From assembly GCA_964016885.1 (NCBI GenBank), contig OZ024742.1, positions 270,444,001 to 270,508,000 on the forward strand: 64,000 nt of DNA. The letters run 5' to 3'. This stretch comes from Eledone cirrhosa. Lineage: Eukaryota. Below the pieces are notes generated by a model. That model was not told the DNA's origin. It saw only the letters and a program-made list of their open reading frames with translations, and searched no databases. How positions within the stretch are numbered: position 1 is the first letter of the stretch; each line of letters opens with the position of its first letter. Positions 1-64,000 of this stretch are shown here, one piece after another. The translations under genes and the position numbers were made by a program.

Positions 1-1643
1 TCTTATAGTTTGGTTCTTCCATTAAAAACTTTTATTGAGAGACGCACACAGAGCAATCATGTTGATCTGCCGTCTATCAATCAGTCCCAGGGTGGTGGTG
101 ACCTTTGTGTTTGTGGCAAAATATGGAACACCACATGTGGCTTTATGCCAAACTAATACTCTAAGAAATCTTTGGACGTAAGATATTTAAGGAAGAGGCT
201 GATAACACTTACCCTTAATATTGTCGAAATTGTTGTATGAGTTGTTTTTGTTATTTTGTTTTACACCTATTCTGATTGTAACAGTCAATTTCGTTAAAAT
301 CACCGAAAAATTAAAGATTGAATAACTTTATATTTTAATCATTACGTCCATTCATTTGTACTTTCAGCCATCAGAAACATTTGACAAGTCAGTTTATTTT
401 CTGAACCGTTGGTATAGTGTTAATAGTAGAGAAAGTAATTTTATTAAGTTGGAGAGGAAGCGTAATAAAATATTTGCACCACTACAAACTTTATTCTCAG
501 TGTGATAAAGTGCATCCTTATCTCGCAATGAGTTTATATGATTCAGTATGTTTGTGTATCATGGCTCATGTGAGTGATTTCATTGGCCAAACAAACATCT
601 GTATAGGCTCGACGATTTCTGTGTGTTTATGCTTTGTACTAACCTCGGATCCTCGGATCCGAAGGCATCAGGTGCATTTGAATCCATTATTCACCGTTCT
701 AATTCGTGTAGATCTAAAAAAGGAACATTGATTTATAGTGCCTATTACCCTTTGCTCAGCATACTCCTTTGATTGTTCAATCCAAATGCACACTAACATT
801 CTAGCATTGAATGTGAAGGCAGGACAGGTGATCAGATAAACAATTTATTGTATTAACTGCCTGTATATCAATATATACAGAACAGTGGCCAACATTTTTG
901 GATTATTGATAATCGTTCATCTTCCAAATGTGGCGCCTGGAAAATGCTTCGAGATAGTGGAAGCTTCTCTTTAAGATATCTCTGTAAAACCTGAATAACG
1001 TAAAATTGATTTCACGTTACTTTGAAAAGGGTGTGATACATCGAGAGAAAATTATATGGTGAGATTCAATTTGGGAAACGAGAATATATAAAACATTTTG
1101 TTTTAAAAGTGAAATAAAAACTAATGCCATTTTACACACTGATCAGCATGCCTAATGCATGAGATTAAATCGCTTTTCCAAATGCGGTAACAGGACTAAA
1201 AATACATTCAGTACGCATATAGAAATCCGTAAACCAGGTTTGGAAAAATATCAGGTCTGTACTTGTCACCAAAGATGACAGGTCTAAACCTGTCATCTGC
1301 AGATATGTTGAAAGTTGAAGCAAGGAATAAATAATAAATCATATATAAATAAAAAATAAGTTACTAAATAATAATAGAAAGAAAGCGGCTGAAAAATATT
1401 CCACGTTATAGATGAGATGTAAAATATTCTGCTTTAGGATGTCGACTACGATGATGTAAATTAATTCAATGCATTGAATCAATCACGAAAAAGCACATAC
1501 GGACATGCACACACAAACATACACACGCAAATACATAAGTGCGTGTGTCTGTATGTATGCGGCTCTTCCGATGATCATATAAATGTACAGATAAAACTCG
1601 AGCAATAAAACTCAGCAGTAAGACATATATGTATGTATCTCTT

Positions 1644-1769
<126 letters not shown>

Positions 1770-2223
1770 ATTCGGGGATTGTAACGTCTAATTACTGTAG
1801 GTTCACCAAAGTGAGCGCTCGTAATTTCAAGTAGGTATACTGTTGCTGTACTAAGCAGAATGTAATCATAATAATAATAGTTGCAATAGGTGTCAGGAAT
1901 ACACTAGGCATATATCAGAAACAATACTGAAGAAAAAGGAAAAATAATAATAATAATAATAAAAAGAACGAGATGATAGATCTTCATTACATTTATTGAG
2001 GCGTGACGGGTGTTTCGTGATTGATCAGTTCAATAAATGTAAATAAGTTCTAACACTTCGTCCTTTTTATTTACTATTATTAGAAATTGGAATAAATGCT
2101 CTGAAATAGCGATATATATGTGAATATAGACATAGAATATTCGAAAATATTCTGTATGTTTATAATAAACATTTTGAAGACCTAATCGCTATAGAATAGA
2201 ATACGTCACGTATTACAATTAGA

Positions 2224-2310
2224 TTCTCGATAAAAGCAAGGGAAGTAATCTACGCGTTTCATTCTTGTTAGAAATCTTCAGGACTACATATCCAGTGCTT
2301 TTATCGAGAA
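2224..2310 (-). ncRNA. Type I hammerhead ribozyme (array 1)
   Basis: Minus strand: GTAGTC-CTGAAGA-TTTCT aaca AGAAT-GAAA-CGCG-TA-GATTAC, enclosed by the perfect 15-bp arms TTCTCGATAAAAGCA/TGCTTTTATCGAGAA. Confidence 0.88.
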
Positions 2311-2533
2311 TGACACAGCTAGAGACTTATAGAATACTTAGCTGTGTACAGGAACTGGTTTGAAAGAGCGGTTGCCGGTCCGGCAGAAATTAGAAATTGG
2401 AATAAATGCTCTGAAATAGCGATATATATGTGAATATAGACATAGAATATTCGAAAATATTCTGTATGTTTATAATAAACATTTTGAAGACCTAATCGCT
2501 ATAGAATAGAATACGTCACGTATTACAATTAGA

Positions 2534-2620
2534 TTCTCGATAAAAGCAAGGGAAGTAATCTACGCGTTTCATTCTTGTTAGAAATCTTCAGGACTACATA
2601 TCCAGTGCTTTTATCGAGAA
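2534..2620 (-). ncRNA. Type I hammerhead ribozyme (array 1)
   Basis: Same sequence as 2224-2310, shifted by 310 bp. Confidence 0.88.
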
Positions 2621-2843
2621 TGACACAGCTAGAGACTTATAGAATACTTAGCTGTGTACAGGAACTGGTTTGAAAGAGCGGTTGCCGGTCCGGCAGAAAT
2701 TAGAAATTGGAATAAATGCTCTGAAATAGCGATATATATGTGAATATAGACATAGAATATTCGAAAATATTCTGTATGTTTATAATAAACATTTTGAAGA
2801 CCTAATCGCTATAGAATAGAATACGTCACGTATTACAATTAGA

Positions 2844-2930
2844 TTCTCGATAAAAGCAAGGGAAGTAATCTACGCGTTTCATTCTTGTTAGAAATCTTCA
2901 GGACTACATATCCAGTGCTTTTATCGAGAA
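2844..2930 (-). ncRNA. Type I hammerhead ribozyme (array 1)
   Basis: Same sequence as 2224-2310, shifted by 620 bp. Confidence 0.88.
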
Positions 2931-3116
2931 TGACACAGCTAGAGACTTATAGAATACTTAGCTGTGTACAGGAACTGGTTTGAAAGAGCGGTTGCCGGTC
3001 CGGCAGAAATTAGAAATTGGAATAAATGCTCTGAAATAGCGATATATATGTGAATATATGTTTATTATAAACATACAGAATATTTTCGAATATTCTATGT
3101 CTATATTTACTATTAT

Positions 3117-3200
<84 letters not shown>

Positions 3201-3507
3201 TAATAAAAACAATGAATAAAAACAAAGAAACAGTTCCTTATATTAAAAATTCATAATTTTACGATCGTTTCTAGGATATATATGTGTGTGTTGGTATGTA
3301 TATCATATAGATCTATGTTAACATTTTACAAACTATCAGAGGGAATATACATACATACACATATATATGCTATCTTCAGAAATAATCTTAACTCTGTTTT
3401 CCTGAGATTGTGATCGAAAACATTTTTGAATACATCTGTCCCTTCATGATATTTGGATTACTTTCAGTTCTTAATACGGATTGGACACTGCCGTATATTT
3501 TTGGTAG

Positions 3508-3556
<49 letters not shown>

Positions 3557-3682
3557 CAGAAGGGATATTCAATTTGTTGGTAATTCAACAAATATAAATG
3601 TTTACAACTGATTCAGAGAAGTCGACAGATTTTCTGGAGTATAATATTCAATGATATTAAATAAATTCCATTTATTTAATAT

Positions 3683-3727
<45 letters not shown>

Positions 3728-3898
3728 AAAAGGTTTGACCCCGACGTCAGAGCTCAAGCAGTTTCGACGGCAATTTCTGGACCCAGAAATAGCTCTGCCG
3801 TCGGGTCAACCTTTTTCCTATTACCCACTTTACTACCCTAAGTATTGCGTAATCTGGTGCGTTATTGTCCATCTGGTTCCTCTACCACACCTCCTTCG

Positions 3899-3900
<2 letters not shown>
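3728..3900. repeat. Dispersed fold-back fragment of a PLE terminal-repeat family
   Basis: GACCCCGACG...GCCGTCGGGTC hairpin plus CCTATTACCCACT...CCTTCGTT. Related copies near 25195, 26420, 26741, 26990, 43875 and 47165, all next to (TA)n. Confidence 0.6.
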
Positions 3901-3950
<50 letters not shown>

Positions 3951-4039
3951 AGAGAGATAGAGAGATAGCGAGGGGGGGGGGGGGAGAAGCACCTCTGTTG
4001 ATAAGTTTAATTTTAACTAATTACCATTTAATCGACAGG

Positions 4040-4380
4040 AGGGCTATGATACTTAATAACCTTCCAATTCCCCCTGAAATGAATGTATCTCCATTTTAAA
4101 TCTAAATAGAACTAAAGGACGTTAAATAATGCGTGCAACATGTATAAAACACATTCTGTATGGCCCGACCCAGACATTCATTGTGCACTAAAGCCAAATA
4201 ACGGTTCACCTGTTCTTAAACATAAAAAAATATCAATAGAACCGCAATGGAAAATGGAATACATATACTTGATTATGTTATTGGATTTCAACTCCAGAAT
4301 AGGCAAAGCTAAATTCAAAATCATTGCAGTCTGGCACATGTAGATACTTTGGGGATATGCAATACTCATTATCAATTATT
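4040..4380 (+). pseudogene. Possible highly degraded RTE-like LINE fragment
   Basis: ORF 4140-4343 'EYIYL...DFNSRIGKAK' loosely resembles the FKYLG...RIGKA region of RTE reverse transcriptases. Confidence 0.25.
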
Positions 4381-5866
4381 TAAGGCAGGGTGTGAATTTC
4401 TATTCAGATTTAGCAACAGACTCTGTCACATTGATTGACTACAGAGTTAATGTAGAGTAATGAATATATTCTAGTTAATTGATTGTTTTACATGGAGGAT
4501 AATCCACTTTTTATTACATATGTCCTTCGTTGCTTGATGCTTCGTTGCCAGAAGAGATGTAAAATGTTGGCCACATTTCAAACGTCTCATGTGAAAAATA
4601 ATTTCTTATTACAATTTGCTTTCAAACCACATATTATTTAATAGTGAAAGGTAATTGCTATGAAATGTAAATGACCAAAATATGTTTTAGCGACATGATA
4701 CTGTTATAATTGACGACTGGGTGATTTGAATAAGAATATAAAAACATGTTAATATGGGTGATCAAAACATAAGGAAGGCTAATAACTGCAAATGGACGTA
4801 GATTAATTGATTGTTTCAACCTTACTAGGCAAATTGTATATTATTTTCTCAACTCAGGAGAAATGGAATGGAAAATTCAAACAAGATAGTGTTTGAAATA
4901 AGAAGCTCATTGTCAGATAACGACTTTTGAACGACGTACTACAAATTGTGCCAAATCAACTCAACATTACTTACGTTAATGTTTGCATCAGCAAAGCAAT
5001 AGTTATTTGGTGGCTGTGGATAATCAAATAAATTGAGCTCAATACTTGACTGATTCCAGATTTTATCGAGCGAAAAAATAAGCACGAGAAGCTGATCATA
5101 CAAGGTTTGAACTTAAAATATGAAGAGACCGAAATATAAATCAATCAGTAAGAAACTCTTCAAATGTTTATAGTTATTTTAGACACACATACACACAATC
5201 TCTCACACACACACACACACGCACACACACCCACACACACGCACATACACACATATATATATATAACACTAAAGCAATTCACGAGATTTTGACTAATTTC
5301 CTAAATCTGTGTTCTATATTAACACTTTGTTTTGCTCCCTTCATTTTGGCCTGACCCATGCTTGATGGGGTGGCTAAGGGCGACGAGGGTATATTACGAC
5401 TTGGCTACAGGGAGTGACACCATACCACTAATACAAGTTGGTATACGTGACTAAATTGTCATTGTGAATGGCAGTCCTGGGAATGACACTAATGGCCTGT
5501 GCCGTGGTGAAGAGATACAACATCCCTAGTATGTTATAAATAGGTAGTGACTTGGTTGCTAACTTATAAGTGAGCTGATATTGAGAGAAGAGAGATTCAA
5601 TTTGTTCAGGTACCGTATCACCGACAGATTTTGCTATATACATAGATATATGTATATAGCAAAATAAGAATAAACAACAGTCAGTGTAAATCCATTTGTG
5701 CTTACTTTAACTGGAATATCCTAATTATATAGCATCTTTCATAACTATCTTTCTCTCTCTCACTTTAAATATCTCACTACCATAGGTTAATAAATACGAA
5801 TTCGATCTAAGTAAACTGCTCTCTATGTATCCATCTCTCTATATCTTTGTATCGACACATACACAC

Positions 5867-5955
<89 letters not shown>

Positions 5956-6177
5956 AGTAGAAGATGGATACATTTTTAAAGACGGTAGAATGTGGTAAAA
6001 ATTACAAAGGGCAATTAATGACAAATCGTTTGTCTGTGACTGTTTCAGCTTTGCATCTGAAATTGGATTTTCAAAAGCGATATTTTCTACTGCATGGTAC
6101 CGGTTTTAGAATTTATGTATTGCACTACATATCTCATAATGGTTTGTATCACCTATACTACTCTCTCTCTCTCGCTC

Positions 6178-6274
<97 letters not shown>

Positions 6275-7674
6275 TATGTATATGTGTGTATGCCTTTGTG
6301 TGTCTGTGTGTGTTTGCGTGTGTGTGTGTGCGTGTTTGAGTCCATGTGTGTGTATAAAAAAATAGGAAAAGAGGGAGAGAAAAATGTAATGAGGGAGTAT
6401 TGTTGAGGAATATAACATAAATGAATTATTAACGTAATATTTCATAGAATCAGATTTTCTTTTGTTTTTTAGCTGAACAGTATTTGTTGACTCATTTTCT
6501 TAATAAGCCAACGATTAAAATGTTTTAATCCATTCGTCGATCGATATAACCAGTAATACAAATATTGCCAGGGTCAACTGAACCGTCAATAACATATTCT
6601 TTTACGTAATTTAATAAGAACCAAGCGCTTTTGACAATACATATTACTCTAAGAAATATATTTCAGACGTACGTTTCATATAATATATAATAGAGCCCAT
6701 TGTTGTAGTTTGTTTTGTTACTTCCTTTTCTATGACTGTTTTACTTTAAGCTGTTCAATCAATACAATTCACGTCGGAACATGCACAAAGCCTAGAAAAT
6801 AGACTGTTAAAGTGAATTAATTCAGCAAACTAGAGACAGAGAGTAGGAGGATGTGCAGTTACTGATAGTAGTAAATGAATAAGAGAGATATATAATTTGA
6901 AAGGGAAGGATAGCTAATCTAACATTGTGCACAGTTAGCTGGACTTAATAAAGAGAAAAGCACAATAATTTATTGTGAATCTATAAAGGTCGTTACGCTT
7001 CACTGAACAAACTTGTTTAGTCAGTGTATCCGAGCAGATTACTTAGAGTATTCAGATATTAAACGTAATCAGTTTGAAATAAAATCAATTAGCCATGTAA
7101 AAATGCACCTTAACCGTTCACATCTTACCTGAAGCGCTAGTTATTTGTTGCAGAGCGATGTAAAAATCTGAACCCAGTATCTATACTTTTTATGGAAATC
7201 GAGAAATGGAAAATGGGAACCTGTTCGTTTGAAAGTCTATACATTTCGAGGTCAACTACTGCATTCATATTCCGGTATCGTATCTTCAATAATACTGTCA
7301 TTAATCATTACTGCACCAAAAATGCCACTACAATAATTAATGTTTTCAGTAGTCTTATTTTTATTGGAGCATTAACTACGTTGGCAGCATAATACCCGGT
7401 GACTTATGTATATGCAACTTTCTACTTTAATGTTGTTGTTTCTATTTTATTGAATGTACTTTATGTGACATATTTCTCGTCTTTATCAGTATTGCTTGTA
7501 TGTTGTGGATAATTTAAGTGTTGGCGATATTATTTTTTCATATGTGATTTTTTTTTTCTTATCCACAAAACACCTATCATTATAGTCAATATTTCTGTTA
7601 CTGAACTCTCATATGGTTTATCCTGATGTATCCTTAAATTGGAATAATTTATCATTATTATTGTTGTTGGTCAG

Positions 7675-8540
7675 GCGTTCAGAACCATCTACCATTCGGA
7701 TATTGATGTCAGTGTAAATTCAACGTTAGCTTTCTGTGGAGGAAAAATTGAATTACAATGAATTACACGGGGAAACTCTAGTCGTCGGATTGAATGAAAT
7801 AGCCAGAACGTTCCGGAGAAAATTCTACTCGGAGACTATGAACAATATCCCGAAATCCCTGTTCTAGCATTGCTAAACGGAGGCTCAGCCGATTCGAAAC
7901 ACACTCTACAGGCGCCGACACACAGTCAGTCAACCCTATCCGAGATGTCCGCAGATCGGATGAAATCGTTCTACATGAACACGTCCAGTGAACGAGAATT
8001 GTTGGTTTGTGTAGTTCTATGGAAAAAGTTATTTAGAATGGATCCGGCTATAGGCCGACTCCATCCTGAGAATCGCACCGCTGCCTTCCTTTGACCGGGA
8101 AAGGTAGGCAATGTTCCTGTCTGCTGACTTTGACGAAATAAATTCCGTGATTGACGCTACAGAAAGGACTGAAGACAAAAACATCCGTCTTCAATGAAGA
8201 TCTCATCAACCTTTTTCACATTCCACTTGGAAAGGAAAGTAAGAGTGGAGAAGGATGTGCTGCCCACCAGAACATTTGTTAAAAGGTTGATGAATGTAGG
8301 GAGTATGGCGCAAGTGAATGGTCTACGTCTGAGCAGGCATCTGTAAGGTGGGTTTTTTGGAAATTAGCGGGCTATTTCCTAGGGTGTTTTTCCTTATTAC
8401 GGGGGTTGTAAATCCACCGATGAGTGATGCACACCATTCTATGGGAGAATTCGTTTGTTTTCATTCGTTATTACTAATTTGTTAACTGTTTTCTTTTTTA
8501 TCTGCTTAATGGTATTTGTTCATCTGTATTGTTTTGGGAT
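7675..8540 (+). mobile_element. Degraded Tx1/L1-like LINE, 3' part
   Basis: Frameshifted remnants ending FFHFHLERKVRVEKDVL, then a U-rich tail with AATAAA and (ATA/ATT)n. Homologous to 11480-12365 and 58020-58960. Confidence 0.55.
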
Positions 8541-8624
8541 CTTGTTGTCAATAAAGAAAGAATGATTATAATAATGATGGTAACGATAAAATTAATATGA
8601 ATAAATCATTATTATTAATATTAT

Positions 8625-9735
8625 AGTTTTCTTGGAGTCTTGGTCATTAATGTTATTTAAATGGAATGTTTGTTCAAATTAACATCAAGCCGCTACATGC
8701 TGCCTCACATATTCAGGACGTTTCCCAGCAGACTTGCCTTTTGGAATGTTTGAAGTGTTTCAAAAAGGGGGGGCTGGACTAATGTTCTTTAACCATCCTT
8801 GAAAACTCTTCGCGATAGTACCTGGTGTTCCTAAGACAATCGGGACGACCTTGAACTCATGTTGCAAATCCTTTTTAATTATTACTTTAAATCTAGATAT
8901 TTGTTAATTATCTTATCTCCTTTCTGGCATGCTTGTGTCAAAGGGACAGGTTATACCTACAATCAGGAACGATATTTTCTTTTTGTCAAAAACCACCAGG
9001 TCAGGCACGGCGTGTACTTACTTATTGTCTGTCAGTATCCTGAAATCTCATAGCTCCTTCACTCGATCGTTTTCTATCACCGACTCTCGCTGATGCTATT
9101 ACCACTACTCAAAATGCAGCAAATAATTTAGTTTGCACATATGCAAGTGAATCACCTTTCATATAATATTATGTCTCCAGCCTTTATAGTGAGTCTGCTA
9201 TAGGTATTTACATTCGGATACCACGTGAGCCACAGCCGCCACCCCCTCCTTCTCGCTCCACAGATCCTACACAGTGATCTAACCTACTTCTTGTCAATGT
9301 AGTGTTTCACCCACGTAATTCTGAGGGCTAGCTCTTGTGCAGGCATTAGGATCTATTCTGTTGCTTTTTAAAGGTCTACCCTTTTTAACCAGCACCATAT
9401 CTGTGGATTTCTTAATTCCGTTTTTGTTTTAAATTAGGTGCTATGAAAGGATTTTTCATGGAGGTTGCTCTTCCTCTATGTTGTTATTTCCTCCTTGGAC
9501 ATCCTCTGGTCTATTGTCTTCTCCTTTAGTACAACTTTGAGCGTTGGCTCTCTACTCTCAGACCCATATTTTTGCTGACTTCTTTTCTCCATCCGAACAC
9601 AGTCCTCTATGCTGATAAGTCCTCTTCCAACTTCAGCTCTCTTTAATTAGCGTCTAGGAACATCACTCCTCTTGTGGAACATGCTGTAGGTAGTCATTAT
9701 CTTCCTAATCTTCCTGTCCATTTCTTTTTGTTCAG
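8625..9735 (-). mobile_element. R4/Dong-like non-LTR retrotransposon fragment (zinc knuckle and restriction-like endonuclease region)
   Basis: Homologous to 18195-19098; degraded CRIC...HVVSEC...WRHN and PDLVV...CPFD motifs; flanked by (ATT)n. Confidence 0.75.
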
Positions 9736-9767
9736 AATTTAATTTAATTTAAGAATTATTATTATTA

Positions 9768-9805
<38 letters not shown>

Positions 9806-9809
9806 GTTG

Positions 9810-10170
9810 TTCTTTGAGTCTCAGTCATTGATGTTAGATAACTGGAGAGTTTGTTGAAATGAATATCAAGCCACTACCTGCTGCCTCAGATATTCAGGAC
9901 GTATCGGAGGGCTTTTGCTGTTCCCAGCAAGCATGCCTTTTGAAGTGTTCCAAAAAATGGGGCGGGACTAATTTTCTTTAACCATCCTTGGAAATTCTTT
10001 GAGATAGTACCTAGTGCGCCTATGACAATCGGGACCACTCTGATTTCATGGCAGTTCCAAATCCTTTTTACCTCCCACTTCAAATCCTGGTATCGGTTAA
10101 TTTTCTCCCTCTCCTTCTCTTGCACTCTCGTGTCGAATGGCAGGCTACTTCCACAATCAGGCACGATCTT
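9810..10170 (-). mobile_element. R4/Dong-like element, 5'-truncated 3' end
   Basis: ORF 9886-10164 PFDTRVQEKEREKINRYQDLKWEVKRIW...VVPIVIGALG...LQKACLLGTA is the restriction-like endonuclease C-terminus; the end abuts (TTA)n. Confidence 0.8.
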
Positions 10171-10207
10171 TTTTCTTTATTATTATTCCGTCCCCCAGTA
10201 CATTTGC

Positions 10208-10550
10208 TAAAAGGTGGATGAATGTGGCGAGAATGGCTCGTGTGAATGGGCCTACTCTGACAATGCGCTTATAGGCTAGCTAACTTGAGGAGAGGGGTGC
10301 TCACCCTGGGTGCCCTAGAAGCGCAGGGTGGTTCAGGATTGATGGGGTATCCGTGTCACCCCAGGCTCGTCCACCCCCTATTGGGGAATTTATTTTGTTT
10401 TATTTATGCATAGTTTATTTTATAATTTTATATCTTCATTGTTAAATTAGGCTTGCCATTGTACACTTTTATTCGACCTTATTGTAAACCCCCACTGTCC
10501 CTGTCTTTGTATTGTCCCCTACATGTCGGCTCTTGTGGCTAATAAATGAA
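10208..10550 (+). mobile_element. Tx1/L1-like LINE 3' terminus
   Basis: TTTGCTAAAAGGTGGATGAATGTGGCG matches about 8275-8320; the 3' UTR AAACCCCCACTGT...AAATGAAA matches about 12303-12368. Confidence 0.55.
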
Positions 10551-11049
10551 ATCATTATTAATATTATTATTATTATTATTATTATTTCCATTATTACTTT
10601 GATTGCGCATAATTACTGCTTTACCGAGCACATCTCTGTGTGCCTTGAGTATGAGCAATGCAGTTTTTGCTGTTTTTGCTAATGCAGCTGTCTAGTGATT
10701 GCGACTTAAACGACGAGCGGAGGAACACCTACATCCCACACCATTGCAACCACATTGGGCAGTTTCGTTGATAGTAGAACCAACAACAAATACAACGACA
10801 ATAAAAGCAACGACAAAAGTGGGAACACTAATGAGAACAACATTATCAAACACATTAGCACATCAGCAACATCACCAACAACAACAGCATAAACGACAAC
10901 ACCAACAGCAACAGCATGAACAATGACAAATCTATCTCAACATTGAGCAGCAAAACAGTAGCACCATAAATAATTTCAACAACATTACTTTCTCAACCAC
11001 AGCAACAAAGCATGAAATGCTATACAATTTCATTTTAACAGAAAATAAT

Positions 11050-11230
11050 TGTTTCTACTTTTGGCACAAGGCCAGCACTCATCCCAGTGCATTACTGGTA
11101 CTTTATTTTATCGAACCCGTAAGGATGAAAGGCAAAGTTAAGCTCGGCAGGATTTGAACTCAGATCGTAAAGGCCCGTAACTCCATGCTGCAAACCATGG
11201 CTTCTGACCCTCTAACGATACTGCCATCAA
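11050..11230 (-). mobile_element. tRNA-derived SINE (main family in window)
   Basis: Reverse complement of 57723-57903: A box TGGCAGTATCG, B box GAGTTCAAATCC, core GCCTTTCATCCTTACGGG..CGATAAA..AGTACCAG. Confidence 0.85.
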
Positions 11231-11479
11231 CGAAGATTTAACAGAGGCGGAAATAATTATAATTACAGAAAAAACCTGTGACAACTCAAACATCCCGGCA
11301 GAGGTTATAGCAGCAAAAGTGAGGAGAACCTTAAAATATCTATGCATTTCAGTGAAATATCAAAAATCCGAGACAGCCTCTGAAGGACAGTTAGAGGCTA
11401 TATAGAAATGTATCAATAATGATAAAGAGAATATAGCAACGGCCACACAAGTTAGGAGCATTTTAGTGCTTTTAAAACT

Positions 11480-12365
11480 GACGCTCTTGCTATCAAGCAT
11501 TCTGTGTTCCCCAGCAAAATAGACCAAATAACCGTGTACCCGTGATGGGGAGGAGGACAGTAACGGTCCGTGTTCCCAGGATTCTGCTGGTTAAAGCGTA
11601 GACCGAGACTGATCATCTTGCATCTGGAATGTCACCAGGGGACATACTGCGTTCTATGAGAGCCATGTGGCCAGTGTAAATTCCTCTGTTGACTTTTATA
11701 GAAGAGTAGTTGTGGCCATGTGCGACGACAAACTCATAGAGGCTCTGGACGTCGGCGAAGTCGAACTGAACAGTCTGTTCCGGAGGACATTCTAGCCCGG
11801 CACTATGGTTATTTTCCAGAAATCCCTCGCTTGGCAGTGCTACTGACTTTTGGGCGTATGTCAACCAGCTGTAGCTGCTTGTACGACAACCGGCTATCGA
11901 CGAATCGGTAGGGAAAAAATCCCTGCCGCTTTCTTTTGGCCAGTGAGGGCAGGTAGTTTTAGTCTGCATACTGGAGTTTGCGAAATACGTTTTTGGTAGA
12001 CATGTTTGAAAGGACTGAAGACAATCACTTCTATTCAGCCAATACCTCATTACCTTTTTCAAGATTCACTTATAAAGGAAGGTAAATTTGGGGGGAGAAG
12101 TCCTGTCCCACAGACCATTTACTAAAAAGTGCGTGAATATCGCCAGAATTGTCTGGTTGAGTTGAATAGTGAGCGGTGCTTGTCATGCTTGTCCTTGATA
12201 CATCATGTATTTCAGGTTTCTTCCTATATGTGGAATGTAATTTGTTATAATTTTATTTTTACTTCGATATTGTTTTCATATTGTTTTAACATTGACATAT
12301 ATAAAACCCCACTGTGCCTGTGGTTGCATTGTCACCTATATGTTGGCCATTGCGATCATTAAATG
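11480..12365 (+). mobile_element. Degraded Tx1/L1-like LINE 3' fragment
   Basis: Remnants RDKLIEALDV and FQKSLAWQCY; homologous to 58250-58850; U-rich 3' UTR. Confidence 0.55.
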
Positions 12366-12404
12366 AAACTATTATAATCAATTATTACTATTACTGCATT
12401 GTAC

Positions 12405-12600
12405 TGGCAGTATCGTCAGGAGATCGGATAAAATGCTTTAGTATTTAGTTATAACTTTCCATGTTCTTAGTCCAAATATCGCCGAGGTTAACTTCGCCTT
12501 CAATCCTTACGAGATATATAATATAAAGTACCAGTAACGCACTGGCTCGATCCAATAGCCCTTTCCCTCCACCAAAATATTAGCATTGTGCCTAAATCAG
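12405..12600 (+). mobile_element. Diverged SINE copy
   Basis: TGGCAGTATCG...CGCCGAGGTTAACTTCGCCTTCAATCCTTACG...AAAGTACCAGTAACGCACTGG...TTGTGCCTAAA. Confidence 0.7.
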
Positions 12601-13398
12601 AGCCCATTATCATTATTATTATTTTGATAGGCACCACAAGACATATATGATGTTAAAGCTATTATTACTATTAATTAATTTGATTTGAAACACTTTCATA
12701 GTTCAAATAACACATCAAGCGACCATTTTTCATTCTATATACCCTTGTTCCATATATGTTCTACTAATCAAGAACTAGGTCAATTGAATAACCAAAACAC
12801 CGCCCACTCCAATTTGGCCTTTTCTCATATTAGAAACTATTACTTTCATTAATCTCTGTCCACAATTAACCATGTTGAATACTAGCAATTTTACATGAAG
12901 TAGTCTGCTCATCATACGTATCAGTAAATTCAACTTCAGTCCGTTACATATATAACGAAGCCGCACACCAGAAAATTAAATACTCAATGGTCCTAATTAG
13001 TGAGGTGGCTTCGATTAGATTTTGAATTATTTTCACTTGAATATACAACTAACGAATTATAGCACTGAATATAAATGTCCCCAGTGTACGTGAAAATAAT
13101 TTTTTTTTTTTTTACGTATTCAGTAGGCTGCACATTTTTCTTGTTATATTTTTCGCTCTATCTGTTTATCCATGTTGGAATCTCTCCGAGAAAGACATGT
13201 GAGAGACATAGAGCAGAGACCAGAAAAGTGAGACTAAACATTCAGATAAAACATTGTAATAACGTGTTGTTGATTTTGACAGTTCTCATCGATCTTGCTG
13301 ATGGATAACATAGAAACCACACTTCACATGTCCGTGCTTGTTTGTATGGTTTTACAAGCTCCACACTTATACAAAGACACTCACTCGTTCATGCACGC

Positions 13399-13536
<138 letters not shown>

Positions 13537-13774
13537 GTGAAGATAGTTGTCTAAGTTGAAAAATTAGGTTAGAAACCACGAGGCTTTTGATGCATATATC
13601 TATATATATAATACATCAATTCCTGTGATTGTCGGGATTTGACCACAGTTACAATATATACTCAATGAGTTAGTAGCGTATGGGATATATTTATTTGATA
13701 TAGAAATGGGTTCCATGGGAATAGAATTGTTTCATTCTTATGGAATCATGCGAATAACAATGGATTATTGATGT

Positions 13775-15790
13775 TGGAGATTTGCGCAGAACAACAACTC
13801 GCCATCATGAACACCATCTTCCAGTAGAAGGAGAGTTTGAAAATAACTTGGATGCATTGTAGTTCACCGATGTGACCTGAAAGACATCTTGCATACTACA
13901 GTGATGCCCAATGCGGAATGTCACACCGTCCATCGTCTCGTACGCTGCAAACTCAATCTAGACTAACCCCAACTCAAACAAAGGAGGGGGCCCCAGGAAA
14001 ATTCTCAAGTTTAGTAGTTTTTCAATCAGATGAAGTGAAAGGAGAGTTTCATGTAGCACTTCAGTTTAGGCTTGAAGATGCTAGCATTCCCAAGCAAAAC
14101 ACTTTTAAAACATCTGAAAATTGTTATTCTGCACATTTCTGTGGAATACCTTGGGTTCAGCTCAAAGAAGAACAAAGACTGGTTTGATTAAAACAACAAA
14201 CACATTTAAGAATTGCTAATGAACAAGGGACCCACCAGCCAAGCCCAATTAGCTAAGCCTTGTCCTCTGAAAAAAAGCCATATTCCACCTCGTACGCAAT
14301 GACTCCACGAGCTCTTCGTATGTTGCTGGGAGCAGGGCAATCTGCCACAAGATCCCCCCGATCATTACCATATACAAGAACTAGGAGGAAAATCAAACTC
14401 CTCAAATAACCGGTAAATTACTCTGCTCATTGTCACGGAAAGCCCTCGAAAGGTTGTTGTTAAAAAGAGAGTTACCTACCACCGCTGGAAACCTCTGATT
14501 TCAGAGTCAACAGGAGCACCGCAGACACAGTGTTTGTTCCATGGTAGCTCCAAGGGAAGTGCCGAGGGAAAATTAAAGGTTTGTGCGTGACGTCCATTTA
14601 CTTGACTAAAGCTTTGATACGGTGAACAGAAAAAAATATGGCAGGTCATGGAACGAATCGGCTCTCTCCCAAAGATCGTGAATATTGTAATGCAGCTACA
14701 CGACCACCAGTGCGGCAAAAGCACTCTCAACAGTTACCTCTGAGAGCCCTTTCAGGTCATCAACGGAATAAATCATGGCTGTGTCCTTGCACCGATTCTC
14801 TTCACCTTCAGCACAATGTTCAAGCAGGATGTTCACAGAAGATCTTGATGACGATGACAGGAATCTACATAAGATTTTCTCTTGATAGCAGCCCGTTAAC
14901 TCGTCGTCTACAGGCCCACACTGAGACCCTGGAGCAACAGATATAAGACTTCCTCTTTGCTGTCGATACTGCTCGCGCTGGCGATACAGCCCAGTTCTTT
15001 GGGTTGGAAATAAGCTTAAAGAAGGTGGAGGTACTCCATCAGCCTACACCCAAGGAAGAGTACCGGTCTCGCTTTATCAACATTGCCAAGACTTAACTGA
15101 AAACAGTCCATCTGTTTATCTTCCTCTGGTAAGATAAATCGGTAACAGACTGAGAAAAGCGAGCGGTTCATTTGTCAGTCTGTACAAACAGCGTGGAAAA
15201 ATAGACACATGTAAAGGTTACCAAGATCAGAACGTATAGAGCCATAGTCCTTATCACCCTCCTAGAGGCATAGGACACCTATCTCCACCAACTGCGCACC
15301 ATCTTCAACATCCATTTGCGAGACTTTTTCACCAATGTTAATGTCCTTGAGCGCGCGACGTCCACCAGAGTTGAGACCATGCTGCTGAAATCCCAACTTC
15401 GCTGCGCATGTCATGCATCTAGGATGGTGGATCATCACCAGCCAAGGATCACACTGTACGATGAATTCTCCACTAGCCATCGTGACACGTGGACACCAAA
15501 GAAGTGAAATTATGAAAATATCACATGGTGTCTGTCATATCAACCATCACCGTTTGTCCACCCTAGCTGAGAACCGTGACAAGTGGCGTCTAAACATCCG
15601 CCATGCAGTCCCATCCTTCAAAATAATCTGCTGAACCCCTCTCAAGGACAGAAGGTAAAGGAGGAAAAAATACACCAATTCATTAAAACCGGAGCAGACC
15701 TTCAACTGCGGATGTGCTTGCCTGTCCTACTTTCGCCTGAACAGACAGGAGCGTGCCTACAATCAACGTAGATACTTATGCCATGATGAT
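13775..15790 (+). mobile_element. Degraded RTE (BovB-like) LINE, endonuclease end through RT to 3' end
   Basis: Remnants KITWMH, NGINHGCVLAPILF and TNVNVLERATSTRVETMLLKSQLRCACHASRMVDHHQPRITLYDEF; short (ATG/ATA) tail. Confidence 0.8.
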
Positions 15791-17456
15791 AATAATGGTA
15801 ATGATGATGATATATATATATATATTGATACATACATACATACATACATACATACATACATACATACATACATACATACATACATACATACATGTATACA
15901 TACATACATAAATACATACATAGATGGATAGAGATGTATACATATATATACTGACTAAATCTTTCTGAGTCGGAATAAAGCCGGTAACAATTATAGCTCT
16001 CACATTCGGATTTTAAATGTCTAAAGATCAAGTTTGCGTTTTGTTTTTCTAGTCCGATAAATTAAATGTCGAAACTTTAGAAATTATGTTTTTTATTTTT
16101 TAATAAGACTAATTCTGTCTGCAGATATACACTGGTTGTGCTAACAGTATTTAGTCGACATATTTTGTATTCCATATGACCATGGTTTAACACTATGTTT
16201 CTGTATATATGTTTGTATTTTCCTGTATTCAATAAGTGCCACAAGAACAAATACCGTAACGCCTAGAAACATAACTGCCCACAATAGACCTATGCAATCA
16301 TGCACTTAATGATTTGATTTTTTTGGTTTTGTATATCGCTTGCTTGTGTGTGCGTGTGTGTTCTTTTTCAGATGTATGTTTATCGATTTCAATTAGAAAC
16401 TATTCATCTACAATTAGAAGAGTCTATCAATTTTTACTACAAACTAACGAAACGTTAATCAAGAATATTTCTGTCTATCCCGAAAGTTGTAACACATCCG
16501 AAAAAATGGTGGTAGGCTAGCTAAGTTAATAGATTGTTAATGTTATTTATTAGCAGGATCAGCGGGGCATCAGACAAAACGAGATTGGTTTGGATATTTC
16601 AGCAGAGCTACGGGAAATCATTGCGAAATTCAAATGAACGGCTAAGTATTAGGGTGGTGGATCACACGAAACAATGGTCAATTGAATAATATGGCGCTTT
16701 ATTAGGAAAAGCTGGGAACTGCCAGAATCGATAGAATGACGAAGAAATTAGTGGGAAATTGGTAGAAGTCATAGACATTTGGGCATGTTATCCCGAATAT
16801 TCAATTATGCCTCTTCAAAATTTTGGTTTCTAATCTTGATATTCTTACCGAGTTTCGAATCCTGACATTCGTACCGTACTGATAAAAACAACGTGTTGCT
16901 GAAATGCTAGTGTTCATTAATAGGTTATTTTTTCCAATAATATCGCCGGCATTGCGGGTGGTAGAAGTCAATAATTGTCCAGTTCTGGTGTTATCTATAA
17001 CCAAGGGCATACAACACAGACAGAAGTGTAGGCATATATGACATCATGAGACCATGCTAACGCACAGGCGGTATAATCCACGTTATTGATCTAAAAGCTG
17101 ACAATTCGCAGAGATCCTCAGTTATTTACTATTAGGCTATAACGATGTCTATTTTTGTTTATCTTTATTTATGGAGCCGAGCCTCTAAATTGGTTGAAAA
17201 ATCGATTAATTCTATGTTTGAATTCATATAATTATGGTTTGTGTATTTGTCGTTTTTACTAACAACAGAGAGATTTCAGCGTTTATTCAATGTGTGCTTG
17301 AAGATATATAAGACAATAGGATTGTATGCGCATTGACATACATACAGTCCAATAATGAATATATAGCTTCAATTTAATTACATAATGACTATATTCTCTC
17401 TTTCTTTACTGTATAATTATGTATGCATATATATATTTATGTCCTGCTGTCTAGAT

Positions 17457-17547
<91 letters not shown>

Positions 17548-17586
17548 CGTCTGTGTGTGTATGTGTGTTCATATATGTATGTAAGC

Positions 17587-17624
<38 letters not shown>

Positions 17625-18194
17625 GTATCCATTCCAAGCATGCATGTACTTATATGACAGGAGGCAATTTATGCTCATACACATATACGCCTTGTGTAGA
17701 AGAGATTAGTGAAATCAGTATTTATCAGTGAAATTATAATGCCGGTGATTAACTATTTAAATGTCAATAAAAGGGATTAAAAAACACCTGCCTTATGTTA
17801 CAAATACCTATTTGTTAATAGTTAAATATTTCTTCGGGTCTTTTTTATAAATCTAGAGGAGAGAAAAATATATATTAAAATACAGTAAAAATGTGTAGGA
17901 CGAATATAAAAGGACTCAACGACAATCACCTTTTATTTCATATTTATCTTTATTCGACTTTCGTACCTGCTTAGAGAAAGTGACATCTGCTCTCCTCTAT
18001 TTTAAACAGAAATCCCCTCGGGCTTTCCCTAGCTTTTTAAACATATCTCCTGTAATGAGATCATTTCAAACCTCCAAATATATCATATTAGATGATGCTT
18101 CCTAATGCAAACGCTTTATTATTTTCATTATCGTCATCGTCATCATCATCGATATTATTATGATTATTATTATCATTATTATTTTTATTATTGT

Positions 18195-19098
18195 TCTTTG
18201 AGTCACAGTCATTGATGTTATTTAACTGGAAAGATTGTTGAATATCAAGCCGCTACCTGCAGCATCAGATATTCAGGACGTATCGGAGGGATCTTGCTGT
18301 TCCCATCAAGCATGCCTTTTGAAGTGTTCCAAAAAGCGGGGCTGGATTAATCATCTTTAACCATCCTTGGAAACTCTGACATAGTACCTAGTGCGCCTAT
18401 GACAATCGGGACGACCTTGATTTCATGGCAGTTCCAAATCCTTTTTAACTCCCACATTAAGTCCTAGTATCGGTTAATTTTCTCACTCTCCTTTTCTTGC
18501 ACTCTCGTGTCGAATGGGCAGGCTACATCCACAATCAGGCACGATCATTTCCCCCTTGTCCAAAACCACCAGGTCAGGTATATTGTGTTCCACTTTCTTG
18601 TCCGTCTGTATCCTAAAATCCCATAGCACCTTCACCTGATCGTTTTCCATCGCCGACTCTGGCCTATGCTCATACCACTTCTCAGAATGAGGTAAATTGT
18701 TTACTTAGCATAGGTGCCAGTGGATCACCTTGCCCACCACATCATGTCTCCAGCCTTTATAGTGAGTCTGGGCTAGGTGTTTACACTCGGATACAATGTG
18801 AGCCACAGTCTCCTCTCTCTCTCTCTCCACAGATCCTACACAGTGGGCTAGCCTCCTCCTTGTAAATATGGTTTTTCAGCCACATCGTTTTGAGGGCCTG
18901 CTCTTGAGCAGCCATTGGCGTTCCTTCTGTTGCCTTTTTAAGGTCTCCTCTTTTCAACCAGTTCCATGTCTGTGGATCTCTAAATTCAGTTTTCTAAAAG
19001 GTATTTTTCATGAAGGTTGCTATTTCTCCTTATTGTTATTTCCTCCTTGGACATCCCCTGGTCTATTGTCCTCTCCTTGAGTACAATTCTGAGCATTG
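18195..19098 (-). mobile_element. R4/Dong-like element fragment
   Basis: Minus strand PLCRICG..ETVAHIVSECKHLAQTHYKGWRHDVVGKVIHWHLC...KVLWDFRIQTDKKVEHNIPDLVV...DVACPFD; both ends lie in ATT-rich repeats. Confidence 0.85.
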
Positions 19099-19294
19099 GT
19101 ATTATTATTATTAATAGTATTATTATTTTTATTATTATTATTATTTTTATTATCATTATTATTATTATTATTAGTATTATTGTTCTTGTTGTTGATGTTG
19201 TTGTTATTATTTCATTTATCTTGCTTTATGTTCATACGAGTTAACCCAGTCACAACCAGTGACCTCAATAGACAACAAGGTCCGCCATGTTCAA

Positions 19295-19750
19295 GAAAGA
19301 ACACATACACACATACATGTATCTTTAGGTGTTTAGACCTGTGATGTAGTTATATTGACAGAATCTTCCTTAGTATATGGGCAGTTCCCATTAGTACTAT
19401 ATTTTGTATTTCTTCTATACCCGGGTTTCCTGGGATTTGGGATAAGTAATTATTAGACCCTTAGGTATCATTTCTAGAGAGTCTGCAACCACTTAGTTCT
19501 CAAATTCCACATTTTTCCACATCTCTATCTGCAAGTTTTTATACTTGTTCAAATGTTCAAATCTTTTCATAGATACATTCTTGTCTATTGGAAAGGACAT
19601 ATCAATTAGCAGGCATACCCTCTTTTTAAAGTCCTTAAGTATTATATCAGGTATATTTGCATCTATTTTTCGGTTCTTGGGATGCTAAAGTTCAATAAGA
19701 TGGAGATGTGATATTTTTCAAGTAAGGGATGCGTTAAGTTTCCTGTATAC
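19295..19750 (-). mobile_element. Second R4/Dong-like family, 3' end
   Basis: Homologous to 57365-58000; remnants PDIILKDF..CLLIDMSFPIDKN and EEIQNIVLMGTAHILRKILS. Confidence 0.7.
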
Positions 19751-20051
19751 GAGGGATAAATTGCCGGCTTTGCCCCATTCAAATAAAGAAAAAGAAAATT
19801 TCGTTCTACATGGCTGAATACAATAAATGTAATCTGAGTTTACGATTATTAATAATAACATTCGATTCGATGTTGGCTTCGCTCGTATACAGCAAACTGA
19901 TTGGCAATTCTGCTGATATGCAAATCTGGCTGATCAATTGATTTGGTAATATGCAGATCTGACTAATCAGCCAGTCTGCTAATATGCAGATCAGGCCGAT
20001 CAATCACAGTATCTTTTAGAAAATATCATATGTTTTCACTAGCTCTGACAG

Positions 20052-20131
20052 TTGGCAGGTGAACAGTGAGCTGAACTGATGAAGAAATATACCCAGAAAT
20101 ATTAGTGTCTGCAGTACTGTTTAAATGCCAA
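20052..20131 (+). ncRNA. Degenerate type I hammerhead ribozyme in a dispersed repeat
   Basis: TTGGCA..AACAGTG..CTGAA-CTGATGA(20076)-...-GAAA(20096)-TATTAGTG-TC-TGCAG TACTGTT..TGCCAA. Extended stem I is visible; stem II is eroded. Confidence 0.55.
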
Positions 20132-20222
20132 CACAAGAGCACGAATGAAGGGTTCATTCTACTGATTGGCTTTAAAATTGAAGGTTGTTTGCATTTATTC
20201 TAATCAGCTCTGTAGAGCGAAC

Positions 20223-20273
<51 letters not shown>

Positions 20274-20329
20274 TAGATAGATAGAAAAGATAGATAGATA
20301 CATATCAGGAAGCTAAAGTGAAAATGTAA

Positions 20330-22070
20330 CGGGGGTATTTTTAAGAATATTTATTTATTTCCTTTACTGGTTTCAAGCTTCTTTTGCTGCTCCAATGTAA
20401 AATTGAGGTGGATGATTTGTCTGTTGTTCCGCATCTGGTTCGTGTTCAAAGGTTCTTGTATTTGCTTTCAAAAACGTGTCTCAGATTGTTGGGTTTTTTA
20501 AATGTGCAATTTGGTTGGTTGATCAGTGTCACGTGATTAAATACATTATATTTCGCGCCAATTCGTATTTGAAGGTTCTTTATTGTATTTGCCATTTTAA
20601 TTGTTTGTCACAGTCACATAACCGGCCATATATAGTATAGCTGTGAGAATGGGATCGTTTGTCATTGAAAGTGTTGTGCCAAACATAAGATAATGGTCAA
20701 GAAATTTGAGTGTGGGGAATACTTCTGGTTTAGTGAGTATGGCTGATGTAGTGCTGAGGTATCAAGGTTCAAACTCTCTATTGAAATGAATTTAATGTTT
20801 GTTTCCATAGCAGCGGCGATGGTGGTGGAAGTGTAGAAAAGAGAAATATATACATATTTTATTTTTGTTTCTGTCTGCCTTTTTGTGTGTGTAGCAAAAT
20901 GTTTTTTTATCGTATTGATAATAGAAATAAAATTGATTCCATTAGTAGATATGGAGAAGGTGTTTGTGTGTGTGTGTGTGTGCTTGTGGGTTGGCTGGAT
21001 GGATGGTTAGCATGTTATCGTGTTAACATATCAACGTATATTAAACTAGATTTAATGCTGGTATATATTTTTGAATAATCATATTTTCCTTATTTATTCG
21101 TATTTGGTCCGTTGTATTGTCAGTTGAAAGATAAAGTGGGACTTGGAATGTGGGTGTCTTATTGTTTGCGAATATGCATAGATGTACACTGAGTTGTATC
21201 TGTCATGTGCTATGGTCTCGTAATTGTCATTCTGTTTCTGAGGGTGAATTTAGTTTGCCCTATATATCTTCATTACATACTTTACATTTTATGGCATAAA
21301 TTTAATGTTTTGATAAGCAAGTGGAATTATATTTTACAACAAAATTGTGTCCTTATTTACATGTATACTTCGTGCCTTCAATGCGATGAGTGAAAGTTCC
21401 CCAATTAGAGCGAGCACATTTTTTTGTATGGTTGGATTTGGGGTTTGTGGTGTGTAATTTGGCATTGGTGAGTAATGATTTTGTGATTTAGGTTAATTTT
21501 TGCTTTGATTATTTTGTGTGTTTCAAGGTATTTTTCCATTATTGGGTGTTGTTACAATAGTGGGATCTTCTTGTGAATAATGTTGTATGCTTCCGTATTT
21601 CGTGGGTTGTGTGTTGAGATATATAATCAAATATTAGACGCAACTTGTGTTTGTTTCGAATTTCGTAATACTTCAATGTCTATTGCTTTAGCCCTTTTTA
21701 TTCCATTATCGATTAATAACGGTGGGTACTGTCTTGCAAGCATAATTTTCTTCAATTCTTGGAGGCTTTTATTTTGCCTTTCATAATTGGAGGCAATTGT
21801 GCAAATTCTTCTTGCTACATTGAAAGGGATGCTGGTCTTCATGTGATTTGGATAGCTGGGGGTGAATAGCAGGAATTGTTTAGAATATGTTGGTTTGTGG
21901 ATGTCAGGTTCTATATTTGTGTCTTTTTTATGATTAAGATGTCCAGAAATGGGAGTTGGTATTGACTGTATTGTGTATGGAATATGGTTATTGATGCTGT
22001 TGATTAAATTTTTGAATTCATTTAGTTGGTCGACTGTGTGACACCATAGAATAAGGTAGTCATCAAATGC
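20330..22070 (-). mobile_element. Degraded Penelope-like element (RT C-terminus, GIY-YIG, 3' region)
   Basis: Minus strand FDDYLILW, LPFLDILI, KTSIPFNVARRICTI..ELKKIMLARQYP (ORF 21627-21842) and YIGQT near 21255. Confidence 0.8.
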
Positions 22071-22074
22071 CCTA

Positions 22075-22509
22075 CCAAAATACAGATAACACTCAGTGCA
22101 TATCTAGACATGAGTGCAAACAATAAGACACCTAAATTCCAAGTCTTCCAACTTCATCTTTGCACTGACAATACGCCAGACCAAATACGAATAAATAAGG
22201 AACATATGTTTATTCCAATATATAGACAAGCAATAAAAATAGTTTAATGTTTGTTAATATATTAGCACCATAACATGCAAACCATACACACAAACATATA
22301 TATCCACACCTATATATATATACACACACACATAACACGTTTCTCTATATTCGAAAATAAATGACCAGAGCTAAATATACATTAACATACGTTAATATTT
22401 TAACACCTTCACATGCTAACCATACCGCCCACACACATAACGCCCTTCTCCATTTCTACTAATGGAATCAATTTATATTTATATTATCAAGTCGAAAAAG
22501 CGCTAAGCT

Positions 22510-22579
<70 letters not shown>

Positions 22580-23300
22580 ACACACACACACACACACACA
22601 CAGAGACAGAAACACAGACACGCACACAAACACACACATACACATACACACACACGCTCGCTCACAAATAATATATATTTCTCTTTTCTATCCTGCCACC
22701 ACTATTGCCAGCGCCACTATATCGACACTAACATTAAATTTATTTCAATAGAATGTCTGAAATTTGACAACTCAGCACTACATCAGCCATGCTCACTGAA
22801 CCAAAGCTATTTGCCCCCATCCCATTATTTGACCATTATCTTTTGTTTGGCACAAAACTTTCTATGACAAACCATCCTTTTCTGGCACCTATATTATATG
22901 GCCAATCATGTAAATGTGACTAACAATGAAAATGGCAAATACAATAAACACCTTCAAACACGAACTTGCGCAAAATGTGATGTCTTTATTAACATGACAG
23001 TCACCAACCAATCAAATTACTCTTTTAAAAAAACAATAATTTGAGTCACAATATTACAGGAAATATAATAAGAACATTTTGAACACGAATTGGCGCAAAA
23101 TGTATTGTACTTATTCACGTGACAGTCATTAACCAACGAAATTACTTTAAGAAAAGAACCCTGCAATTCGGGCCACGCTTTCCGTATACAACTGAAAGAA
23201 TTTCGAACACCAATCTGTTGCGATAGAAACAACAAAACCTCCATTAGAAGTTTACATTTGATACCGCTAAAGGAAATAGATAAATATTCTTTAAAGGACT
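22075..23300 (+). mobile_element. Inverted, diverged copy of the Penelope 3' region
   Basis: Reverse-complement similarity to about 20340-21200, e.g. ACCAAATACGAATAAATAAGGAA, CTCAGCACTACATCAGCCAT and AAAATGGCAAATACAATAA. Confidence 0.7.
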
Positions 23301-23400
23301 GCAGTTGCATTTGCGATTTTTTTTCCATATACTTTTACTCGTTTAGGACTTTACCCTATGTTCTACGATAATCATCGGTTCTACGTAACCCGCATTTGTA

Positions 23401-23496
23401 ATTCTGTGGAAGGTACCTGATGAGACCGTACTGTCTTGCAACATAAACGAATGATAGATGTAGGCCATTGAAATATACATAGTGACTTCACGGAAT
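23401..23496 (+). ncRNA. Hammerhead ribozyme-like motif with long stem II insert
   Basis: ATTCTGTG GAAG GTAC-CTGATGA(23417)...GAAA(23470)-TATACA-TA-GTGA CTTC ACGGAAT; the distal stem I arms are complementary. Confidence 0.55.
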
Positions 23497-23567
23497 TAAA
23501 CGTTACAGCATATCTTGCAGTCCGGCCTCCATTTGTAGCCGTACGGACCACTTATATATATATATAC

Positions 23568-23802
<235 letters not shown>

Positions 23803-23947
23803 TTATATATATATGTAGAGGGTATATTTAATTTGTTGGGATACAACAAGCGAAAGTATTTTTATAACTGATATGAAGCACTCAACAAATTATTGGAGTA
23901 ATATACAATATATTAACAAATGGTAACTGTATTTATAAAACCATATT

Positions 23948-24028
<81 letters not shown>

Positions 24029-24207
24029 ACATAGAAAACAATCACATTTTTGTTTAATGCATTTAATTGCAGACGATCGTGTCTTTCTGACAAATGTCTG
24101 GATCAATCGCAGCATATACAATGTTAAAAGTACAAAATAAAATCCTTACTTATTTATATAAATATAAATATCATTATTATTATTACACTCACATATATAT
24201 ATATGTC

Positions 24208-24460
24208 AGCTCAAAAGTGACACAGAGGAGACTGAGGTTGGCTGGACATGCTCACCGACATCCAGAGTTGACATTGCACTCAGTGCTCCTTTGGGAGCCC
24301 CTACATGGACACACTAGAAGAGGAAGACCAAAGTTAACATATGTTGATGCCCTAAGGACAGACACTGGTCTGTTGGAGTTGCAGGATATGGCAGCGATAA
24401 TGAGGGACAGAGACCGCTGGAGAGAACTCGTCCATGGATCTCGGGAATTTTACCCGCCTT
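24208..24460 (+). mobile_element. RTE/RTE-X LINE 3' end
   Basis: QRRLRLAGHAHRHPELTLHSVLLWEPLHGHTRRGRPKLTYVD...MRDRDRWRELV followed by a (TAGA)n tail. Confidence 0.8.
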
Positions 24461-25146
24461 AGATAGATAGATAAATAGATATATATAAATATATATATGT
24501 ATATATATATATACATATATGTGTGTGTCTGTGTGTGTGTGTGTACATAAGTATATTATGCGAACCTGATTCATAGGGAGATGAAGAATCCATTGATGTG
24601 ATTTTCCCGACTTTGGTCGAGAAATGAACATTCAGTATTATGGTAATCCCCAGGAGAATCTTTACATTTAAATAACTGTTGTATTGACTCAATAGCTTGC
24701 ATAAACATTTACTTGCACCTTCAAAATAAAAATCTAGGGATAGTCATGTTATTAATATAAAATGGTTGTTAAGCGTAGGTAAAGCTCTAGGCAGATAGAT
24801 GACATAGGAGTGATACAATAAAACGAAAATACATTCTTGTCTGAGGAATACATTGCCTGATTATGAGATAACATATGTGATCTCTGAAAAGAGATTACTT
24901 TTCAGTCGTGCTTTTATATTGGAAATGCCCTGCAAACGTTATGATCAATGTCTGCTGAATATATAACTATCATTTATTTGTTCATATTTCTATCACATCC
25001 TGTGCTGGTGATTACATTGTCCACACTTCCCACACATCCTCCTTATTATAATTAGAATAATCTTTCAAATAAATAGTTCCTCCATTCTTTTTACCGGGAA
25101 TGTTTTCATCAGAAAAAAAGTATTATTTACATCTTATACGTATGTA

Positions 25147-25180
<34 letters not shown>

Positions 25181-25189
25181 TATATAACG

Positions 25190-26460
25190 TAGGAGTTGTG
25201 TTAAGGAGCCAGATGGAACCACAACGTACCAGAATACTTAATACTTACAGTAGTAGAGTGGGCTCAAGCCGTTTCGACGGCTATTTCTGGACTAAATTAG
25301 AATGTTTAGCGTGGTAAATATATAGCCGAACTTTTCAGGGGGTAATTCCTTATATGGGCAGGCTATATTTGTCAAGAGGATTGGTAAACATTTCTCGTAA
25401 ACGCAATTAATTCTATTATGGCAGTGGTTGGCTGAACTTGCCTGTAGAACAATGAGGGAGTGGGTGAAGCCACTAAGGATTGTATATGAAACCAGGCTAG
25501 AGGAAGTAGGCGAAAAGGGATTCTGGAGAAAATAGGTAAGGGACGTTATAGAATAGGTAAATCAATTGAGATTAGAAGATAATAAATAAATAAGAAAAAA
25601 TATATAAAAATATAAAAGTGGATAATAATAAGTGATAAAAAAAACTTTAGAGTTTAAAACAGTTGGTATATTTAGTTGGTGTTGCGTTTTCGGCCAATGC
25701 TATAGAATGGTTAATCCGCTGAGAATAGAAGATATTAAATAAATAAAAAAATGTTTGAAATTATAGAATTGTGTAGTAATAAGTAATAGAGAATCTCTGA
25801 GGTCTAAAACAGCTGCTATAATTAGTTGGTATTCCGTTTTCGGTCAATGCTATCTTTAATTTACTGGGGTGGGGGTACTGAGGTTATAAAGGCTTGATGG
25901 GCAGCCTCGCGATATGCGAAATGGGAAAAAGGAAAAGGAAGAGGATAGGGAGTGGATGGAAGTGATAGGAAGAGACAAAGGGAAGAAGAAAATAGAAAGG
26001 AAAAGAAAAGAGCTAATTCTACCTATGTTAGATGGGGTTTCACCCATCTTGTTCGGTAAGTGGGGAAAAGGAGGATGCTGCAGCCATTTTCTACCCACCC
26101 GGGTCATTAGGAGGTTTGAGGGCGAGATATGTCCTTCGCAATCGGTGTTTGCATGCAGTTACCAGTTCGTCTTTTTTGTTTAGCAGTTGGTCCTTAGAAT
26201 TTGCTGTATAGATATCACTTTCAACGCTTGACCGTCTCCACCCACTCCCTCATAGTTCTACAGGCAAGTTCAGCCACCCACTGCCATAATCACTTAATTG
26301 TCTTTACAAGAAATGTTTACCAATCCTCTTGACAACTACAATCTTCCCATATAAGGAATTACCACATGAAAAGTTCGACTATTTATTTAATACGCTAAAA
26401 ATGCTAAGTTAGTCCATAAATTGCCGTCGAAACGGCTTGAGGTCTGCCGTCGAGCATCAT
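25190..26460 (-). mobile_element. 5'-truncated Penelope-like element with inverted terminal repeat
   Basis: Minus strand NKKDELVTACKHR at about 26110-26185 resembles the PLE C-terminal LNKRSELxxxCRH motif; 25260-25480 is an inverted copy of 26236-26440. Confidence 0.65.
26361..26455 (+). ncRNA. Degenerate hammerhead ribozyme in PLE terminal repeat
   Basis: ACCAC-ATGAAAA-long stem II-GAAA(26429)-CGGC...GCCG-TC. The minus copy at 25261-25345 reads ACCCC-CTGAAAA; other copies give GGGGT after TC. Confidence 0.5.
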
Positions 26461-26466
26461 ATTTTT

Positions 26467-26515
<49 letters not shown>

Positions 26516-26679
26516 TATGTGTGTTGGAAAATGTGTGAGATACTTGGTACAATTGGGTATATTTGAAAAAAGCAAAACAATGACTTCATTTGTAGTTCTA
26601 AACAATTTGATTTAATTTTATAGTATTATAATATTAGGAGTTGGTATATCTACGAAGTCATCTTTTCCTATTTTCCAAA

Positions 26680-26743
<64 letters not shown>

Positions 26744-26866
26744 AACCAGTAAGACCCCGACAGCTGAGCTCAAGCCGTTTCGACGGCTAATTCAGCGTGA
26801 ACAGACTGTTAACTTCTCTCCCTTCTTTCGCCGAACAGTAGTAAGTGACATAGTCATTACATTAAA

Positions 26867-26932
<66 letters not shown>

Positions 26933-27121
26933 ACTTCACTTGTAGTTCTAAACAATCTGTTTTAATTTTATAATATTATGATACTGTCCAGAATTAGCCG
27001 TCGAAACGGCTTGAGCTCAGCTGTCGGGGTCTTACTGGTTCCTATTACCCACTCTACTACCTCAAGTATTGAGTACTTTGGTGCGTTATGGTTCACCTGG
27101 TTCCTTACCACATTTCCTTCG

Positions 27122-27290
<169 letters not shown>

Positions 27291-27409
27291 TATATATATA
27301 TATAAATATAGTTTTGCGAGGTTTTTTATATGAAATCGTGTGTCGAAACAAGATAGACAGACTGAATAAAAATGGCGTAGACATATAATACAACAGGAGG
27401 AAACGATAA

Positions 27410-27453
27410 CACCACTGACGATGTTGCAAATGTGCAACGAAATACTTATGATA
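27410..27453 (+). ncRNA. Hammerhead ribozyme-like motif (extra nucleotide after core)
   Basis: CACCA-CTGACGA-T-GTTGCA aatg TGCAAC-GAAA-TACT-TA-TGATA. Confidence 0.55.
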
Positions 27454-27697
27454 AACTATATATATGTGTTTGTGTCTATATTGTATCTGTATTATTTTTG
27501 ACCGTCGGTCAGTCAATGGCAACATTGAGGACCGAGTAAATTAGATTACCGATATAAAAGACACAGAAGCGAGAAGCGAAAACCAACCAAAGAGTGAGTG
27601 TGTTCTGTTATTAATTCTGGCAATATTACACAAATATGACCCTCCCCAAGTATAACAATATATATATATTTATATAAAGTATATATATATATATAAA

Positions 27698-27766
<69 letters not shown>

Positions 27767-27875
27767 ATATATATATATTTGGAAAATAGGAAAATAATGA
27801 CTTGGTAGATATACCAACTCATAATATCATAATATTATAAAATTAAAACAAATTGTTTAGAACTACAAGTGAAGT

Positions 27876-27917
<42 letters not shown>

Positions 27918-28295
27918 CGGTTTTAATGTAATGACTATGTCACTTACTACTGTTCGGCGAAAGAAGGGAGAGAAGTTAACAGTCTGTTCACGCTGATTGG
28001 CGATCATCGGATCCACGCCCCCCTGCCTCCTCCGAAAATTATTGAAGCTGGATTCTTATAGAATTCCAGGAATAATCAGGAGCTGATAATACAGAGCGAT
28101 TGACGGTCCAGCAAAAATTAGGTATTATGATTGGTGCTCTGCAATAGCGATGTATACATGAATGTCTGTATAGTATATTTGGCAATATACCTTATGTTTA
28201 ATTAAAAAATATTCAGAAGACCATACGCTATCAGTTTTAAAGTAGTGACTATGTCACTTCTTTTCGCCGAAAGAAGAGAGAGAAGCTGACAGTCT
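27918..28295 (-). mobile_element. Old relative of the retrozyme unit (about 1.2 units, period about 314 bp)
   Basis: Shares GCTCTG.AATAGCGAT, AGAGCG.TTG.CGGTCC.GCA.AAATTAG and CTTATAGAAT with the 311-bp unit; degenerate HHR CCGATGA..GAACAGACTGTT on the minus strand at about 27975-28015. Confidence 0.6.
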
Positions 28296-29611
28296 AATAT
28301 GTATATTTATATATATATATATATATATATATTAATTTCAAAAGCACTAAAGATTCGAGTCATTGTCTTATTGACATATGTTTCCGATTGCTTAAACCTT
28401 AGCATAGGGTCATAGAATTACAATTTCCAAACCTCAAAACTTTAAATTTTACCAATTTTAAATCTATAAAGTTTATAGTGATGCAATTTGACCTTCGGGA
28501 GTTGGTTCAATGTCTAAATCACCTGAGTTTATTTCTGCAGCTTCAATATTTCACATAGGTTGACAGTTCATTACTCATATATCATTCACTGTAACAGATT
28601 ACGTGAATACTCAAGAAAAATCATGATTTTGAGAAATCTCGTAAAACATTAGAGAATAGTCATTAACAAATAACGAATTAGATTTTGTTAATGTATTTAA
28701 AAAAACAACTTCCAAAAGCAATAGCTTCAAGGATTATTTATAAAGAGTTCGAGTGTAGTAGTGGTGTATGAATGGCAAGTTTTATGAAATCTGTAGAGAG
28801 GGAGGTTTTATATGGAAGGTATGTACGTGTGTATATCTGTTCTTTTTTTGTGTATATTCTTTTTTTTTTGTGTATATTCATTTCTGACGCTCATTTACAC
28901 ACACTCATTTACATACATGTAACTATACGTCGCAAATTGTGATCTTATTTGATTAAATTAACTATTACAGTAACAATATAACTTGTCTAATATAAATACT
29001 GGAAAACTTTAAAAACATTTAGCCCTTACACTGTCACTATGCAAAGATTGAAAGCGATACAAGAGTAAAGGTATGTATAATATTTAATTAAGACGGGATA
29101 TTGAAATGTTTGACATGACCTTCATCCCTGCACAGTGGTGTTATAAGCAGTAGTGCAATGTGCATATAACTGGTTCCACCCTTTACAACTAACATTCATC
29201 TGCCATAGGCAGGCAAACCGTTACGGTGACAGCAAGGTGTCGGATCAAAAGGTTTTCATTACGGTGTCCTTCTTTGGTGTAACGTTACTCGACAAATTGC
29301 GTAACCCGGAGATGAAAGTGTCACTAGAGAACCGTTACTTCTATGGCCGATACTATGGTCATGTGGTTACAATTTCACAGGAAAGAATCATCCCTGGACA
29401 GAATTTAAGGGCAAAACAAACCGGCAAGAGACCGAGGAGTAGAGATCGAGTTTGATAGTTCGATAACATCCATTATCTTGATTGGGGATCCAGCCGGTTC
29501 AGTTAGAGACGATGCTTCTGAGAGGACCCGCTGGATGAGTGTTTGACGTCTATGCCCCCAAGACACTCACTCTCAGATTTAAGTGGATGCAGAAGAATAT
29601 ATACATATGTA

Positions 29612-29718
<107 letters not shown>

Positions 29719-29727
29719 ATATGTATG

Positions 29728-29758
<31 letters not shown>

Positions 29759-29759
29759 A

Positions 29760-30250
29760 ATGATATTAAATAATGGAAACTATATTTATAAAACCACATT
29801 TATTCTATTATATATATTTCAAGGGTACCAAAAACTTTGGTACGCTACCATCGGATACAATACAAAATATTTTATAAATATTTGACATGACCAATGATAA
29901 TATACCTTAACGGTTCAAGTTACCCTGGAAAGTGAAGGGAAGAGAGAAAACAGATATTTTAAATTATTAATATGAGTATGCAAAAGAGGTTTATATTAAA
30001 GGGCTGAAAAAAATATAAAGCTCATTTGCATACTCATATTAATAATTTTAAATATCTGTTTTCTCTATTCCCTTCACTTTCCAGGGATAACTTGAACCGT
30101 TAAGGTATATTACCTTTTTCATGTCAAATATTTATAAAACATTTTGAATTTTATCTGATGATAGCGTACCAACATTTTGGTACCCTTGAAATATATATAA
30201 TTGAATAAATATGGTTTTATAAATATAGTTTCCATTTATTTAATATCATT
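29760..30250. repeat. Fold-back inverted repeat (about 235-bp arms) carrying an HHR in each arm
   Basis: Arms about 29760-29997 and 30012-30250; plus-strand core CTGATGA at 30155 and GAAA at 30188. Confidence 0.75.
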
Positions 30251-30377
30251 GAATATCAGAGACTGTTGAGTGCTCTGAATCAGTTATAAACATTCATATT
30301 TATTTGTTGTATTTCCAACAAATTAAATATCCCTTCTACTTATATATATATATATAATATATATAATACATATATAG

Positions 30378-30640
30378 AGAAGAACACACAAAAAGGCGTT
30401 TTGTTCTCAATTAAAAGGGATAGAGAACCACTATAGTGAAATATATGGGGTATACGAAAAGTGGAGAGAATACACAAGTATTAAGAGGTAAAAGACCCTG
30501 TTATAAACGTGGGTATTTTACATTTTTCCTCTTAATTACTATGTATTTGCTCCACTTTTCATAGACGATATATTCTTCACTAGAGTGATTCTCTACATCT
30601 TTTCAATGAAAACATAACCTCTTTTCGTGTTTTCTTCCCT
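30378..30640. repeat. Imperfect fold-back inverted repeat (about 120-bp arms)
   Basis: GAAAAGTGGAG/CTCCACTTTTC, TTAAGAGG/CCTCTTAA and AGAGAACCACTATAGTGAA/TTCACTAGAGTGATTCTCT. Confidence 0.65.
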
Positions 30641-30728
30641 ATATACTGTATTATTGAGAGTCCGGTAATTTTTTCCTTGAGCTCATTAAATGACAGGGAT
30701 TAACGCGTGCATTTAACTCCGTTGTTTC

Positions 30729-30780
<52 letters not shown>

Positions 30781-30798
30781 ATATATATATACTATATA

Positions 30799-31500
30799 CT
30801 AGCCGAATTACCCGCGTCTTGCTGCGTTTCACACATTTGTTTTGTAAGAAAATGATGATTGATTTTAAAATAGTGATATAATTTATGGGGAAAAACTCTG
30901 CATTTCAATATTACTCAATGTAAAATGTAATGCATGAAAAGTTGAAAAACTTTTTTTTGTAATGTATCAAATCAAAATTACATTATTAAATCTTATTCTT
31001 ATTTTGTTTCTTGTAAATAATTGTTTTCAAAATATCTTTTCAAACTTGATCATTTCGTTTTTATGTAAAGCATTATTTTCAAATTAGAAATTGAAAGTTC
31101 AATTATTTATTTTTTAACATAATAAATACAGGAAAATATATTTCATACTTTGTCCTAATGAAGAACTTCAGGGTAAACAACATTTCTTGTCTTTCTTTGA
31201 TTAACTAAAATATAGAGATTTTTTTGAATTTCCAGTCCTTGAAACAGCGACATAAACATGCCATGACTGAATCATGGGTTTGTCAGATCTATACGACTAG
31301 TTTTAAAATTTGACCGTGGCTCTTATTGATGCTCATGGCAAAACATGGCCTCACTGGAGACTGCAGCCTCTTAAATGTAAAAGGCAACTCGCTATCATTT
31401 GGTTTAAGTGGAATCCTTGGAATGAGAAGAACCTGACCTTTGTAAACCCCGAATATAATGGTTGCTTCAATCAAGTTCTCATGCAATCTTATTACAACAC
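30799..31500 (-). mobile_element. Helitron 3' part (Pif1 helicase C-terminus and CTAG end)
   Basis: NLIEATI...IPRIPLKPNDSELPFTFKRLQSPVRPCFAMSINKSHGQ...FSHG.VYVAVSR...NVVYPEVL. The minus strand ends with an eroded GC-rich hairpin, then CTAG (30799-30802) followed by T. Confidence 0.85.
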
Positions 31501-32811
31501 ATATTGTTCCATATATTGGCCCAAATCTTTCACTATAGGGTGTTTAACCCCCTTTAGGGTGTCTTAATATTATTGAAATGAAGCGCAACACCCCAGATCG
31601 TGATATCTAGCTGAACACACACTGAATTTGCAATCATACAGAACACTAACATATGCTTGTACATGCATACTCAAACATACAGACATTATTTGCACACATG
31701 ACACACATGACCAGGAAACATACACAATCTCACTCTCACGTGCACATACACTTCAACACTCCAGCGCTTATACACTCACACACATCACATATAGCCCAAA
31801 CACGTGCATCATATTCACCATACACAACATACACACATCGCATCATACTAACACTTACATATGTATCACAGCACACACTCATGTACAAATGTATACAAAC
31901 ACACACACGCGTGCGACTGTATCATTTTGTCCAGTGGTGTCTTCTTCACATTTTCTGTGTGTAGCTCTGTCGCTATCTCTCATGAAATATATACTAATGT
32001 CTCCGTGTTTAAACAGTTACAGTAATATATACAATATAAACGACTTTTGATATGCTTGGGTGAGTAACTACTCATATATACACATGAGCACACACAAACC
32101 AACTTACATCCACTAACACACACATTATCACACACCATATACATACAAACAATATGCTTACACACCATATGCATGCAAGCATTCACGGAAATAAACACTA
32201 CGTTCGTTTGTGTGTTCTCATATATATATACATATATAAATCATGTCTATTTCTCACGAGAGAAATTAATTTATTTTGCCGACACAATTGAATTTATCAC
32301 TTCCACGCAATGGACATTGTAACTCGCCGTTTATAGATTATTTCTTGAACAGTCCGCAGTGGCTAGGGCTATTCGCTATCACCGTATAGAACATAGTAAT
32401 AACTGAACTGAGCTTTTAAAATCAGCAATGCTGAATACACAATGAACTCCAATATCTTCATTCCTATTACCTAACAGGACGATCAGAACTCATCAGTATA
32501 TAGTAGTGAAACATACATTTGTAAGTTAATATTACCGCACAGGAAACTGGCGATCAATGCGTACATATGACAAAAATGGCGTCCTGTGAGGCGAACACCT
32601 TCATCCTTTGTGAGTTATGTCCAACATTTAATTGGGGGTACCTTCTGGATAATTTGTGATAGATGTGGATGTCTTGCTGCATTGATAACACAACTTTTAC
32701 TGACACAATGTTTGTATCGTATTTAGGTCCAGCATAAAATTGACAAAAGTTTATTGCGAATGTCATATGTTATATTCACACAATATGTTTCCATTGTTCA
32801 CGAAAGACAAC

Positions 32812-32968
32812 GTCAACCTTGGCGGGATTTGAACTCACTCCCTTTACGGTCTGAGTTCAAATCCCGCCAAGGTTAACTTTGCCTTTCATCCTTACGGGGT
32901 CGATAAAAATAAAGTACCAGTAATGTACTGGGTAATTGCTGGCCTTGTGCCTAAAGTAGAAACAATTA
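32812..32968 (+). mobile_element. SINE with short inverted 5' segment
   Basis: GTCAACCTTGGCGGGATTTGAACTCA is the reverse complement of the downstream TGAGTTCAAATCCCGCCAAGGTTAAC; the core and tail are intact. Confidence 0.8.
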
Positions 32969-34671
32969 TTAATTAAGTGTTTTGGCCACTAGTACAATGC
33001 AGCATAAAATCTGTAAAAATATATTCGTGAAATAGTTAAAACCGGTAACAGCTCAAAATTGATGAATGATTCATGAGCTTAAATGTTATCAATTCTATTT
33101 AGACATACATTTAGCAATTGATAACATTTTAAATTAGCATGTAGATTCCTGCAAATTGTTTAGAAACTATTAGTAAGATAAATATATGTGATAAATAGGC
33201 TAATCTATTTTCATCGTACGGAACACTATAAAATCACATTGCATTTCAGTCAATTAAGATATGAAAAAACATTTAAAAGCCTGAACTTGTCATATGAAGG
33301 GAGTCATAAACAGACATGTATCCCTTAGATAAAAAGAAATATGCGAGAAACATTATAACTAACGTCCATACAACACATCAACTTTGAGAATTGCTTTCTT
33401 TTGAAAATGTAATCCAAGATAGTCGAAATAATTTGTAACTTGCTATTAATAGTTGAACATTTCTATATTTGAAATAAGAAAATAAGAAATAGCATTGATA
33501 TTGCGAAGTGTCCATGTACGTTAGAAGGTTCATTAGTCTGTGTTTAAGGAATCAAATGATATAATGTAATCTAAATATCCTTGGTGATAGAAGATTTATA
33601 TGTTGATTTACTAAGCGGTTTAAGTATTTAACGTTGGTCCTATGCCCGAAGGAGGACCCCATTAACGTTTTGACTCTTATATTTGACTGTTATGTGTTAT
33701 ATTATAATTGTACTGCGTTTCACTGGATATGGTAGATTAGTGCTTCGGTGAAATAAGTGCTTAGATGAATAACTTCGTATTATAAAGCTATTCCGAATAT
33801 TAGTATATATGTATGTTTGTGTTTAAAATGAGTCACGAATTTACCAAAATAGAATATTTTCAGTTTCAATACATGTAATCAAACGAAATCTACTCCCTAA
33901 GAAATGTATTTAACTCTAACAGAAAAGTGTATATATTGAAAATGAGAGAAATTTCAATTGTGACACGCATGACAATCGGAATGTCATGTACATGGGGTGA
34001 GCACTTTACTTTTTCCATTATTATGCATTCACTTAAACAGGAAATATATACGATTAATCAATAAGGAAATTTATCAACATATTGTCAGAAACTAAACATA
34101 CTACTGCATACACACTGATGGCCATTTGACCGAATATCTATAGATATATAACACTACAAACACAACGAAAATGTGCAATAGTAGCTTCTCTCATAAGACG
34201 GAATTATGTACACCAGAAGCTCAAAAACCTTGAACAAATCAACCATAAGTGACCAGGCATGTGCTGGAAAGGTGAAAGATATGTTTCTCCGAGGATCTGA
34301 TTCATAAATGCCATACCAAATTAATATTTTTCTTCAAAACTTTCGAAAGATCAAAATGGCTTGCCTGTATTTTGTATTCTGATTCGGACAAGGCAGCAGC
34401 GGATTAGTCAGATGAAAATAAACGGAGTGGAAAATGAACTAACTAGAGATCAATAAAAAAGCAACAGAGTATGAAACCTGACCCCAAAAAGTCAGAGGAC
34501 ACTAAAACATGAATGAATGAAAGGCGGAAAGAAAACTATAGTTGATATGGCCAGCGATTAAAAAGATATTACCCAGCACTCCCATTACATCGACAGCACA
34601 ACCACAGGACATATACACGATCATCATACCAGTAATCAGCATAAGATAATACTACTATTACTGCTACTAAT

Positions 34672-34745
34672 AATTGTTTCTACTTTAGGCACAAGGCCAG
34701 CAATTAACGAGTGCATTAAGGCACTTTATTTTATCGACCCCGTAT
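34672..34745 (-). mobile_element. SINE 3' fragment
   Basis: TTGTTTCTACTTTAGGCACAAGGCCAGCAATT...TTTATCGACCCCGTA. Confidence 0.75.
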
Positions 34746-35379
34746 AATAAGAAACAATCAGTATATGGGTGTTTTGGTTTAATCCCTATAAAAATTGTGT
34801 TTGTTTCAAGCAAGTGAGTGAGGGCCTCTAAACGGTTGATTGACCTTCTGGAGGTGGCGGATATATATCTTTCAGGTCACATCACACTATCCTGAATTGA
34901 AGAAGGACCCTTTTGACGTTTTCTTCGGGCCCCAGTTTTGTGCCAATGCTGTATTAAACGGGGGCGCTTTCCGGGTGGAAATATGTGTTATGGTTGAGTC
35001 AACGAGCTTTCGGTTTGACATTTTGGTCGTAATTGTGCGTGGCATGTGTCCCGTGAACTCATCATATACAGGTTTTCTCCGCCAAAGTCTCTGATACTTT
35101 TCGTAATTTTTTAGTTTCGGCTTCCTCACTTCAGAGCTTTGGCATCATTCGGCTCCCGCTTTTCACTTTTCTCGAAATAGCCCTTTTCAATGCTTGCACG
35201 CATACAGACGGCATCCCTAATAGCACTTCTTCGTATCGGTGTATCTCAGGCTTCTTTTTTAATTTTTGATTTCCTCTCATATTTTTTTTTTCGAACTGGT
35301 ATCGAACTGGCTACTTTGGCTGTGTGGATACACATACAGCATTCATCTCAACATCATGCATACATTTACCCACAAACAT

Positions 35380-36615
35380 AGTTTACAATCCTCCGTTCGA
35401 GCTTGCTCACAAAGTCCTATTCCCAGTGGTCAGGGAATCTCTTGCCTTTACCCATATGACGTAAGATTTAACCTCCCACAACCCTGGGAGATTGTCCAAT
35501 GTCACTCGTGCACCACGCGCAACAGGTGCAAGAGAGGAAGGAACTGCTCCAACTTCAACAGCTTCTTCCATCTCTTGCTTCAAACTCACAAGACGAACGT
35601 CGGATTCCTTGCACCAATGACACAGCCCGTCACGGGCGACCGACCCAAAGGAGACATGAAACCAATCGACACGGATGAGTGCCTGGTGATGATCTCCCTC
35701 CTTAGGCATTCGTGGAGAGTCATCATGAGGATTCGGAGGTGAAACCGCACTCCCGTGGCTGAAGCGTTAGCGATTTCAATTGACAGAGCGCCTGACTCGA
35801 GCGATCCACGGGACGTGACCACACTGATCTATTGTTCTTCTCTCGTACTCGGGATACCATTGGAGGGGAACGCAACGTCTACAGACTTATTTGGCCCTTC
35901 CATGGCTCCGAGCTTCAAGGACAATGTCGCCACTTTCTGTGACCATTTGCCCGCGAGCACCTCGACATTCTCCTGCTACCCAATACACCACCCCCAATTA
36001 ACCTACGAAGGCACAACATGTATCCGGAGGGTGAGGTTTATGTGTCTATTTGTGTGCTCGCTTCAAGCGATGCTGTGTTCCGTCCATGTTTTGTCAGCGC
36101 TTCACTTCAAACACCCGGATACCCCTGCCATGATCAGAAACGCTCCAGCCCATGCCAGCAATCACTACCCTGCAGCGTCCGGCAAGGACATTGTAGCCGC
36201 CCTTAGATCTTGTCCGGGTAGTGGCGGAATAGACGGATTGCGCCTCTGTCACCTGATAGACCGCATCTCGTATCACGTGGCGGAAGCAGGGGCCCGATTG
36301 CTCCAGCCATTAATAGTCCTCACCAACTGTTTCCTCCGCATCAACTTGCCTAACTATGCCCACAATATTTTCTTCTAGGCCAGCTTGACCGCCACGAGGA
36401 AGAGTGATGGAGGCGTCCGCCCCATCACGTTGGGTAACTTCTTCCGTAAAAGACGACCTGAACTAAGCCATTTCCAGCTCGGAGCAGAAATAAAGTGGGT
36501 TCGTGAGGCCGCAGCTCATGCGAACGACACCTTATAGAGCACGCGTCTCCCTCGTCATTCGACCTCTTCACGAAGTTGGACGTTACTAGTGCATTCAAGA
36601 GCGTTAACTGGGATA
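35380..36615 (+). mobile_element. Degraded CRE-clade non-LTR retrotransposon, RT N-terminal part
   Basis: SGGIDGLRLCHL...ASLTATRKSDGGVRPITLGNFFR...KLDVTSAFKSV matches CRE-type RT motifs; contains stops and frameshifts. Confidence 0.7.
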
Positions 36616-37376
36616 CCAATCTAAAGATACCAATCCACCGTATGCAGTTCTCTGGTAACAATCAGAGAGATAAAATCAGAGTGTATAGAGGAGCCAGAAC
36701 CAAATGGGAAAAAATGGTAAATAATGACACAAATGGGACCTGCCCCTTATATAGGAGCACATTTTGGAATAGAATAGACAGAACTAGAAATAAGGCTAAT
36801 AGAATAAACTCATGGTATGATAACAATAAATACCAGAGTCTAATGTTCATCGATACAACCCCTAGAGGTGAATTAGTTTACAGATGTAGAAGGGCCCTAG
36901 ATAAACATAAACTCAATATTAAGAAAGTAGAAAGACCAGGTACCTCCATAAAAAGACGTATTAGCAAGACATACCATTTTCAAAGAACTCCCTGTATAGA
37001 TAAGAAATGTATAATCTGTAAATTAAGCCCCCATATTAACTGTAAAACTAAAAATGTAGTATATCGCATAAGATGTACTGAAGGACAATGTAGAGATAAA
37101 AATATAGTGTACATAGGTGAGACAGCTCGTAGCATAGGGGAACGGATAAATGAACACTGGCGAGACTTTCAAGATAAAAAAGAATCATCAATACTCCACC
37201 ATCATGCTAAAATAGAACATAAGGGCAAATTAGAGAACATAGAAATAAAAATAGAATCTACACACAGAAAAGACGCAATGTTTAGACAAATCACAGAGGC
37301 AATAAACATAAATGAATTACAACCAAAATTAAATAGAAAATATGAGTGGAACAGCAACATCACAACTTGCAATTAA
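36576..37376 (+). CDS. Penelope-like element C-terminal ORF: linker and GIY-YIG endonuclease (5'-truncated)
   Basis: PLYRSTFWNR, C..KKCIIC, CKTKNVVYRIRC...VYIGETARSIGERINEH...RQITEAININELQPKLNRKYEW. Open for about 250 codons; the first about 13 codons derive from the CRE element. Confidence 0.88.
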   Translation: MDVTSAFKSVNWDTNLKIPIHRMQFSGNNQRDKIRVYRGARTKWEKMVNNDTNGTCPLYRSTFWNRIDRTRNKANRINSWYDNNKYQSLMFIDTTPRGELVYRCRRALDKHKLNIKKVERPGTSIKRRISKTYHFQRTPCIDKKCIICKLSPHINCKTKNVVYRIRCTEGQCRDKNIVYIGETARSIGERINEHWRDFQDKKESSILHHHAKIEHKGKLENIEIKIESTHRKDAMFRQITEAININELQPKLNRKYEWNSNITTCN

Positions 37377-37829
37377 GGACAAAATGAAAACACACACGCA
37401 CATAGAACAAACACCCAATGAGTAACATGTAAATAAACAAATAAATAAACGAATATAAACACACACAGACACCCGGATGTAACACATGCGCAAACTAAGC
37501 ACACAACACACATACTAAAACAAGATGGCGTGGGACAGAACAAAGGAGAGGCAATAAAAAAACAAACAAAATAATCCCCAGACACTGAAGAGGTCACATA
37601 ATGTGTGACGAAATAACTTTGACAATATATAAACAACCATCTGGTTGTGGAACCAACCAACAACCGGAAATTTATAAATTCCTAAATTTATAAAATTATT
37701 ATAATAAATTGAAGTGAAACAGCTGGTGCGTGTGTTTCTTATTGGCAACATGACCCTCCCAAAGTATAACAATATCGGTTTCAACGCACGTTTTCAGATA
37801 AAGACACTTGCTAAACAAATTCAGAAACG

Positions 37830-37830
<1 letters not shown>
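37377..37830 (+). repeat. Penelope 3' terminal repeat (pLTR) with HHR-like motif at 37579-37625
   Basis: CTGAAGA-G-GTCACA taatg TGTGAC-GAAA-TAAC-TT-TGACAA; a homologous solo copy lies at 48675-49025 on the minus strand. Confidence 0.65.
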
Positions 37831-37861
<31 letters not shown>

Positions 37862-37866
<5 letters not shown>

Positions 37867-38517
37867 GAAATGGTGCTCTGAAATAGCGATATATATATGA
37901 ATGTATATATAGTGTATTTTGCAATATACTGTATGCTTAATTAAAAGGATTTCGAAGACCTTACCCTATTGTTTTAGAGTAGTGACAGCCTTACTCACTT
38001 TAAATTTTCCACAAACAGGTGGAGTACTTTGCTTGGATAAGTACCAAAAAGTACGAAACAGAGAGCTCTGTCAGCTTTATCTCCCCTGTTTGCTGAACAT
38101 TTAAAGTAAGTGAGACTGTCACTACTCTAAAACAATAGCGTAAGGTCTTAGAAATGATTTTAATTAAGCATACAGTGTATTTCAAAATACAATATATATA
38201 TACATTCATAAATATATCGCTATTTCACAGCACCAATTCTAATTTTCAATTTCTGCTCTAACCGGCAACCGCTCTGTATAATCAGTTCCTGATTATTAGT
38301 AGAATTCTATAAGAATCAAACATTCGTGATTTTCAGCAACAGGTGGAGTTCTTGGCTTTGATATGTACCAATCAATACGAAACAGAGCTCTGTCCGCTCT
38401 CCTGTTTGCTGAAAATTTAAATTAAGTGAGACTGTCACTACTCTGACCAATAGCGAAAAGTCTTCGAAATGCTTTTAATTAAGCATACAGTGTATTGCAA
38501 AATACACTATAAATCCA

Positions 38518-38520
<3 letters not shown>
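37862..38520 (+). mobile_element. Old retrozyme relative: about 324-bp tandem with inverted 5' segment and two decayed HHRs
   Basis: Shares CGCTATTTCA.AGCA, AATTTCTGC...ACCGGCAACCGCTCT, CAGTTCCTG and ATTCTATAAG with the 311-bp unit. GAAA-CAGAG(AG)CTCTG-TC at 38055 and 38379. 37862-38020 is inverted relative to 38085-38245. Confidence 0.7.
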
Positions 38521-38572
<52 letters not shown>

Positions 38573-38574
38573 AA

Positions 38575-38608
<34 letters not shown>

Positions 38609-38814
38609 AAATATGTATATCTAAATATATATATATGAATGTATATATAGTGTATTTTGCAATATATATATTTATATATACAATTTACTTTTAGTAGTTA
38701 CAGATTTTGATATACCAGATTTTCCAGTTTAAAATCCCCTCCCAGTATCATTTTCCTGATGTCAACACTGCTACACATAACATTTACTCAATAATGGATC
38801 CATATCATATTATT

Positions 38815-38815
38815 T

Positions 38816-38846
<31 letters not shown>

Positions 38847-38849
38847 TAC

Positions 38850-38891
<42 letters not shown>

Positions 38892-38904
38892 TATTATTAT
38901 TAGT

Positions 38905-38972
<68 letters not shown>

Positions 38973-38985
38973 AGTTGTTGTTGTT
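38815..38985. repeat. (ATT)n microsatellite, representative of many (TA)n, (CA)n, (GA)n, (ATAC)n, (ACT)n and (TTC)n tracts
   Basis: Directly visible; such tracts explain the IYIY, VCVC and poly-I ORFs. Confidence 0.95.
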
Positions 38986-40951
38986 GCTCTTGTCTCAGGT
39001 ACTTGTCACGCATAATTTTGTTCTATGAATATTATCGATTTTCACTTGTTTGCATAACGTTTCTTGTTAAAAGTGTTTGTTATAAAATATGAATAGGGCG
39101 CCATATATTGTCCTCAGAAAAGACAAACAGATTATAGTATTATAAGCCTGGATATACACGTTAAGTTGGTGGTCATGGACGTATGCAATAAAGAAGGTGG
39201 TTCATTTACACTGGTGATCGTTTTCGTCCTGACACGGGCTGGACGGCCGGATTTTTTCAACGTATTTTTGACAAGGCTCATAATATGTATTTATTATCAA
39301 AACGTTTGACCAATTCTAATATGACGTACACAGGTCACATGAACTGTACTTCACATATCAAAACATTATATACGTATCTAAGTTCAATAGTAGACTTAAT
39401 CCGTTGTCACTTTCAACACCAGGTGCATTTTAATGGAGTCCACGCGTGTGAAACAATACGTAAAAATGTTCCAAGATTCCGAAGTACATCTTCCCTTCTT
39501 AGCATTTATCTCGGGAGCTCTGGAAATAGATAAGAGATCCGGTCATATTTTCACGATTATATAAAATAATAGCTCTTACTGAATTGGGAATATAAATATA
39601 TTCCCAATTCAAGGAAGATATATTACAGATATAGTCTTAGGAACAGTGTGGGGTAAATTATATTTGGTAAATCGTGATTAATAGGAAGAGAGTAAAGAGA
39701 GAAATCTGTAGCTCTGATGTAAATGTTTTGCAGAAAGAGTGGGTCAAGCCAAATTACATAATCATGGTAACAATGATACGAATAACAGTAATTATACAAT
39801 TTGAGTTGTGTATTCATATGAACAATTTGTTTATATGACATTTTTGTTGTCATCCAAGAAACTATATTTGTATGATAAGGACACATGGTAAGAATGATAT
39901 TAACAATATCATTCGTATAAAATATTGATAACATTGTAAGTCTTCAGCACATGATCAGAACATGTGTTGTTCTAGTTTTGAACATATAACAATTATTTAA
40001 TTCTGTTTTTCATCTAGTTGCAAATATTTTGTTCGTACGGTTGAATGAGGATATATTAATTGCTCAATATCAGTTATAAGCTCTCATTTTGTTGGAAATT
40101 GTAACTAATCTCTTGGGCATGGCTAGTCAGATGGAATATGCCTGTAGATTCTAGCCTACACGACAAAGATAAAGAATTAAAAGGGAAATCTATTTAAGTG
40201 TTTTCGATTTTTTTCCCAAAACATAAAGATGATTCTCCGGCAAAAGCAATTAAATTCATGTACATAATTACTTTTCTGGACCTGCATAAATGAAGCAAAT
40301 TGGAAGAATATTCTGTGTCTTTAAACTGTAAAGTTTAGAAACGTAGGGTTCACTTCATTAATACTGCTTCTAATTCAATTTTCAAAATCCACGCACCGTC
40401 TTCTAAACTCACAGGCATTGTAATATGTATTTAATACGTTCACATTATTCTAAAATTTATTGGGAATGTAATTATAATGAAATAGTGAATTCGGAGATGA
40501 TCAGGATCAGTACATTACCTTATAGATATATTCAAAATAGGACGTAATTCCGAAACTGGTCATGTCAAGAGGTATCAGAATTATGTTGTGCGACCAGGAA
40601 TATCAATAGTAAGAAATATAAATGGTATTTGTTTACTTGGTGTTGTGATATAAGGAGAATGGAAATAGCATGTTAAATAATATATATATATAAAAGACAA
40701 TTTCGCTCTACACGGCTGAATACAATAAATGTCATCTGAGCTTTTCGAATATTAATAATAACATTCGATTCGTTTGCAATTATGCAAACAAGCCGCAATT
40801 GTATAGCATGCAGTTCTGTTCGGATGCCAACACAAGAGCAAGAATGAAGTGTCAATTCTACTGACATGGCTATAACATTGAGGCTTGTTTACATAATTGC
40901 AAACGAATCGAATGTTATTATTAATATTCGAAAAACTTAGATTACATTTAT

Positions 40952-40998
<47 letters not shown>

Positions 40999-41285
40999 AT
41001 GAAACAGTGCCTATTTAAATTAGCCTTTAACTTTAAAGACTCTCGTTTTGATAATTTACTAGATTTTCGTGACTTGTTGGAGGAATTATTATTTGTTGTA
41101 ACAATTCTTTCCAAAATTGGTAAAAGGCTATTAATTTGTAATTTGAAGAAATTGGATTATATTGATCCCCGTAAGTAACTGTTAATTTAATGTATCGACT
41201 CTGTAATTTCGCAACTAAATACCGCAAAACATATCGTCCGATTGTGTACCGATACTACGAATCCACTATCCTTTATATTATGCAA

Positions 41286-41468
41286 TAATTGTTTCTACTT
41301 TAGGCACAAGGCCAGAAATTACCCAGTGCATTACTGGTACTTTATTTTATCGACCCCGTAAGGATGAAAGGCAAAGTCAACCTCGGCGGGATTTGAACTC
41401 AGATCGTAAAGGGACGTAACTATGCTGGAAAGCATGGTGTCTGACCCTCCACCGATACTGCCAATCCT
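41286..41468 (-). mobile_element. Full-length tRNA-derived SINE
   Basis: Reverse complement of 57723-57903 with A and B boxes and core. Confidence 0.9.
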
Positions 41469-42576
41469 GGATGGCATTACTACTTGGGAACAGAATGTTT
41501 AGTGAATGATTCTATCTTGTTGAATCGTGCCGAATACAATTCTAATAATCATTTCATTCAAACGATAAGCTGGAAAGACGAAATAAGATGTAATATCATA
41601 TGGGCATACTAATAAACGTTTTCATATATCGTTATTCTTTATTAGTAACACTTTAACAAAACACCGTTGAGAATACAGCGGTAAAATGGATGATTTGTTT
41701 GATATTCGGTATCTTCTATTTGTATTCATTTAATATATTTTATTTTATTTCTATTTTGTTCATGATTACGGCTGTTTGAGCTGCCATTCTGTGGTAATTT
41801 CTAGTTCTTGGCACCAGGCCATTTGTACCGAACTTCTATAAAATGATATCCATTCTTGTTGTGAAGATGGCCGAGATAAGATATCTAATAATTATTTTCA
41901 TATCATAGGGTGCAATAATAGGGATATTTTGCTGCTATTCCGAATAATGTCAAATGCTTGCTCGAGATAATATTTACTGGCATTCTATGTATTTTTATAT
42001 GAAGAAAATTGTTACGGTAGTACATTTGTTTCTTTCAAAAAACGGAAGAAAATGATACGCGTTTTTCCCCCTACATAAATGATCTTTTTATGGCATTGGT
42101 TTCTGCTTATCTTCTAGATCAAGATCGACGTAATTGTACATATTACAATTAATACGTCACGCAAGTGTTATTTGGATACATACAGCGAAACTTAAACTAT
42201 TATTGGATTAAAAGGTGAGGATTCTTTGGTTCTTCCATCTGGTCAATGATGCACAAAAAAGAAACACGGGTTCTACATGTTCATTTTATATAGACAAATA
42301 CATATTAACAAGCTTCTCCTAGAGATATTTGTAAGAAATATAGACACATTGTTTCAGTGCAATTCTAATATATTTTAACCGAGTTTAAAAAAAGACTTGT
42401 TGTCTTTTATTCCTGACCTTGAGGCACTATAAAATATGCTCTTGTAAAAAGGAGACAATCAGTCAATTTTATTGAAACACAATCAGAACCTATAATTTGC
42501 TAACTATTTTATATATAAATATATAATATACATAGCAAGAAAGAGGGATAGAGAGAGAGAGAAAGAGAGAGAGAGG

Positions 42577-42657
<81 letters not shown>

Positions 42658-43071
42658 AGTTAGTTCCACAACATAATAGTAAACCATATTCGGGAGGTAT
42701 GAAACTAAAGCTACACTGCACTCGTCGTTTGGAGTGAGTGCTGTACCAGCTCGCATATAAACCCTCGGTTTGTACCACTATATATATATATTATATATAT
42801 ATGTGTGTGTGTGTGCGTGTATGTGTGTGTGTGTGTGTTGTGTATGTGTGTATGTGTGTGGCATATATAATAGACAATATCTATATTTTTATCGTGTTTA
42901 TTGTAAGAAAAAAAATTCCCTTCTCTTTAAACTCTGTCTAGGAATTTTAATATAGAGAAGAGGAGAATTATGGAAACAATGTGTGTGCTTGTGTGTATTT
43001 ATACATATTTGAACGAGTGTGGGTGTGGGCGGGAGTCTATATATATATATGTGTATGTGTGTGTGTGTGTG

Positions 43072-43113
<42 letters not shown>

Positions 43114-43115
43114 TA

Positions 43116-43172
<57 letters not shown>

Positions 43173-44149
43173 TTGTGTGTGTGTGTTTTATAACGCACTT
43201 TCCATTCTAGATCAAAATATTGTGACATTAAACACTGTAATTGAATATTTCACGATTTTATAATTATCAAAGTACTTTACTCTTCCCCTGCATATATATT
43301 GATTTGTCTTACGTTATCAAATTATTCAATAACAATTGCAACAAATAGTAAAGTCTAAATGAAAATCTATGTATACACATGAATATTTATATGTGGAGAC
43401 GTGGTTCTATATTCTCCTGTCTATGTATATGTACTTAACATGCGTTGCCAAACTTACGCGTACATATATTTACACATATATATTCATAAATGTTTAAACA
43501 CCTACTTACATTTATGGTTATAATATTTTTTTTAAATATATGCTTATATGTGTACATAAATATAGTATATTGCTTTTCAGCTAGGAAATTTCAGTAACTA
43601 TTTTGCAGTGTTAAAAACCAACCTACATTAAATATTAAACCATATCATTATTCGGTAAAGTGGAATAAAATAAACTATGATATTTCAAAATAGATAAATC
43701 CAGCCTGTAGAAAATGGAAATAATATACACGCAGGCTAAGAAATACGGATACCAACAACACAAGCATACATGCACACATTTATGAATCGATTAGAAATGC
43801 ATACATTATTTTTGTCCACACACGTATAGATAAAAACACACACACACACACATATATATATGTATATGTATACAGCTCAGCTGTCGGGGTCTTACTGGTT
43901 CCTATTACCCACTCTACTACCTCAAGTATTGAGTACTTTGGTGCGTTATGGTCCACCTGGTTCCTTACCACATTTCCTTCGTTATGTATACGTATATATA
44001 TATGCATTCATTTTACACAGAACTATTTCTTTCTTAGCTCCCTGTACATTTTCTCATGCCAATTTGTATATTATGAATTTATAACGTAATTTTGATTATT
44101 TCAGACTAATTTAAGCATTACGTAGTAGTTGCAAATTGGCAGAATAATG

Positions 44150-46440
44150 GCGGAAACCAGTGGGCCTAGTTGTAGCTACTCGCCCCGTTGTGATGATCCA
44201 GAAATATGGCTCCTGGGGCAATATGTTACATCCTTTTCACCAAACAAAATACCAACAAGGGGATTGTTCTAAGATATTTTTCTACCTGAAAGATGGTCCT
44301 ATGAAACAAGAAAAGCACGTGAGCTTGAATGGTGCTATTGCGGATAGGCTTGTGATGGAAGTAGTTAGTTAGTGGGAAAAAGCTGGTGTGGCGACTCAAC
44401 GAAAAGACAAAGTGAAACTGAAAATTATGAACATGTACAGTGAATACAGAAATTTAGAAAAAAAACAAAGGTTCTAAATGAAACAAAGAAAATGAAGCAC
44501 TATTTATTTCTGAATTGGATTCGTATTTCCTCATTGCACATACTGATGCTGAAAAGAACATATGGAAGACCGTCTTCGTAATAATGAACAGAAAATGGAA
44601 GATGCTACATTTCTTGAAGTCCTTCGTTGCCAGAAAAAACGTATCTCTGGGTGCTGAAGACAAGGGTTACCAGAAAAAGTTATCTTCAAAGTTTAAGCGT
44701 GATCAGGTTTCTGCGGCTCGTCGAGAGTCACAGAACAATGGAAAGCGTTTGTCAGGATCTGTAGCAGCACAAATTCCACGTAATGAACTGGGTGATTCAT
44801 GGTCCACCAATGATGAAACTGAAGATGAACAGGATCCTGAATTTCAGGCATCAAACCCACCCAGAAACCGCTCAAAGTCAGACAAGAAACGAAAAATCCA
44901 GATGGAACTCCCAAAGAATCCATTTCAATGTCCAAAAATGTCTCTAATGGCTGATCGTTTAAACCTGACACTGGGCCATAGACAGCATTTATGGCATCGA
45001 TTATTTCTGAGGGTGGGACTGACATAGACGTCACAACTCTCTCCAAGAATAGTAGCAGACTTGCAGCTAAGAAGATCAGAACTGTGGGGGCTGAACATAT
45101 AAAGGAACAATTTGCTGTACTATACTTTGTTACCTAGCATTGGAATGGCAAAATAATTCCTGGTGACCACGAGAGGCTAGGTGTGCTAATTGCTGGAACT
45201 CCGGACTTCAGAGAAGGTAAACTCCTCGGTGTTCCCATAATTCCTGATGGCACTGGAACAACCCAAGCCAAAGCATTATTTGATCTTGTTAAAGATTGGA
45301 ATGTTGATGAGTATGTGGTGGGCTTGTTCTTCGACACAACTGCTTCGAAATCTGGATGGGAAAACGGTGCCTGTGTGAAACTAGAAGAGATGCTCAACAA
45401 AGAGGTGTTTTAATGAGCGTATCTTGTGTGCAGTGTAGCAACAACTATTCGGAGCAATGTCCAGTCCAGACACCCCAGATTTCAAAGAGTTCAAAAACGA
45501 TTGGGTGTCACTCACAGACAAAACCAACTTTAAAAGATTGAACATTGTCGACCGGAGGCTCAACCGTCTGTGTTCTGAGGACATCAATTTCCTCCAATAT
45601 TTGCTGACCTCCGACGATGGGAAAATGAGTTCTTTTCGGGACGACTACCGAGAATGTGCCGAGTTGATGTTGATCTTGTTTGGTGTCACCCCTCCTCGTG
45701 GAATACATTGGATGCTGCCTGGTGCACATCATAAGGCTCGGTGGATGTCGATAATCATCTATAGTGCAAATATGTATGCATTTGGTGAGCGATTCAATTA
45801 CGATCAAGCTAAAATTGAAAAGTTGCGCCAGATCTGTATGTTGAATGCTCTGTTCTACGTACGATACTGGCTGACAACAGTCAAGTGTGCTGATGCAACA
45901 TCCAATGACCTTCAATTCTACGTGGGGTTGACACAGTACAGTAAGGTTGACAGAGATCTCTTACAGGCAGCCACTACTGCTCGGAGCAGGCATCTTCTGT
46001 ACCTGACGGAGGAAGCCATTCCGCTAGCGCTGTTTTCAAGTCGGGTCCAAGAGTCCGAGAAGAAACAAATAGCCTAATGTCTGGGCCTCTCGACCGTGAT
46101 GCTCCAGTATTTCCCGAGTTGAAGTCGTCCACGAATCTGACTCATCCAGTTGTGAAGAAATCAAGGCTTCTGTTCGATCTCCTTGGTCTCGACGATACTT
46201 GGCTTGATCCGTCACCTGCAACTTGATCATCACAAGCGTCATATCAAATTGCCTGTGCTGTTGTTCACAATATCAAGGTAGTCAACGATCCGGCGGAGAG
46301 AGCAGTCATGTTGATAATTGATTTGGTTGCCATCACCAAGAATGAGGAGGAGAAGCAGTGTGTTCTTCAAGTAGTCGAAGCTCATTGTCGCAAGGTCCTG
46401 GATTTCAAGAAAAAAAAAAAAACTCTGAAAAATATGAATG
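44150..46440 (+). pseudogene. Degraded DDE transposase, hAT-like (probably hATm type)
   Basis: HWNGK..ERLGVLI..LLGVP..GTG..FDTTASKSG..GAC, RDDYRE..PGAHHKARWM and VVNDPAERAV; several frameshifts and stops; terminal inverted repeats not found. Confidence 0.7.
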
Positions 46441-46763
46441 GAGTTAACTTAACTGAACTTGTTTCTTCCTTGTACGCTTTTATATTCAAAGCTGGTTTAT
46501 TAAATATCATGGATTAATAAAATAAACAATTATTCTATGGTCATATTTGGTTTCACATTTTCATGATTTCATGCAACACAATCACACTTTCAACTATAAT
46601 CATCATGATATAGGCAGGGCTCACAACAATTTATGTTATACAAATGTTGTTTTAATTTATCACTTGGGGCATTTACAATAGGAAAATAGAAAGGGAGCGT
46701 TAGTATTGTGAGTCTGCTTTTTATAGCACACTTTAATACTTATATATGTAAGTATATATATCT

Positions 46764-46915
46764 AGGGCGGGTTAAATTCCCGAGATCCATGGACGAGTCC
46801 TCTCCAGCGGTCTCTGTCCCTCATGATCACTGCCATGTCCTGCGTCTCCAACACACCAGTTTCTGTCCTTAGGGCATCAACATATTTTAACCATAGTCTT
46901 CCTGTTCCAGTGTGT
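46764..46915 (-). mobile_element. RTE/RTE-X 3' end, second copy
   Basis: Reverse complement of about 24310-24460 (TCCCGAGATCCATGGACGAG..TCTCCAGCGGTCTCTGTCCCTCAT). Confidence 0.8.
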
Positions 46916-47114
46916 CGATGTTAAGTCGAAACAGATATACAGATAGCACCGGGGTTAAGTGGTATTTTGTCTTTAAAGCGTAGACATATCCTAGACCACA
47001 GTAGACAATTGATGAGGAAGACTCTCCGCCCCCGCCCTCTTGTTCTTGCTTTCTTCGTATTCCCACTGCATTTTAAGTTACCTTAAATAACAACTACACA
47101 ACCATTTCTATTCT

Positions 47115-47168
<54 letters not shown>

Positions 47169-47639
47169 AAGTATGACCCCGACGGCAGAGCTCAAGCCGT
47201 CGAAACGGCTTCAGGTCTGCCGTCGGGGACATACTTTTTCCTATTACCCACTCTAATACACTAAGTATTGAGGACACTGGTGCGTTATGGTCCATCTAGT
47301 TCCTTACCACAACTCCTTCGTTATATATATATATATATATACTTAAATATATACGTATACATATATGTGTGAGTGTTTATACCTCTGTGCGTGTGTGGAC
47401 ACAAATAGTGAATGCATTTCTAATCGAGTCATAAATGCGTGCGCGTATGATTTTGTTATTGGTATATATATATAATTGAATATATGTGAGGGATGAATAC
47501 CGATAGAAGTATACGTGAGTTCGAATTGTAAATGACCAAGTTAGCTAGGTTGAAAAAAAACTAATTGTAGAAGACTATTTTGAGTTTCTTATATATATAT
47601 ATATAGCAATCGACTTTCGTCAAATCGGACCGAGTAAAC

Positions 47640-47800
47640 AATGTTTTCGTCGGTCTTTCCAGCTGGTAGTACAATATTTCGGTCGCAACTGCAGGTAGAA
47701 GGAGCAACGTAAAATAAAGTATCTTGCTCTAGGACATAACGCATCGCCCGGTACGGGAACCCCAAGATTGTGAATCCAATTATCTAACCACTTAGCCACA
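47640..47800 (-). mobile_element. Second tRNA-derived SINE family fragment
   Basis: Minus strand GTGGCTAAGTGGTTAG (A box)...GCGTTATGTCCTAGAGCAAGATACTTTATTTTACGTTGCTCC. Confidence 0.55.
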
Positions 47801-48020
47801 ATATATATATATATATGTTTGTGTCTATATTGTATCCGTATTTTTGACCGCTGGTCAGTCAATGATAACATTGAGGACTGAATAAATTAAATTAACCGAT
47901 ATAAAGAACACAGAAGCGAAAACCAACCAAACAGCGAGTGTGTTCTGTTATTAATTCTGGCAATATTATTACACAAATATGGCCCTCCCCAAGTATATAT
48001 GTATATATATATATTTACAT

Positions 48021-48119
<99 letters not shown>

Positions 48120-48225
48120 CACATATGTATATATGTAAATATACATTAACTTATTCCTAACAACCTCACATGTCCCAGGGCATCAACATCATAAACACAG
48201 AGCTGCCATATCGAGGAACTGACTA

Positions 48226-48271
48226 ACTGACTGATGAGGTCAATGGCTATCATCGAAATATATATAGCAGT
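48226..48271 (+). ncRNA. Minimal hammerhead ribozyme-like motif
   Basis: ACTGA-CTGATGA-GGT...ATC-GAAA-TATATA-TA-GCAGT; palindromic stem III. Confidence 0.5.
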
Positions 48272-48419
48272 AAATAAAGGATTATGAGTTCATGCAATTG
48301 ACATATGTTTCATCACTATATATATATATAAATATATATATATAGATATATAAGTAGAAGGGGCATTTAATTTGTTGGAAGCCCAACAAATATTAATGTT
48401 TACTGGTGTAAATATACAA

Positions 48420-48617
48420 TGATATTAAATAAATGGAAACTATATTTATAAAACCATATTTATTTTATTATATATATTTGAAGGTTACCAAGACACATTG
48501 ATAAGCTTTCATCAGATAATACAAGTTTGTTTTATAAATAGAGACATACACTTGAAATATATATAATAATTTAAATATGGTTTTATAAATATAGTTTCCA
48601 TTTATTTAATATCATTG

Positions 48618-48620
<3 letters not shown>
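48420..48620. repeat. Second copy of the 29.8-30.2 kb HHR family, partly inverted
   Basis: Minus strand ATTTATAAAAC...CTGATGA-AAGCTTATCAA..TTGGTAACCTT-CAAA-TATATA-TA...GTTTTATAAAT; an inverted partial copy starts at 48551. Confidence 0.65.
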
Positions 48621-48674
<54 letters not shown>

Positions 48675-49025
48675 TTTTTGAATTAGTTTTGCGAGATTTC
48701 GTAAGTGTTTTGAAATGGATATTATTATAATTTAGGAGGATAATGTTGTCAATAAAAACACACGCACATTTTTGCTTTCACTTCAATTTATTGTAAGTTC
48801 CCGGCTGGTTGGTTGGTTCAATAACCGGAAGGTTGTTTATATATGGTGAAATCACTTTTGTCACAGAGGTCTGTGACCTCCTCAGTGACAAGGTTTTTAT
48901 TTTGTGTCTCTCCGTTGTTCAATCCTACACCATCTTGACTTTGTGTGTTATGTGTTGTGTGTTTAGATTACGCATGTTTTACATCTGCGCGCACACGCCC
49001 GAGCGTGTGTGTCTTTGTGTTTGTT
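48675..49025 (-). repeat. Solo Penelope pLTR homologous to 37440-37830, with HHR-like motif at 48844-48891
   Basis: Minus strand TTGTCA-CTGAGGA-G-GTCACAG..CTGTGAC-AAAA; flanked by (TA)n. Confidence 0.65.
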
Positions 49026-49091
49026 TATATATATATGTATATGTATATATATATATACATATATATATATATACATACATACATATATATT

Positions 49092-49141
<50 letters not shown>

Positions 49142-49299
49142 TACGTTTAAATTTGGTGATTCACCACTGGTAGAATTGGTCATTCTGCACAGGAAATTAT
49201 GATGTAATAATGGGAAAGCACTAGACGTTACGCAACTCACTCATCTTTAATGTTGAATCCTGCTGGTGGTGCAGGAACAGGGTTAATTATATTATAGAT

Positions 49300-49770
49300 T
49301 TGACAGGATTTGAGCTCAGACTGTAAAGGGACGTAACTATGCTATAATGCATGGCCTCCGACCCTCTACCGATACTGCCAACTCACCAATGATTTATAAA
49401 CATGATTAACATTAGAAAAACCTTAAAAACAACGCACCAAATAATGGTTTATTATAATAATCGTTTCTGCTTTTGGCACAAGGCCAGCAATTATTCACTG
49501 CATTACTGGTACTTTATTTTATCGACCCCGTAAGGATGAAAGGCAAAGTTAACCACGGCGTGATTTGAACTCAGAATGGCAAGAGCCGTATCTCTATGCG
49601 TCAAAGCAAGTATCTCTATGCGTCAAACCCTCTACCGATACTGCCAATCCAGCGCCCTATACAACACAACAAATAATTGTTTCTACTTTAGGCACAAGGC
49701 CAGCAATTATCCAGTGCATTACTGGTACTTTATTTTATCGACCCCGTAAGGATGAAAGGCAAAGTCAACA
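49300..49770 (-). mobile_element. Cluster of three SINE copies or fragments
   Basis: SINE pieces at about 49300-49385, 49462-49650 (internal duplication of GTATCTCTATGCGTCAAA) and 49675-49770. Confidence 0.8.
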
Positions 49771-49929
49771 ACACAACAAATAATGATAGATAAATATCAC
49801 ATGAATTGCCCGAAAAGTAATATTATTTTTTATCGTTTCCAACGTGATGGTGTCATGATAAAAACACCGGTGCTGATGCAACCCTAAATTCCCTAATCCT
49901 CGATATGAGTGTTTAAATGTCAAATCTAA

Positions 49930-50460
49930 ACAGTTCTTATAACGGTGAAAAGGAGACTGGAACGTCATGTGAAAGTCTGCGGCCCAGCAAGTGCTTCCTG
50001 TCTCATCAGCAGGGACCTGGCTGTCATCCAAAAACTGCTGGTTATGGCGGAAGAAGAGGATGTTGGACAAGAACCAACTGGATGGAAGAATTGAATAGAA
50101 CTGTCATGAAATGTTAGCTGAAGAGTAACCCATTGGAAACGGCTATAGGAAACGGATGCATAACATCTGGCACGAGATTGGTCTATTTCAATTATTGAAC
50201 ACAAATTGGCCGGGCAGGCTCGGTTAATAAGAACTAATGGATGGATAAGCGAGTGGAGGAACTGAGCAGAGAGATTGAGTTGGAAATGGAGTGTAGAGTA
50301 TTTCAGGCAAATGAGCCAGTGGGAAATGAGGGTGGAGACATTGAGAGACCTGAGGAAGCAACCGAAGCAGACAATGATTTGAATGCTTAAATAAATAACA
50401 TCTGAAACCAAGATACGGCCATTGAGGAAGCTTGATGGACAGGGTCGTTGTTTCTTTGAA
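49930..50460 (-). mobile_element. Degraded CR1/Jockey-type LINE 3' fragment
   Basis: Higher-GC block with weak similarity to the HRRxVxxLxLFYRY C-terminal region of these LINEs. Confidence 0.35.
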
Positions 50461-50842
50461 TATGAGTGTGAGGATTAATCTGATAGTATATAGTAGTAAA
50501 GCAAAATACCTCTACATAAGGTTGCGTTCATTCCTATATTGAAGATTGTGTCTATGGGTATTATTTTGCTTTCCCTGTGCTGAGGCTAAATCATGTTGAT
50601 GTTACTCATTTTACATATAAGCTCTACGTTATCCAACATTGACGTTGTATTTAACGGCGAATTTTTTTTAACGTGGATACAAGTAATGACCTATTGAAGT
50701 AATGTAGATCGGTCACGCAGAGAAAGAGTTCCCCTTCAAAATGTGTGAACTGACGATCTCTCGGGTACTTACACATTTGACTCCAATCATAACCATCAGT
50801 GTGTGTGATTATGGGTGTGACTTTTACGTCGTGACTCGATCT

Positions 50843-50887
<45 letters not shown>

Positions 50888-50932
50888 GAGAGGTATAGAG
50901 ATTGTTTTAGCAAGAAGCTAACGGCATTCTAT

Positions 50933-51501
<569 letters not shown>

Positions 51502-51504
<3 letters not shown>

Positions 51505-54500
51505 GTCTCTAGCTGTGTCATTCTCGATAAAAGCACTGGATATGTAGTCCTGATGAATTCTAACAAGAATGAAACGCGTAGACTTACTTCCCTTGCTTTT
51601 ATCGAGAATCTAATTGTAATACGTGACGTATTCTATTCTATAGCGATTAGGTCTTCAAAATGTTTATTATAAACATACAGAATATTTTCGAATATTCTAT
51701 GTCTATATTCACATATATATCGCTATTTCAGAGCATTTATTCCAATTTCTAATTTCTGCCGGACCGGCAACCGCTCTTTCAAACCAGTTCCTGTACACAG
51801 CTAAGTATTCTATAAGTCTCTAGCTGTGTCATTCTCGATAAAAGCACTGGATATGTAGTCCTGATGAATTCTAACAAGAATGAAACGCGTAGACTTACTT
51901 CCCTTGCTTTTATCGAGAATCTAATTGTAATACGTGACGTATTCTATTCTATAGCGATTAGGTCTTCAAAATGTTTATTATAAACATACAGAATATTTTC
52001 GAATATTCTATGTCTATATTCACATATATATCGCTATTTCAGAGCATTTATTCCAATTTCTAATTTCTGCCGGACCGGCAACCGCTCTTTCAAACCAGTT
52101 CCTGTACACAGCTAAGTATTCTATAAGTCTCTAGCTGTGTCATTCTCGATAAAAGCACTGGATATGTAGTCCTGATGAATTCTAACAAGAATGAAACGCG
52201 TAGACTTACTTCCCTTGCTTTTATCGAGAATCTAATTGTAATACGTGACGTATTCTATTCTATAGCGATTAGGTCTTCAAAATGTTTATTATAAACATAC
52301 AGAATATTTTCGAATATTCTATGTCTATATTCACATATATATCGCTATTTCAGAGCATTTATTCCAATTTCTAATTTCTGCCGGACCGGCAACCGCTCTT
52401 TCAAACCAGTTCCTGTACACAGCTAAGTATTCTATAAGTCTCTAGCTGTGTCATTCTCGATAAAAGCACTGGATATGTAGTCCTGATGAATTCTAACAAG
52501 AATGAAACGCGTAGACTTACTTCCCTTGCTTTTATCGAGAATCTAATTGTAATACGTGACGTATTCTATTCTATAGCGATTAGGTCTTCAAAATGTTTAT
52601 TATAAACATACAGAATATTTTCGAATATTCTATGTCTATATTCACATATATATCGCTATTTCAGAGCATTTATTCCAATTTCTAATTTCTGCCGGACCGG
52701 CAACCGCTCTTTCAAACCAGTTCCTGTACACAGCTAAGTATTCTATAAGTCTCTAGCTGTGTCATTCTCGATAAAAGCACTGGATATGTAGTCCTGATGA
52801 ATTCTAACAAGAATGAAACGCGTAGACTTACTTCCCTTGCTTTTATCGAGAATCTAATTGTAATACGTGACGTATTCTATTCTATAGCGATTAGGTCTTC
52901 AAAATGTTTATTATAAACATACAGAATATTTTCGAATATTCTATGTCTATATTCACATATATATCGCTATTTCAGAGCATTTATTCCAATTTCTAATTTC
53001 TGCCGGACCGGCAACCGCTCTTTCAAACCAGTTCCTGTACACAGCTAAGTATTCTATAAGTCTCTAGCTGTGTCATTCTCGATAAAAGCACTGGATATGT
53101 AGTCCTGATGAATTCTAACAAGAATGAAACGCGTAGACTTACTTCCCTTGCTTTTATCGAGAATCTAATTGTAATACGTGACGTATTCTATTCTATAGCG
53201 ATTAGGTCTTCAAAATGTTTATTATAAACATACAGAATATTTTCGAATATTCTATGTCTATATTCACATATATATCGCTATTTCAGAGCATTTATTCCAA
53301 TTTCTAATTTCTGCCGGACCGGCAACCGCTCTTTCAAACCAGTTCCTGTACACAGCTAAGTATTCTATAAGTCTCTAGCTGTGTCATTCTCGATAAAAGC
53401 ACTGGATATGTAGTCCTGATGAATTCTAACAAGAATGAAACGCGTAGACTTACTTCCCTTGCTTTTATCGAGAATCTAATTGTAATACGTGACGTATTCT
53501 ATTCTATAGCGATTAGGTCTTCAAAATGTTTATTATAAACATACAGAATATTTTCGAATATTCTATGTCTATATTCACATATATATCGCTATTTCAGAGC
53601 ATTTATTCCAATTTCTAATTTCTGCCGGACCGGCAACCGCTCTTTCAAACCAGTTCCTGTACACAGCTAAGTATTCTATAAGTCTCTAGCTGTGTCATTC
53701 TCGATAAAAGCACTGGATATGTAGTCCTGATGAATTCTAACAAGAATGAAACGCGTAGACTTACTTCCCTTGCTTTTATCGAGAATCTAATTGTAATACG
53801 TGACGTATTCTATTCTATAGCGATTAGGTCTTCAAAATGTTTATTATAAACATACAGAATATTTTCGAATATTCTATGTCTATATTCACATATATATCGC
53901 TATTTCAGAGCATTTATTCCAATTTCTAATTTCTGCCGGACCGGCAACCGCTCTTTCAAACCAGTTCCTGTACACAGCTAAGTATTCTATAAGTCTCTAG
54001 CTGTGTCATTCTCGATAAAAGCACTGGATATGTAGTCCTGATGAATTCTAACAAGAATGAAACGCGTAGACTTACTTCCCTTGCTTTTATCGAGAATCTA
54101 ATTGTAATACGTGACGTATTCTATTCTATAGCGATTAGGTCTTCAAAATGTTTATTATAAACATACAGAATATTTTCGAATATTCTATGTCTATATTCAC
54201 ATATATATCGCTATTTCAGAGCATTTATTCCAATTTCTAATTTCTGCCGGACCGGCAACCGCTCTTTCAAACCAGTTCCTGTACACAGCTAAGTATTCTA
54301 TAAGTCTCTAGCTGTGTCATTCTCGATAAAAGCACTGGATATGTAGTCCTGATGAATTCTAACAAGAATGAAACGCGTAGACTTACTTCCCTTGCTTTTA
54401 TCGAGAATCTAATTGTAATACGTGACGTATTCTATTCTATAGCGATTAGGTCTTCAAAATGTTTATTATAAACATACAGAATATTTTCGAATATTCTATG

Positions 54501-55128
54501 TCTATATTCACATATATATCGCTATTTCAGAGCATTTATTCCAATTTCTAATTTCTGCCGGACCGGCAACCGCTCTTTCAAACCAGTTCCTGTACACAGC
54601 TAAGTATTCTATAAGTCTCTAGCTGTGTCATTCTCGATAAAAGCACCGGATATGTAGTCCTGATGAATTCTAACAAGAATGAAACGCGTAGACTTACTTC
54701 CCTTGCTTTTATCGAGAATCTAATTGTAATACGTGACGTATTCTATTCTATAGCGATTAGGTCTTCAAAATGTTTATTATAAACATACAGAATATTTTCG
54801 AATATTCTATGTCTATATTCACATATATATCGCTATTTCAGAGCATTTATTCCAATTTCTAATTTCTGCCGGACCGGCAACCGCTCTTTCAAACCAGTTC
54901 CTGTACACAGCTAAGTATTCTATAAGTCTCTAGCTGTGTCATTCTCGATAAAAGCACTGGATATGTAGTCCTGATGAATTCTAACAAGAATGAAACGCGT
55001 AGACTTACTTCCCTTGCTTTTATCGAGAATCTAATTGTAATACGTGACGTATTCTATTCTATAGCGATTAGGTCTTCAAAATGTTTATTATAAACATACA
55101 GAATATTTTCGAATATTCTATGTCTATA

Positions 55129-55131
<3 letters not shown>
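51502..55131 (+). mobile_element. Retrozyme-like tandem array 2: about 11.7 x 311-bp units, 12 HHRs
   Basis: TAAGTCTCTAG at 51502, 51813, 52124 and onward (period 311). CTGATGA cores at 51550+311n up to 54971. The only difference noticed is T>C at 54647. Flanked by (TA)n. Confidence 0.92.
51521..51608 (+). ncRNA. Type I hammerhead ribozyme (first of 12 in array 2)
   Basis: TTCTCGATAAAAGCA ctggatat GTAGTC-CTGATGA-ATTCT aaca AGAAT-GAAA-CGCG-TA^GACTTAC ttccct TGCTTTTATCGAGAA; predicted cleavage after 51580. Confidence 0.92.
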
Positions 55132-55188
<57 letters not shown>

Positions 55189-55659
55189 TATATATACCAA
55201 ACTATATCATACAATCGTAAATCGGAAACAATGGTTTGTTTGATTCTCGATATCCTGTATGTGAAAATCAAAAGCCAAGATCACGTAACCATTTCCGAAA
55301 CGTCTTTCGAAAAGAGAACTTTTCGATAAGAGATAATCTGGTTTTCAATCAACCAACTCCTACAAAATATAACTCCAGTTATATAAAGAACATACTTAAA
55401 TGAAAATGCAACTAGTGTAGAAGTAATATATTCAGCAACTTTCCACAAATTTACACAGACGCTGATCTAACACTGTACTATACAGCGAAACATCTCAGCT
55501 TGTGCTAATCTAGTACTGACATCATCTAATATAATAATAATATAGTTAAACTGAATAGCTCCTTTAATGCTAAGCAATGCAGCAGCCATATTTGTAGTGA
55601 ATGATGGTAAACTCAGCAAGTCATGTACTAATCTAATAATACGCAGATGTATATCTGGT

Positions 55660-55848
55660 ATTACTACTACTACTACTACTACTACTACTACCATCACCAC
55701 CACCACCACCACGCCACCACCACCACCACCACCACCACCACCACTACTATTAATAATAATACCACTACTACTACTACAACAACAACTACTACTACTACTA
55801 CCTCTACTTCTACTACTACTACTACTACTACTGCTACTACTACTACAC
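55660..55848. repeat. Compound (ACT)n/(ACC)n microsatellite
   Basis: Directly visible. Confidence 0.9.
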
Positions 55849-57364
55849 ATTAGGTAGACCTCTGCTAAGCTACACAGTAGCTGTTATAGTATTAATGTTA
55901 TATAACTTAGTATTAATCGATGCAGGAGCTAGTCTACCATTAGTCGATCGAGCAGCTATTCGAGTATTCAGGTAAACTCCGTAACTGTTACGTGGTACTT
56001 ATAATCTCCACAGCAGTTACATTAATACTACATTAATCACCAGAAAATCGAGTACTAATTTCCACTGCAACTACTCTAGTACTAACCTAGTACTACACTA
56101 ATAGACATTGAAACAAAAGACTATATTAACAGGATCATCAGTCTATAAAAAATTCAATTTCTCATCATAGTTTTAATATTTTAGTTAGATTTATATATGC
56201 TTTATTTCCACTGTTTGAGGAGTAGATTTTTAATTTGGGAGATTTTGTTTTCCTTTAATATTTAGCTTTGTTGATGTCTTTTTCTAACTACTGATCGATA
56301 TTTGCACTCCTATTGATTTATTGATCTTTTAGAAAAGATGGAAATCCATCGATTGATTGTTTACTCTGTCTGGCCCGTTTCTATTCATCTCTTTATTGGA
56401 AGAGATGAAGAAAAAATTATTTTCTATTTATGTGTATTTTTAGTTTTCTTTACCATTTCATTGATTGATAGAATATATTAAAAATACATAGATATACACA
56501 TAAACACAAATATATATATATATATAAATTATGAATATATACATTTATATGAATGTATATATATATATATTATCTAGGTATGTGTGTATGAGTTCTTGAA
56601 TGTGACTGTGATGGTATTGTGCATGCATACGTATTAGTAATATATGTGTCTCTGTCTGGGAGAAATGGAAAAAAAAATCATATCGTAAGATTTTTACCGC
56701 TCATCTACTCTGCATAAGACTATGTATGTATATGTGAGTTAGTCCGGAGCCTATTTTTACGCCGGTGTATATCATTCAATAATTGTGAATATGTATATAT
56801 GTGTGTGTGGGGGGTCATGTGTGTGCGTATATGTGCGTGTGTGTGTGTGTGTGTACGTGCGTGTGTGTGTGCGTGTCTGTGTGTATGTCTGTCTGTATAT
56901 ATATAGCTAAGACCATAACATATTAACTGAGGATAAACACAGTGTATATATGTGTAGGTGAATGTGTGTGAGAGAGAGATTGTGTGTACATTTCTGTGGA
57001 CATATTTCCAAAGCAAACCTCAGTTACACCCCTTCATTTCGTATAAAACATATTGATTATTGGAAGAGAGGAATATTAAATTATATCGACCTATATCATC
57101 AGATCGTGAACATGGATTGGCAGTGTTGGTGCAAAGTCGTACTCCATGATTTACAGGATAGAATGATGAACCTCTACGTTCTGAGTTCATATTCCGCCAA
57201 TTTAGCCTTACGTTTCATCCTTACTGTGTCGATAAATGAAAGTATCTGTAACGCACTGGGATCGATTTGTTCGATATTCTCTTTACCCCAAAGTGTTTGT
57301 CTTGTACTTAAATCAGAAACAATTATTATTATTATTATTGTTATTATTTATTTATATATTTCAT

Positions 57365-58000
57365 TTATACATACATGCATCTTTAGGTGTTTACACTTGT
57401 GATGTATTTATATTGACAGTACCTTCCTTAGTATATGGACAGTTCCCATAAGTAATATGTGTTGTATTTCTTCTGTACGCGTGTTTTCTGGAATTTGGGA
57501 TGAGTAATCATTAGACCCCTTAGGTATCATTCCTAGCGCGCCTACAACTACTGGTATTGTTTTAGTTCTCAACTTCCATATTTTTCCAATCACTATTTCC
57601 AGGTCTTTATACTTGTTAAATTTTTAAAATGTATTTTATAGATACATTCTTGTCTATAGGTGCGGTCATGTAAATTAGCAGGCATATCCACTTATTATTG
57701 TCATTCAGTATTATATCAGGTCGGTGGATTGGCACTATCGGTAGAGGGTCGGACGCCATGCTTTCAAGCATAGTTATGTCCCTTTACGATCTGAGTTCAA
57801 ATCCCGCCGAGGTTGAATTTGCCTTTCATCCTTACGGGGTCGATAAAATATAGTACCAGTAATGCACTGGGTAATTGCTGGCCTTGTGCCTAAAGTAGAA
57901 ACAAGTATTATATCAGGTCAATTTGCATATATGTTTCGATGTGATTAGACGCTAAATTGATTTGTGACCTTTTTCAAGTACGGGAGGTTGTTGATGTTCC
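57365..58000 (-). mobile_element. Second R4/Dong-like family 3' end, interrupted by a SINE
   Basis: ORF 57408-57593 EIGKIWKLRTKTIPVVVGALGMI...EEIQHILLMGTVHILRKVLS; homologous to 19295-19750. Confidence 0.75.
57723..57903 (+). mobile_element. Full-length tRNA-derived SINE with 16-bp target-site duplication
   Basis: AGTATTATATCAGGTC at 57707-57722 and 57904-57919; A box TGGCACTATCGG and B box GAGTTCAAATCC. Confidence 0.92.
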
Positions 58001-58019
58001 CACCAATTCTGTTGCTCTT

Positions 58020-58960
58020 TAAATGTTTATGGAAGGGAAAAGTTACATGTGTGATGTGGTCAATCTGATGCCAACACCTTCTACGCTCACGGTTGGGCAT
58101 GCCGTGGTTGATGAAAAGCAAAAATGTGCTGAGGATACGACATCTTTAGATATTCTTAAACGTTAAACACTTGTGGTCACTTTTTGTGAGACAGAGCATT
58201 CTTCAGCCCGTCACTTTAATGGAGCTGCAGTCCTAAGACAAGAATAAACGGAGATGTGGCACGTGACATCTGGAATTTTACCAGGGGCTCACTGTTCTCT
58301 AGTAGTCGGGCAATAGGCTCAGTAGAATTCCCTTCTTGAGTTAATGGTGGGCATGTGCAATGACGATTTTGGGAGGCATTGGTCGTTCACGAAATCGAAC
58401 TGATCACTCTGTTCCAGTTTATCTTCAAACCGGAGACTATGGGTAACTTCCAGAAATCCCTCGCTGATTAATGTGTCTGAGGTACACGTAGAACGACGAA
58501 ACCGCTCTGCACGCACTCATCCAGTGCATGGTTTGAAACGTGGAATTATGTCTAACAACTGTTATCTTGTGAGTGACGGATCCGACTATTGACAGAATCC
58601 ATAGTGAAGGTCGCTCCACCGGTTAATTTATGCGGGGATTGGCAGGCTGTTTCCCTCTGCTTGATGGCCGTAGCGATAGAGTTTGTGTGGTGGACTACGT
58701 TAACAATTTATAAGTTTCAATTGGAACGGAAGATGAGGGTGGAGAAGGAATTGCTCTCCCTCCTATCTCTTCAATTTTTAAAAGTTTTTGTGAATTTTGG
58801 AATAATGGCCAGTGTGAAAGGGCTTACTCTCTGCCTGCGCACTTAGTCTGGCTGGCTTGAAAAGAAGAGTGGTTCCCTCCTCGTAGCGTCGGTTGGTTCA
58901 GAATGTGTTGGGTTCCTGCTTTGCTTCCCTGTTCTTCTCCTCCTATTGGGAAAATGATAT
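58020..58960 (+). mobile_element. Degraded Tx1/L1-like LINE 3' fragment
   Basis: Homologous to 11480-12365 (CATCTGGAAT, TTCCAGAAATCCCTCGCT); YKFQLERKMRVEKELL. Confidence 0.55.
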
Positions 58961-59049
58961 TATGATTTTCTTGTTAATTGACATTGATTTCTTCTTCTTC
59001 TTCTTCTTCTTCTTCTTCTTCTTCTTCTTCTTCTTCTTCTTCTTCTTCC

Positions 59050-60530
59050 TCCGGGTCTCCTACCTGTTGGTTTCACTCTTAAAATCTGTCCAGCGTTTCT
59101 TTCCTCAAACTTTCCAATAACATGACCATAGTATCAGAGCTGCGTTCGTATTCTTTCAGTCTTTACCCAAGATTCATGACCATGGGTTAGGGTTGGCACG
59201 AAAACAGAATTAAAGGCCACGAGTTTGGCTTTTACACCTACCTCCCATCTTCTGTTTGTTGGATGCTAAAGGTAGCGCATTACTGCTTTAGCATTTGCAA
59301 TTCTTGCACTTAATTCAGTCTCCTCCTTTCCACCACTCGTCAACATGGCCCCAGGCCTCTTGAACTTATCCAACTTCTTTAGAGGAACACCATTTACGGG
59401 TAGCAGGCACAGCGCTGGCATATTTGAGAGGAGGAGTGTCTCCGTTTTCGCAGCACTGATTTTCATTCCAGCCATACAGCACTCGGCATAAAACCTCTCA
59501 AGTGCAAGTCAAATATCACCTACATTCGAGGTGAGTTACATCACATCGTCTACATATGTCAGCTGACTGATTTTACACCCACCAGTCACGATATCACTTC
59601 CAAATCGGCTACGTATGTCAATCCTGTTCAAATAAATAATGAACAGGAGATGTGACAGCATGCATCCTTGGTGGAGTCCGACTCCCACATTGAACGGTTT
59701 TGATTTAGCACCATTTACCCGAACACAAATACTCGAGCATTCGTATAGAGAGATCAGAGGAGGAAGAAACTGACCACCAATCCCATACATCTGAAGAATA
59801 TTCCACAGCATGCCCCTAGGAACGCAGTCATATCCCTTCTCAAGGTCGACAAATCAAGACTATACTCCCACAATTTCTCGAAGACCTGTCGCAGTGTGAA
59901 TATTTGGTCGGTTGTGTTGCGTCCGGGGCGAAAACCACACTGTCCATCAGCTGGCTTGGATTCGACAATTTTCCTGCATCTCTATACCAGACACTTAGCA
60001 TAGACTTTACCGGGGAGGCTTAAGAAGGAGATCCCTCAGTAATTGGAACAATCTATCATGTATTCCTTTTTGAACATTGCGATATTCTCTCCCGATTGCT
60101 ATGGCTTCGGTGCCCTTGAAGAGATCCAGATCCCTCGGCACACAAGATTCAGCCTGAGAATACCTTCTTTATTTAAGGTTTGTTTACATCTCGGGCTAGA
60201 TGCAATCTACCCCAGAGGCTTTGCGACATTTGAGGTCTTTGACTGCTCTTGCGATTTCAGCCTCTGAGAGATTAATCACCAGTCCCAGACGCAACTTTAT
60301 GTTATCCGAAGATACTGTTCAGATCGGGTGTAGGAGATCAGCAATTTATTCTCTGCACCTCACGAAGATACACCTCTCTGAAGAGAGAACACCAGGTGCA
60401 TTCTTGATGGCAGGTTTAGAGGAGGGTTTCTTATTACGACGTCGGCCGATGGTCTGCCAGAATACTTTATTTGCTGATCTGCTGTCGGATTCCAGCTTAA
60501 ACCCAAAGTCATGCGATGTCTTTGAGTTTC
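59050..60530 (-). mobile_element. Degraded RTE-clade LINE (RT region to 3' end)
   Basis: GISFLSLPGKVYAK, QCGFRPGRNTTDQIFTLRQ, VDLEKGYD, GVGLHQGCMLSHLLFIIY..YVDD and ARIANAK; (GAA)n tail at about 58989-59048. Confidence 0.85.
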
Positions 60531-61584
60531 TTTAAATAATAACTGTAGGTGGGGAATCATCGACTTAAAAAAATCAGGAGAACGTCACAAATATTAGTAA
60601 AGTTCGTAGTTATTCACATGAAATGTTTGTTTGCCTTTTAACTAGGATCCTTTTCGTCATACCTTTAAGCCCTTCAGAGGAATCTCCCATTTTACTAATG
60701 TATATATTCCTTACACATTTAATTGATCGATTATAGTTTTCACTCAAAATTTGTATGAAATATATAATTTTCTATTTGCTCTATATAAGTAGTGAAATAG
60801 TAGAAATGACATTGGATTTTATAACCTTCTTTTGCATTACGTTTTAGTTTCAATTCCTATTCAAGTCAAACATGGATTCTCATAGTGGGGTATCCAAAGC
60901 ACACATATCAAATGATATTCAGTCCTCCTCTAAATATATCTGGCCTTAAACCAGCGGAAACCCAATGCATATTTTTCATATCCAATTAAATATACAATAT
61001 ATAAAAGTAATATTTGTGTGTTACATTTTTGTGTCGTTTGCGGTTGCTCGTAGCATGGAAATTAGATTGGATATTTGATGGGTAAACATAGACTATATGA
61101 GTAAACTTATTTGAGTGTTTAACATAACGTGCACGTATAGTATAGGTCGGTGAATACTGACATAGAATAGAATACAACGTCCAGATGTAAATTTCAATGG
61201 GTGGGAAATAAAAGCTTCTTTTCATAAATACATCTCTATCGCTTGTGATCGAGACATTGCAGTGAAAGTGTAAAAGGTTTCTGTTAAATCTCAATGATCT
61301 AGAAATTCCAATAAGCAATATATAGAGTTAGAAATGTAGGAACAATATTCTATCTTCTATGATAAATATATCATCATTACTGTACAAATCATGCAATTGT
61401 TCTTTATATTACCCATGCACCAGGAACAGACCTGCCAATCACAGCCCATCCCCCATGCAATAAACCTTCAATTAAACAGCATGACCATAGCACTCACTGA
61501 ACATAACGCATATCCTATACTATCAAAATCAACTAGAATAAGAAAACCCCACAACACAATTAAATGGACCCCACTACTTGATAA

Positions 61585-61705
61585 GCACTTTATTTTATCG
61601 ACGCACAAAAGATGAAAGGCAAAATTAACTTCTGCGTGATTGGAATTCAGAACTTAAAAATACCCCAAAGCATTTTGTCCGAGACACTAATGATTCTGGC
61701 AATCA
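61585..61705 (-). mobile_element. Old SINE remnant (further remnants near 57110-57315, 62370-62450 and 63060-63180)
   Basis: ACTTTATTTTATCGAC..GATGAAAGGCAAA core. Confidence 0.6.
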
Positions 61706-63763
61706 TCTACCATGCAAACTAATGAAATAATGTAATACAGCTCTTACAACGTACTCCCATATAATATCACCATAGAACAAATTAAATGAGATCATCCACC
61801 TCAAAAATCCCACTTATAATAAATAGTTATAAAATAATCATACCCGATGTTATAACACCAGCAAATCACAATCGTATTCTAAATAGTCGTCACCACGTTT
61901 ACTCTACACACAAAAAGAACACAACGTACAGACGTGAATGCTACCAGACACTATAACAACAATATCGCATATGGTGTTATAATACATTTCACAGAACTTT
62001 CGCCCAATCACCTTCGAAAAGTAAAGGACATCTACAGAATACAAGTAACACTCAATAAAATAACACAATTCATATATCACATTCTCTACAAAACAGAAGA
62101 AACACTACAACCACCCTAAAACGACAAAATACCACCCAGAATAGATCAATGCAATAATGATCCTTCATCGCAAAAAGATAATGCTGCTCAAATATTCTGT
62201 ATATGAAGTTGCAAACCATGGTGCCTAACTATTCTAAAACAGACGAGTGCATAATATAAAACAATAATGATAATATTTATTTCTAACATTGGCAAAAGGC
62301 GAGCGATATAGCCCTCAGTATTTAAATGGTTCTTTATTTTATTGACTGCGGAATGAGGAAATCTAAAGTTAAACTCGGTAGGTTTTGAACTCAGAACGTA
62401 AAATGTCAGAGCTAAATTGCGCAAATAATTTAATCCAATACTCTAACGATTCTAGTAATACACCAGGCTCAATTGATTTTAATTTAGGCACAACGCCACT
62501 AATTTCTAACACAGTACATGATAGATTGATTAGTTTATCAAGCCTAGATGGTCGAAAACCAATGTTTATCTTGTCACGATTTGAACCAAGAATATAAAGT
62601 GCTGTAACCATTACCGCAATGCCTTCTGTTCGATGTTTTACTGTTTCTCCAAACCCATCGCTCAGTTTACCCGTAGCAGTGGAGATTTCTGGTGTCTGTG
62701 ACCCTAGGGGCATCTCCCTACTCATCACACAGAATTGGTTACCTGCAGCGTTTGTCCCTCAGCATCCTCCGGAGAAACGTTTTCTCTATTTTGTCCGCCG
62801 GAACTGCATGTCAGCCAGCACGTGGGCTCCAATTGTACATAATAGTGAGAGATGGGGAGAGTGGGAGAGACGGAGGCAGTGACAATAGATGTTTGATTAC
62901 ACGCTTAATTAAACTTATTCATTATCCCATGACAAATATCATTTTGATGTAAAGAAATGTAATTCACATAGCACTAAGTATCACAAGTGTGTAGTTTAGA
63001 ACACAGTGACAAGCCCAGCAATTTTTTATAAATATCTTTCTCGTATACCCAACATAACATATATCTTAACAAACAAGATTAAAGGCAAAGTCATCTTTGA
63101 AATCCAAAAGTTAAGAACGTTCATAAATTAATTCCCAAGTTATTCTTTTTTCTTTCGTTGCTTTAACGTTTCTGCCAATCCATGATAATCATAATTCGGC
63201 TGCTGCTAGTTTTAGTGATGTTCATTGTGCATAGTTTCTTCTCATTTCAGTTTGCTGCAACCGGCACAAGAGGAATCCAGCATAACATTGACTGTGGATC
63301 TCGTGTCTCATCAGTTAGAAATAGTTTACTGGCTTGGAATTAACGGAAAAAGAGTTGGACTCCTTACTAATGAGTGGAATTCTATAAAAGGGAAAACGGG
63401 CATACGTTTAAAAAGTATTAATGGAATGGGTCAAACTTCTAGAACAAAATTTACCAATATCAAAATAATGAGAAACATTAACCGCAATCAGAATGGAATC
63501 TAAAAACAAAAGCAAAAATATACAAACGACAGCTATGCTGCATGAAAATAAACATGGGTTAGAATGATGACCCCATTCGTAATGTGTAGGATCAAAAGAA
63601 AAGAAATAATGATGATAATTTTAATGATGCCAACAGTAACAATAGGCGTATTGCTAAGAAAACAGGCATCATTAACGACGAGCAAAACATGAACGAAATG
63701 ACGATGGAATTAATGACAAAATATAATTATTTTAAATGAAATACAAATATATGTGTGTTTAAA

Positions 63764-63819
<56 letters not shown>

Positions 63820-64000
63820 ACAATAAAGAAAGCAATGCCAATAAATAAAGTGAATGCAAGAAAAAAGGTTTTAAACATGAGATATACAAAAGAAAACACT
63901 ACTAAATACAATCTGTTGCGTGCACTAATCTAATGGTGTTGACTATAATACCACTACAACATTAACAAAACAAAACAAAACCACCACCACAACAATAACA

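What the first reader, a model, noticed from the sequence alone, without database searches (positions are those of the whole stretch)
2068..3119. Array 1 has a target-site duplication and 5' inversion: direct trace of retrotransposition
Seen: TATTTACTATTATTAG flanks both ends (2068-2083 and 3104-3119) and partly overlaps element sequence (ATTAG, TATT) as microhomology. On the ribozyme-sense strand the 5' end is an inverted piece of about 45 bp. Known: TSDs and 5' inversions are hallmarks of target-primed reverse transcription, and inverted 5' repeats are typical of PLE insertions. Inferred: the array is one insertion event.
Basis: partly seen in the sequence, partly recalled or inferred. Interest (0 to 1): 0.75.

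Follow-up and report, generated by a model that had tools for sequence, protein, structure and literature searches.

The report
Ribozyme repeat inserted like Penelope retrotransposon
A short self-cutting-RNA repeat was pasted into an animal genome from an RNA copy, and its two ends look like those left by Penelope-type retrotransposons, which points to the enzyme these repeats are thought to borrow.

Summary
Confirmed. The 16-bp duplication is exact, unique in the window and beyond chance. The inverted piece is an exact 50 bp (3058-3107), or 45 bp without the shared bases. The array is 3.16 identical 310-bp units carrying a type I hammerhead: a non-LTR retrozyme. Both target 3' ends run into antisense element sequence through 5- and 4-nt microhomologies. 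Array 2 and an older relative are also two-armed. In 3 of 3, one end lies at unit nt 129-141 and the other at nt 166-173; a fourth, one-armed copy misses both sites. This matches the Penelope-like element (PLE) pattern of an inverted arm plus a 30-40-nt tail at one end. Two other (TA)n-flanked families here follow the same rule (6 of 6 two-armed copies). Best reading: PLE-driven priming from both target strands, on a multimeric or circular RNA. Not shown: the empty site, the partner PLE (no sequence similarity to resident ones), and whether all three units arrived at once. Known kind of element; eight literature searches did not find this junction evidence in print.

The parts
2068..2083 (.). 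Left copy of the 16-bp target-site duplication; its last 5 nt are shared with the element
2079..3058 (-). Array 1 long arm: 3.16 identical 310-bp units, ribozyme sense on minus; outer (primed) end at unit nt 173 = site B (nt counted from the predicted cleavage site, array 2 numbering)
2240..2294 (-). Type I hammerhead, copy 1 (array 1 variant: A at position 7, U-U at the base of stem II, 1-nt deletion in stem I); predicted cleavage between 2251 and 2250
   Evidence: span by period from copy 2
2550..2604 (-). Type I hammerhead, copy 2
2860..2914 (-). Type I hammerhead, copy 3
   Evidence: span by period from copy 2
3058..3107 (+). Array 1 inverted short arm, 50 nt exact, unit nt 80-129; outer (primed) end at nt 129 = site A; 1-nt overlap with the long arm at 3058
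3058..3074 (.). Element-encoded 8-bp perfect hairpin at the inner end of the short arm; its centre base (3066) has the inverted orientation
3104..3119 (.). Right copy of the target-site duplication; its first 4 nt are shared with the inverted arm
3122..3197 (.). (TA)38 tract beginning 2 nt after the duplication
1948..2082 (.). Older imperfect inverted repeat (83% over 53 nt) whose right arm ends in the duplicated sequence; in-window sign that the 16-mer is target-derived
51094..51504 (-). Array 2 inverted short arm, 411 nt = 1.32 units, outer end at nt 166 (site B), abutting (TA)n
51502..55132 (+). Array 2 long arm, 11.68 units of 311 bp with one private substitution (54647); outer end at nt 131 (site A; 9 of 10 match to the TA tract up to nt 140); 3-nt overlap with the short arm
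37862..38525 (.). Older relative L3 (72-80% identical to the unit, decayed ribozyme core): inverted arm from site B (nt 167) to about 38008-38024, forward arm of about 1.6 units ending at site A; (TA)n on both sides
27918..28295 (-). Older relative L4: about 1.2 units, one arm only, outer end near nt 60, i.e. neither site A nor B (the miss)
36618..37831 (+). 3' fragment of a PLE: GIY-YIG-type ORF end with a C-x4-C-x2-C motif (to 37376), then a pLTR with a minimal hammerhead (core at 37585), ending in (TA)n. Candidate class of mobiliser only

Best explanation
Array 1 is a young insertion of a non-LTR retrozyme, a non-coding tandem repeat with a type I hammerhead, made by the RT/GIY-YIG protein of a Penelope-like element acting in trans. 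Steps: (1) the target, at the edge of a (TA)n tract, was nicked on both strands 16 nt apart, leaving complementary 3' overhangs [inferred from the duplication]. (2) Each 3' end paired by a few bases with retrozyme RNA and primed antisense cDNA, one at site B (nt 173) and the other at site A (nt 129) [junction sequences shown; priming inferred]. (3) One cDNA ran up to 980 nt through the ribozyme site, so the template was an uncleaved multimer or a circle, or the RT jumped between monomers; the other ran 50 nt and stopped at a hairpin edge [extents shown; template inferred]. (4) The two cDNAs were joined head to head at a 1-nt overlap and the gaps were filled, which duplicated the 16 nt [inferred]. 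The '5' inversion' is therefore a second primed end at a preferred start site, not a random internal priming.
For: Exact 16-bp duplication beyond two nulls. Both target 3' ends are joined to antisense sequence, with 5- and 4-nt microhomology at their tips. 3 of 4 family copies in the window are two-armed; in 3 of 3, one outer end is at nt 129-141 and the other at nt 166-173. Six ends in two arcs: p = 1e-4 (uniform null) and 0.03 (microhomology-weighted null with 10 nt slack). The three B ends alone span 7 nt, p = 0.002, and site B is not among the ten best TA-matching sites of the unit. [quoted passage not shown] 4 of 4 copies lie within 6 nt of a (TA)10+ tract at one end, while 5.6% of the window lies in or within 20 nt of one. 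Two unrelated (TA)n-flanked families show one short end plus one tailed end in 6 of 6 two-armed copies. PLE fragments are resident. Array 2's inverted arm is itself 1.32 units, more than a linear cleaved monomer can template. No poly(A) at the 3' junction.
Against: No empty site seen. The unit shows no detectable similarity to the four resident pLTR-like sequences (scores 23-30, null maxima 36-39), so no partner is identified. The fourth copy (L4) ends at neither site; with it the uniform-null p is 0.006. Site A is the unit's TA-rich tract, so microhomology alone can explain ends there. A 16-bp duplication is longer than the 8-10 bp seen for rotifer PLEs (PMC3846280 passages) and equals the L1 peak of 14-16 bp (PMC2912911 passages). 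The one PLE studied in vitro starts at RNA sites not homologous to the target, whereas these junctions show microhomology. The tails of the two comparison families are 77 and 84 nt, longer than the canonical 30-40. The sites were defined from these same loci, and n is small.
Confidence: 0.7

Rival explanations
1. Same RNA-templated insertion, but by a LINE (L1-, RTE- or L2-type) RT through classical twin priming on one RNA, with the second primer annealing wherever microhomology allows.
For: 16 bp is the L1 TSD peak, and twin priming gives microhomology at both outer ends and at the inversion junction. The arms are nearly contiguous modulo the unit: 6-nt overlap in array 1 and 66-nt gap in array 2. 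A LINE-type RT fragment lies at 59539-59853 (RVT_1, E 2.4e-7).
Against: No poly(A) or simple-repeat tail. The 3' end is internal, 173 nt past the cleavage site. The second primer is not at random positions: sites A and B swap roles between array 1 and array 2. In the two comparison families the arms duplicate the same sequence, which single-RNA twin priming does not give. For array 1 taken alone the two models cannot be told apart.
Confidence: 0.12
2. One target-primed cDNA, with the inverted arm made by fold-back self-priming at an element palindrome (the model proposed for rotifer PLEs), then joined to the other overhang by microhomology.
For: The array 1 junction lies at the edge of a perfect 8-bp hairpin, and the L3 junction lies in the self-complementary ribozyme stem. 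PMC3846280 infers self-priming from palindromes at inverted junctions.
Against: The hairpin's centre base at 3066 has the inverted orientation, so it was copied within the short arm, not as the loop of a long-arm fold-back; a fold-back reading also needs a further 28-nt deletion. Array 2's junction is not at a palindrome; the nearest hairpin ends 11 nt away. Fold-back does not predict that the outer ends recur at fixed sites.
Confidence: 0.1
3. DNA-level origin: capture of extrachromosomal repeat DNA at a break, replication template switching, or an assembly chimera, with a duplication from staggered-break fill-in.
For: Microhomology at all three junctions is also typical of end-joining (established knowledge). 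The units are 100% identical, so their number could be mis-assembled. The nearby region 26.7-28.0 kb holds an inverted duplication that includes flanking DNA.
Against: It gives no reason for both arms to be antisense from the target ends in 3 of 3 copies, nor for shared end sites in copies 20-28% diverged, nor for the same rule in two other families. A read fold-back artefact would give a centred palindrome and no duplication.
Confidence: 0.08
4. Sub-question, compatible with the best explanation: the insertion brought just over one unit (for example 1.16), and the array then grew in place by unequal crossover, as the 2026 preprint suggests for retrozyme arrays.
For: All three array 1 units share three private differences from array 2, which expansion from one unit explains. 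bioRxiv 10.64898/2026.07.22.740005 proposes local amplification.
Against: Rolling copying of one circular monomer explains the shared variants equally well. Array 2's short arm shows more than one unit copied even in the minor arm. Even the smallest seed must cross the cleavage site.
Confidence: 0.35

Closest known systems
Metazoan non-LTR retrozymes (PMC7229834; review PMC7761336)
   Same: Non-coding tandem units in the 150-450-bp range, GC below 50%, a type I hammerhead in every unit with a weak palindromic helix III, a highly self-paired monomer (z -4.9), and a TSD longer than 4 bp.
   Different: In the passages and sections read, no inverted arm and no fixed end sites are described, and the review says the repeats show no motif that reveals the mobiliser. 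Expression, cleavage and circularisation were not tested here.
EN+ Penelope-like elements, Neptune/Nematis/Naiad type (PMC8557442, PMC3846280)
   Same: Adjacent inverted copy at the 5' side, an extension at one end only, partial tandems, (TA)n bias that usually hides the TSD, and a hammerhead upstream of the end.
   Different: The array encodes no protein. Its hammerhead is the canonical type rather than the minimal PLE type. The TSD is 16 bp against 8-10 bp. No similarity to resident pLTRs.
Poseidon PLE of Anolis (PAc) in vitro (PMC11167929)
   Same: Two internal start sites downstream of the ribozyme cut; both strands extended; AT-rich target; uncleaved RNA used as template.
   Different: PAc starts without target homology and about 85-92 nt past the cut (computed from the positions given). 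Here there is 2-10 nt of microhomology and the sites are about 130 and 170 nt past the cut.
L1 5'-inverted (twin-primed) insertions (PMC2912911)
   Same: TSD of 14-16 bp, microhomology at both outer ends and at the inversion junction, near-contiguous arms.
   Different: No poly(A); recurring fixed sites instead of variable internal priming.
Non-autonomous Chlamys PLEs of Chlamydomonas, e.g. MRC1 (PMC8557442, PMC9977147)
   Same: Non-coding passengers of PLEs that make multicopy head-to-tail insertions in microsatellites.
   Different: They resemble their autonomous partner at the 3' end, and most Chlamys lack hammerheads.

Membership tests
Non-LTR retrozyme | Tandem repeat of about 150-450 bp, no coding capacity, GC below 50% | tested here: met
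   310/311-bp units; no ORF of 100 aa or more within the arrays; regional GC 0.30-0.35
Non-LTR retrozyme | Type I hammerhead core in every unit | tested here: met
   Core, stem I (4 or 6 bp), stem II (4 or 3 bp), 6-nt loop 2, palindromic helix III and a GUA triplet in all 3 + 13 cores found. Rfam support is weak: 0 hits at the gathering threshold; HH9 E 0.23 for array 2; no hammerhead hit for array 1
Non-LTR retrozyme | Self-cleavage, expression as linear and circular RNA | not testable with these tools
   Needs transcription assays or RNA data
Non-LTR retrozyme | TSD longer than 4 bp when present | tested here: met
   16 bp at array 1; unreadable at the other 3 copies
Non-LTR retrozyme | No LTR, primer-binding site or polypurine tract | not tested
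   No LTR-like layout by inspection; no PBS or PPT search was run
PLE-type insertion | Inverted truncated copy adjacent at the 5' side | tested here: met
   3 of 4 family copies
PLE-type insertion | 30-40-bp tail at one end only (two start sites) | tested here: met
   A+B in 3 of 3 two-armed copies, spacing 35-44 nt; L4 misses. Slightly wider than the canonical range, and small n
PLE-type insertion | Bias for (TA)n or AT-rich targets | tested here: met
   4 of 4 copies within 6 nt of a (TA)10+ tract at one end
PLE-type insertion | Start on the RNA without homology to the target (PAc in vitro) | tested here: not met
   5- and 4-nt microhomologies in array 1; 9 of 10 at array 2's right end; only 2-3 nt, near chance, at array 2's left end
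PLE (autonomous) or derivative of a named PLE | RT + GIY-YIG ORF, or sequence shared with the pLTR of an autonomous partner | tested here: not met
   No ORF; no similarity of the unit to 4 of 4 resident pLTR-like sequences. Only this window could be searched
L1-mobilised retrocopy | 3' poly(A) tail | tested here: not met
   The 3' junction runs straight from element into the duplication
Any target-primed insertion | Orthologous empty site with one copy of the duplicated sequence | not testable with these tools
   No eukaryotic genome collection available; no paralogous empty site in the window, only an inverted older arm

The most novel reading that the evidence does not exclude
PLE integration is intrinsically double-primed: one start site serves one target strand and a second start site serves the other. 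The 'inverted 5' pLTR' would then be a second 3' end and the 'tail at one end only' a rule (9 of 9 two-armed copies in three families here; 0.002 if the ends were independent coin flips). Retrozymes would carry this pair of start sites, and array 1 would record rolling-circle reverse transcription of a single circular monomer straight into the chromosome, with the 16-nt nick stagger readable only because it landed just outside the (TA)n tract.
Probability: 0.3. Interest if true: 0.78.

Novelty: new member of a known kind. Interest (0 to 1): 0.55.

Why it matters
Which retrotransposon mobilises animal retrozymes, and whether their arrays arrive as multimers from RNA or grow in place, is stated as open: PMC7229834 calls PLEs 'a strong candidate', and the 2026 preprint, which rests on co-occurrence and pLTR phylogeny, says the mechanisms remain to be elucidated. 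Insertion junctions are an independent line of evidence that needs no sequence similarity to a partner. The two end sites give a cheap genome-wide test and name the RNA positions to use in an in vitro PLE priming assay. The element itself is ordinary for its class.

Tried and rejected
Rfam at the gathering threshold: 0 hits in the window. The E-value scans gave only a weak HH9 hit for array 2 and chance miRNA-type hits. One scan of bacterial and archaeal genomes for the ribozyme core: 0 loci, as expected for animal DNA. Search for a paralogous empty site in the window: none. Similarity of the unit to resident pLTRs: none. The L3 unit scored 35-37 against three of the four pLTR-like sequences (0, 1 and 3 of 100 nulls reached the score); I treat this as unresolved after 12 comparisons, possibly just shared hammerhead core. 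Pfam on 9 of the 56 listed ORFs: one passed a curated cut-off (RVT_1 at 59539-59853); the PLE-like ORFs had no Pfam match to their PLE-like parts, and their assignment rests on the Atlas and on motifs. My GIY-YIG regular expression did not match; the motif is read by eye. A TSD for array 2, L3 and L4 could not be determined within (TA)n. Comparing L3's inverted arm with its two forward units by eye did not separate fold-back from double priming. My first hammerhead scan missed bulged PLE-type motifs, and a relaxed scan found them. Viral and metagenome contigs stayed unchecked. The host species was not determined.

Full report
OBSERVATION. The window is AT-rich, microsatellite-rich eukaryotic DNA, probably animal (inference from its repeat content). 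Between the copies lie 980 nt of a 310-bp unit (2079-3058; 3.16 units; no internal mismatch) and an exact 50-nt inverted piece (3058-3107). Two nulls address chance. Among 4000 random position pairs of the window at the same spacing, 14 gave a boundary-anchored match of 16 nt or more, all simple repeats, and the longest non-simple match was 10 nt. Among 20000 shuffles of the flanks with the true element ends kept, the longest was 14. The 16-mer is a degenerate (ATT)n run, but among 858 equally (ATT)n-like 16-mers only the two copies match it within 2 mismatches. It forms the end of an older imperfect inverted repeat (1948-2082) whose other arm follows it to 2082, which fits a target origin. 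A (TA)38 tract starts 2 nt after the right copy.

THE UNIT. On the minus strand each unit carries a type I hammerhead: conserved core, stem I, a 3-4-bp stem II with a 6-nt loop, a self-complementary 6-nt helix III and a GUA triplet. This is the canonical metazoan form with a weak palindromic helix III, reported to work as a dimer (PMC4209133 passages). Rfam does not call it at the gathering threshold and gives only E 0.23 to HH9 for the array 2 variant and nothing for array 1, so the assignment rests on the motif. The monomer folds far better than shuffles (z -4.9; 0 of 100). A second array of the same family lies at 51094-55132. Its 311-bp unit differs from array 1's at three positions, all inside the ribozyme (chance about 0.006-0.013, post hoc). 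Array 1 has a U-U pair at the base of stem II, a feature also described for a weaker axolotl ribozyme (PMC7229834 passage). By size, composition and ribozyme this is a non-LTR retrozyme (PMC7229834 section 13).

JUNCTIONS. I numbered the unit from the predicted cleavage site (array 2 numbering; array 1 numbers are one lower). In array 1 both target 3' ends continue into antisense element sequence. The top strand enters at nt 173 through 5 shared bases (2 of 310 positions give as many). The bottom strand enters at nt 129 through 4 shared bases (9 of 310), or 6 of 7 with one mismatch. The arms overlap by 6 nt of unit sequence and share 1 base at the junction. There is no poly(A). Array 2 has the same build, which the finding does not mention: a 411-nt inverted arm entering at nt 166 (2-3 shared bases, near chance) and a 3631-nt arm entering at nt 131, where the flanking TA tract matches the RNA at 9 of 10 bases, the best such site in the unit. 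Its arms join at 3 shared bases with a 66-nt gap. An older relative at 37862-38525 (72-80% identical, decayed core) is again two-armed, with ends at nt 167 and nt 131-140. A short further antisense piece at about 38627-38665 also starts at nt about 140; I left it out of the counts because it may belong to the same event. A fourth copy, 27918-28295, has one arm and ends near nt 60: a miss. So 6 of 7 counted outer ends fall at two sites, A (nt 129-141) and B (nt 166-173), and each of the 3 two-armed copies uses one of each, the long arm being B in array 1 and A in the other two. The six ends fit two arcs with p = 1e-4 (uniform) or 0.03 (weighted by microhomology, 10 nt slack). With the miss (entered as nt 58) the uniform p is 0.006. 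The three B ends span 7 nt (p = 0.002), and B is not among the ten best TA-matching sites. Site A can be explained by microhomology with TA targets; site B cannot.

IN-GENOME COMPARISON. Two unrelated (TA)n-flanked families in the window behave alike. Family 2 (reference 30005-30340, hammerhead-like core at 30155): of 8 BLAST rows one is an internal self-hit; the other 7 arms end at reference nt 252 (3) or 335-336 (4), and 3 of 3 two-armed copies use one of each. Family 3 (reference 26986-27122, no ribozyme found): 8 of 10 rows end at nt 60 (3) or 137 (5), the other two are internal or truncated pieces, and 3 of 3 two-armed copies use one of each. Inner junctions differ among copies, so these are separate events. 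The outer site coincides with the reference end by construction, but those hits abut TA tracts there. Their tails are 84 and 77 nt, and their PLE nature is inferred from layout only. A real PLE fragment lies at 36618-37831: a GIY-YIG-type ORF end (Atlas 0.97; GIY-YIG on 13-18% of members of two top clusters) with a C-x4-C-x2-C motif, of the kind linked to (TA)n targeting in Neptune PLEs. Its pLTR has a minimal hammerhead, and it and a second copy end at the same point before (TA)n, while two partly related sequences end about 55 nt earlier. A second PLE-like ORF piece lies at 21630-22103. The retrozyme unit shows no similarity to any of the four pLTR-like sequences, so no partner is identified.

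MECHANISM. PLE insertions often carry an adjacent inverted truncated copy, a 30-40-bp tail at only one end and a (TA)n bias that hides TSDs (PMC8557442 passages). A purified PLE protein cuts and extends both target strands, starts at two internal RNA sites whose spacing is the tail, and uses uncleaved RNA (PMC11167929). Array 1 fits this: two nicks 16 nt apart, one cDNA from site B, one from site A, joined head to head. I put this at 0.7. Against it: the 16-bp duplication is L1-like (14-16 bp) and longer than the 8-10 bp of rotifer PLEs; the in vitro PLE needs no homology whereas these ends show it; one copy misses; n is small. LINE twin priming (0.12) fits array 1 alone equally well but not the recurring sites. 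Fold-back self-priming (0.10) is suggested by the hairpin at array 1's junction, but the hairpin's centre base has the inverted orientation and array 2's junction has no palindrome. A DNA-level or assembly origin (0.08) explains neither the polarity nor the shared sites. On the template: array 2's minor arm is 1.32 units, and any seed of array 1 must cross the cleavage site, so the RNA was a multimer or a circle, or the RT jumped. Whether all 3.16 units came at once cannot be read from sequence; later unequal crossover (0.35) and rolling copying of one circle both give identical units with private variants.

KNOWN AND NEW. Retrozymes, their longer TSDs 'when present' and PLEs as candidate mobilisers are published. 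A 2026 preprint adds co-occurrence and pLTR phylogeny, suggests local amplification for the arrays, leaves the mechanism open and contains no 'tail', 'junction' or 'priming'. Eight full-text searches turned up no paper describing inverted arms or fixed end sites in retrozyme arrays; one search returned none. The library lacks most subscription papers, and I saw no supplements: those of the preprint, of PMC7229834 (its Fig. S9 model) and of PMC11167929 (Figs S1B, S2) may bear on this. What I saw: bioRxiv 10.64898/2026.07.22.740005, parts 1-3 of 5 plus a term search; PMC11167929, parts 1-2 of 4; PMC7229834, passages and sections 13 and 17; passages only of PMC8557442, PMC3846280, PMC7761336, PMC2912911, PMC4209133, PMC9977147 and PMC8969392. 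Hammerhead position numbers and the end-joining remark are from my own knowledge.

VERDICT. The element is a new member of a known kind. The value lies in the junction pattern, which ties retrozyme insertion to PLE-type chemistry and can be tested genome-wide. Interest 0.55.

Noticed in passing
window 51094-51504 and 51502-55132: Array 2 also has an inverted arm, 1.32 units long, and both ends in (TA)n.
   Followed up: yes
window 2240-2294, 2550-2604, 2860-2914 versus 51537-51592: All three differences between the array 1 and array 2 units fall in the ribozyme (position 7, base of stem II, stem I). Array 1's variant may cleave less well, which would favour multimeric templates; untested.
   Followed up: partly
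window 29753-30340, 48353-48622, 3555-3692, 23815-23965: Family 2: (TA)n-flanked, two-armed repeat with a hammerhead-like core (30155) and an 84-nt tail at one end only.
   Followed up: partly
window 3723-3899, 47161-47321, 26739-27122, 43874-43982, 25187-25292, 26412-26452: Family 3: (TA)n-flanked, two-armed repeat with a 77-nt tail at one end only; no ribozyme found.
   Followed up: partly
window 26792-26983: Between the arms of a family 3 copy lies an inverted 98-100% copy of 27825-27996 (host flank, TA tract and the end of L4); 26578-26679 is also an inverted copy of 27778-27880. It resembles capture of neighbouring DNA, or a local rearrangement.
   Followed up: no
window 36618-37831 (+), 48675-48985 (-), 27400-27657, 47806-47997: PLE 3' fragment with GIY-YIG and C-x4-C-x2-C motifs and a minimal hammerhead (37585); a second pLTR copy; a further minimal hammerhead at 27415; ends at two points about 55 nt apart.
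   Followed up: partly
window 21630-22103 (-): Decayed PLE-like RT-to-HTH ORF piece (Atlas 0.96, HTH_animal on 78-87% of members of the top clusters).
   Followed up: partly
window 38627-38665: Short extra antisense piece of the L3 family starting at site A inside the TA/TG tract.
   Followed up: partly
window 1948-2082: Older imperfect inverted repeat of about 135 bp at whose right end array 1 inserted; identity unknown.
   Followed up: partly
window 44482-46077 (+): Two long ORFs (181 and 212 aa) without Pfam match; they look like a decayed DNA transposase by eye (recalled resemblance, untested).
   Followed up: no
window 59539-59853 (-), 24091-24459 (+), 29147-29452 (+): LINE-type fragments: RVT_1 at E 2.4e-7 for the first; the other two are LINE-like by eye only.
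   Followed up: partly
window 30363-30654, 40720-40956, 32802-32887: Further imperfect inverted-repeat elements near TA tracts, not examined.
   Followed up: no
window 11044-11226, 32839-32971, 41284-41467, 49453-49769, 57726-57912: A multicopy interspersed repeat of about 180 bp at 80-98% identity, SINE-like in size, not examined.
   Followed up: no
window 48231, 50118: Two further hammerhead-core-like hits with weak stem II, probably chance.
   Followed up: no

Follow-up and report, generated by a model that had tools for sequence, protein, structure and literature searches.

The closest described systems are the metazoan non-LTR retrozymes, which, in the available text of their description, form tandem units of 150–450 bp with low GC contents, each unit carrying one canonical-size type I hammerhead ribozyme with a palindromic helix III (Cervera and de la Peña 2020, PMC7229834). 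Several subfamilies are present per genome, they co-occur with Penelope elements, and both cleavage and circular RNA were demonstrated. Their mobilisation by Penelope elements was proposed in the same work (Cervera 2020, PMC7229834). A 2020 review described metazoan retrozymes as having no conserved motif that points to the mobiliser (PMC7761336). Li et al. (2026, bioRxiv 10.64898/2026.07.22.740005) also proposed that Penelope machinery mobilises animal retrozymes; the accessible part of that preprint relied on co-occurrence and pLTR phylogeny in vertebrates, and one of nine tested Xenopus retrozyme dimers cleaved. Penelope-like elements are described, in the text available, as partial tandems with an inverted 5′-truncated copy, a tail of 30–40 bp and a bias for microsatellites (Craig 2021, PMC8557442), and for one of them an overlap of 15 bp at the inversion, a tail of 31 bp and activity in trans are given (PMC3846280, in the portion available).

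The canonical hammerhead core, CUGANGA, contains a C3–G8 pair. U3–A8 has been reported as a natural covariation that is active in vitro (Perreault 2011, PMC3088659), and about 1,300 minimal hammerhead motifs with U3–A8 were reported in the Penelope elements of Schistosoma (Cervera 2014, PMC4209133), as far as the accessible sections of these papers show. When a type III hammerhead was mutated pairwise, the 3–8 pair was rescued by a G–C swap alone, and activity was low in the remaining single and double mutants (PMC9901934, text available in part). This indicated that the activity of U3–A8 depends on context. The single change CUGANAA was inactive in one study (PMC8490949). No report of a U3–A8 core in a retrozyme was found in the openly readable literature searched, and the accessible portions of PMC6155905, PMC6765202, PMC3884650 and PMC7936874 contained nothing on a core swap.

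The DNA analysed here, referred to as the window, is a stretch of 64,000 nucleotides from Eledone cirrhosa. It is AT-rich and microsatellite-rich, and it carries three subfamilies of one non-coding repeat, named A, B, and C. The segment 37862–38521 is a decayed insertion of the multi-copy retrozyme subfamily A. Read directly from the sequence, it consists of an inverted 5′ part followed by 1.6 units, the unit being about 320 bp long. The hammerhead modules (38005–38099 and 38329–38416) lie 324 bp apart at the 5′ arm, the predicted cleavage sites (after 38072 and 38394) are 322 nt apart, and the backbones of the two units are offset by 315 bp (38135 vs 38450). The two partial units are 83% alike over 212 bp; Tandem Repeats Finder, run on the window, did not list this tandem. 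The tandem of about 324 bp described by the original prediction was thus present, with only ~1.6 units. The prediction had also placed a 5′ inversion at the ribozyme arms. Self-comparison agreed, as 37862–38019 (minus strand) is the reverse complement of the backbone and 3′ arm, with its junction in the 15-bp self-complementary arm 38005–38019.

On the left, the insertion adjoins a (TA)n target at 37832–37862, and on the right a (TA)n-rich target at 38521–38680 (both from Tandem Repeats Finder). The outer end of the inverted part matches unit position 38243–38244, ~35 nt past the right end. The 5′ arm of copy 1 (38005–38019, plus strand, as are all following features of this insertion) also forms the inversion junction and can be read in either orientation; after read-majority letters were applied, it formed a 15-bp stem with 38085–38099. 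The type I hammerhead of copy 1 (38020–38084; from sequence, a weak Rfam match and reads) has helix I at 38031–33/38073–75, the core TGGATAA at 38034–38040 (family TTGATAA), helix II at 38041–44/38051–54 with loop CAAAAA, GAAA at 38055–58 and a palindromic helix III, and cleavage is predicted after 38072, at GUC. Its helix II is intact, its helix III is 2 nt longer, and it has AGC. The module of copy 2 (38329–38416; from sequence and reads, z −5.2) has the core TTGATAT at 38358–38364 (family TTGATAA) and a predicted cleavage site after 38394. In this copy, helix II has a single mismatch, CAGAGCTCTG and CGC are present, and helix I has lost 6 nt through a private deletion. Between the modules, the non-coding backbone (38100–38328) comprises small hairpins kept in all three subfamilies, an internal TA run at ~38209–38217 and a conserved block at 38261–38291. 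A partial backbone (38417–38521) ends at ATTCA, where the internal TA run of the unit meets the genomic (TA)n, and this end is ambiguous to ~38530.

Judged from its sequence, the insertion is consistent with the metazoan non-LTR retrozymes on the testable features. Its units are head-to-tail, 315–324 bp long and multi-copy, and its GC content (0.333) is below 50%. The longest Met-started frames are 69 aa on the minus strand and 35 aa on the plus strand; the frame search found no long ORF in the insertion, hence no RT plus GIY-YIG ORF, and no LTR pair was evident at 37862–38521 in the sequence and self-comparison. Both copies have the type I topology (helices I–III, GAAA, NUH), with private breaks corrected by the read majority. 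One canonical-size hammerhead per unit with palindromic helix III, several subfamilies in one genome and co-occurrence with Penelope elements are all shared with the retrozymes in the available text of PMC7229834. It differs from them in its UUGAUAA core and in the 12-nt palindrome of helix III, and whereas cleavage and circles were demonstrated there, subfamily A is known here from sequence and folding estimates. The compensatory 3–8 swap is the same as in natural U3–A8 hammerheads. However, those, in the accessible text, occur as scattered examples or as minimal motifs that are mostly solitary and linked to Penelope pLTRs (Schistosoma Cercyon; PMC3088659, PMC4209133), whereas in subfamily A the type I hammerhead is complete, and the tandem non-coding element that carries it has C3–G8 sisters on the same backbone.

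The sister relationship is carried by the backbone. Aligned with the 311-bp unit of subfamily B, the A backbone gave a local score of 125, compared with 19.5 ± 2.9 (maximum 32) for shuffled sequences, none of 500 scoring as well. The original prediction of a sister lineage sharing its backbone with the 311-bp unit was supported by this result, and the lack of significance that it had named as grounds for rejection was not found. The pattern ACCGGCAACCGCTCT-N7-CAGTTCCTG matched exactly at 38261 and occurred 17 times in the window with at most three mismatches, against 0 in 100 shuffles. Globally, A and B were identical in 216 of 326 columns, A and C in 226 of 324, and B and C in 199 of 319. The hammerhead modules of A and B scored 17, which 141 of 500 shuffles equalled, so that plain local alignment placed them at chance, and the module is as different-looking from the 311-bp one as predicted. 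The module of C against A copy 1 scored 34, which was significant (shuffle maximum 25).

Subfamily B is represented by an array of 11.7 units of 311 bp (51094–55132, plus strand) with the canonical CTGATGA core, minimal helix III and an inverted 5′ part (51094–51504). A second B insertion (2079–3107, minus strand) has 3.2 inverted units plus ~50 bp in forward orientation and is flanked by a 16-bp direct repeat (2068–2083 and 3104–3119). It consists mostly of the inverted part; its core is the variant CTGAAGA, its helix II is mismatched at the base, and it shows three differences from the 51-kb array. Copies of A are 87–90% identical to one another (166/190, 142/158 and 104/119), whereas nine of ten other full units of the 311-bp array equal its first unit and one differs by a single base. 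This indicated that the A insertion is older than the array. Greater age, as had been claimed, was therefore borne out for 37862–38521 relative to the 311-bp array, and not for the family as a whole.

Subfamily C is a decayed stretch of 1.2 units (27915–28295, minus strand) without inversion and with different ends. Its core is CCGATGA at 28010, in which C3 and G8 are kept. It has loop 2 (CAATCA) in common with A copy 2, and its helix II and arms differ. The fragment 26792–26875 is an inverted local duplicate of this subfamily. Contigs with C-like arms and T at core position 3 represented further subfamilies, and ~100 reads from two starts had a backbone intermediate between A and C. Two runs under other organism labels (X4 and X6; other species or mixed samples) contained pieces of both retrozyme families, and in both, the B-like backbone was matched by a contig of 340 bases whose ends join to give a period of 311 nt. 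Scans with the backbone-block and variant-core patterns gave no match in viral contigs and none in metagenome contigs. Rfam, applied to the whole window, returned no hammerhead among 65 matches (E up to 1), the intact 311-bp array included. It missed that array and gave only weak HH9 matches in narrow scans (Hammerhead_HH9 for copy 1: 17.3 bits, E 0.31, below the gathering threshold of 52), and was thus uninformative here.

Reads of four of 18 listed runs were aligned to 37980–38480 at 80% likeness. Run X16 comprises raw reads of a reduced-representation library with the same species label (4794 reads aligned to the locus), and X1 comprises contigs that may be from the window's own sample (2882 contigs). 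The loose ends of X16 were set aside, as 94% of its aligned reads continue into unlike sequence, many ending at restriction-type sites, and summed contig depth was not taken as copy number. Before correction, the two cores, TGGATAA and TTGATAT, had T3 and A8 in common. The reads replaced one base in each copy: 38035 G>T in 458 of 468 X16 reads (74 starts; 48 X1 contigs agreed at full depth) and 38364 T>A in 270 of 280 (30 starts; all 25 X1 contigs). Both copies thereby converged on TTGATAA. Among the 40 of 130 difference rows listed, each reaching ~70% or more in some run, none altered positions 3 or 8, and a large C3–G8 minority may exist among the reads in view of that 40 of 130. The X1 loose ends behind 38339 had the consensus GCT-TTGATAA-GTAC (28 contigs, agreement 0.75, median length 19), the core part of which rests on at most half of the contigs, and T was found at core position 3 in all three listed X1 contig inserts spanning it. 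The ribozyme motif first proposed was a composite of both copies, and read majorities restored its remaining parts. In helix II, G stands for A at 38375 (249/279); in helix I, A stands for C at 38395 (257/268) and bases are inserted at 38396–7; the arm is restored at 38010–11 (67/81). The head-to-tail joint 38336>38012 was present in 117 X16 reads with 15 starts, which indicated that the tandem form occurs elsewhere.

The family core TTGATAA is a compensatory U3–A8 swap of the C3–G8 pair. It fails the canonical CUGANGA descriptor and keeps the Watson-Crick 3–8 pair as U–A. The original prediction held that a consensus would restore CTGATGA and that a consensus lacking the CUGANGA core would count against it. 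Taken literally, the reads gave that adverse result, yet TTGATAA is a known compensatory core and not decay. The chance of two changes hitting the single compensable core pair was roughly 1% (1 of 55 position pairs × 1/3 to 0.6). CpG decay was considered as the cause of T3 and A8 and was rejected from the sequence context, as neither change is at a CpG. As B and C both keep C3 and G8, U3–A8 would by parsimony be derived in the A lineage, the state of C being read from one decayed copy; one X1 contig with C-like arms has T3.

The helices of A and B were compared after four read-majority letters had been applied, in a register that was chosen from structure and so favours the numbers somewhat. 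All 24 pairs (15 in the arm, three in helix I, four in helix II, one in helix III and the 3–8 pair) were kept: 11 were identical, 13 were changed on both sides, ten of these by transitions, and none was broken. Purine/pyrimidine class matched at 24 of 28 independent positions (p 0.00016) and base identity at 14 of 28 (p 0.01); raw copy 1, without read letters, gave 23/28 and 15/28, respectively. In the arm, the class match was 13/15 in this register and 8–10 when slid, while identity stayed at 7 at two slid positions. Helix III, which extended from a 6-nt to a 12-nt palindrome, was the sole helix changed in length. This comparison shows that the helices of A and B diverged by compensatory change instead of replacement, and the claim that all ribozyme helices had been replaced was not upheld. 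Two backbone hairpins fold in most copies of A, B, and C despite changed sequence, and a third folds in A and C, not in B. Among the reads, helix III was found in short and long forms, with a 2-nt deletion in 298 of 520 reads.

Folding was modelled with ViennaRNA in two dimensions, a model that excludes tertiary contacts, magnesium and dimer loop costs, and the explanation drawn from it is post hoc. In these models, the strand entering the core paired with the 5′ half of helix III and formed a competing helix. Placing C3–G8 into the A background widened the gap to the hammerhead fold by 1.6–3.0 kcal/mol in six of six contexts. A rough estimate by parts favoured the double hammerhead of the A dimer by 5.3–6.8 kcal/mol with U3–A8 and by 0.2–3.5 kcal/mol with C3–G8, and for the B dimer the order was reversed (4.8 kcal/mol with C3–G8 vs 0.7 with U3–A8). 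The models thus suggest that the core pair present in each family is the one with which a misfold is avoided. The majority A monomer, with the short helix III (298/520 reads), had a predicted hammerhead fold probability of about 0.5%, and such a trapped monomer could represent either a control that is off as a monomer and on as a dimer, or a poor ribozyme.

The ends of the insertions followed a common pattern. The A insertion and both B insertions share the right end, just before the internal TA run of the unit, and their inverted left ends lie further along the unit, by 35 nt (51094–55132), 44 nt (2079–3107) and ~35 nt (A). Three of the four backbone-family insertions in the window thus have a partial tandem, an inverted 5′ copy and a tail, and two of these three are in (TA)n; subfamily C breaks the pattern. 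The 16-bp direct repeat of 2079–3107 occurs nowhere else in the window and has 4- and 5-nt microhomology to the unit, and any target duplication of A is masked by (TA)n. A transition from CATTCA into (TA)n was also present in 16 X1 contigs. The naive uniform-end probability of the shared ends, about 1e-5, overstates the case, since two of the insertions are of one family and A/U-rich sites bias ends. The proposal that the shared backbone blocks serve as cis signals for mobilisation is plausible, as the insertion ends cluster there. At 38200–38220, ACATT and the TA run at the priming site resemble the TATA/initiator-like pair described in a rotifer Penelope pLTR (PMC3846280), a possible promoter.

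Fixed insertion ends with a 5′ inversion and tail are not described for the retrozymes in the available text of PMC7229834, and no paper on twin priming in retrozymes was found in the openly readable literature searched. Compared with Penelope-like elements and pLTRs (PMC8557442, PMC3846280, as far as available), the partial tandem, inverted 5′-truncated copy, tail and microsatellite target are common with A, and variable target duplication may be common to them and to the retrozyme insertions here. However, A has no RT/endonuclease ORF, no detected similarity to neighbouring pLTRs, and a canonical-size instead of a minimal hammerhead. Whereas the evidence of Li et al. (2026), in its accessible part, is co-occurrence and phylogeny, the evidence here is the structure of the insertion ends. 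Their geometry would fit two target strands priming on hammerhead-sense RNA, and the A insertion was likely pasted in by a Penelope-type retrotransposon.

Taken as a whole, 37862–38521 is probably best explained as a decayed insertion of a multi-copy U3–A8 type I retrozyme, likely copied into (TA)n by a Penelope-type RT acting in trans. In this scheme, GUC would be the site at which tandem transcripts cut themselves, probably after dimerising through the 12-nt palindromic helix III, and the resulting monomers of ~322 nt would be circularised. Two A/U-rich sites of the hammerhead-sense RNA, separated by ~35–44 nt, would then serve both nicked target strands for priming. Microhomology, in this insertion the 15-bp arm, would link the two cDNAs and give a tandem with a 5′ inversion. 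More speculatively, U3–A8 may have been fixed because C3 would extend the competing helix formed with the long helix III. A joint proposal going further is tentative, and we regard it as possible but doubtful: that the sister retrozymes use opposite core pairs because each misfolds in the background of the other, that the trap helix keeps the U3–A8 monomer circle switched off and confines cleavage to the dimer, and that the two priming sites 35–44 nt apart are a cis signal for Penelope-type twin priming on the circle.

Three other explanations were weighed. A canonical CUGAUGA family whose core decayed at this locus, with helices swapped wholesale, would account for the chance-level local alignment of the A and B modules and for the C3 and G8 kept in the related subfamily C, and the difference rows listed were 40 of 130. 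However, T3 and A8 are in both copies and no listed row alters them, whereas the private core changes were corrected in 96–98% of reads; the contig loose ends read TTGATAA, and the helix differences are in-register compensatory changes. These results largely refute the decay explanation already, and we consider it very improbable. It is somewhat less improbable, although still unlikely, that the U3–A8 hammerhead is dead or nearly dead and that the family spread as a passenger of read-through tandem transcripts without cleavage. In its favour, swaps other than G–C had low activity in a type III hammerhead (PMC9901934, text available in part), the trap helix is predicted to dominate in the A monomer, and eight of nine Xenopus dimers did not cleave in the accessible part of Li 2026. 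Against a dead ribozyme, U3–A8 hammerheads are natural and active in vitro in the available text of PMC3088659 (Perreault 2011). In the read majority, the remaining core bases and the helices are also unbroken, the two changes compensate each other exactly, and the rough dimer estimate favours the hammerhead by 5.3–6.8 kcal/mol.

Inversions at the 5′ end with microhomology are a feature of LINE-1 as well. An active U3–A8 retrozyme could thus have been moved by LINE-type twin priming, or by DNA-level recombination between (TA)n tracts; no pLTR homology was found in the window, A/U-rich microhomology alone could bias the ends (five TATA sites per unit), and the sample is three insertions, two of one family. 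However, there is no poly(A) tail, (TA)n tracts of the window also carry Penelope-type 3′ ends, the 16-bp flanking repeat favours target-primed insertion over recombination, and the 35–44 nt offset of the ends matches the Penelope tail in the available text of Craig 2021 (PMC8557442). Movement by these routes is therefore an improbable account, ranking between the two above, and copying by a Penelope-type RT is the reading that we prefer.

A multi-copy UUGAUAA family would be missed by retrozyme surveys if their descriptor fixes CUGANGA, and standard ribozyme searches would probably miss it. If the joint reading of misfold, dimer and priming is true, CUGANGA-based surveys would overlook entire U3–A8 retrozyme families. 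The three subfamilies are natural material for following the exchange of a catalytic base pair and for asking which of the single intermediates is viable, and the end positions shared with a Penelope-type tail would offer a concrete mobiliser signal, where none was stated in PMC7761336.

Adjoining the left (TA)n, there was a 5′-truncated Penelope-like element (36675–37831, plus strand; from ORF comparison and motifs), which comprises a C-terminal GIY-YIG ORF to 37376 and then a pLTR-like 3′ end, and it ends at the same (TA)n that borders the A insertion. Of 328 candidates, six RT/GIY-YIG proteins matched the ORF (E 6e-14 to 2.7e-6). The endonuclease motifs are preserved in it, as is an upstream CX4CxxC, an arrangement consistent with the Neptune-type layout in the available text of Craig 2021 (PMC8557442). 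Pfam gave only a weak RVT_1 match (E 0.011) on the neighbouring ORF. BLAST at E 1e-3 found no match of units A, B, and C to the pLTRs 37376–37831 and 27312–27660 of the window, and with no detectable sequence similarity to the retrozymes, the adjacency may reflect only a shared target. A minimal hammerhead-like motif, CTGAAGA, at 37585 and another motif at 27415 were seen by eye, and an automated scan did not recover them. A short RT-like stretch at 36507–36620 (RVT_1, E 0.011) lies in frame upstream of the Penelope-like ORF and is possibly another retroelement interrupted by the Penelope piece.

The pLTR-like pieces at 48675–48985 (minus strand), 27312–27657 and 47817–47997, together with 36675–37831, end in (TA)n and have a common short 3′ motif. 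The tail on the pLTR fragment 27312–27657 was equalled in 54 of 2000 shuffles, a weak support. Another (TA)n-associated repeat with palindromic ends was found in both orientations at 26400–26470, 26984–27122, 47166–47320, 3742–3782 and 25263–25303. A two-copy tandem of 150 bp with 79% matches was located at 25547–25853.
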